This document shows, piece after piece, positions 1 through 36,044 of a DNA stretch of 36,044 nucleotides. A program made the position numbers and the translations under genes. Positions within the stretch are counted from its first letter, which is position 1; the number at the start of each line of letters is the position of its first letter. The stretch lies in NCBI GenBank assembly GCA_964525635.1, contig CAZGJX010000036.1:1-36044 (forward strand). The letters run 5' to 3'. The DNA is from an uncultured archaeon. Its GTDB lineage: Archaea > Asgardarchaeota > Lokiarchaeia > Sigyniarchaeales > SOKP01. A model generated the notes under the pieces. It worked only from the letters and a program-made list of their open reading frames with translations, was not told the DNA's origin and did no database searches.

Positions 1-709
1 ATACATACCATTATAGAGTTTATTATGAAAAATAATTTGATCAAAAATTTAAAAGAATATACTGATAAAATTTATTATAAAATTATAACATTTTTTCAAA
101 GATAATAAAAAATAATTATCTTGATGCTTCTCTTTAGCAATCTGCTTTAAGGATTAGCTAATAAATTAAATATTAAAGAAAAAATAAATAACATAAAGTT
201 ATTTAATGAAAAGTATTATAAAAATAACATTGATATTAATATCAAAGATAATATTTGCAGTTTCTTTTGATGATAATGTAAATTGTATATATTTATAGCA
301 AGACTTATGTTTTTTGAATTCATATAATTTACTCAATTATTTTAAAGGTGATTTTAATTATAGATGAGACTCCTATTATTTCAATTTATAATGGAAATTC
401 TATTAAAATATATATAGAACGGAAAATTCAAAGGACAATTTTCACAAAATTTTTATGGAAAATCGTATCAAAAATATAATTTTAGCTGAAAATAAAAATC
501 CATCGATGACTCCTTTAATATAGCCTGAAAGTAAAATAATAAACAATACTTTAGTTAAAAATTGAAAAAAAATGAAATAAATTAAAAATAAAATTCTTAT
601 TATATAATTATCTAATATTAGTCTATCATCTTCTTTATGAATGGCTCGAAATATCTTATTAACAGATGTTTTGTCAAATCCCTATTTTAAGACTATTGCC
701 ATTTATTTA

Positions 710-2005
710 TTAGCTTAAAATTAAACAATATATGACTGTATAACCGAGAATCATTATAAAATGAATCGTTGAAAATAAAGCACCATTTTTTAATAAGCGT
801 TTGTAATTTAAATTTGCGACTCTATATTTTTTTGCCAGGGAAAGAGTGAGAAGATCACAGGCTGAACCTTGCGGTAAAAAATTACCTCCCAAATTAACTC
901 CTCCTATGAAAGCAATAATAATTGGGGCAGGAAAGGCGCTTTCTCCCACAATCACTGAAACAATTGGGAGAAGGATAATGGTTACGGGTGTCCCTGCAAG
1001 AAATGCAGATAATAAAGAAGAAATACCTAGAGTTATCAATACAGCAATATAAATATTGTTATTTATAATGTCCAGTAAACCTGAGGAAATTAATTCTGAA
1101 AAACCAAATAAAGATAAAGAATTAGAAAGAATAAACAAAACTGCAAATGTTATTATAAGTTCCCATGAAATGTCATTCTTAAGATCTGAAAATCTTATTT
1201 TCTTATAATGTAGGAGAAGAAGAATCGCTGCTGAGATGGTTGCAATAAGAGCGGGTTCAAATCCCAATATCATGAAAAAAAAGGTTGAAATTAGTATTAA
1301 GACCGTTATTATAAAATATTTTTTATTACGGATTACGATTTTTGGATTGATTAAAGATAAAAAGATTTTCTTATCCTGTTCAGTTGGTTTTTGTTCTTTT
1401 CTTAATATAAATCGATCTATAAGATATACCGTAGGTAATAGTATTATAATGAATAAAAATCCCATATTGGCAAAAAAGTCTCCAAATCCCCATCCAAATT
1501 CTTTAGCAATTATAAGGTTTTTCAAACTTGACACAGGGGTGAGTATTGCTCCAATATTTATAGTAATTGTCATCCCCATCATATAGGTACCAGATCTTAT
1601 CTTTAAAATCTGACAAGTTCTGTAAATTAATGGAATCATTATCAATGAGAGAGTTAAATCTTCTATAAAAGCAACTATTATTGATGTAAATAGACATATT
1701 GCATAGAAAAAGGCTCTATTATTCCCTTTTGTTATATGTATCAATTTGATTGAGATATATTCTAAAACTTTATTTTGAGTTGCAAAATAGATGATTATTT
1801 GCATTGAAAAAATAAATATTAATGTATTAAAATTGATGAATCCAAGAATCTGTTCCTCTTCAACATTAAAAAAGAGAATCATTGAGACTAATGCAATACT
1901 TCCTATAATAAGTGAAATAGGAAAATAATCAATTTTATCTTGAGAAAAAAAAACCATTAAAATGGCAAACAATATCAGGATTAAAAGAATTGCAGGAATA
2001 TTCAT
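710..2005 (-). CDS. ArsB/NhaD/CitMHS (SLC13-like) ion transporter permease
   Basis: 431-aa highly hydrophobic ORF with many TM segments; IT-superfamily-like motifs NIGAILTPVSSLKN and GVNLGGNFLPQGSA. Confidence 0.8.
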   Translation of the reverse strand: MNIPAILLILILFAILMVFFSQDKIDYFPISLIIGSIALVSMILFFNVEEEQILGFINFNTLIFIFSMQIIIYFATQNKVLEYISIKLIHITKGNNRAFFYAICLFTSIIVAFIEDLTLSLIMIPLIYRTCQILKIRSGTYMMGMTITINIGAILTPVSSLKNLIIAKEFGWGFGDFFANMGFLFIIILLPTVYLIDRFILRKEQKPTEQDKKIFLSLINPKIVIRNKKYFIITVLILISTFFFMILGFEPALIATISAAILLLLHYKKIRFSDLKNDISWELIITFAVLFILSNSLSLFGFSELISSGLLDIINNNIYIAVLITLGISSLLSAFLAGTPVTIILLPIVSVIVGESAFPAPIIIAFIGGVNLGGNFLPQGSACDLLTLSLAKKYRVANLNYKRLLKNGALFSTIHFIMILGYTVIYCLILS

Positions 2006-2653
2006 CTAATTTAATGAAATAAATTATCTGTTATAAAGTTCAGCTATATAATATAACAGAGATATCTTTTTATTCATCAATTTAAGCTTAAATGATATTA
2101 AATTAGACGGGGAATAATTATTAAATGCAAATTGTATTATCAATTTGAATTAATAAAATTCAAATTTAAATCCTATATTTGACTAATTTTATAAAAGAAT
2201 GATCCTTTATTAAATATTTCAACCCGCTTTGGCAATAAACTCTCATTATCCGCTAAGAGCACCTATTCCTCATTTCTATCCGAGTGAAAATGGCAATCAC
2301 GTGCTTTTTTTGTCGCCCCAATTGAATGATAGGGCAATAATTCATTATCCATGAATCCAGCAATTTAAAAGACACTCCTCTTTTTTGAGCGTTATAATAG
2401 AATCTTATTCATGATAGGAAATAAATATAAAAAATTGGTTGAAATATGGCGAGGAATTTTAATCGTCATGATGAGCGGTCGGGTAAGGCAGGGCTGTTGC
2501 CAGTCAGTTCTCCCCTTGGACCCGTGCGTGCGGATCTCCTCGCACACGGCTCGAGCAGAGAGTTCCAATCACGTCACCATGTACCTTTTTACTGTTCTGC
2601 GTCAACGCTTCCCAGATATTTAGGTCAAGCAATAAAATATAGTAGATAGATGG

Positions 2654-4111
2654 TCATATCATCCTACATCTAATTTCCTCGTATCTTCTTCTTTCCCAAT
2701 ATTCTTTAACCTTAGGATTGGGATTTAAAGGGGATTTATCCCCAACTATAAATCTATACTTCAGTCTCTTCACGTCATTCGTTTTTGTTAATGTATAACC
2801 TGTTTCCGCAACCCCAAATGTCCATTTTCGTGTATCTATCCTCTCATAGTATCTATTGAATATCCAATACTTTCCTTTTCCCTTATGTATTCTTATTGCC
2901 CATCTCCATATTAATTTCCAGATCTCATGGTCTACTCTTGAAAATGTCTTGTATGCGTCAGAAAACCTATAATACATAGGCCATCCCCTAATAATTGGAT
3001 TTAGTTTAGCTATAAATTTTCCCTGTTCCATCTGTTTATGAGACCAAATAGTAAATCTCATATGGTTTAAAAATTTCTTTACTCGTTCCTTTTGCGGTTT
3101 AACATAGAGTTTTCTTCGTGGTTGTTCAATCGTAAAGCCTAAGAAATTAAAGCCTTGTCTTTTATCTGTTATTCGTGTTTTCTCCCGTTTTAAAGTTATA
3201 CCTCTTTCTCTTAGAAAATGTGCTAATCTCGGAATTATTTGTCTCATAGCTTCTCTTGTTCTTGTCATTATGATTAAGTCATCTGCATAAATAACGTCAG
3301 TTCCATCTTTTCCAAGTGTCTGTTGTAATCCATGTAAGGCTATATTAGCTAAAATCGGACTTATAGGACTTCCCTGTATTATTCCCTTAAGGGTACGATA
3401 TTTCTTTCCATTATCAATTATCCCTGCCTTTAAGCATCTTTGTAATACCTTACGAAATACTAGTATTTTATCTAAAATTATACTATGTTCTATGTTATCA
3501 AAGAATTTATTGATATCCGCATCTAAAATAACCCTATCTCCTCTCAGTAATTCTAAGTATATTTTCTGTATTTCGTCCTGTGTATTTCTGCCTGGGCGAA
3601 AACCGAAGATATCAGGATGTAATAATGCTTCCCACTTTGCCGTAAGGGCAAAAGCAATTATTGTTGCCATTATTCTGTCCTTGATTGTCATTAATCCCAA
3701 AGGTCGCCTCTCTAATTTCTTTTTATGATTTCTTCTGTGTTTATCTATCATTGCCCTCCAGTTTTCCTGTGTTTTAGGAATATATTTCCTTAATACTGGT
3801 TGGAATTTCCATGTTCTATAATCAAATGTTTCTTTACTTAATTCCATTCTTTCTTTAGATGTTAAATATACCTTTCTTTTTACACCAGGAGTAGTTCGCC
3901 CCTTGTTCTTCTGGGTTATGATATAAATCGCGAGCAATTTCGCAGATTCAGACCGAACCAAAAGTTTCATAAGGTTATGTGCTCCCTTCTTATCGCCTTT
4001 CTTGGATAGTCTGTAGATCCTACCTTGAAGTCGCCTTACATTCCGTTCCAGTTGGGAGAAATTAATCTTATCCCACCAGTCGTCCTGTCTATAGATTTGT
4101 TCAATTTTCAT
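2654..4111 (-). CDS. ltrA: Group II intron reverse transcriptase/maturase with no HNH endonuclease domain
   Basis: RT0 W..INF..LERNVRRLQGRIY; RPLGLMTIKDR; FGFRPGR; LDADINKFFD; QGSPISPILAN; YADD; GFNFLGF; maturase X domain LNPIIRGW; ORF ends before any HNH motif. Confidence 0.95.
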   Translation of the reverse strand: MKIEQIYRQDDWWDKINFSQLERNVRRLQGRIYRLSKKGDKKGAHNLMKLLVRSESAKLLAIYIITQKNKGRTTPGVKRKVYLTSKERMELSKETFDYRTWKFQPVLRKYIPKTQENWRAMIDKHRRNHKKKLERRPLGLMTIKDRIMATIIAFALTAKWEALLHPDIFGFRPGRNTQDEIQKIYLELLRGDRVILDADINKFFDNIEHSIILDKILVFRKVLQRCLKAGIIDNGKKYRTLKGIIQGSPISPILANIALHGLQQTLGKDGTDVIYADDLIIMTRTREAMRQIIPRLAHFLRERGITLKREKTRITDKRQGFNFLGFTIEQPRRKLYVKPQKERVKKFLNHMRFTIWSHKQMEQGKFIAKLNPIIRGWPMYYRFSDAYKTFSRVDHEIWKLIWRWAIRIHKGKGKYWIFNRYYERIDTRKWTFGVAETGYTLTKTNDVKRLKYRFIVGDKSPLNPNPKVKEYWERRRYEEIRCRMI

Positions 4112-4571
4112 TGTCTAACTCCTCATATAGTTATGGTTTCTTCATGGTACTTTCTCAGTCTCCACCACCAAGAAGTCAGCAGTCTTTCAACTTGGAGTAT
4201 CTCCCATATCTCATCGAAATCCTCTCAATATAGGCTCCTATCCATACTATTACTATATGGCATTCGCTTCCTCTTAGTTCCTCTGCCCGCTAAACCATCC
4301 TCCTCACTTACGCTTGGGATACCATTCCATTAAAATTTGAAGAGCTGGAACTTTTCCATCTTCTCTACTTTTCCTTTTAAAGTATGGAGTTTCAAGAGTC
4401 AGTGGGAGTATAACTCCCCCTACTCAGAAGAACCGGACATGCGACTTTCACCGCATCCGGCTCAAGTTTCAAGTGCTCAACATCATGTTACCATATCTCC
4501 TTTGAGAAATCTTTTCAGAATATCTCCCGGGAACTTCATGTCACCATTTCACACCCTATAGGAGAAAACGA

Positions 4572-4823
4572 TCATTCATTCAAGATATATCTTCTTGAAA
4601 ATGACCGTGCAAGCAATTTCTGATATCTCTTTACTTTCATAAAATTACCTGCTTGAGCCTCTCGGAAAATCTTTTGTTGGATCTTTTCGACTTGATGCTT
4701 GACCTGAGACCAATTTACTTGATCCCAGTCAATCTGCACCCGTTGGTTGGTGCGCATAGAATTCTCTGTCTTACGCCTTCCTTCCATTAGAATTCTCCTC
4801 CAATTCTTTTCCGTTGAAGTCAT
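4572..4823 (-). pseudogene. N-terminal remnant (RT0 region) of a group II intron RT inside intron 3
   Basis: IDWDQVNWSQVKHQVEKIQQKIFRE...VKRYQKLLARS resembles the N-terminus of the 2654-4111 RT; the rest of the RT is missing. Confidence 0.85.
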
Positions 4824-5275
4824 GGGTAGTCAGCCACTTTTCAGTTGGGTATATACCCTATCCTTCGCATTACCGAAGGCATTCGCTTTTACCCAATCTC
4901 TGCCTCCCTACCTTAGTATGGAAGCTTTACAGAGTTCCTTTGTAAAGACAATTACATGACCTTTAGGAGCCTGCTATACGCCGGATGTTATTCTTTCAGA
5001 AAGATGTATAACCCGATAATATACACCCTAACATCATCGCCTTACTTTGGTCAAGCTGCGTATCAATTCCCTTTCGCAGCCCTGGTATCACGACGTTTCA
5101 AGCACAGGTTCATTTTCGTTCTCCATGGGTCTTATTTTTTTTTTTTTTTACTAGCCCTATCTGTTCGGGGAATTAACAGAATCGGTACATTGCTGTGCAT
5201 GCTTTGGAGCCCATACCTTTTGAATACGAGTCCGCACAACTGTCACAAGCGGTCTGATTCCGCTGCCCTTACGGG

Positions 5276-6774
5276 CAATGTCATTAAGTTAAGCTATCAC
5301 TTTTTTTTTATATTTGTAAAACCAAAGTTTCTGACTACTCGTAGGTTTTACTCGGGGAGTCATGCGATCCTTGCGAATAATTACGGGATTCTTCTTGAAA
5401 AGAAATGTTAATTCATCAAGCAAGTCCATCAATGAGCAGTTTTTGTTAAAGAAGAGCTCGACAATACGGTTCAAGAGAACACAAAGACTAATAGAATGGT
5501 TTACCTTGTAAAAATGTTTGCGATTAGCGGTTCGACATTCAATTTCTATTTCTTCTTCAGCTCTTTTGGAAAGAAGGCTTTCTAACGTGGTCAAGAAGAC
5601 AATACCATGGAAATCCTGCAATATTGAGTTCAAAAGCTTGGCACTAAAACGTTGTAATTCAAAAATATTCTTAAGTCTATCAAAAAAGGTCTCAACACAC
5701 CATCTTAACCTGTAAATCTCTCCAATATCCGAAGCAGGAAACTCCTGGGAATCCAATAAGTTAGTAATGAGTATCTCAACATCTCCATTGGGCAAAACTA
5801 AGCGAATGAAGCGAACCCTTACTTCCTCTAAAAGTCCTTTCTGGCGAATAAATTCCTTCTGCCTGGAGGATTGCTCAAGTTTAATAAGTATGTCATCTGT
5901 GATACCTCCATCAACTGGATCGTTCTTCATTGCGCTTGAAAGCTTTCTTGCCGCCGAGAAACTATTTTTAGATGCCCGAATGACGAAGTTGATAGCATTA
6001 GAAGCAAGAAATGAAATTACCGAAAAATCACCATATGCCCGATCCAAGGTAATAATATCTCCCTCCTTTAAATAATTGGAATGCTCCTTGAAAAGGAATT
6101 TCTTTTCGGCTGTTTTTTCTTTTAATGATGCGCTGATGGCAAGATCATTAAGAATGTCATATAAACAGCTCATTAACCCTTGAACTTTCCCCTTCTCATC
6201 ATACTGGTTTACCTGGATACTAAATCTTGCTCTCGTGTCGGGGGTATCTGGAAGATTAATGGTCGAGCCGTCTAATGCTAATAACCTCCGGTTATTTCAG
6301 AGTTTTACACAATCAAGCTCCTTTCTAAAAGAATAAAACGTTTCATTTGCAATGTCATTTATTTCCTTGAAAAATTCAGGTTTCAGTTTTTCTCTTGCTT
6401 GACAATATGCACTTGCAGTTGGTACCTCCCTTATCTTGCCCAGTTCGCTGAAGAACTTGTTAAGGGCATTTTGAAATGGGAGTTTTTGTCCTCGAAGGAT
6501 CAAAATTGCCAATTGTTTGAGGGGTAAGAGGCGTTTTCTTTGAAAATATTGTGGTGATGTTTTGAATTTATTACTTAAATTATCCTGATCTAATTGATTT
6601 TTTAGTTTCTTAACGATTAAAGCCATAATTTCCTTTTTTCTCATGATGAGATGAAGGATCGAAGTGATTTAAATCATTCGCTTTTACTTGAAGAGGATGG
6701 AAATGTCCTAAAAAAATACAGAAAATAAAAATAAAGATTTACAGAAATATAAAATCCTTAACTTAATGACATTG
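5276..6774 (-). mobile_element. IS4-family insertion sequence (1499 bp)
   Basis: Perfect 18-bp TIR CAATGTCATTAAGTTAAG (5276-5293 / 6757-6774); 10-bp TSD CCCTTACGGG (5266-5275 / 6775-6784). Confidence 0.92.
5289..6644 (-). pseudogene. IS4-family DDE transposase with a nonsense codon near 6297 and a frameshift near 6185
   Basis: Reading through gives TASAYCQAREKL, RLLALDGST, DRAY, YRLRWCVETFF..LK; split into ORFs 6297-6644 and 5289-6173. Confidence 0.88.
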
Positions 6775-6943
6775 CCCTTACGGGATTCCTTACAGAGGCT
6801 TTGCTCTGCCGCATATTGGGTTTACCATGTTCCGTGTGTTTGACTTTAAACAATACTCTTAGATACTTGCTCTCTCACGACTGAACTACGGACGGAAAAG
6901 CAATAAGACGTCATTATCGCTTACTGTCAGCATTGCCTTTTGG

Positions 6944-7938
6944 GTCGAGTAGGTCAGGGCTGTTGCCAGCCCTTTCCCCTCTTGGAACCACACGTGCGAC
7001 TTTCATCGCATGTGGCTCGAGCCTGAAATATCCCACACGTCACCGTGTCCTTCTTCGGAACTCGTGTCACCACTATTCCGTCAAGGAATCCCGTCACCGT
7101 TTTCCTTTGAAAAGGATTTTGGGGTTTAAAGAATCCCATCTTCTCAATTACTCTCCTTAGCAATTTAAAGAACTTATTGAATGGCGAGTTCAATACTTCC
7201 TTCTCTTCTAATCCATCGGATTAGGTCAATGGCATCATTATTGTCTACCTTCTCCTTTTCTGATTGTCGGGCATATATTTGATGCACCCACGACAATACA
7301 ATGGTCATAAGTCTTGAGAAAATCTTTTTTTTTTTTCTCTTTCAGACCTGCTGGATGTCTGCATCCTTTCAGATTGGGTATCCTCCACTATAAATTATTC
7401 TTTCATTATAGTAGCCCCTATCCACTCAATTACAGAGTGGCTTTCGCTTTTTCCAGCATCCTATATCCGCTAAGCCTTCCCTCTCCCTTACGGTTGAGAT
7501 ACCATTCCATTTTAATGTATGGGGCTTATCGGACTTACCATGTTCCGTATAATTAACTTTCACCAACTCCCTTAGGTACCCAATCTCCCCCGACTGTTCT
7601 ACGGTTGGAAAGACATTAAGCCATGAATAATGTCTACTAACAGTTTTGCTATTTTAGCCAGGTGTATCAATGCTTTTCACCTGCACTGATTCACGAGGTT
7701 TATCATGGGTTCACTTTCGTTTACCATAGAGGTCATGACTAGCCCACAGTAAGAGTGCATTCTCCCCTGTTGGTTCATTGTCTCCAGAGCTTCATACCCA
7801 GTCGTTACCAACCACGCATGTCCGGATAGTCACACTTATCCAACTTAAGGTCGGTTTCTTGAGAGCTTATCTATTGACAAGCATATCATTTGGTAATACT
7901 CAAGGTTCCGCATTCAATCATACAGCTTCATGTCACAC
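6944..7938 (-). mobile_element. Group II intron 2, ORF-less (995 nt), nested in domain I of intron 1
   Basis: 5' end GTGTGACATGAAG at 7938; domain V GAGCCACATGCGATGAAAGTCGCACGTGTGGTTC (7018-6985); ends CCTACTCGAC at 6944; EBS1 CATGGC (7625-7620, in an AGACATTA/TAATGTCT stem-loop) is the perfect complement of the flanking GCCATG (7944-7939). Confidence 0.9.
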
Positions 7939-8543
7939 CATGGCATATCAATGCATTTCGCCACTGCGGATTTACGTGGTTTACTCGCAAGTTCATTCTC
8001 TTTACCATAAGGATCTTGGGTTAGCCTGCAGCCGGAGTGCATTCTCCTCTGTCAGTACATTTTCCAACGCTTAGTACTCTGTCATTACCAACAGCGCACC
8101 CATGGACAACCACACCTATCCGTTTTAGGATCGTCTTCTTGGATGTTTATTTACTAATAAACCTACCATCTTGGTAATTTCCAAGTTTACGCATTCAAAT
8201 ACACGACTTCATGTCGCACGACACCAAATCCTCAATCATGAATGATTATTAGTAAATTTTAATTAATTTCATATTTAAATATTTTTTCATCATCTCCATC
8301 ATAACATCCCCAAAATAGTGAAAAAATAAACTAAGCCAGATTAATAACAAAAAAAATAATTTTATTAGTGAAAATACTTAATATGTAGTTAACCAACATA
8401 TAATTTTAATTACTAAAAAATAATTCAAGGAACAAAAAGGGGTGATTAATAAGACTGGAAGTATGATTTTAAGAATATAATGAAAAAAAAATTTTCTTGA
8501 AGTTTTTTAGTAAATTTATATACTATAAGTGGGTGTTTTAAAC

Positions 8544-8915
8544 ATGGGAACAAAAGAAAGAGCGTTTGAAATAATTGATCATTTTGAAGGACAAAATATT
8601 TTAATAACTTCAACAGCTAATTTCTTTGGACAAAAATCGAAAGGATGGAAGCAACTTAGAGGAAAAAGTCAAGTTGTTCTTTTACCTAATGAATTATATT
8701 CCGAAATGATTCTCACTCAAAAAATTTTAAGAATACCTATTGAATCTATTCGTGAAGTTGATATAACTAAAAAGACCTTTTTAAGAAAAACTAGATCTAA
8801 AAAGCTCCTTATTGTTCATTTTTTAAATGAAGCAGGTGAAGAAGATTCTGCAGGATGGCTTATTCCTCGTTTAGAATCATATAAGCGAATAATCGATAAA
8901 TTAATAACAAAATAA
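8544..8915 (+). CDS. Hypothetical protein, possibly a PH-like/GRAM beta domain
   Basis: Clean ORF, likely ATG at 8544; pattern RG...VVL....L......LRIPIESI.EV resembles PH-like folds. Confidence 0.55.
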   Translation: MGTKERAFEIIDHFEGQNILITSTANFFGQKSKGWKQLRGKSQVVLLPNELYSEMILTQKILRIPIESIREVDITKKTFLRKTRSKKLLIVHFLNEAGEEDSAGWLIPRLESYKRIIDKLITK

Positions 8916-9015
8916 ATGTCCGAATTACTTTAAACATTTTTTTAACAAGTTAATTTCTTTTTTTTTCCGATTAATTGAATTTTTCTTTAAAATCTTAATC
9001 ACATTGATAGCTTCC

Positions 9016-9052
9016 ATTTCAATCTTCTTTCTGAAGCTATTTTCTATGTTGT
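9016..9052 (-). CRISPR. Solo CRISPR-like repeat
   Basis: ACAACATAGAAAATAGCTTCAGAAAGAAGATTGAAAT on the - strand; matches copies at 16616, 16689, 22353 and 23197; ends in ATTGAAAN. Confidence 0.65.
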
Positions 9053-9154
9053 ATTGATAAAGAGAATGATTCGAATAAAAGATTATTTTAGTAGGAATTG
9101 TATATATTTAGTAAAAATTTTTAAAAACCTTATAAAGAAGTAAATTCGATACAT

Positions 9155-9574
9155 TTAAGGATATTCAGAGGTATCAAGGTTAAAGAATTGATTATCATCA
9201 TCAATATAATCAAGACATTCTTTTAAAGATCCATTTATTAAGGTAATCCATTGCCCATTGTGTCGTTGCCAATCTGCTGTACAATCTATTCCCTTTTTGT
9301 CATATAAGGTAATTCTAGCAAAGATAATTTCGTTATATTTCCCATCAATCAATGGTTTTATAAAAATTGCTTTAGGATCGTTCCATCGGAATGGTTTATA
9401 TAAATAATAAAGATAAATTCTTCCACCTCGAATATCAATTCGATTAATTCTATTTGATAATTTTTTAGAATTTGATATAAATTTTTTCACATCATTCATA
9501 ATTAAAATTTTATCTCTTGGATCTAATTTAATAGGTTTTGGAGGGATCTTAACCCAAACTTTATTTGATGGCAT
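9155..9574 (-). CDS. Hypothetical protein
   Basis: 139-aa ORF with normal composition; no recognised motif. Confidence 0.65.
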   Translation of the reverse strand: MPSNKVWVKIPPKPIKLDPRDKILIMNDVKKFISNSKKLSNRINRIDIRGGRIYLYYLYKPFRWNDPKAIFIKPLIDGKYNEIIFARITLYDKKGIDCTADWQRHNGQWITLINGSLKECLDYIDDDNQFFNLDTSEYP

Positions 9575-9791
9575 AATCTAATTTAATTTTGTATTATTTT
9601 TATTTTAATTTCTTGAGTCTAAAAAGTAAGGCTTTTTAATATTTTTATTTTTATCTTAAAAAACATATTAATCGACTCAATTTAAATGTAGCATATCCAG
9701 AATTTATTAATATTTGATGTCAAGAGTCCTGAATAAATATGATTATTTAATTTAACTTTACTCAACATAATTTTTAGTAGAGATAATATTA

Positions 9792-10184
9792 TTATTTTAT
9801 TAACTCGAGGCGTTCCTTATAATTTTTAAATTGATTTGAAAGAATTCGATGTTTTATATCATCCCATTTTTTTCTGTAAAAATAGAAATACTCAGAGATG
9901 TCTAAAAGATCGCCAAAAATTATCTTATAATCCTGAATGATTGAAATTTGAATATACAAAGGTAAGAGTTCAAACACACGTATATCATATTTAATTGGAG
10001 CAATCCCAAAAAGATCAAACTGTAGCGTCTTTAATTTTTTTTTATCTCTTAAGTAAGATAACACTGCAATATCAATATCAGAATTAGGTCGTTCATTATT
10101 ATTAATTAAAGATCCATATAAAACAACATCATACTTATTTTTTATTGGTTTAAGTACCTTCCTTATTTTTTCAATCCTTATCAA
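9792..10184 (-). CDS. Minimal nucleotidyltransferase (MNT) antitoxin
   Basis: LYGS...RPNSDIDIAV polbeta-type GS/DxD motif; overlaps the HEPN gene. Confidence 0.88.
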   Translation of the reverse strand: MIRIEKIRKVLKPIKNKYDVVLYGSLINNNERPNSDIDIAVLSYLRDKKKLKTLQFDLFGIAPIKYDIRVFELLPLYIQISIIQDYKIIFGDLLDISEYFYFYRKKWDDIKHRILSNQFKNYKERLELIK

Positions 10185-10581
10185 AATCTACTAACATCTC
10201 TTCAATTTCATTCATCCAATTCATTAATAACATATTTACATCATTAATTGAGTCTAAAATAATATCTTCTTCTATATTGTTATATCTATGTACAATAATA
10301 TTTCGCATACCATTTGCTTTTTTTAATTCTTCACCTAATTTCTTATCAATTTTTCTTTTTTTTACAAATTCAGAAATATTATTTTCATCATCCTTTACCG
10401 GAATTCCTAAATCTTTAACTGACATTGCAACTAAATCCACTAGTGATTCTATAGATGTTTGAAGGGAATAGAAAATTCCAAGCTTTTCTAATTCATTTTT
10501 TGGCTCAACCGATAATAATTTCATGCAATCTACAATATAATTAATCTTATCTCGATATCTTTTTTTTCGGAATTCATCCAT
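10171..10581 (-). CDS. HEPN (DUF86/HepT-like) RNase toxin
   Basis: Rx4HxY motif RNIIVHRY; LQTSIESLVD helix. Confidence 0.88.
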   Translation of the reverse strand: MDEFRKKRYRDKINYIVDCMKLLSVEPKNELEKLGIFYSLQTSIESLVDLVAMSVKDLGIPVKDDENNISEFVKKRKIDKKLGEELKKANGMRNIIVHRYNNIEEDIILDSINDVNMLLMNWMNEIEEMLVDFDKD

Positions 10582-10814
10582 TTTTATCTGTAGTTATCTT
10601 TATTTTTTTCTACTTATAAATAATATGGCTTTTTAGATTTATTAATTTTAAGAATACATAATTTTTGACAAATTTGAATAGATTATTCTTTAAAAATTTG
10701 GAAATCTTGTATTGAATTAAATTAAAAAACTCATGATTGATATTTAATTTTCTTTTTATCAGTAAAATAAGAGTGAAACTCTATATTTTTATGTATATTC
10801 CTAATAAATAAAAC

Positions 10815-11290
10815 TTAATAATATATATCTTTATTTATTTTTATTTGGATCATATACCCACCTAGCAGGTTCTACTTTAAAAGACCAAACATCTTTAAAT
10901 GGATTTGTATGTTCTATTAATTGTTTAGATTTAAGAATCTCTTGTTCGCCTTTTCTACTAATTTTACGATCCATTGTTCCAAAAATAAAAAAATTATTTC
11001 CAATGATTTTTGGAAATTTTTCTTCACATAGACAAGTAAGAAGATGTTCAAATTTCTCTTTTTTTTACAATAATTAGATCATAATCCGGACAATAATTAC
11101 ACGTCATATTTAATATTATAAAATGATTGGGTTTAACATTTATAACTAAACAATATTTTCTTATTTTGGTTATTATTCTACATTTTGGGCACTTAGTAAA
11201 AGCATACTCTGTATATGGATTTAAAAATAAGTAATATTTTGATTTTAAAAACTTTATATCAGAAAGATATCCTAGGTCCTTTTTTTTCAT
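10815..11290 (-). pseudogene. Cys-rich hypothetical protein, frameshifted in a poly-A run near 11060
   Basis: CPKC...CNYCPD N-terminal part; the alternative frame continues EKFEHLL...FGTMDRK...FKDVWSFKVEPARW to a TAA at 10815. Confidence 0.55.
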
Positions 11291-11318
11291 AAAAATTATC
11301 TTTACTTAGTAAATTTTC

Positions 11319-12621
11319 CTTAGTGTCCTATAATAGTTAAAGTTCACCTCCTTTCTTAATGTATATCTTATAAAAATATAACTCTCGAAAAGTCCAGATA
11401 TGATTTGTAATACCAGCACTTATCAATGGTGTCTGGTCTCTCCATTTCTTCGACTTCATAGGATTACTTATCCGTAAGGTTTGATGGGGACGAATAAAAT
11501 GATAGTAATCAAGAAAAAGATCTAATTGAGATAAGAATAATTCATTTTTTTTGGAGAATTGTAAGGTTTTACGTTGAAATCTACCATTCTGTTGACGAAT
11601 GGTTAGGTTATGTCGTTCAACAAAAGTGGTATTAACAGAATTACTCACATGTAAGTCCAAAAGGATCCCTTTTACCTGAGTTGCTGTTCAAAAAATAAGA
11701 TGAGTATCAATCTTTTTTACTCTACCCTGCTATCGATGTTTATGAACTTGTGCATATACGAGTGTTGGAGGGCTCTCCTTGATGGGCTTTTTTGGACGAC
11801 CCCTCTTTCCATTTTTCGGAAAAACTCTTTCAATACCGTATTCTTCAAGAATGGCAGAAGTAAAATGATCTAATTCATCACTTGTGAAATAGGGGTTTGT
11901 CTCTGAAACTCTATCTTGAAGAATATGGAGCAATTCTCTTGCTTTTGGAAGAGTCCTCTTTCCAACTGTGAACGCTACGACAACTTTATGTATAGAATCA
12001 AAGGCAATCCAAATCCATGCATCTCCTACTTGGCCTTCCAAATATTCAAATTCTGTTAAATTTTTTTGTTTTTTTAATAAAACTCCACATCTCATCTAAT
12101 TGGCATTCTTTTAGGGGTTAGTTCTTTAGGAAGAACCGAGAGACTTGTTCTGAATATGTCCCAAATCATCGAATAATTTTTGTTACAGTATCATGATGGA
12201 CATTGCAGATATGAGCAGTTGCACGTGTACCATTTCCTTCAACAAGACAACGAATAATCGTAAGAATTTTCTCTTCAGGTAAATGAAATCCAAAAAAGGG
12301 AGTTCCTTTTCGTTCAGAAAACGTTTTTTACATGTTTTACATACAAAAAGATTTTGAGATGGTTTTTTCCCATATTTACGTCTAAATAGGATATTACCTT
12401 TCCCTATTATTCCAAATGTTTCACAGTGTTCATTTGGACATGCTAATTCTTTTGATTTTTGCTCCATTAGCTTTTTATATTGCTCTTTATCCTTTTCTTG
12501 TGGGAATTTTATTTCTTGTAGTAACTTATTTTCTATCATATAACTCACCATAAGAAGAGAGGATAAATATTACTATAAAAGAAAGTGATCTAGAGATATA
12601 TAAGAATTATAGGACACTAAG
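11319..12621 (-). mobile_element. IS1-family insertion sequence (1303 bp)
   Basis: 16-bp TIR CTTAGTGTCCTATAAT (11319-11334 / 12606-12621); 8-bp TSD AAATTTTC (11311-11318 / 12622-12629). Confidence 0.88.
11337..12551 (-). pseudogene. IS1-family transposase, fragmented
   Basis: Zn-ribbon ACPNEHC...CKTC; QLDEMW; WIWIAFD; FTSDEL; NTTFVERHNLTIRQ; spread over several frames. Confidence 0.85.
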
Positions 12622-12690
12622 AAATTTTCTTTCTCTATAAAAAATAAAAAATGATAGGGATTACTTTATTCTATAAGGATATTTCTTTGA

Positions 12691-13029
12691 TTCATAACAT
12701 TTACTAAACCAAAATCAAATGATCCAATTTATGATCAATTTTTTAAGCAACTATGTACGTATGCATTTATATTAAAATTGCGTTATGGAAAAACTTCAGC
12801 AAGACTTTTGTTTTATTGGCCCTCTGAAAAGAAGCACAGCAATGCATTAATGGAATTTAGATTTACTGAACAAAATATTGAGATTACAGGAGAATAATTT
12901 GATAATATCGTTTCTAAAATACAAGAAAAACAATTTGCTGTTAAAATCCTCCCAGAATTTAAGGTCTGTAATGAATGTGATTTTAGAATGTATTGTAAAA
13001 ATGAAAATATAATTAAATTTAAAAATTAA
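12691..13029 (+). pseudogene. C-terminal remnant of a PD-(D/E)XK (Cas4/AddB-like, Fe-S) nuclease domain
   Basis: Manual translation gives ...KQLCTYAFIL...LFYWPSE...(TAA at 12895)...KVCNECDFRMYC; QLxxY and CxxCx5C motifs; not in the ORF track. Confidence 0.7.
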
Positions 13030-13061
13030 TTCTTAAATAACATATCAAAAAGTGAAATCAG

Positions 13062-14939
13062 ATGGTAAAAATTGATATTAATAAGATTGAACTTGTTTGG
13101 CCTGCAAAATTCGATGATAAAGGAAAAATAAAAAATATTGATCGTTTATATCTTCCTTTTCAAATAATCGAGAGAATAGATGAGGCACAATCCATTCGTG
13201 AAGCAAAAATAGATGGGGTTCAAAAAACACTTTTTGATTATTGGAATATTAATGAAAATGTAATGGATAAAGAATGGAAAAATAAGTTGATCTGGGGAGA
13301 CAATAAAATTGTAATGAGTTCGTTGCTAGAAAAATTTGCAGGTAAAATTAATCTTATTTACATTGATCCTCCTTTTACTACTGGTGCCGATATTAAATTA
13401 AAAATAAAATTAGGCACAAATAATGAAGAAACAGATAAAGAGCATTCTATTTTAGAAGAGAAAGCATATAGAGATACATGGGGATCGGGTTTCGATTTTT
13501 ATTTAAGATATATGTATGAGAGATTAGTTTTAATGAGAGAGCTCTTAGCAGAAAATGGTTCCATTTATATTCATCTGGATTGGCATGTTGGACATTATAT
13601 TAAATTAATCATGGACGAAATCTTTGGATATGATAATTTTAGAAATGAGATTGTATGGAGATATGGTAAAATGGCTTCTTCTACAAGAAAATTTTTATCA
13701 AATCATGATATTGTTTTATTTTATTCCAAGACTGATAAATTCATTTTTAATCCTCAATTTTTAAAACTCGATAAACCAATCAGACGTTTAGCCAGAGAAG
13801 TAAAAGATGGAAGATTAGTTAATAAAAAAGATAAAAATGGAAAATTAGTATATATTAATAAAGACATTAAAATTATTGATGATGTATGGGATGATATCCC
13901 CATTGTTATGCACGCAAGTCCACAGTTTTTAGATTTTTCTACTCAAAAACCAGAAAATCTTTTAAAAAGGATTATTCTAACTTCTTCTAATCCAGAAGAT
14001 CTTGTTGCTGATTTTTTTTGTGGCTCAGGGACTACATTAGCTGTGGCCGAAAAATTAAATAGAAAATGGATCGGATGCGATCTTTCTCGATATTCAATTC
14101 ATCTTACAAGAAAAAGGTTGCAAGAAATTAAAAACTCAAAGGATCTTATTAAAGAAAAATCTACATATAACAATAAAGTAAAACCTTTCGAAATTATCAA
14201 CCTTGGAAAATATGAAAGACAATTATGGCAAGATAATAGCTTTAGTGGAAAAGATAAACAAACTATATTATATGAATATCTTGCATTTATTTTGAAATTA
14301 TATGGTGCTAAACCTATCATGGGATTTACTTATATTCATGGTAAGAAAGGAAAAGCGTTAATTCATATTGGTTCAGTAAATTCACCCGTTACGATTGAGG
14401 AAATATTATCTAGTATTAAAGAGACTATTCAAGCGGGAACTAATGAACTACACATTCTCGGTTGGGAGTGGGAAATGGGTCTACATGACCTAATCGAAAA
14501 AGAAGCAACAAAGGAAGGAATAAAGTTGGTTTTAAAATTGATATCAAATGAAGTAATAGAAGAAGAGGCGGTTAGAAAAGGAGATGTAAGATTTTTTGAT
14601 TTAGCTTATTTAAAAACAAACACTCATATAAATGGAAAAACTGTTTCTATTGAATTGACGGATTTTGTAATTCCTAATATAGATTTAATTCCTAAAGATG
14701 TACGAGAGAAAATAACAAAATGGTCTGATTATATCGATTATTGGGCTGTTGATTTTAACTTTAAGGAGGATACATTTGTGAATCAATGGACCTCATATCG
14801 AACTAAGAAGAATAGAGTACTTAAATTAATATCTGAATCATATACATATAATGAAAATGGAACATATAAAATTTTAGTTAAGGTAATCGATATATTTGGG
14901 AATGATACATCTCAAGTTTTTGAAATCGAAGTGAAATAA
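13062..14939 (+). CDS. mod: Type III restriction-modification Mod subunit (beta-class DNA amino-methyltransferase)
   Basis: LIWGDN; IYIDPPF; STQKPENLL; ADFFCGSGTT; C-terminal KVIDIFGND. Confidence 0.9.
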   Translation: MVKIDINKIELVWPAKFDDKGKIKNIDRLYLPFQIIERIDEAQSIREAKIDGVQKTLFDYWNINENVMDKEWKNKLIWGDNKIVMSSLLEKFAGKINLIYIDPPFTTGADIKLKIKLGTNNEETDKEHSILEEKAYRDTWGSGFDFYLRYMYERLVLMRELLAENGSIYIHLDWHVGHYIKLIMDEIFGYDNFRNEIVWRYGKMASSTRKFLSNHDIVLFYSKTDKFIFNPQFLKLDKPIRRLAREVKDGRLVNKKDKNGKLVYINKDIKIIDDVWDDIPIVMHASPQFLDFSTQKPENLLKRIILTSSNPEDLVADFFCGSGTTLAVAEKLNRKWIGCDLSRYSIHLTRKRLQEIKNSKDLIKEKSTYNNKVKPFEIINLGKYERQLWQDNSFSGKDKQTILYEYLAFILKLYGAKPIMGFTYIHGKKGKALIHIGSVNSPVTIEEILSSIKETIQAGTNELHILGWEWEMGLHDLIEKEATKEGIKLVLKLISNEVIEEEAVRKGDVRFFDLAYLKTNTHINGKTVSIELTDFVIPNIDLIPKDVREKITKWSDYIDYWAVDFNFKEDTFVNQWTSYRTKKNRVLKLISESYTYNENGTYKILVKVIDIFGNDTSQVFEIEVK

Positions 14940-14944
14940 TTCAA

Positions 14945-15650
14945 ATGGCATCATACATTAATTATGATTGGGAAATACCCCAAATTAAAGATCGAAAAGC
15001 AAATGAAAACCCTGATTCTTTTCTTATTAAGGAAGGGGATAATTATGTCATCAAAATAGGTCGCCGACCAAGTAAGATTTTCCTTGTTGATGGAATAACA
15101 GAGTTCGTTGATAAATGGTCCGGATAAGGATATCCAGGGATTTCAAATATACTAAAACAGCTTCTAAATTATTCGTTTAAACAAAATCACCTTATAAAAT
15201 GGGGTGCTTTTTTATTTTTATTTTGGTCAACAAGAAGCTGGAGAAACAATTATATATCTTTTTGAATATAAAAAATTTAAAGATATTACTGAGGTTATTA
15301 ATGAATATTCACACTTGGAATTAGATCTTGGTCCTGGGAGGAATTTCAACGAATTATCTTTAATACCTCCTTCTTTAAAAAGTAAATGAAATTTTAATAT
15401 AATTCTCCGAGGTGAAAATAAATCTATTTACCCCTCTGGAAATTGATTTTTAACAAATATACAGCAGATTTATGAATCCCGTGAAAAGGAATGGCCCCCT
15501 CAAAATGTAGTAGACTCCATTTTGGGAAAAAAACCCTTAAAAGATTTGTCTATAGGTTCGATTTCTTTTCTAGAGCAAGTAAGAATACTTGATAATTTAA
15601 TGATATTAAATGATGAAACACATCACGTCCATGATGATACGCTGGAATAG
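14945..15650 (+). pseudogene. Type III R-M Res (SF2 helicase) remnant
   Basis: Directly after mod; VDKW..*GYPGIS, YFGQQEAGETIIYL and LMILNDETHH (DEAH-like, about 15600-15630); stops, frameshifts, no Walker A. Confidence 0.75.
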
Positions 15651-15690
15651 TTTTCTACGACAAACAGGTCAATCCATAGTAAAAGCGGTT

Positions 15691-15734
15691 GTGTACTCAT
15701 AGGAAGCCATAATCTTCAGGTTATGGCAGTACAC
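15691..15734 (+). mobile_element. Putative IS200/IS605-type right end (omega-RNA 3' end) remnant
   Basis: Hairpin GCCATAATC-TTCA-GGTTATGGC preceded by GGAA and followed by AGTACAC, which is complementary to GTGTACT at 15691-15697. Confidence 0.5.
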
Positions 15735-16109
15735 TTATATTCTATCAAAGTTTTGAAGTTTTTCTATATAACTCTCTAAATATATTAATTTTAAGCGGGG
15801 TTCTACTACTTGAAGATCTATAAAATGAGAATCTTCGGAAACTAAAACCATATTTTTTTCTACTGTAATTGTCCCAATTAAAATATCAATTATGGGTATT
15901 GGTGTACCATTTTTTCTTAGAAGAAGAGCATATTTTAAACTTTGCTCATAGTGTTTGAAAATAGGATATATAATAGAAATTTCCTCAAATCTAGAAGCAA
16001 TTGGATATTCTATTAAAGAAAAAATAGTTGTAAATGTTAGATCTTTCTTGAAAGGAATAATTTTTAACTTATTACATTTAATTAAAATATTTGTATCAAG
16101 AACCCACAT
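15735..16109 (-). CDS. vapC: PIN-domain VapC toxin
   Basis: VLDTNILI, conserved E, DILIG, SEDSHF. Confidence 0.88.
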   Translation of the reverse strand: MWVLDTNILIKCNKLKIIPFKKDLTFTTIFSLIEYPIASRFEEISIIYPIFKHYEQSLKYALLLRKNGTPIPIIDILIGTITVEKNMVLVSEDSHFIDLQVVEPRLKLIYLESYIEKLQNFDRI

Positions 16110-16115
16110 AAGATT

Positions 16116-16400
16116 CTAACCTCGTTCAAGCTTTTGCTGAGTTTCGATTCTTTCCTTTTCCATTTGTTTAGTCTTTTTATGAAACTTGTGCTCTTCCATT
16201 TCATCTAATTCTTTAATCATATTAAGAACCTCAGGATCCAAGTTTTTTCTAAATTCTTCTATTTGTAATATATCTGTTTCTTCCATTTTTTTAAGATATT
16301 CAATGATTGAATTCCTAAGAATTTCCGTCCACTTGATTTCTGGATGTGCCTTCATCTTTTTGTGAATATCATCATCGATACTAAAAGTAACATTTGTCAT
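16116..16400 (-). CDS. vapB: VapB-type antitoxin (RHH)
   Basis: MTNVTFSIDDDIHKKMKAHPEIKWTEILRNSI, an archaeal RHH antitoxin pattern; directly upstream of the PIN gene. Confidence 0.8.
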   Translation of the reverse strand: MTNVTFSIDDDIHKKMKAHPEIKWTEILRNSIIEYLKKMEETDILQIEEFRKNLDPEVLNMIKELDEMEEHKFHKKTKQMEKERIETQQKLERG

Positions 16401-16615
16401 AAGGAAAATAAGGTATTTCCCTTATTTAAGTATTTTCAGGATAATATCATACATTTAAATATTTTAATGGTAATTACTATTCTTTGAACCGTATTATTTT
16501 AAACTCATAAATACCATTTATTAATAATTTCCATCGTAAATATTTGTTTTAATCTTTTTTTGAGACTATTTAGGTTACTTTAAGTAAATAAATGCTATAA
16601 AATTATAGCAAGTAA

Positions 16616-16725
16616 ATTTCAATCTTCTTTATGAAGTTATTTCTATGATATTATATTTTTCAAATACTTCTTCTTCAATTTTATGAATATTTCAATCTTC
16701 TTTATGAAACCATTTTCTACTCTGC
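16616..16725 (-). CRISPR. Mini CRISPR array: two divergent repeats and one 37-nt spacer
   Basis: Repeats at 16616-16651 and 16689-16725 (73-nt period) share ATTTCAATCTTCTTTATGAA on the + strand; spacer 16652-16688. Confidence 0.72.
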
Positions 16726-17177
16726 ATTTAAACCCGATAAAAGGCAAATTATTGCTGAGATCATGCACGAATGTGTCGCTTATGGGAATCCTCCTTGCTA
16801 GATTGTTCCGATATTATGATTTTCCTGAAACAATAAAAACAAATATGAAGCTCGAGCAAGGGTTCAACAAGGAAAAGCAGAAGTTATACAGCAAGGTTGC
16901 GAAAGCAAACCTGGCTCACATGTTAGCAACACTGGGTAAGGATTAAATATACATCAAAAATTATGCTCCTGAAGAACTTAATATTGATATCGTGAAAGAG
17001 TACTGCGAGGAAGTCATCAAGCAGTTGAGGGCAGTATTGCCTAAGGAGATCAAGCACTCAATGATCCTGAAACGCCCTTGGAGTAGGAAATACCTAGGGC
17101 TTACTATTCCAAACATAACAATACTATCACTAATACGGAAAAAAGGAGGGGTTGTTTTTGTCGGAAACAAAGATTAA
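16726..17177 (+). pseudogene. Truncated gene fragment, possibly a transposase C-terminus, with one in-frame TAA
   Basis: ORFs 16683-16946 and 16992-17177 are in the same frame; locally higher GC; begins abruptly at the CRISPR repeat. Confidence 0.3.
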
Positions 17178-17316
17178 TTTTCAACCTCATAATCAAACCC
17201 TTGGTTGAGAAATTTTTTATTAATCCTCTAACAATTAATATTATTAATCTCAAATCTCATTTTTAAATAATCATTTATAGTAAAATTTTTTCAATTTAAT
17301 TGTAAGGATAACCCAC

Positions 17317-17793
17317 ATGGAAAGGATAGATTTCGAACTAAGCAGAGCAGATCTTGTAAAATTATTTGGTGATACTAAAAAAAGAATGAATCTCTCTACA
17401 CTCTATAATGAGCAAAGAGCATATGTGAGTAAATTACGAATTATATTACATGGTTTTTTGAACTATTTAATTTCAAAAAAAAAATTACCTAAAATAGAAA
17501 GTGGACATGTATTAGACGATGTTGTTCTCTTTCTCCAAGAATATCATTTAGGATATTCGGAGGAAGCTTTAGACGAGATTAATTTTACTGAATATGAATC
17601 TTTCTTTGAATATTTTGTTGCTAAAAAATGGTTCGGAGTCACACCAGAACAAGTTAAATCGCTTTGTCATAGTTTACAAATTTTTGTTGAATTTTTACGG
17701 GAAAAATTAAGTTTTTATCAGAAAGAATCAATTTTCAGAAAAATTTTAGATTCTCTTAATTCAGAACGCTATAAAGATTTGTTAAATCAATGA
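17317..17793 (+). CDS. Hypothetical helical protein with an integrase core-binding (SAM-like) type segment
   Basis: Clean ORF; FFEYFVAKKW...VKSLCHSLQIFVEFL. Confidence 0.6.
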   Translation: MERIDFELSRADLVKLFGDTKKRMNLSTLYNEQRAYVSKLRIILHGFLNYLISKKKLPKIESGHVLDDVVLFLQEYHLGYSEEALDEINFTEYESFFEYFVAKKWFGVTPEQVKSLCHSLQIFVEFLREKLSFYQKESIFRKILDSLNSERYKDLLNQ

Positions 17794-18037
17794 TTTGGGG
17801 TAAAAAGAGTAATACAACAGATTAGAGGGTTTTATTATTAGAAAAAAAGAAAACTATCGGGGAATTTAGAGAATAATAAAAAGAAAACAAGAGTAAATCA
17901 TGAACTATAAAAAGATTTTAAAGAATAAAAAGTTACAATCTCAATTAGCTCGTAAATTTTTAGATAAAGAAAAATAGAATTTAAAGGATTTTTGGTTAAT
18001 TTTCCAAATGAATGATAAATTATAAATTATCCTCTTT

Positions 18038-18545
18038 TTATTGAATCTCAAGAGTGCACCCCTGACTCATTAAATGGGCTAATTCTGGAGTGATTAAATC
18101 GGAATTAATGAAATCACCCCGTATATTCCTGGCTATTTCTACTTTTAATAGCAATTCAGGCTCGTTTCTGATAATTACAAAACCGCGTATCTTATTTTCA
18201 ACTGCAAATATCGTTTTTGGACCAGAAAGCTTCAATAATGATTGAAGAACGCTATTTGAACCTTCTCCCACGTTATTTTGGATTGTCTTTCGGACAAACA
18301 GTTCAAAAATCTCTTGTAATACGGAGATTATTTTTGGGTTTATCTTTTTACTGAATTTAAGCGTCTTTCTATAGGGATCCACCTTCACATATCCTCGCGA
18401 CCCATTATAGAATATTTTAAAAAGCCCTTTCTTTCCATGTTTCTTATTATTATTCGATTTTTTCTTTTTCTTTGATTTTTTTTTTGAACCTTTTGGTCTG
18501 CCGCGTTTCCTCGATGGTGATGGGCTAAGTAGCGTTTTAGAGAGG
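18038..18545 (-). pseudogene. Probable transposase C-terminal fragment
   Basis: RKRGRPKG basic motif followed by stops; QNNVGEGSNS resembles the (T/S)NNxxE motif around the DDE catalytic Glu. Confidence 0.4.
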
Positions 18546-18718
18546 GTATAATAAAATGCTCGCTTACTCCTTTTTCAAAAAAAGGGAATCAATTAATCTC
18601 GATAGCACCATTTTTTTACGAATAATAGTTTCTATTGATACTTATTACGAAATATGAACCTATTCGGATAATAATTTAATATTGAATAGTTTTAAAATTA
18701 AAAAAGGAAGGAAATAAA

Positions 18719-19990
18719 GTGGATGTATATAATTATGATAACGATAGAGAGGATGATACCTCATTTTATGACGAGTTTAATCAGTTAGAGGTAGAATATA
18801 TGTCTTATTTAGAAGGAAAAGGACACAAAAAATCATATGTCGAAAATCAATTAGACTTAATAAAATTTTTTGTAACTCGTTATCTAATTGCTCATGTGGA
18901 TCAGAGTATATTCGAAGTCGATGGATATGACATATACGACTTTTTGGGAAGTTGGTGTGTCCTTAAAGTATATGATCATAAAAAAAGCTCAATTATTCCT
19001 TATCTAAGGGCTTTTAAAAAATTTTTTAATTTCCTTTTTCATAAAAAAAAGATTTCCAAAGACCAGTATATAGATTTAATGGAAGAATTTAATAATCCTC
19101 GTAAATATGTAGAAAAATTTGAGCGATTCATGGACACAGACACTGAATCTGAGACGAGAGCTGATGATTTTGAAGCTTGGTATTATGATGAAAATTTAAA
19201 GAGAAAATATGATCTGAAACATGAGTTAAATTTATTATTGAAATCAGAAAGGGAAAATATTAATAGACTTCCAGAAAATTTAATAGATAAAATCTCAATC
19301 GTAAAAGACTTTAAGACTTTCGGAAATTATATTTCAGGTTTAAATCATGGAATTGGATTGACGCAAAATTTATTCTGTTTGAAAAGAAATGACATTCTTA
19401 AGCTAAACTCACTGATGAGCGAACCTGAAAATTTGAAAAATAATATTATCCAAAAAGAAACCACTCTAATTCACTTCTTATTTTTAGCCTCTAAAAGATT
19501 AGGATTGTTTACTTATTCAAAAAAGATGCATTTAGTTCCAACACTGTTGTATGATAATTATTATTTGAAGCTTTCAAAAAAAGAACAATATTGGTTATTA
19601 TTTCGGGCATTATGGGATAAAATAAATTGGTATCGTTTAAATGAATATAGTCTGAGTGGGAGACCAGATTGGACATATAAGAGTAGATCTATATGTGCTT
19701 TATTCTTTTCTCGCTTAAATGTTGATGAATGGCTATCTTATAAAGATCTCATTGATTTATTTAATGATTTCCATGGTGAAAAAAATATATTTTCCCCAAC
19801 ATGTGGATTTAATTTATTTTGGTTTTTTCGAATAAGGCTCTTTTCATTATTCCAACATTTTGGATGATTTGATATAAATGTTATCAAACAGAAGGAATCT
19901 TGCTATAAGGATTTAAAGTTGAAAGTTAAACCACTTGGGAACAATATCTTTACTATCCTCTCAGAATCAGATTATGTTAAAGCAGATTAA
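18719..19990 (+). CDS. Hypothetical protein with an N-terminal integrase SAM-like domain; probable premature TGA at 19865
   Basis: YMSYLEGKG..KSYVE...IYDFLGSW...YLRAFKKFFNFL; the frame continues 40 codons past the TGA (..VKPLGNNIF..) to a TAA at 19990. Confidence 0.6.
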
Positions 19991-20429
19991 AAAGGAAAGT
20001 TAAATTCATTAAGAAATAGAAACTGGTTGAAATTATCTATATAATCAGATATTCATAGATTAAACCAAGCGAGTCCTAGTTTAGGATCTTCTTCCATTTT
20101 TTAATAAATCTATTGGTTTATTTTATTATTATTGTAATTTAAATAGATTATTAACAATATATTCTTACATATATTTTCTCAGTTGATGTGTTTGGATGAG
20201 TAAAATAATTATTCGAACTTCGAATAATAATTTGGAAAAATGCTTTTTGGTGATAACAAGAATTCGAAGTGATTTCATTTTTTAATGATTCTCGTCAGGT
20301 CCATTATAAAGTTCAAGTCTCATTATAACATTTACATGCCTCTTCTATTAATAAATTATAAATATAAAAAATTTGATGAAAAAATAAGTTCGAACTCCCT
20401 TCTTAAATAAAGTGAAAAAAGGAAATATA

Positions 20430-22130
20430 TTAATTTAATGATATTGCCTTATTGAGTTCTTGTTGAAAAGCTCTATGACGGGGAAATTTATTTTTGTAGG
20501 TATCAATAATAATATTACCCTCAGTTTTACCCATTCGACTGGAAATTACTTCGGATAATGCTGCTATCAAATTTGCTGCTTTTTTATAACTATTTCGGTA
20601 TTGGTTTTCAACTATAGCATTCACTCGATTCTTGACCTCCTTACTACATAACTGTAAATATCTTTCTGCTTCTGTATTAGGAAGATGAACAGAAGAAAAC
20701 ACATCATTCATTATTCTCTTATACTCTTTATCAATGTCGTGCTTGCTGATGTCATATAAACAAGCATTTTCAACCACCCAATTCCAAAGAAATTCTAAAT
20801 TTGGCGATTGGAAACCTTTTTTTTTAAGAATTTTAAGAAAAAATGGAACAATAATAGCTTTAGGATTACGTAATCCACTCCAACCCAAAAATCCCTCTTT
20901 TTGACATAAATTAAAGGCTTCCTTAAATTTTCCATCCAATAAATATATTTGACAGAGTAGAGTAATTGTTGCTGAAGCCTTATCCTCTCTATACCTTATT
21001 TGCAATGGTTTAACGGATATGGATTCCTTATCCTTTTGTAGCAGATAATTTACTCTTTCTATAGCTATATTGATCTCATCTTCATACCTACCCAATCGTT
21101 TTGCAATAGGGATAAGGTAGATAAGTTGTAATAATGATGGATTAGAGATAAATGAGTAATGTAAACCCTCTAGTTGAACCTCTAAATCGTCAATCATTTT
21201 GCCTGCTCGGGCAAGACCTTTGGCAATCTCCGATCTTATTGTATATTCCTCTGGTATCTCATTAATACCTTTTCTAGCAGCTTCTATCATCCCTTGATAG
21301 TCTCCTTTTTCTTCTAATATAGCAATCCAATCGAGGTATGATCTTGGATGGTACTTGCCCTCGTTTATTGCTAAACTTTTGATCCCTTGAATCCCTTCCT
21401 TTATCATAACGGCTTCACGTAAGAGGTGGCTGGCAAAAGCACCTTTAGATTTTTTTAGGAAATCTATCCACGCGGATAAAAAGGAATCAAAATCAGGAAG
21501 AGGTTTCAATAAAACATTTATTATATTTTTCATATTTAAATCTTCATCCACCTTATAATAATTAAATCTCTGCATTCCTTCGAATAATTCTTGAGGTCTA
21601 TTTATTAAAGGGGTAGATAGGTAAATCGCACGAAAATATAGTGCTCGAACCTCATCAAGGTCGTTTTTTACCATTTCCCATGGATCTTGACCCGGAAGAT
21701 GTCCTGGTTCTTCAGCCATATCAAGAATATCGAATATTTTAGAATATGCATCTCTTGCAACCTTATAATCGCCATTCATTATTGAATTTTTAGCCCTGCT
21801 GAAAAAGTCATCGACTTCTTCTACCCAACTCTCATCCCCCCAGTCTCTCGAGTCTTGGATCTCATCATCCCATCCCCACCCATTGCAAAATGATCCATCC
21901 TCAACACGTTCCATCAAGTCGTCAATATCCTCCAATAATTCATCATCTGTAAATGATTTTACTTTCACTGGGGGAGGTCTAATTTTTTGTAAGAAAATAA
22001 CTCTTTCATTTGGGTGTGTATCTCTTGCCCATTCATAAAGGATGTCTCTGAGGATCTCTACAGAATATCCTTCCAATTGTTCTTTAACCTGATCCATGAA
22101 TTCTTTAAAACTAATTTCTGGCATTATCAC
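20430..22130 (-). CDS. Hypothetical alpha-helical (TPR-like) protein, 566 aa
   Basis: Long clean ORF with helical-repeat character; C-terminal FPRHRAFQQEL. Confidence 0.75.
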   Translation of the reverse strand: MIMPEISFKEFMDQVKEQLEGYSVEILRDILYEWARDTHPNERVIFLQKIRPPPVKVKSFTDDELLEDIDDLMERVEDGSFCNGWGWDDEIQDSRDWGDESWVEEVDDFFSRAKNSIMNGDYKVARDAYSKIFDILDMAEEPGHLPGQDPWEMVKNDLDEVRALYFRAIYLSTPLINRPQELFEGMQRFNYYKVDEDLNMKNIINVLLKPLPDFDSFLSAWIDFLKKSKGAFASHLLREAVMIKEGIQGIKSLAINEGKYHPRSYLDWIAILEEKGDYQGMIEAARKGINEIPEEYTIRSEIAKGLARAGKMIDDLEVQLEGLHYSFISNPSLLQLIYLIPIAKRLGRYEDEINIAIERVNYLLQKDKESISVKPLQIRYREDKASATITLLCQIYLLDGKFKEAFNLCQKEGFLGWSGLRNPKAIIVPFFLKILKKKGFQSPNLEFLWNWVVENACLYDISKHDIDKEYKRIMNDVFSSVHLPNTEAERYLQLCSKEVKNRVNAIVENQYRNSYKKAANLIAALSEVISSRMGKTEGNIIIDTYKNKFPRHRAFQQELNKAISLN

Positions 22131-22352
22131 TCATAAACTTTTTAGAATTAAAAAATTTATTTCTTAGATTTGTATATATATTCAATACTATTCTAATTTA
22201 TTTTCATTTTCACTAAAAAGTTCTTACAATGCATCCCTGATATTCTCTTACATGTTTATTAATTCATAAAAAGAAATTCTAAAAATAGAAAATAACAAGA
22301 ATATTAATCGAGTTATTAAATAAAATCTAATCTGAGATAAATACTATTTCCC

Positions 22353-22389
22353 AACGAAAATTTAATAGCTACAATAAGAAGATTGAAAT
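22353..22389 (+). CRISPR. Solo degenerate CRISPR-like repeat in the opposite orientation
   Basis: AATAGCTACAATAAGAAGATTGAAAT matches 23 of the last 26 nt of the 9016 copy. Confidence 0.5.
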
Positions 22390-22446
22390 ATAACACTGAT
22401 TAAATTTAAAAAGTTAAAGGCAGGAGATTTATTTAGGATTTATTTT

Positions 22447-22653
22447 TCATTTAAATCTCTTATGATAACATCTTTCGATAAACATGCCAAATGGCTCTTT
22501 CCAAGGTTCAAACTTGTTTGGAACTAATTCTCCAAACTTCTTCGGATTTAATCCAAGTTTATTAGCAATGTCTATTTGGCGAGCGTTAAGCCGATATTTT
22601 GTTTTAGTAATTGCCCGAGGATTCTTGTGTTTATTTTTATTGCTTTTTACCAT
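22447..22653 (-). CDS. Small basic hypothetical protein (HTH-like)
   Basis: YRL...QI.IA.KLGLNPKKFG.L......PWK.P...FIE..Y.KRF; GGAGG upstream of the start. Confidence 0.7.
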   Translation of the reverse strand: MVKSNKNKHKNPRAITKTKYRLNARQIDIANKLGLNPKKFGELVPNKFEPWKEPFGMFIERCYHKRFK

Positions 22654-23196
22654 GATTATCCCTCCATATTAAAATAATTATTCGTCATTCTTTAATAAGT
22701 TACTTTACCTTTTTTTGGTCAAGCAACGTAGTAACTTCCTTGCAGCAGCACTCTAGTCACGAGCTTACCCCTAATTCACTCTTTTTTTTTTCATAATACT
22801 AATATATATAAATCAAAAATGCAAAAATTTTTTCTAATTTATCATGATTTTGATAAAAAGATTTAAATTTTAAAAGTTCTTTGGGTTTGTTCGAAAATAA
22901 TTTCCCTTTCTTAATTGGGCTTCAATATATTTGCAGTGGAATTTCTAAAATTAATCTTTATTTCCAATGAAATAGAAATAATTCTAAATGGCATTATCTG
23001 GAATCATGTTCTTATTTCAGGTAAAATGGAAAGCGGTTCCAATGGAAATATAATAAATGGCCTTAGTTTCTACTGAAAGTAACTCTGATTCAATTAGATT
23101 TCTGTAAATAGTCATTTAAAGGATATATAAACTATATAGATGGATTATGAATTATTTTATTTATAAAAGAATAAAGAGATACATTCAAGGTTCTAG

Positions 23197-23233
23197 ATTT
23201 CAATCTTCTTTCTAAAGTTATTTTTTATGCTAT
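23197..23233 (-). CRISPR. Solo CRISPR-like repeat 80 bp upstream of cas3
   Basis: ATAGCATAAAAAATAACTTTAGAAAGAAGATTGAAAT on the - strand. Confidence 0.65.
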
Positions 23234-23261
23234 ATTCACATACAAGAAACCAAATATTATA

Positions 23262-23311
23262 ACCATTTTGGTAATTACCATTTTGGTAATTCCTTTTACC
23301 AAAAGGAATTA
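23262..23311. promoter_or_regulatory. Tandem and palindromic operator-like elements before cas3
   Basis: ACCATTTTGGTAATT twice (23262-23291), creating the palindrome TGGTAATTACCA; inverted repeat TAATTCCTTTT-ACC-AAAAGGAATTA (23287-23311). Confidence 0.45.
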
Positions 23312-23313
23312 TT

Positions 23314-26037
23314 ATGATAAATAATGAAATATTAGCTAGACCTGGACAATCCCTTCAGGAACATATAAATCAAGTATTTCAAATTTCAAATGATAGATTA
23401 AATTTACTAAAATTAAATATAGAATCTTTTCTAAACGAATTAACCAGATTTTCTTTAGGAATAATATCATATACTCATGATATAGGAAAAGCAACAAAAT
23501 ACTTTCAGATATGGATTAAATCAGAAAAAAATAAATCCCTAGATTCTAAAATACTGAAAAACCATAGTCTTTTTTCATCAATTTTTACTATTGCTACTTT
23601 CTATGTATTAGACAGTTATATAAATGATGATTTTAAAAGTAAATTTATTCAATCCAGTAATTATTCATATATATATAATCATTTTGCTTATATTAGTCAG
23701 CTAATTGTGAGAAGTCATCATAGCAATCTTAAAAATTTATGTACAGTAAATGTACTTGATTTTAATGAAGAAATTATTTTAAGACATAAAAAAAGATTAA
23801 AAAATAGTTGTAAAGAGTTTATAATTAAACTATATAATGAAATAATACTCCCAAATATTTTTAAAAACAATTCTATAATAATTACCAAAAATTTTCAAAA
23901 AAGTTATGAGAATTTTAACCAAATTACAAAGGATATCTTTAGTACTGTAGAAAGGATATTAAATGACCAAAAATTCCGTTTTAAGGAATTATATCATAAT
24001 TTATATATGTATCAAGGAAAAATTCTGGGAATATCTAAATATCTCTCATACAAGATTTTTTTTTTAGGAAAACTAATGCATTCAATTTTACTTGAATCGG
24101 ATAAAATGAACTCCACAATAGGGATAGGATTTTCTATCTCAAATAATTTAACTACGAATAGATTTAATGAAATTCTTAAAAATTATCTTATTAAAAAAAA
24201 ATATCTCATTCCAAATGAAACATTTAAAGATAATTTTATTGACATTAATAAAAAAAGAAGATATATATTAAATAAAGTAAACAATATGGCAGAGAAAATT
24301 TTAGAAAACACAAGCCTTATAAGTTTGCTTTCTGTTCCTACTGGATTCGGAAAAACTTTTTCAGGATTATGTTATGCAAGTAGTATAAAGTCTCCAAGAT
24401 CTAATTTTGAATGTAATAATTTTTTTCAAATTAATCCCAAAATAATATATGCACTTCCTTTCCTTAGTATTATAGAACAAGTTGAGTTAACCATTAAACA
24501 ATTTTTAGGGATTATTAATAAAGGGTATAAAAAAATTGAAAGTACATCTTTCTTAACTCACCATCACTTAACTGAACCTATTTTTAATTTAGAAAATAAT
24601 AGAGAATATGATGAATCTACTGCTGAACTCTTTATAAAAAGTTGGAACTCACAATATATCCTTTCAACTTTTAATCAGTTATTTAATGCTCTATTCAAAA
24701 CAGATAAAAATTCAGCAATAAAATTTTCAAAGATAATTAATTTTACTTGGATCTTAGATGAGATACAATCAATTCCTCTAAAATATTGGAAGATTTTAGA
24801 AGAATCCTTATTAATTATGAATAATTTATTTTTTGTTAACATTTTAATGATGTCAGCAACTCTTCCGAAGATATTGGATATCAATAAATTAAAAAATAAT
24901 AGCACCCCTCAAAACAAAAAAAAAATAATTGAAATCATAACTGATGAAGATTACAAAAGGATATTAAATGGAATTAATAGAGTAAGACTTGAATATCATG
25001 GAACTATTGATTTCTGTTCATTTCTAAAGAATTTAACAAACACTATTCAAGGTTATGTAAAAAAAAAGATAAATTTATTGATTGTATTAAATACAAGAAG
25101 ATCAGCTCAATACACATTTAATTATATAAAAGATTATGTAATACAACAAAAGTCAATAGAAAATAAAGTTCATATAGAATTTCTTGCAGCTACTCAAACA
25201 CCCAAACGTAAATCTAAAATAATTGAAAAAATTAAAAATTTAATTGAAAGTAATACAGATTCTGTATTTAAAAAGAAGAACAAGGAATTAATAATTTTAA
25301 TTTCAACTCAATGTATTGAAGCAGGTATAGATATTGATTTTGATATTGTAATAAGAGATTTTGCACCTTTAGATAGTATTATCCAAGTTGCTGGAAGATG
25401 TAACCGCAATAATAGAGATGATATTTCAATGGGAATTGTTAAAATATATAAGATAAAAGATGATCAAAATAAAAATAAAAGAAATTTTTGCCAATATATA
25501 TATGATTCTCACTTACTTAGATTAACTGAAGAAATTTTTCAAGAAACTCGAAAGAAAGATTCTTTTCCATATCTTTACGAAGAGAAGGAGATTTATACTA
25601 TTGTGAATAAATATTATGAAAATATCGATAATTTCTTTAAAGATGGAAAAATGGAAGAAGAAAGATTAAAATATCAAAGTTATATGTTAAAATTTGAATA
25701 TTTAAATCTTTCAATGGATTTTAATTTAATATCTAATATGAATCCATACAGTATATTTATAGAAGAAGACAAAGAAGCTATTGAAATAATCAAAAAATAT
25801 AAATCATTACAGTTATCTTTTAAGAATAGTAAAAATACACAAGAGTTTCCAATAAAAGAATATAATAAATTATTATGGGTTAAAAAAGCTATACAGAAAT
25901 ATATTATAACAACATATCTAAGTGAAGATGAAAAAATAAAGCTAAAAAATATTGATAAGTTTGGAGATTTATATATTCTATCGTATAAGGATTTAAAAAA
26001 CTTTTATTCAAATGAAATAGGTTTTTATATAAATTAA
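23314..26037 (+). CDS. cas3: CRISPR-associated helicase/nuclease Cas3 (HD + SF2)
   Basis: SLQEH, HDIGK, SHH, VPTGFGKT, DEIQ, SAT, STQCIEAGIDIDF, QVAGRCNR. Confidence 0.95.
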   Translation: MINNEILARPGQSLQEHINQVFQISNDRLNLLKLNIESFLNELTRFSLGIISYTHDIGKATKYFQIWIKSEKNKSLDSKILKNHSLFSSIFTIATFYVLDSYINDDFKSKFIQSSNYSYIYNHFAYISQLIVRSHHSNLKNLCTVNVLDFNEEIILRHKKRLKNSCKEFIIKLYNEIILPNIFKNNSIIITKNFQKSYENFNQITKDIFSTVERILNDQKFRFKELYHNLYMYQGKILGISKYLSYKIFFLGKLMHSILLESDKMNSTIGIGFSISNNLTTNRFNEILKNYLIKKKYLIPNETFKDNFIDINKKRRYILNKVNNMAEKILENTSLISLLSVPTGFGKTFSGLCYASSIKSPRSNFECNNFFQINPKIIYALPFLSIIEQVELTIKQFLGIINKGYKKIESTSFLTHHHLTEPIFNLENNREYDESTAELFIKSWNSQYILSTFNQLFNALFKTDKNSAIKFSKIINFTWILDEIQSIPLKYWKILEESLLIMNNLFFVNILMMSATLPKILDINKLKNNSTPQNKKKIIEIITDEDYKRILNGINRVRLEYHGTIDFCSFLKNLTNTIQGYVKKKINLLIVLNTRRSAQYTFNYIKDYVIQQKSIENKVHIEFLAATQTPKRKSKIIEKIKNLIESNTDSVFKKKNKELIILISTQCIEAGIDIDFDIVIRDFAPLDSIIQVAGRCNRNNRDDISMGIVKIYKIKDDQNKNKRNFCQYIYDSHLLRLTEEIFQETRKKDSFPYLYEEKEIYTIVNKYYENIDNFFKDGKMEEERLKYQSYMLKFEYLNLSMDFNLISNMNPYSIFIEEDKEAIEIIKKYKSLQLSFKNSKNTQEFPIKEYNKLLWVKKAIQKYIITTYLSEDEKIKLKNIDKFGDLYILSYKDLKNFYSNEIGFYIN

Positions 26038-26078
26038 CTATATTCATGCTCTTAAATATTTTAACTGGAAATATGAAT

Positions 26079-26885
26079 TTATATTAAATATTTAAAAATC
26101 TGAAGAACTAATTGTCCTTTTTCAGTAATAAAAAATTTTTTATTTCTCTTATCCTTGCTTATTCTGATATATTTTAGCTCTTTTGCGAGTGGTTTTAGAA
26201 ATCGTTGATTTAATTTCATATAGTAACTTGCTTGTCTAAATCGAGGATCATAATGTTTTCTCTCTAAATCAAGAAAACCTTTTTCTATTAATACATTCAA
26301 TAAGATTTTTTTATATATGAAAGGATTAGAAGGTTCAATATCTTTATCTGCATATTTATTAGTCATAGTTTTATGAATTATTTTAAGAATTCTAATAAGA
26401 TTTTTATTGGGTTTTTGAATTGGGAAGATTTTAGGCGTTTGAAATAATAAATCCCCTTTATGAATAGCTCCTGAGTTAAAAGGATCATATTTTGTTGAAT
26501 AAAGATAGATAAGGTCACAATTCCAAAAACGGGAAGCTTCCGTTGATGCTATTGCGGTAATTTTGGATCCTATTCCAATATTGATAAATAATTTGCAATT
26601 AGGATCTTGAGTTCTCTCAGTATAAATAATTTTTGAAACTTCTTGAATAGTTTTAATATAATTGGTATAATCTTATTCTTGATGGACAATTTCCAAAGAA
26701 GGTATTTCCTTTTCTAGAAAGTTTATATTTTCATGATAAAAATCAATATTTTCATTTTTTTGACCTGTTTTTTTTATAAATGCTGTAAAATAATAAACCT
26801 TATTTGGCTTATAAAAGAGAATTGGTTTTGTTATTCTTTTAGTTTCTTTACTATTAAATACAATTTGAATATTTTTCGAAGCCAT
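26079..26885 (-). pseudogene. Csa3/DUF6293-like regulator (CARF-like Rossmann + wHTH) with one in-frame TAA at 26673-26675
   Basis: ORFs 26673-26885 and 26079-26366 are in one frame joined by open codons (INIGIGSKITAIAS..ASRFW); C-terminal wHTH LKPLAKELKYI...ITEKG. Confidence 0.7.
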
Positions 26886-27694
26886 ATCTAATTTTTAGAT
26901 AATTTTTGAATTTTGATCTTTTATATTAAATAATTATTCACTTTTCTATAAGAGTATTTGGGAATATTATTAATAATAAATTAGATTTTAGAAGTATTAT
27001 AATAATAGAGAAGACGATAGCGATTATAAATAGATTATTTTTTAAGGAAAATTTATAAGCTAGCTCAAACTTGAAAAAAAAGAAAGAAATATCTAAGAGA
27101 ATTATGTAGGATTGTTTGAATATAAATAATTAATTTTTATTTATGCGAAAAAAAAAGTTAGTATGAAATTGTATTAAAAAAGGTTCTAATCTAAAAGATT
27201 TAAATTTTCAAATCTAATTTATGAAATTTATTATTTTTAATCATAAATAATTGGAAATGAGTTCATTCGGACTCTATTCGATATGGGTTTTGCTGATATC
27301 AGCTCTTGTAATCAAAGGATATATTCCAAACTTCATATGGACACTTTATATTAAAAATGGCAACTAATTCTTAATATTTTTAATAATCTTGATAACTTTA
27401 ATCTTAGTGGATAAACTACAATATTGATGTATTAGAGACATTTCTAAAACTATCTGTATAAAAATAATTTTAATGCTAAATGCATTATATCTTTTTAATA
27501 TTTCGGTCAGCTAGCTAATAAAATAATATGAGATATTGTGTAAGAAATTAGGTGAATTGTTGATTTTTATATTGGAATATTCTTTTAAGATCTTAAATAT
27601 TTCTATCAAATTTCCTGCTAGGTTGTTTAGCTATGGAAATAATAAATAATAATTTTAGAGAAATAATTGAGTTTAAGCGTGTTTTTTTTATTTT

Positions 27695-28726
27695 TTATTT
27701 TTTATTTTTATTACGTTTCCATTGTAAATATCCTTTTGTTTCCTTTCCTCTCCAAATTGCATTTTTTCCAGTCTCTTTCTCGAATAAATCATGAAGTTTT
27801 TCTTCATGGGACTCACTTTGAATATCTGATATATCTCGAATAGATCTATAATTTGAAGACTCTTTATATTCATCGTAAGCTATTTCAATAGCTTTTTTAC
27901 TGATTTTATCGTAAAACCTACTCATTTGATTAACGAATTCTTCTTTATTATTCCAAAAATCAGGAGGTTCCATTCTTTTTATGATACTTGCAGAAATTTT
28001 TGGAATAGTAATATCTAATGTAAATGGAACTAAATTATCGCCTTTCCAATAGTTTTCAGGAGATATAAAATTTTTTCTTTTTTGTACAAGAATTTTTTTT
28101 TTTGAATTATCTTGAGAATTGTTTCCATATTTACTTCTTTTATTGCGCAATAATGTGATTATGTTTTGTTTCGTTTGACCTCTAATCTCAAAAAGCATAA
28201 ATGGATCCCGATCAAACTCTTCTGCCAAGATATAGTGTACCGCAGCTATGTGTTTGCAAGGATTAGCATAATCCGGGCATGAACAATTGGTTTTTATATC
28301 CTTCTTGGATTTAGGAAACAATGGAATTCCTACAGACTCGAATAACTCTTCTATATTTTGAGGCATTTCCCCAGCTAAGAGCTTGGCAGCAAAAATTGCT
28401 TTTTCAGCCATTAAATCTATTATTTTTTCCCATTCTTTTACATTTAAGTTTTCAATTTGAATCGTTACATTGTATGGTTTTCTTACGGTACCTTGAACTT
28501 TTGCATTAACTATTCCAGAATTTAACTTGAATTCTATTACTTGACCTGCCCTAGCATATCTCCGACCTCTTTCAAGTCTATTATTCCATCCAAATGATTC
28601 AAGAATGTTTACCCATCGTTTTGACCACCAGGTTTCACCAATATCTCCTCTCTTGCTTTTAGCTTTAATTCCCCCTTCAACCTTTATCGGTTTGGAGGGT
28701 TTGTAAGAATAATATCGCCAACTCAT
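27695..28726 (-). CDS. SWIM zinc-finger protein, partner of the SNF2 helicase
   Basis: RLERGRRYARAGQV; CSCPDYANPCKH; FDRDPF. Confidence 0.92.
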   Translation of the reverse strand: MSWRYYSYKPSKPIKVEGGIKAKSKRGDIGETWWSKRWVNILESFGWNNRLERGRRYARAGQVIEFKLNSGIVNAKVQGTVRKPYNVTIQIENLNVKEWEKIIDLMAEKAIFAAKLLAGEMPQNIEELFESVGIPLFPKSKKDIKTNCSCPDYANPCKHIAAVHYILAEEFDRDPFMLFEIRGQTKQNIITLLRNKRSKYGNNSQDNSKKKILVQKRKNFISPENYWKGDNLVPFTLDITIPKISASIIKRMEPPDFWNNKEEFVNQMSRFYDKISKKAIEIAYDEYKESSNYRSIRDISDIQSESHEEKLHDLFEKETGKNAIWRGKETKGYLQWKRNKNKK

Positions 28727-28770
28727 TTATTTCACCTTAATTATTATATTGAATTGTTTTTAATTAATAT

Positions 28771-31700
28771 TTAAGAATCTATTTTTTGTTGTAATGTCAT
28801 TATATTTTTAAGTTGATCAGTACTCATCTCTGTTAGCCAGCTCTCACCAGTTCCAATTATACTCTCGGCTAACTCCTTTTTATTTTCAATCATCTCATCT
28901 ATTTTTTCCTCAAGTGTCCCCTCACATATAAATTTATAAACTATCACATTCTTGGTCTGTCCAATGCGATATGCGCGATCTGTTGCTTGATTCTCTACAG
29001 AGGGATTCCACCAACGGTCAAAATGGAAAACATGACTTGCTTGGGTAAGATTCAAGCCAACGCCCCCTGCTTTCAGAGAAAGCACAAATATTTTTGGACC
29101 ATTCATTTCCGAAAATTTTAAAATCATTTTATCTCTCAACTTTTGGGATAATCCTCCATGCAAATAGAAGATTTCAGCATTAATAGTTTCTTGGAGATAT
29201 TTATGAATAATTGCACCCATTTTAGCAAACTGTGTAAATATTAAAGCATTATGTCCTTCAGAAACAATTTCCTCTAGCATTTCTACTAAACGGTTTAATT
29301 TTCCTGATCTTCGATGTACTTCAGAACCATCACCTAAAAAGTGTACAGGATGATTGCATATTTGTTTCAATCTGGTGAGAGCCGAGAGTACAAGACCTTT
29401 TCTCTTGATACCAGTTTCATCATCTATTTTATGCAATATATCATCTACCACTGCCTTGTAAAGAGTAACTTGTTCTCTTGTTAGGTTGCAATAGACATTT
29501 GATTCGATCTTTTTAGGTAAGTCTTTTATAATAGTAGGGTCATTTTTGAGTCGGCGGAGCACGAAGGGTTGAACGATGGTTTTAAGGTGTTGTTTTGCTG
29601 TTATATCATTATATCGCTCGATGGGAAGAGAGAACTTTTTATGGAAATTGGTGATTGAATCCAAATAACCTGGATTTAGAAAATCCATTATTGACCAAAG
29701 TTCCGATAATCTATTCTCGACTGGTGTTCCTGTTAAAGCAACCCGATAATTTGCCTTAAGTTTTCGAACAGCTTGAGATTGTTTAGTGTAATAATTCTTA
29801 ATGTTCTGCGCTTCATCCAATATAAGGGAATTCCATTCTATTTGAGAGAATTTATCTTCTTCCCTATGTATAAGTCCATAAGTGGTTATTATAAGATCAT
29901 AATTTTTCACATTAGTTATGAATTCTTTTAGATCCATTCGATTTGTACCATGATGGATGAATACATCAAATGAAGGGGCAAACCGATTCGATTCCCTTTT
30001 CCAATTTCCAAGTATTGAGGTTGGACAGACTAATAAGTTTGTTGCTTTCCCATTCTCTTCTCTATCCTTTAACAAGAGCACGAGTAATTGGATCGTCTTA
30101 CCAAGCCCCATGTCATCAGCAAGACATGCCCCAAGACCGTATTGACGTAAAAACCACAACCAAGCAAATCCTTTTTTTTGATATGGACGCAATTTACCTT
30201 CAAATTTAACTGGTTGGTTTTGCATTACTATTTTTGTTTTACCCAATATTTGGTTGAAAATTTTGTTCAAATTTTCTGTTGCACTATAACTCATAATTGG
30301 AAGTTCTTGATCCCTCTCATTAACTTTAAATGTCAATCTTAATGCTTTAGAGAGTTCTAATCCTCCAGAATGGCTTTTTTTGAAATAGTTCAAAGCTTTA
30401 TCGATGTCTGATTTTTTTAATTCGATCCATTCACCCCGAAATTGTACGAGAGGTACTTTCAATTCTGCTAATTTCTCAAGATCTTCCTTGCTAATGGGAG
30501 TGTCTCCTATTGCAACTTGCCAGTCGTATTGAATAACATTGTTAAAATTTAAAATACCCATACCAGTTTTAGGTACTTGCTTAAATTTTAGATTTAACTT
30601 TAATCCTAAAGACGCTTTCATCCCATTGTCTTTCCACCATGGGGGTATGAGAACTCCAAAACCACTTTCTTTGAATAGTATTGCTGATTCTTTTAGAAAA
30701 TGATATGCTTCATTTATTGAAAGTTTGGCTTCTGTTGGAGTAATTGAATTCAAACTAATTTCGATAGGGGGAAAGATGCGACAAGCAGATCCCAAGTCTT
30801 TTAACAATTTTTCTTGGGGATGGTTGAATTTGCGGTTTAGAAAGTTTAGTGTTGCTTTTTTTTCTCCCCAGACCTTTTCGGTCGGCACGAGTAAACTTGG
30901 ATCATCAATGGCTTGCAGGAAATATCGTAAAATCCAATGACCCAAAGAACCATCATTCTCATCAGGAGCCTCTATGCGAAAACAAGTCCTAAATGAAGCT
31001 TTCTCCTCCTCTTTAATTTGATCCTCCCAGCGAGTTATTGATTTCAATAATTTATCAGACTCTGTAAATGAACATTGTAAAGACTGCCCCGTTAATAAAG
31101 ATTTTAACCAATAATTTGCGAGAGAGGTTTTTTTTAAATTTATCCTTGAATTATTTAGCCAATTCTGAATATTACAATTAATACAAGAATTAATATAATG
31201 CTGTAAGAGAAATTTTTTGGACTTAATGATTTTGTTTTCTTGAAGAAAAGCAATACATACTGTTGGCATTGATTTAATTAATATAGAAATGCGATTTTTA
31301 TTATCATCTTTAGTAATTACACTACTCCATTTCGCATATCTGTTTTTACTATGATTATCCAATTCTATAATATTTGGAATAAATCTTTGTTTAGATAATA
31401 ATTCTAAAGTATACTTGGAGACTTGGCTCCAGAAAATTAAATCATTACCCAGATGGGTATTGAGATTATTATCTGTTGTTTCAGAAAGGTAGAAGAGAAA
31501 AAAAAATACCTCCTTTAACGGTATTTTAAAACCATTTAGAACCCAAGGACGTAAATCTATTGACTCTATTTGTTTATTGGGAACATTTCTAGCTAATATA
31601 TAATTTGAAGCTTGTGGAATATTTGAGATGGTAGGAAATAAGAAAGAGATATTATCAGAACTTAATTTTTTACTAATATCTATTATGTTATTTGTTTGTA

Positions 31701-31875
31701 ACAATTCTATCCCCTTCAAGAGATCAAATTGATTAGCCATAAATGGATGAAGAGGAATTTTAGGCATCCTTCCTCTACGTTTTACCATATTAGATAATAG
31801 ATTCTCACCCCATATAAAGAAGTTTCCATTATATCCATTATCAGAAGGTATCCACGTTCCATGTAATATGATCAT
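28771..31875 (-). CDS. SNF2-family helicase/translocase
   Basis: LRPYQ, LADDMGLGKT, DEAQ, TGTPVENRLSELWS, SLKAGGVGLNL, QATDRAYRIGQ. Confidence 0.95.
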   Translation of the reverse strand: MIILHGTWIPSDNGYNGNFFIWGENLLSNMVKRRGRMPKIPLHPFMANQFDLLKGIELLQTNNIIDISKKLSSDNISFLFPTISNIPQASNYILARNVPNKQIESIDLRPWVLNGFKIPLKEVFFFLFYLSETTDNNLNTHLGNDLIFWSQVSKYTLELLSKQRFIPNIIELDNHSKNRYAKWSSVITKDDNKNRISILIKSMPTVCIAFLQENKIIKSKKFLLQHYINSCINCNIQNWLNNSRINLKKTSLANYWLKSLLTGQSLQCSFTESDKLLKSITRWEDQIKEEEKASFRTCFRIEAPDENDGSLGHWILRYFLQAIDDPSLLVPTEKVWGEKKATLNFLNRKFNHPQEKLLKDLGSACRIFPPIEISLNSITPTEAKLSINEAYHFLKESAILFKESGFGVLIPPWWKDNGMKASLGLKLNLKFKQVPKTGMGILNFNNVIQYDWQVAIGDTPISKEDLEKLAELKVPLVQFRGEWIELKKSDIDKALNYFKKSHSGGLELSKALRLTFKVNERDQELPIMSYSATENLNKIFNQILGKTKIVMQNQPVKFEGKLRPYQKKGFAWLWFLRQYGLGACLADDMGLGKTIQLLVLLLKDREENGKATNLLVCPTSILGNWKRESNRFAPSFDVFIHHGTNRMDLKEFITNVKNYDLIITTYGLIHREEDKFSQIEWNSLILDEAQNIKNYYTKQSQAVRKLKANYRVALTGTPVENRLSELWSIMDFLNPGYLDSITNFHKKFSLPIERYNDITAKQHLKTIVQPFVLRRLKNDPTIIKDLPKKIESNVYCNLTREQVTLYKAVVDDILHKIDDETGIKRKGLVLSALTRLKQICNHPVHFLGDGSEVHRRSGKLNRLVEMLEEIVSEGHNALIFTQFAKMGAIIHKYLQETINAEIFYLHGGLSQKLRDKMILKFSEMNGPKIFVLSLKAGGVGLNLTQASHVFHFDRWWNPSVENQATDRAYRIGQTKNVIVYKFICEGTLEEKIDEMIENKKELAESIIGTGESWLTEMSTDQLKNIMTLQQKIDS

Positions 31876-32388
31876 TGTTCAAAAGTACAGTTTCTTTATA
31901 AAAAAATTCTATTATTACCAATAATAATATTTAATGTATAATTAAATATCTTATTTTAACGATAAATCCATTTTTTATCAACTATTTAATAATTGAGAAT
32001 ACTTGTAAGAATTTGAAGAATTTATCTATAAAAAATTCCTTTTCAAGATTAATCTTCAATATATTTTATTAAATCTTAAATGAGATATCAATTATATATA
32101 GCTTAAAATTAATATTAAGATTAAGATATAACCTGAGATTATATGGTATATTAAATCAATTAAAGAAATACTAGTAAAGTTTCTAAAATAAGAAGAAACT
32201 TTTAATTTAAATAAATTAAATTCTTTCATTTAATTTAATTAAATAAAATATTAATTATTAAAAGAAAATCTTTTTTTAACCAAATAGAAGCATATGAAAG
32301 CTTAAAAAGAAAGATTTATGAAAGAAAAATATAATATTAATTTAAAATATGCTATAACTTTTATAATGATATTAGATAAAATTTCAAA

Positions 32389-33264
32389 ATGATAAAATTA
32401 ACTTTCGAATTATATCCTGAAGACGGTCAACTAAAACCATATGAGCACCCCTACGGATATATTTTTCGTGGAGTGATTATGAAATGGTTAAATGAAATTA
32501 AACCTGAATTAGTTCATATACTCCATGAATATGAACAAATCCGTCCCTATTCTATAAATTGTATTATTCTGAATAAAATACCAAAAATCGATTTTATACT
32601 TGTATCTACTGAAGAAAATCTTAGCAATGCTCTTATTCAAGATTTAATAACTACTGAAAAAGTCAAACTTAAAATCGGACAGAAAGATTATTATATCTCT
32701 CAAATCAAATTCGAGCGAATTAATTTAACGGTTATAATTGAGGAAGCGAGATCAGTGAAATCATTCAATATAAATTTTCCAACACCCGTATATTTTAACA
32801 CAAGCATGGGAGATTATTCTGTAAGATTCCCGATTCCCAATCTTTTATTCGGTAATTTAATTAATATCTGGAATAAAATTAATGAGGAAAATTCAGAAAT
32901 AGATAAAGATTATTTTATAAATTGGATTAATGCTCATGTCTATATTAGTGGTTATAAAATGAAGTCCGTTAAAAGGGACATTGGAAAACCTCGCCCAGTG
33001 GCTGGTGGAATTGGAAATGTTTCATATAGAGTTATTAAGATAAATAAAAATTACTATACACATCTTTTGAAAAGTCTAGACAAGATATATGACTATGAAT
33101 ACGTTAATCAAGATTATTTAGGAAATTGTAAATGGTTAGAAATTTTATGTAAACTTGGTCAATATACTAATGTAGGGGGAAACCGTACAGCAGGTATGGG
33201 CGTTATGAAATATTATCCGAAAATATATATATCCGATAACGATTTAATAAAGAAGGTAATATAG
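32389..33264 (+). CDS. cas6: CRISPR pre-crRNA endoribonuclease Cas6
   Basis: LH....IRPYS, FPTP, C-terminal Gly-rich loop GQYTNVGGNRTAGMG. Confidence 0.9.
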   Translation: MIKLTFELYPEDGQLKPYEHPYGYIFRGVIMKWLNEIKPELVHILHEYEQIRPYSINCIILNKIPKIDFILVSTEENLSNALIQDLITTEKVKLKIGQKDYYISQIKFERINLTVIIEEARSVKSFNINFPTPVYFNTSMGDYSVRFPIPNLLFGNLINIWNKINEENSEIDKDYFINWINAHVYISGYKMKSVKRDIGKPRPVAGGIGNVSYRVIKINKNYYTHLLKSLDKIYDYEYVNQDYLGNCKWLEILCKLGQYTNVGGNRTAGMGVMKYYPKIYISDNDLIKKVI

Positions 33265-33339
33265 AAAAAAAGTAAGCTTTCTATACTGTTTAATCGGATT
33301 CTTATTTTAATAACAGAAAGCAAGAAGAAAAGGTTTAGA

Positions 33340-35544
33340 TTAACATTGAAATTCTACATTTTCTATTGTTTTTTTTAAGTTCTTTAAATTGTTATCAGAA
33401 AAATAATTTAATTCTTTTGATAGATAGCTTAAGAATCTGATGAGTCCTCGTTGTACTTTTTTCATAGCAGTTTTTGATTTAACCCATTTGTAATCAATGA
33501 TATATTTTTTTAAAAAGAGATTTAGTAGATTTTCATTTAATTCTTTTTTAAAATTCTCTAAATGTATCTTTAAATTAAAAAAAATAAATTTTAAGAATTT
33601 TTTACAAATATTAAGTTTCTCTTGAATTGTTTTTTCGCTTAATTCTTTATCTCTCAACCATTTTTCAAAAGAATTTAAAATAGGAAGAAAATCCTTTTCA
33701 AACTCAATTTGGATAGTATTTAATTCTTTTACGTACTTTTTTTCATTGAATTCCTCCCAATCACTACAAGATACCTCAAAATTGGGAAATACATTGTCTG
33801 TATAAATTAAACATTTAACGGGACAATAGACACAATCAGCAGCTAATTCATTGAGTGATAATTGTATAATTTCATAGAACTCTCTTAATGGAATCAAGGT
33901 TTTTATTAAATAAAAATAGGGTTCTTCAAATGACTTTTTTAATGCATCTTCAATCCATTTTTTAGAAATTAGTAAATCCAGAAAAATAGAGTCTTTTGAT
34001 TTATTATGTTTTAAATTATTCTCTAAAATCTTGTTGACTATATCATGAGTAATCTTAAAACAAAATTTTAAGAATTCTTTATTGAAGAAATATACCATTA
34101 TCTCTATATTTAGATTATGTATTAATTCAACCATGTTTAAAGCGATACTTATACCAAATTCAAAAATAAAATGATTTCTATTAGTATGTTCTATTTTATT
34201 AGGGAAAAAGTATAAGGGATCTACAATAAGATCGTCGAATTTTTCATTAGATTCATAATTATTAATAGTTTTATTATAATAGATTAAGAATTTAAGAATA
34301 TTGTTAGTATTTTGAGTCATTAGTTCTTCTAATTTAGAGACAGTAGTATTATTTATTTTCAATTTATCTATCCCATCTTTGGATTCAATTTTTTCTTTTA
34401 TCCAAAATCGGTTTAGAAAATTAATTAATCTTTCGGGATTCAGTAGCCCTGCCACTTTAAGATATTTTTTAAAAGGTTTTGAAAGTTGGTAAGCAGAATA
34501 TGCTAATTGAACATATATGTTAAAATCTAAGGGAATAAATTTAAGTAAATGACCACACAATATATAGGAACTATTAAAATATCCTCCTATTTGCAAGATA
34601 ATAGATAATTTTAAGTAAGCATGAATTTTAAATGAATCTAACTCTATACTTTTTAAGTAGCATTTTAGAGCATAGTGATGTTGGTGTAATTCACTAAGAA
34701 TATCACCTTTTAATATTAATCCTGGGACCAATTTAGGATGTTTCTTTAATACTCGATTGATCAATATTAATGCTTTATTATTTTTTCCCTTAAAATGTAA
34801 ATCACGTGCTTCAAAAAATTGTAAAAGATTATCTTTCATCAGTGATTTGATTTCAATTTCTTCTGAAAGTCCTAATAAAAAATTCTTTCTCTTCTCAATT
34901 GAATTGTATATCTTATCTAATTGATTAATAATATTATTTATTTTTAGATCAATATTTTTAGGCAGATTAAAACCTATCATCTCTTGAGAGTTAAAAATAG
35001 GCGATTTTTCATTTAGAGGGTTTATCTCATTTATGATTTTATCAATTTCAAAAAATTCATATGTATCTTGAAATAGTTTATTAGATAAGTCAAACTGGTG
35101 CATAGATCCTATATATTTCATAGAATTTTCATAAAACTCGTCTAAAGTATGATTATCTATATTAAGGTCTTTGAAGAGGTCTGTAATTGATTTTTCTAAT
35201 TTATATCCCGCAAAAAAGAAACTTTGGTATAATAATAATAGTCTAAACATAGTTTTTTTCTTATTAACATTTTCTCTTAAGTAATTAATCGTTCTTGAAG
35301 GAAGGGAATATAATTTCAAAAAAGTATCTATAACATATAATAATTTTATAAAAATTTTCTCATCATCAATTTCTTCAAATAATTTAAATATAGCTTCTAC
35401 AACTATTTTTTCTGAATAAGTTTCTATATTATCTAAAAAAGAATCAACAGTAGATTTATCTAGCTTTTCTAAATCAATATTTTTCGAAAAATCAAGGATT
35501 ATTTTTGATACAAAATTTAATGTTTGATTTAATTGAGATATCAT
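33340..35544 (-). CDS. TPR-repeat protein with a CxxC motif and a C-terminal integrase SAM-like domain
   Basis: TPR pattern ALILINRVLKKHP...KGDIL..L.....ALKCYLKSIELD; CVYCPVKC; FEKWLRDKELSEKTIQ...RFLSYL. Confidence 0.75.
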   Translation of the reverse strand: MISQLNQTLNFVSKIILDFSKNIDLEKLDKSTVDSFLDNIETYSEKIVVEAIFKLFEEIDDEKIFIKLLYVIDTFLKLYSLPSRTINYLRENVNKKKTMFRLLLLYQSFFFAGYKLEKSITDLFKDLNIDNHTLDEFYENSMKYIGSMHQFDLSNKLFQDTYEFFEIDKIINEINPLNEKSPIFNSQEMIGFNLPKNIDLKINNIINQLDKIYNSIEKRKNFLLGLSEEIEIKSLMKDNLLQFFEARDLHFKGKNNKALILINRVLKKHPKLVPGLILKGDILSELHQHHYALKCYLKSIELDSFKIHAYLKLSIILQIGGYFNSSYILCGHLLKFIPLDFNIYVQLAYSAYQLSKPFKKYLKVAGLLNPERLINFLNRFWIKEKIESKDGIDKLKINNTTVSKLEELMTQNTNNILKFLIYYNKTINNYESNEKFDDLIVDPLYFFPNKIEHTNRNHFIFEFGISIALNMVELIHNLNIEIMVYFFNKEFLKFCFKITHDIVNKILENNLKHNKSKDSIFLDLLISKKWIEDALKKSFEEPYFYLIKTLIPLREFYEIIQLSLNELAADCVYCPVKCLIYTDNVFPNFEVSCSDWEEFNEKKYVKELNTIQIEFEKDFLPILNSFEKWLRDKELSEKTIQEKLNICKKFLKFIFFNLKIHLENFKKELNENLLNLFLKKYIIDYKWVKSKTAMKKVQRGLIRFLSYLSKELNYFSDNNLKNLKKTIENVEFQC

Positions 35545-35829
35545 TATTGGATTCCTATTTTTTTATTTAATCTTGCTCTATCATAATGTTTTAATTAGTT
35601 ATATTTATTTATCGTGGAAATTATTTTCTTTTTAATATTTAAAAAGTAAGTAAAAAAAATAAAAGATTATAAAATAAAATTTATTATTGATAATAAAAAA
35701 CTAATTAATAGCTATTTAATAAACATTATTCCCTCATAATATAAAATTCATTAAGGATTTTGTCGGAAAAGAATTTATACATAAAAAATCTAAAATAGTT
35801 GATTTTTTCTTTTGAAAATATTTAGTTAC

Positions 35830-36044
35830 TTAGACTTTAGGAATAATTTTTAAAGGGATTAGTCCATTCCAAATAACTTTAAATCCTATTAATTCTAAAA
35901 TTTTATCAGTTAATTGATATTTATTTAAAATTTCATGGATTTCAGAATAGTTTCGTTTCTTTCCAATCTCATCCTTGATTTTAGTTAAAAATAATGATGA
36001 AACGATTTTATTACCAATTATATAATAATTTGGAGGAAGCAATT
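35830..36044 (-). CDS. 3' end of a gene cut by the window edge (possibly DUF790/Bax1-like C-terminus)
   Basis: Frame open to the edge; LELIGFKVIWNGL tail. Confidence 0.35.
   Translation of the reverse strand, partial: LLPPNYYIIGNKIVSSLFLTKIKDEIGKKRNYSEIHEILNKYQLTDKILELIGFKVIWNGLIPLKIIPKV

Follow-up and report, generated by a model that had tools for sequence, protein, structure and literature searches.

Two group II introns and an IS4 element inside a third intron of a Lokiarchaeia genome, and a related intron lineage with a candidate G-terminated 3' end

Structure of the locus

The window analysed here covers positions 1-36,044 of contig CAZGJX010000036.1 (assembly GCA_964525635.1) from an uncultured Lokiarchaeia archaeon (Promethearchaeota; Sigyniarchaeales, SOKP01), and the Asgard-like host suspected in the original prediction is supported. 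An outer group II intron (A) contains two others, B in its domain I (DI) and C in its domain II (DII), and an IS4 element lies inside C. The features, all on the minus strand, are the following:

2478-8219, minus: intron A, outer group IIB intron (probably CL-type), ends GUGCG...AC (Rfam, C73 paralog)
8219-7939, 6943-6815 and 4392-2478, minus: A's own sequence, 2325 nt when joined
2654-4111, minus: RT/maturase ORF of A, 485 aa, with RVT_N, RVT_1 (YADD) and GIIM, without endonuclease
2478-2552, minus: DV (2552-2519) and DVI of A (Rfam)
6906-6914, minus: loop containing EBS1 of A (6912-6907), which is paired with 8225-8220 at 6/6 positions
6872 and 7971-7964, minus: EBS3 and EBS2 of A; intron B splits EBS2 from EBS1
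6944-7938, minus: intron B, 995 nt, ORF-less, ends GUGUG...AC, in DI of A (Rfam, folding)
7625-7620, 7690-7683 and 7585, minus: EBS1, EBS2 and EBS3 of B
4393-6814, minus: intron C, inserted in the basal helix of DII of A; 913 nt once the IS is subtracted, with the ends AUGCG...UUG
5017-5012, 5087-5080, 4976 and 4463-4430, minus: EBS1, EBS2, EBS3 and DV of C
4572-4823, minus: N-terminal RT remnant of C (RVT_N), remainder of the ORF deleted
5276-6774, minus: IS4 family element, subgroup IS4, 1499 bp, with 18-bp perfect TIRs (6774-6757, 5293-5276)
6775-6784 (copy 5275-5266), minus: 10-bp target-site duplication, corresponding to the Ia hairpin of C
6644-5289, minus: IS4 transposase, with an in-frame TGA (6299-6297)
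8220-8294, minus: 5' exon of A, DUF5615 PIN-like gene remnant with two stops (sequence comparison)

Three independent group II introns and an IS4 had been predicted from the sequence, with B in DI of A, C in its DII and the IS4 in DI of C (where it occupies the Ia hairpin), and all of this stands. One correction is that B and C are side-by-side siblings within A, so the intron nesting is only two levels deep. The locus is a twintron in the usual sense, i.e., an intron inside an intron, each with its own boundaries. The non-canonical ends of C, the nonsense stop of the transposase and the damage to DV of A had gone unremarked.

The 5' exon remnant has 77% identity over 74 nt with an intact DUF5615 paralog on contig C59, and no intact host ORF was found across the insertion point of A. 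We also looked for an empty site in a genome of the same genus, where the adjacent transporter gene is present (90%) and the surroundings of the insertion are absent, and none was recovered. Sigma-70 promoter and terminator scans stayed at chance level, the sigma-70 model being ill-suited to an archaeal host.

Repeated introns in a short-read MAG of 245 contigs could be suspected of having been joined into a chimera, and contigs do break at sequence common to other copies (4044-4095 and 6471-6495). However, identity among A, B and C is just 59-71%, each junction agrees with the EBS set of the intron inserted there, and single Logan contigs cross every one of the six intron junctions, along with the two IS ends, in X1 and X2 (runs that may be the source samples themselves), as well as most of the intron/IS junctions in run X3. 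The X1 pieces listed have zero differences from the window. Contig joints skipping B, C, the IS or A were absent from four runs, which speaks neither for nor against, since contigs lose rare variants. We regard a chimeric assembly as extremely improbable, and misassembly, a danger raised at the outset, is largely excluded.

Subgroup IS4 is characterized by a length of 1400-1650 bp, an AATR end motif, YREK and a duplication of 10-13 bp. The element within C falls inside these limits (1499 bp, 18-bp TIRs, YREK, 10-bp duplication, NF033592 above cut-off) and resembles described members in these features, end motif included, and in its target-arm preference; it differs from them in its archaeal host and its nonsense-inactivated transposase (PMC2266710). 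The TGA replaces a Trp found in all 7 homologs and recurs in the run contigs, so the intact transposase expected of an autonomous element is lacking. Readthrough is unlikely, since the TGA is only one change away from the Trp codon. The assembly holds no second full-length copy of the IS, and 160 other genomes of the class gave no transposase match at E<=1e-30.

Boundaries, domains and exon pairing

The three DV/DVI sets and three 5' ends on which the original prediction was built were recovered independently. Rfam RF00029 (gathering score 40) matched the minus strand at 6944-7020 (58.4 bits), 4392-4465 (53.7) and 2478-2554 (38.4, the match of A, slightly under the gathering score), together with one DI match, and the 5' ends lie at 8219 (GUGCG, A), 7938 (GUGUG, B) and 6814 (AUGCG, C). 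Both inner boundaries are fixed because the same genome carries an uninterrupted paralog of A on contig C73: deleting B and C from A leaves a 2325-nt intron that is gap-free against this paralog at both junctions. The proposed junctions 8220|2477, 7939|6943 and 6815|4392 proved exact, the paralog being colinear after removal of the inserts.

The pairing of EBS1, EBS2 and EBS3 with the flanks of their own intron reaches 14/15 in A, 15/15 in B and 12/15 in C (with one mismatch in EBS1), against only 5-10/15 at the junctions of the other introns, with the register of EBS2 picked by eye in the alignment. This agrees with the earlier observation that the EBS1 loops fit their own flanks. The fraction of random window sites reaching these scores was 0 for A, 0 for B and 0.0014 for C. 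All three introns have the delta base ahead of EBS1 in a 9-nt loop, the AGC triad of DV and a bulged branch A at -7 in DVI, with the triad wobble of A being G.G. Alignment folding (8 A-family and 11 C-family sequences) gave a DI-DIII structure with compensatory changes and the AARC epsilon' motif, as in group IIB; folded as single sequences, B had a z of -6.7 and A and C weak values of about -1.6. The site of B is a conserved DI hairpin of A, between EBS2 and EBS1, and C is inserted within the basal helix of DII, which is paired in 8/8 sequences with compensatory changes.

Both A and B have GUGYG...AY ends (AC in the two cases) and a gamma that is G, i.e., a Watson-Crick gamma-gamma' pair. C, like its whole clade, fails this boundary rule (AUGCG...UUG, gamma = A) and, judging by its sequence, would work like a IIB intron in spite of it.

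State of the introns and reverse transcriptase supply

The RT of A is 73% identical to that of the C73 paralog and, as predicted, is the only full YADD RT of the window. It has 4 non-conservative changes at columns invariant across 7 relatives. In DV of A the catalytic-triad G.U is replaced by G.G (position 2521) and further mismatches affect the distal DV stem and the upper DVI stem, and this DV damage is absent from B and from 7 A-family relatives. The ribozyme of A is probably weakened or dead, a case that rests on few positions because the totals of private changes (9 in the RT, 14 in the ribozyme) are within the range of the relatives. Its RT gene has a purine-rich ribosome-binding-like sequence of its own and lies downstream of B and C, which would allow its expression even if nothing were spliced.

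B, with an intact DV, canonical ends and an intact DVI, looks splicing-competent. By DI, DII and DV-VI it is an A-family ribozyme, 70-71% identical to A and to the C73 paralog, and no RT remnant was found in its DIV. An ORF-less relative from another genus is 76% identical over 847 nt, non-coding DIV included, and itself sits 15 nt into another intron. Apart from its IS, C also seems intact, with DI-DIII and DV-VI retaining the structure of the family. Its lineage is represented on contig C58 by a second twintron, in which a full-length C-type intron lies in DI of another intron. The RT remnant of C has 62.5% identity to the RT of this inner intron vs. 33% to that of A, and the C58 inner intron is closest or tied-closest to C in five of six ribozyme regions (73-77%). 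C is best read as a deletion derivative of the C58 inner-intron lineage.

The single RT shared by all three introns in the original prediction is contradicted by the four intact intron RTs of the genome (A, C73, C58 inner and C58 outer), the one on C58 inner belonging to the lineage of C. In a quick RT tree the A family (support 100) is apart from the C clade (99-100); the tree, built without curated class references, places these RTs near cyanobacterial and HNH-bearing IEPs. With TIGR04416 the C58 inner RT scores 322.9, above cut-off, and the RT of A 262, below 300. Nested introns are found in relatives as well (L119, L132, L137, L151, L172 and L184).

History of the array

We consider it probable that the array is a pile-up of selfish elements at a neutral site of this Promethearchaeota (Lokiarchaeia) genome. 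A would have retrohomed first, into a DUF5615 gene that has decayed since. B and C would then each have reverse-spliced into conserved ribozyme sequence of A by means of their own EBS1, EBS2 and EBS3, and as neither makes an RT each would depend on one supplied in trans. For C the most likely source, by sequence affinity, is the C58 RT of its own lineage, and a role for the RT of A is possible by analogy with IEPs of relaxed specificity, which serve ORF-less introns in trans (PMC2882425). B could use the RT of A, those of the C73 paralog and of the C58 outer intron being equally available. Since C is only ca. 75% identical to C58 inner and B 70-71% to A and C73, the RTs that really moved them may have been lost or left unassembled. 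The IS4, with its preference for short hairpins, entered the peripheral Ia loop of C, and its transposase carries a nonsense mutation. As B and C interrupt conserved helices, A would fold only once both had been spliced out.

A more active picture would make of the locus a live three-intron unit: the RT of A would serve B as well as C, these would splice in order, and A would then splice and move. It draws on the RT of A being the sole intact one in the window, on the EBS/IBS pairing kept in all three introns, on the A-family ribozyme of B and on the relaxed IEPs just mentioned. However, we find it quite unlikely, given three other intact RTs in the genome (one of the clade of C itself), the G.G in place of the catalytic G.U of A and a host gene that is a pseudogene, with splicing under no selection. 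The converse, a dead fossil with no splicing or mobility left, is possible and would account for the nonsense transposase, the deleted RT of C, the damaged DV of A, the EBS1 mismatch of C and the decayed host gene. We still doubt it, since B combines canonical ends and an intact DV/DVI with full exon pairing, C retains its family structure and the RT frame of A is open over 485 codons. The accumulation of selfish elements at a neutral site is the reading we retain.

The terminal G of the C clade

In the lineage of C the 3' end predicted from the DNA is UG (once AG) instead of AY, and the first base, G or A, is often A. The terminal G is present in 14/15 RT-defined members, 6 nt past the branch A, and two further introns agree with the pattern; L128 and L184 end in U. 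EBS3 is Watson-Crick with the base after the terminal G in 12/15 (permutation p=0.00066, an optimistic value as the 15 members are mutually related, although their target sites differ), vs. 1/15 were the G exonic; two members, L127 and L179, break the rule. Uninterrupted homologs set the intron boundaries at three places (the window, C58 and L172). When the stretch from the first base through the terminal G is excised, L182 regains a methyltransferase frame of 328 aa, against 123 or 131 aa if the cut is shifted by +/-1, and L187 regains a frame of 185 aa, against 145 or 90 aa with the same shift.

There is another way to read these ends, by which the cut falls at the preceding U and the G is exonic or was added on insertion. 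With a gamma in J2/3 that is A and a penultimate U in nearly all members, this would allow an ordinary gamma-gamma' pair at the base before the G. We think it improbable, because uninterrupted alleles at three sites are without the G, the pairing partner of EBS3 is the base after it and the host frames require its removal. We lean, by a modest degree, towards an undescribed mobile intron lineage of Lokiarchaeia in which AY has been replaced by UG, A is tolerated as first base and splicing proceeds without a Watson-Crick gamma-gamma' pair, the 3' splice site being presumably set by EBS3-IBS3. A pattern search of 400 Asgard genomes found C-type ends solely in the order of the window, and, being queried with the end feature itself, it gives a distribution and no frequency. 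The pattern was absent from viral contigs. No description of such termini was found in the literature searched, mainly titles and abstracts.

Departures from AY have precedents. RmInt1 ends in CC (PMC4238363), B.a.I2 has alternative 3' sites and class B introns have domain VII extensions (PMC4424553, PMC9294222), and in these, as in the C clade, EBS3-IBS3 helps to set the 3' site. However, RmInt1 and B.a.I2 keep the last-base gamma-gamma' pair, whereas the C clade has a purine, G, opposite a gamma that is A; unlike them it also has the usual distance between branch point and 3' end, and its first base is often A.

Known counterparts and significance

The targets of B and C are ribozyme domains I and II, whereas Dai and Zimmerly (2003) reportedly described homing into intron ORFs in Methanosarcina acetivorans. 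The arrays of that species are likewise archaeal, arose by repeated site-specific homing of intron into intron and have non-coding exon flanks, a situation called a perpetual homing site; they reach up to five nested introns, against two levels and an IS4 here (PMC4424553, PMC2882425), and an exceptional depth of nesting is not supported. In the Trichodesmium twintron T.e.I7/T.e.I8 the inner group II intron lies in domain I of the outer one, as here, and sequential splicing was shown in vivo, but each of the two carries its own IEP within a functional host gene, whereas our inner introns are IEP-less and the host gene is decayed (PMC4649490). Also comparable are the TeI3/TeI4 twintrons of Thermosynechococcus elongatus, with ORF-less, trans-mobilised introns inside ORF-containing relatives and, in TeI4g::ISEL2f, an IS within an intron; their inner copies are near-identical, recent and at the ORF start, whereas here the inner introns are of different lineages (PMC2882425).

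The nest itself is an Asgard addition to a known phenomenon and, contrary to what had been suggested, has no bearing on the origins of spliceosomal introns. The interest lies more in the ends of C. A Watson-Crick gamma-gamma' pair with a terminal pyrimidine is listed in reviews as a group II feature that has no reported counterpart in the spliceosome, where introns are G-ended (PMC4424553), and one member of the C clade has GU...AG ends like a spliceosomal intron. The G end should not be taken as ancestral because among the 400 Asgard genomes it is confined to the order of the window; the lineage is probably derived, an analogy to the spliceosome and not its ancestor. AY-based boundary calling would misplace C-type introns. 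If our reading is true, they would provide a natural ribozyme model for the recognition of a G-terminated 3' splice site, and with such a repeatedly inserted natural lineage it could be tested directly, in vitro and structurally, how this kind of site can be accepted by the same catalytic core.

Structure of the nested locus

All three introns and the IS4 element lie on the minus strand, and Rfam models detect three sets of domains V and VI (DV/DVI) in the window.

Components of the nested locus, with the evidence that delimits them
8219-2478, minus strand: intron A, the outer group IIB intron (Rfam DV/DVI; comparison with the C73 paralog)
7938-6944, minus strand: intron B, ORF-less (Rfam DV/DVI; boundaries)
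6814-4393, minus strand: intron C, RT-deleted (Rfam DV/DVI; boundaries)
6774-5276, minus strand: IS4 element, 1499 bp, inside C (18-bp TIRs; 10-bp duplication)

An intact relative of A on another contig of the same genome (C73 paralog, L008:1213-3524, G000), inserted in sense orientation in a transposase-like gene, was used as the uninterrupted reference. Without B and C, intron A measures 2325 nt and aligns to this paralog gap-free at the junctions. Alignment folding of eight A-family ribozymes gave a IIB structure with compensatory changes, in which B interrupts a small hairpin of DI, located between EBS2 and EBS1, and C lies within the basal helix of DII. The IS4 interrupts the Ia hairpin of C (folding of 11 C-family ribozymes), the loop of which differs in length between relatives. 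The three exon-binding sites match their own junctions at 14/15 (A), 15/15 (B) and 12/15 (C) positions, against only 5-10 of 15 at the junctions of the other introns. B and C are siblings within A, giving an intron depth of two and an element depth of three. On the intron strand there are also tracts of A residues, 12 nt at the start of DIV of B (7325-7336) and 15 nt in DI of C (5135-5149), the latter an expansion absent from relatives.

The three introns share only 59-71% pairwise identity. Single contigs span the junctions in metagenome runs X1 and X2, which are possibly the source samples, and mostly also in X3, which carries no such marking; breaks in the run contigs are confined to stretches shared with other genomic copies. 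Together with the Rfam sets, the C73 alignment and the exon-binding sites, these bridging contigs confirm the original prediction of a nested complex of three introns and an IS4.

Host and genomic context

The assembly containing this contig, C36 (4.45 Mb, 26.8% GC, 245 contigs in all), is that of a Lokiarchaeia-type Asgard archaeon, to which we assign the contig on sequence grounds, in part because the transporter gene adjoining the locus is 90% identical to one in a genome of the same genus. The window sequence was found in salt-marsh metagenome runs. DNA methyltransferase and SNF2 helicase genes (13062-14939 and 28771-31875) and a Cas3 HD-helicase gene (23314-26037) suggest that the contig is rich in defence genes. 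Near the Cas3 gene are scattered copies of a repeat of ca. 30-40 nt that looks like a degenerate CRISPR repeat (9016, 16616, 16689, 22389 in reverse, and 23197), two of them 73 nt apart.

Reverse transcriptases available to B and C

It had been proposed that a single RT, that of A, serves all three introns. One shared RT fits the window alone: genome-wide there are six sets of DV/DVI, and four RT ORFs are intact, namely that of A, that of the C73 paralog (73% amino acid identity to A) and two on contig C58. This contig carries a second twintron (L007:2885-7420, G000), a full-length C-type intron within DI of another intron, with RTs of 500 aa (inner) and 499 aa (outer). The RT remnant of C has 62.5% identity to the C58 inner RT, vs. 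33% to that of A. In every region the ribozymes of C and of the C58 inner intron share 73-77% identity, vs. 50-63% between C and A, excluding the 24-nt DII. The RT tree separates A-type and C-type clades with strong support.

B shows A-family affinity in DI, DII and DV-VI, and its DIII is nearer to the C58 outer type. Because no RT trace was found in B, and because an ORF-less relative in another genus, itself within another intron, has the non-coding DIV in common with it, B belongs to a lineage spreading without its own RT, with three proteins as possible helpers. Another A-family intron (L038, 73% amino acid identity to the RT of A), on a 3.5-kb contig of a Patescibacteria bin, is probably misbinned, the alternative being transfer.

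Condition of the components

The 5' exon of A is a DUF5615 gene remnant with stops, and no ORF runs across the insertion site of A, which was probably a neutral landing site. A would have arrived first, followed by B and C. In DV of A, a G.G replaces the G.U pair of the triad and there are additional stem mismatches, none of which occur in seven relatives or in B. The same G.U to G.G change is seen in the C58 outer intron and not in its relatives, so that it is common to both invaded outer introns. The RT frame of A is open. Of its private changes, four are non-conservative (0-3 in its relatives), and two of these four fall within a conserved N-terminal motif. The A ribozyme would require removal of both B and C, and may be no longer functional. 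B folds strongly (z = -6.7) and looks splicing-competent. The IS4 transposase has a TGA at a codon that is Trp in 7/7 homologs; its mobilisation in trans is possible, since nine termini of a related IS, found at contig ends, adjoin similar short hairpin-like targets. As a whole, the original interpretation is supported in part.

Non-canonical ends of intron C

Intron C starts with AUGCG and ends with UUG; its branch A is at -7, the usual position. Its relatives were gathered by RT similarity, independently of their ends, and in 15 members both EBS3 and the 3' end were readable. These end in UG (13/15), AG (1/15) or U (1/15), and begin with A in five cases and G in nine. Three lines of evidence place the terminal G within the intron in this clade. 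Uninterrupted target homologs lack it at three places (window, C58 and L172). EBS3, which is U, G or A among members, forms a Watson-Crick pair with the base following the G in 12/15 (plus one wobble and two mismatches; permutation p = 0.00066), vs. 1/15 if the G is counted as exon, and two additional introns fit the pattern, including a sister lineage with an ACG end at two sites. Finally, with exact excision a methyltransferase of 328 aa is recovered in L182, where the intron lies antisense, and a frame of 185 aa in L187, where it lies in sense; shifts of one base either way give shorter frames. Since the gamma base (J2/3) of the clade is A, a final G could not make the usual Watson-Crick gamma-gamma' pair.

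AC ends are found in both the A family and the family of the C58 outer intron. The G-end pattern was found in six of 400 Asgard genomes, all within the order of the host. One C-clade intron (L183:3475-5710) has GU...AG boundaries. A second non-canonical pair appears in an ORF-less lineage from three genera of another family (L134, L121, L137), with an apparent UCGUG start and GGC end, and EBS1 matching the 5' flanks.

Comparison with known systems

Nesting is common among relatives of the host. In L172 a C-type intron lies in DI of another C-type intron, directly 3' of EBS3, and in L151, L129 and L184 introns are inserted at, or just past, the DV/DVI junction of another. Arrays with as many as five nested introns are known in Methanosarcina acetivorans (PMC4424553), a DI twintron with sequential splicing in Trichodesmium (PMC4649490), and ORF-less introns served in trans as well as IS-interrupted introns in Thermosynechococcus (PMC2882425), and group II introns of Asgard archaea have been reported on the basis of their RTs (PMC9887622; bioRxiv 10.1101/2024.12.10.627823). 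The nest is a further example of this established phenomenon. Known departures at the 3' end are RmInt1 (CC), B.a.I2 and domain VII extensions; none is described with a purine end, whereas the C clade ends in G. Judged against the papers compared here, the G end is probably new to the literature. We consider the G-terminated lineage more noteworthy than the nest alone.

Follow-up and report, generated by a model that had tools for sequence, protein, structure and literature searches.

The five CRISPR repeat copies dispersed through this contig match in sequence the repeat of an array that this genome itself carries, and we consider it probable, with moderate confidence, that they are fragments of that array, whose repeats have acted as recombination joints for gene cassettes and which has left residual crRNAs behind. 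The window, meaning the whole 36,044-nt stretch of DNA analyzed, is one complete contig (C36) of an assembly of 4.45 Mb, 27% G+C and 245 contigs from an Asgard archaeon of the Lokiarchaeia type. The first-pass annotation had taken the copies for solo units of a dispersed, CRISPR-like regulatory network beside orphan cas genes.

Repeat copies in the window

A scan of the window found the 14-nt 3' end of the repeat exactly at 9016, 16616, 16689 and 23197 on the minus strand and at 22376 on the plus strand, giving the five copies A to E (Table 1). Shuffled versions of the window yielded a mean of 3.2 matches to this 14-mer even with two mismatches allowed; the five exact copies exceed chance. Compared with the 37-nt terminal repeat of the array, A differs at 3 positions, B at 6, C at 3, D at 10 and E at 4. 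The five copies reported by the first-pass annotation are thus real and match the array's repeat. They are also not genome-wide noise: in a whole-genome search, copies above the reversed-genome control occurred only on the window and contigs C81, C194 and C240, and every copy above background lay on a contig bearing cas genes or an array. Another candidate, a 14-nt core of the repeat located 52 nt beyond the permease stop codon, failed against background (p 0.12) and was rejected.

The description of the copies as solo units holds for D and E, for which no partner unit was found. It does not hold for B and C, which are separated by a 37-nt spacer and form a repeat-spacer-repeat with decayed followers, and A may have a partner of its own, although a doubtful one. 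The repeat folds into a 4-bp stem (positions 17-29) followed by an 8-nt handle. The handle is intact in all five copies, while the stem is intact in A and C, contains a wobble pair in B and E, and is broken in D. By analogy to known type I-B/III processing, Cas6 would be expected to cleave the repeat at this stem and handle. The AT-alternating leader end common to five active arrays is absent from A, B, D and E. Two copies have parallels in the congener G001: A has 2 differences from the repeat variant adjoining the permease cassette shared with that genome, and the orientation of E relative to cas3 is that of the array relative to cas3 there.

Table 1. Repeat copies and other features of the window, in order of position.
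Feature	Position	Strand	Remarks
CitMHS-family permease	710-2005	-	90% DNA identity to gene inside G001 repeat chain
Possible decayed second repeat after A	8928-8965	-	Weak, p 0.007 vs intergenic background; ~50 nt downstream of A
Repeat A	9016-9052	-	Near-complete; 102 nt after DUF3024 stop
HEPN (HepT-like) and MNT toxin-antitoxin pair, then DUF3024-like gene	9155-10581	-	
Type III-like methyltransferase, then stop-ridden fragments	13062-15700	+	Methyltransferase intact
vapB-like antitoxin (16116-16400) and PIN/VapC-like toxin (15735-16109)	15735-16400	-	Both below curated cut-offs
Probable fourth, very decayed unit	16470-16506	-	Weak; aligns with last unit in G077
Third, decayed repeat of array tail	16546-16581	-	p 0.001 vs intergenic background
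Repeat C	16616-16651	-	36 nt; lacks one base in 5' tail; intact hairpin and handle
Spacer between B and C	16652-16688	-	37 nt; target not found
Repeat B	16689-16725	-	First few bases probably foreign (junction)
3' quarter of 575-aa transposase-like gene	16726-17195	+	72% DNA identity to G130 locus L161; identity read by eye
Repeat D	22353-22389	+	Inverted relative to other copies; most of 5' 11 nt foreign; broken stem
68-aa ORF between D and E	22447-22653	-	No family; not found in 134 relatives
Repeat E	23197-23233	-	Solitary; back to back with cas3, 80 nt from cas3 start
cas3 (HD and helicase)	23314-26037	+	Intact ORF; I-B Csh/Hmari lineage; 63% to G001 cas3
Csa3/DUF6293-like gene	26079-26885	-	In-frame stop; behind cas3
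cas6	32389-33264	+	Intact ORF; only full-length copy found in assembly

CRISPR-Cas genes elsewhere in the genome

The window was described as carrying cas3, cas6 and a Csa3-like gene with no array and no cas1/2/5/7/8. Within the window this is accurate, except that only cas3 and cas6 are intact and the Csa3-like gene is interrupted. In the genome as a whole cas3 and cas6 are not orphans. The array, with its leader and three repeats, lies on C240, and five more repeats stand at the start of C81, where a CARF gene and a III-D operon follow directly behind the array. Genes for cas1, cas2 and cas4 are on C197, and a type I-B Cascade is encoded on C194 (Cas7 of the Cst2/DevR type and Cas8b) and C202 (cas5 and a second cas3). 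C81 also holds a three-unit mini-array (15245-15437) and decayed repeat copies between successive genes. The cognate partners of the window cas3, namely a Csh2-type cas7 and the cas8 of G001, were without a match in the assembly, and the window cas3 is a leftover of another I-B lineage.

Rfam reported group II intron domains only, and pseudogenes and remnants are found all around the repeat copies, including the Csa3-like and Res-like genes and IS and intron remnants. The stop-ridden fragments behind the methyltransferase are, as read by eye, probably its Res partner, and look-alikes of the 68-aa ORF in the Atlas are mostly bacterial hypothetical proteins. No virus genes were recognized in the window, and none of the 22 window ORFs scanned matched an integrase family.

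Both ends of the window overlap by 55 nt the two ends of C227, which encodes an XPB helicase and DUF790. No other loop of this kind occurs in the assembly. C227 is joined in addition to the chromosomal contig C43, linking the window to the chromosome. The window block is either bracketed by a duplicated XPB-DUF790 pair or able to circularize; the overlaps and the possible duplication are consistent with a region growing by homologous exchange.

An array tail severed from its head

Copies B and C and the decayed units behind them are an array tail severed from its head. The transposase-like remnant runs up to the 5' edge of B and breaks off there, and no leader is present upstream of B. From B the units decay in series as far as the vapB promoter, the vapBC block starting 216 nt after C. 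Two genomes from a different genus, G077 with five units and G114 with three, likewise have this vapBC behind an array tail. These tails have their own repeat type, and the spacers at the orthologous vapBC site are unrelated among the three genomes, while homology between G077 and the window begins 2 nt after the last unit. G114 keeps the tail and vapBC though its cas6 has two stops and cas1 was not found. At 13 more distant vapBC loci, repeats were absent.

Conservation of the 3' end of the repeat

The first-pass annotation reported an invariant 14-nt 3' end and drifting 5' halves, and both statements stand in part. Among A to E, changes were found at none of 70 positions in 24-37, at 10 of 60 in 12-23 and at 16 of 55 in 1-11, and the difference between the first two classes is significant by Fisher's test (p about 3e-4), although the copies are not independent. 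The extra decayed units lack the invariant end, so the way in which the copies were detected accounts in part for its invariance. Some of the 5' change in B, and probably in D, is scarring at a junction. Positions 1-14 and 22-24 vary among the active arrays of 15 relatives as well, so imported variants would mimic drift; A and E carry a repeat variant found in G001.

A wider sample was made up of 45 dispersed units of six genomes; the criteria for including them were position-neutral, and the units are related to one another. It had changes at 17 of 360 stem positions compared with 93 of 900 other internal positions (p about 0.001). In these units the handle does change (34/360). In a comparison meant to reveal selection at the RNA level, wobble-preserving C-to-T changes outnumbered G-to-A changes 9 to 3, a trend only (p 0.15). 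The stem is better kept than the other internal positions, and the better-kept 3' halves of the window copies suggest past or continuing selection by Cas6.

Repeats and gene blocks in relatives

The repeat was present in 14 of 36 sampled family members. Short arrays or solo units lie beside toxin-antitoxin (TA) pairs of the MNT-HEPN, AbrB-PIN, RelE and DUF433 types in nine genomes (G001, G002, G003, G005, G009, G017, G036, G077 and G114), nearly all of them sharing the main array's strand. Inspection by eye placed 18 of 29 short units, from 11 genomes, in contact with a TA gene, as opposed to about 1% of the intergenic regions of this genome, the latter figure being a lower bound. Most TA identities in relatives were likewise assigned by eye. 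The link between TA pairs and repeats is not general, since the HEPN-MNT pair near A was repeat-free at all 19 homologous loci in relatives. Several short arrays in G020 and G033 come with leaders of their own but lack TA pairs. G005 and G009 keep their units with neither cas1 nor cas6 found.

In the congeners G001 and G002, and in G036, the same kinds of blocks stand between repeats in different orders; the overlapping blocks of the congeners comprise the permease, a PEP-utiliser, a RelE pair, AbrB-PIN and XPB-DUF790. In five cases the edge of homology was located within 1-5 nt of a repeat (L028/L029, the L045 duplicate, L097/L108, L097/window and L013/L028). Other blocks end 30-100 nt from a repeat or at gene ends, as do the permease, whose homology with G001 stops at its stop codon, and the RelE pair. 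Repeats at junctions are in many cases truncated and not clean duplicates, and long duplications take in leaders or trailers. Several units lie 7-170 nt after a same-strand stop codon. Cargo showed no significant orientation relative to the repeat, with counts of 17 vs 13 on the downstream side and 14 vs 7 on the upstream side. This speaks against read-through expression of the integron kind. No pair of empty and filled sites was found for any window copy. An array broken up by insertions, which the first-pass annotation had named as evidence against its own reading when accompanied by uniform decay, is largely what was observed, although the decay is not uniform.

Given these observations, we infer recombination as the mechanism. 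Gene blocks, often type II TA pairs, would have come between same-strand repeats and split the array, and recombination at or beside the 37-nt repeats would have duplicated, deleted and exchanged blocks within and between related species. The products would be leaderless tails (B-C and its decayed followers), a near-solo unit (A) and solos (D and E). Pieces without a leader would gain no new spacers, would hence not be homogenized, and would drift. The lesser drift of the hairpin arm and 8-nt handle is most probably due to cutting of read-through transcripts by Cas6, in the past and perhaps still now, the products of which would be ordinary crRNAs against old invaders. Addiction modules resist loss, and the TA pairs may in this way have helped neighboring fragments persist. 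In Sulfolobus, short repeats are known to recombine with one another (PMC4390879). The inverted orientation of D speaks against the repeats having been such joints.

Target searches and alternative explanations

The regulatory network proposed by the first-pass annotation would take the form of crRNA-like RNAs, cut by Cas6 and loaded onto the type I-B Cascade, that repress vapBC, cas3 or other defense promoters, with toxin release serving as an alarm for Cascade loss; CreA/CreR, CRISIS and cargo mini-arrays are its models. The kept hairpin and handle, the Cascade encoded in the genome, the position of E back to back with cas3, and the B-C unit upstream of vapBC in three genomes, as in I-D cargo loci (10.1101/2023.03.03.530964), all speak for it. 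However, the promoter matches on which it depends did not appear. Spacers gave no promoter match above chance in a whole-genome search for self-targets. Against shuffles, no seed match above chance was found in 18 named local promoter regions (A to E, p 0.32-1.0), nor was there a spacer seed match at the vapBC promoter in three genomes, including G077 and G114, or a seed match with a consistent PAM within 5 kb around each of about 60 units in relatives; very short matches may have escaped these seed searches. In characterized crRNA-like RNAs, the match adjoining the regulated gene comprises about 16 nt and a PAM. A 17/19 match between a spacer of the C81 mini-array and a small gene 750 nt away was rejected as chance level given about 60 guides. 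Spacer B had no exact 28-nt match in viral contigs and one 3-mismatch match in 134 relatives, and the spacers were not shared with any locus compared. With the unrelated spacers at vapBC, the missing leader end and the persistence of the unit in G114 with a broken cas6, regulation by these units is possible but unsupported, and we regard it as rather unlikely. We consider it very unlikely that the units are instead cis-acting Cas6 cut sites that set the ends or stability of read-through mRNA, or decoys that soak up Cas6/Cas7 in the manner of Racrs. The units that closely follow same-strand stop codons would fit such a role, as would the negative target searches, given that no target is needed. 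Against it are the lack of orientation bias, the broken stem of D and the lack of recognized virus genes in the window; the single match of the repeat pattern in viral contigs, at a gene junction, was discarded as chance.

Integron-like capture, in which Cas1-Cas2 or another recombinase would insert gene cassettes at the repeat as giant spacers and duplicate the repeat, finds support in the complete transcription units that separate one repeat from the next on C81 and in G001, G002 and G036 and in the strong cargo bias toward TA genes; cas1/2/4 are present in the genome, and the conserved palindrome could be read as DNA. We nonetheless judge it fairly improbable, given the absence of an integrase match among the window ORFs scanned, cargo that is not co-oriented, and junction repeats that are often truncated, while long duplications including leaders and trailers fit homologous recombination better. 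A broader proposal is that in Lokiarchaeia the CRISPR repeat also serves as a gene-capture site, with toxin-antitoxin and defense cassettes set between repeats by a dedicated enzyme, either Cas1-Cas2 or a recombinase of the host, and with their expression tied to the CRISPR system through cleavage by Cas6 at the repeats on either side; this is likewise unlikely. At the other extreme, the units might be neutral debris under no selection at any time after fragmentation. The surrounding pseudogenes, the existence of fully decayed units and the persistence of units without cas genes are what debris would give, but the contrast of 0/70 with 10/60 changes, the pooled stem signal and the invariance of the same positions among the 15 active arrays of the family make this highly improbable.

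Comparison with known systems

Standalone repeats and mini-arrays with TA cargo are already known (10.1101/2023.03.03.530964). The SRUs, mini-arrays and I-D cargo loci upstream of TA genes described by Shmakov et al. 2023 (10.1101/2023.03.03.530964) share with the present loci repeat-like units near cas genes, a degenerate distal repeat, TA cargo downstream and variable gene content; spacers vary in the I-D cargo loci, and SRUs may aid recombination between loci. The loci described here differ in having numerous units each, with cassettes in between, in the lack of a detectable promoter target, and in homology that ends at the repeats. The crRNA-like RNAs of CreTA, CreR and CRISIS (10.1101/2024.12.27.630466; 10.1101/2024.01.05.574328) are similar in their degenerate repeat with a kept cleavage end, adjoining toxin or defense genes and a type I effector in the genome (here Cas7, Cas8b, Cas5 and Cas3 on C194/C202), but their defining spacer-promoter match with a PAM was looked for here and not found. 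Racr RNA anti-CRISPRs (PMC10651486) resemble D and E as solitary repeat mimics. Racrs, however, occur on viruses and plasmids away from cas genes, whereas these copies are in a chromosomal defense region beside cas3 and cas6, two of the five (B and C) are not solitary, and no viral copy was found.

Addiction modules linked to arrays are known from C. difficile, where type I TA systems lie beside arrays (PMC5961336), and from Sulfolobales, in which vapBC occurs within cas cassettes, recombination takes place between repeats, and locus F of S. solfataricus has an 899-bp insert between two repeats (PMC4390879). Unlike in these cases, type II TA blocks are here found between repeats time and again, and their order changes from species to species. 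The S. pyogenes phage AP1.1 (10.1101/2020.10.09.333658) and, reportedly, repeat-targeting Tn7-like transposons (PMC11837452) also use the repeat as an insertion site and split the array; in the present case integrase or Tn7 machinery was not identified and the cargo consists of small gene blocks. Integrons and CALIN elements are alike in that a single kind of site bounds the cassettes and relatives differ in cassette order, but the cassettes here are not co-oriented with the sites, and the repeat folds into a 4-bp stem only, in contrast to the long imperfect hairpin of attC. The literature searched gave no case of TA blocks that repeats bracket again and again and reorder.

Implications

Taken together, the data favor, at the same moderate confidence, a reading in which the repeats mark joints where toxin-antitoxin and other defense blocks have lodged and been swapped between related species. 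If arrays are routinely landing and exchange sites for addiction and defense modules, this would explain the growth of defense islands around CRISPR loci and would caution against assuming that any lone repeat beside a toxin is a regulatory guide. This Asgard family, with at least 11 genomes, offers an unusually rich natural series for distinguishing plain recombination from enzyme-driven exchange.

Sequences upstream of cas genes

In both the genome containing the window (G000, contig C194) and its congener G001, the Cascade operon, encoding the type I-B effector, lies immediately downstream of a decayed mini-array. This position, directly 5′ of the Cascade operon, is the classic one for CreR, a crRNA-like regulatory RNA; no target was found for these mini-arrays. 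The cas8b gene of the C194 type I-B operon is flanked on either side by a cas7 gene (two in all), and G001 likewise carries two cas7 paralogues, but these are of the Csh2 type rather than the DevR type present in C194. A spacer of another G000 mini-array, on contig C81 (L001:15282-15300), pairs with L001:16011-16029 at 17 of 19 nt, antisense to a 70-aa ORF located 750 nt away; the match was judged to be due to chance.

In the window, the solitary CRISPR repeat copy E and cas3 are arranged back to back, and the 80 nt separating them (23234-23313) contain two or three neighbouring palindromes with a folding z of -3.2. These palindromes are possible operator sites; they were not found at the cas loci of relatives. 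On contig C202 of G000 (positions 1-460), a cas6 start is interrupted after 30 codons and followed by ~220 nt similar to the sequence upstream of the Csa3-like gene of the window, beyond which a second cas6 start lies at the contig end.

Coordinates of mini-arrays, spacer insert and window genes
Feature	Location	Detail
Decayed mini-array	L054:35-199 (G000 C194); L030:13270-13390 (G001)	two to three units
Insert in one spacer	L032:338-1016 (G020); also L036 (G033)	~660 bp
Group II intron copies, stacked	window 2400-8300	three Rfam hits
RT-maturase ORF	window 2654-4111	single intact one of the intron stack
SWIM zinc-finger gene and SNF2 helicase pair	window 27695-31875	

Insertions, duplications and contig ends

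The spacer insert encodes a 195-aa ORF of no family and is bordered on both sides by a 22-bp direct repeat of the core of the interrupted spacer, as if a small circle had recombined into a spacer matching it. In G036, two solo repeats with one leader apiece (L045:14647-17139) lie within a 531-nt duplicated block whose copies are 91% identical and whose edge is the repeat; each repeat is followed by an MNT-HEPN toxin-antitoxin pair.

Within the window, an IS4-type transposase is nested inside the group II intron stack, and proteins without family at 17317-19867 and 33340-35544 have similar helical domains. Comparison of G000 contig ends showed that both window ends overlap contig C227 (XPB helicase and DUF790) by 55 nt, closing a 38.6-kb loop. 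Contig C43, which is chromosomal and carries an EF-1alpha-like gene, also runs into C227, and the window start has ~200 nt in common with C43 at 95%. The loop may represent either an integrated or excisable island or a mixture of strains.
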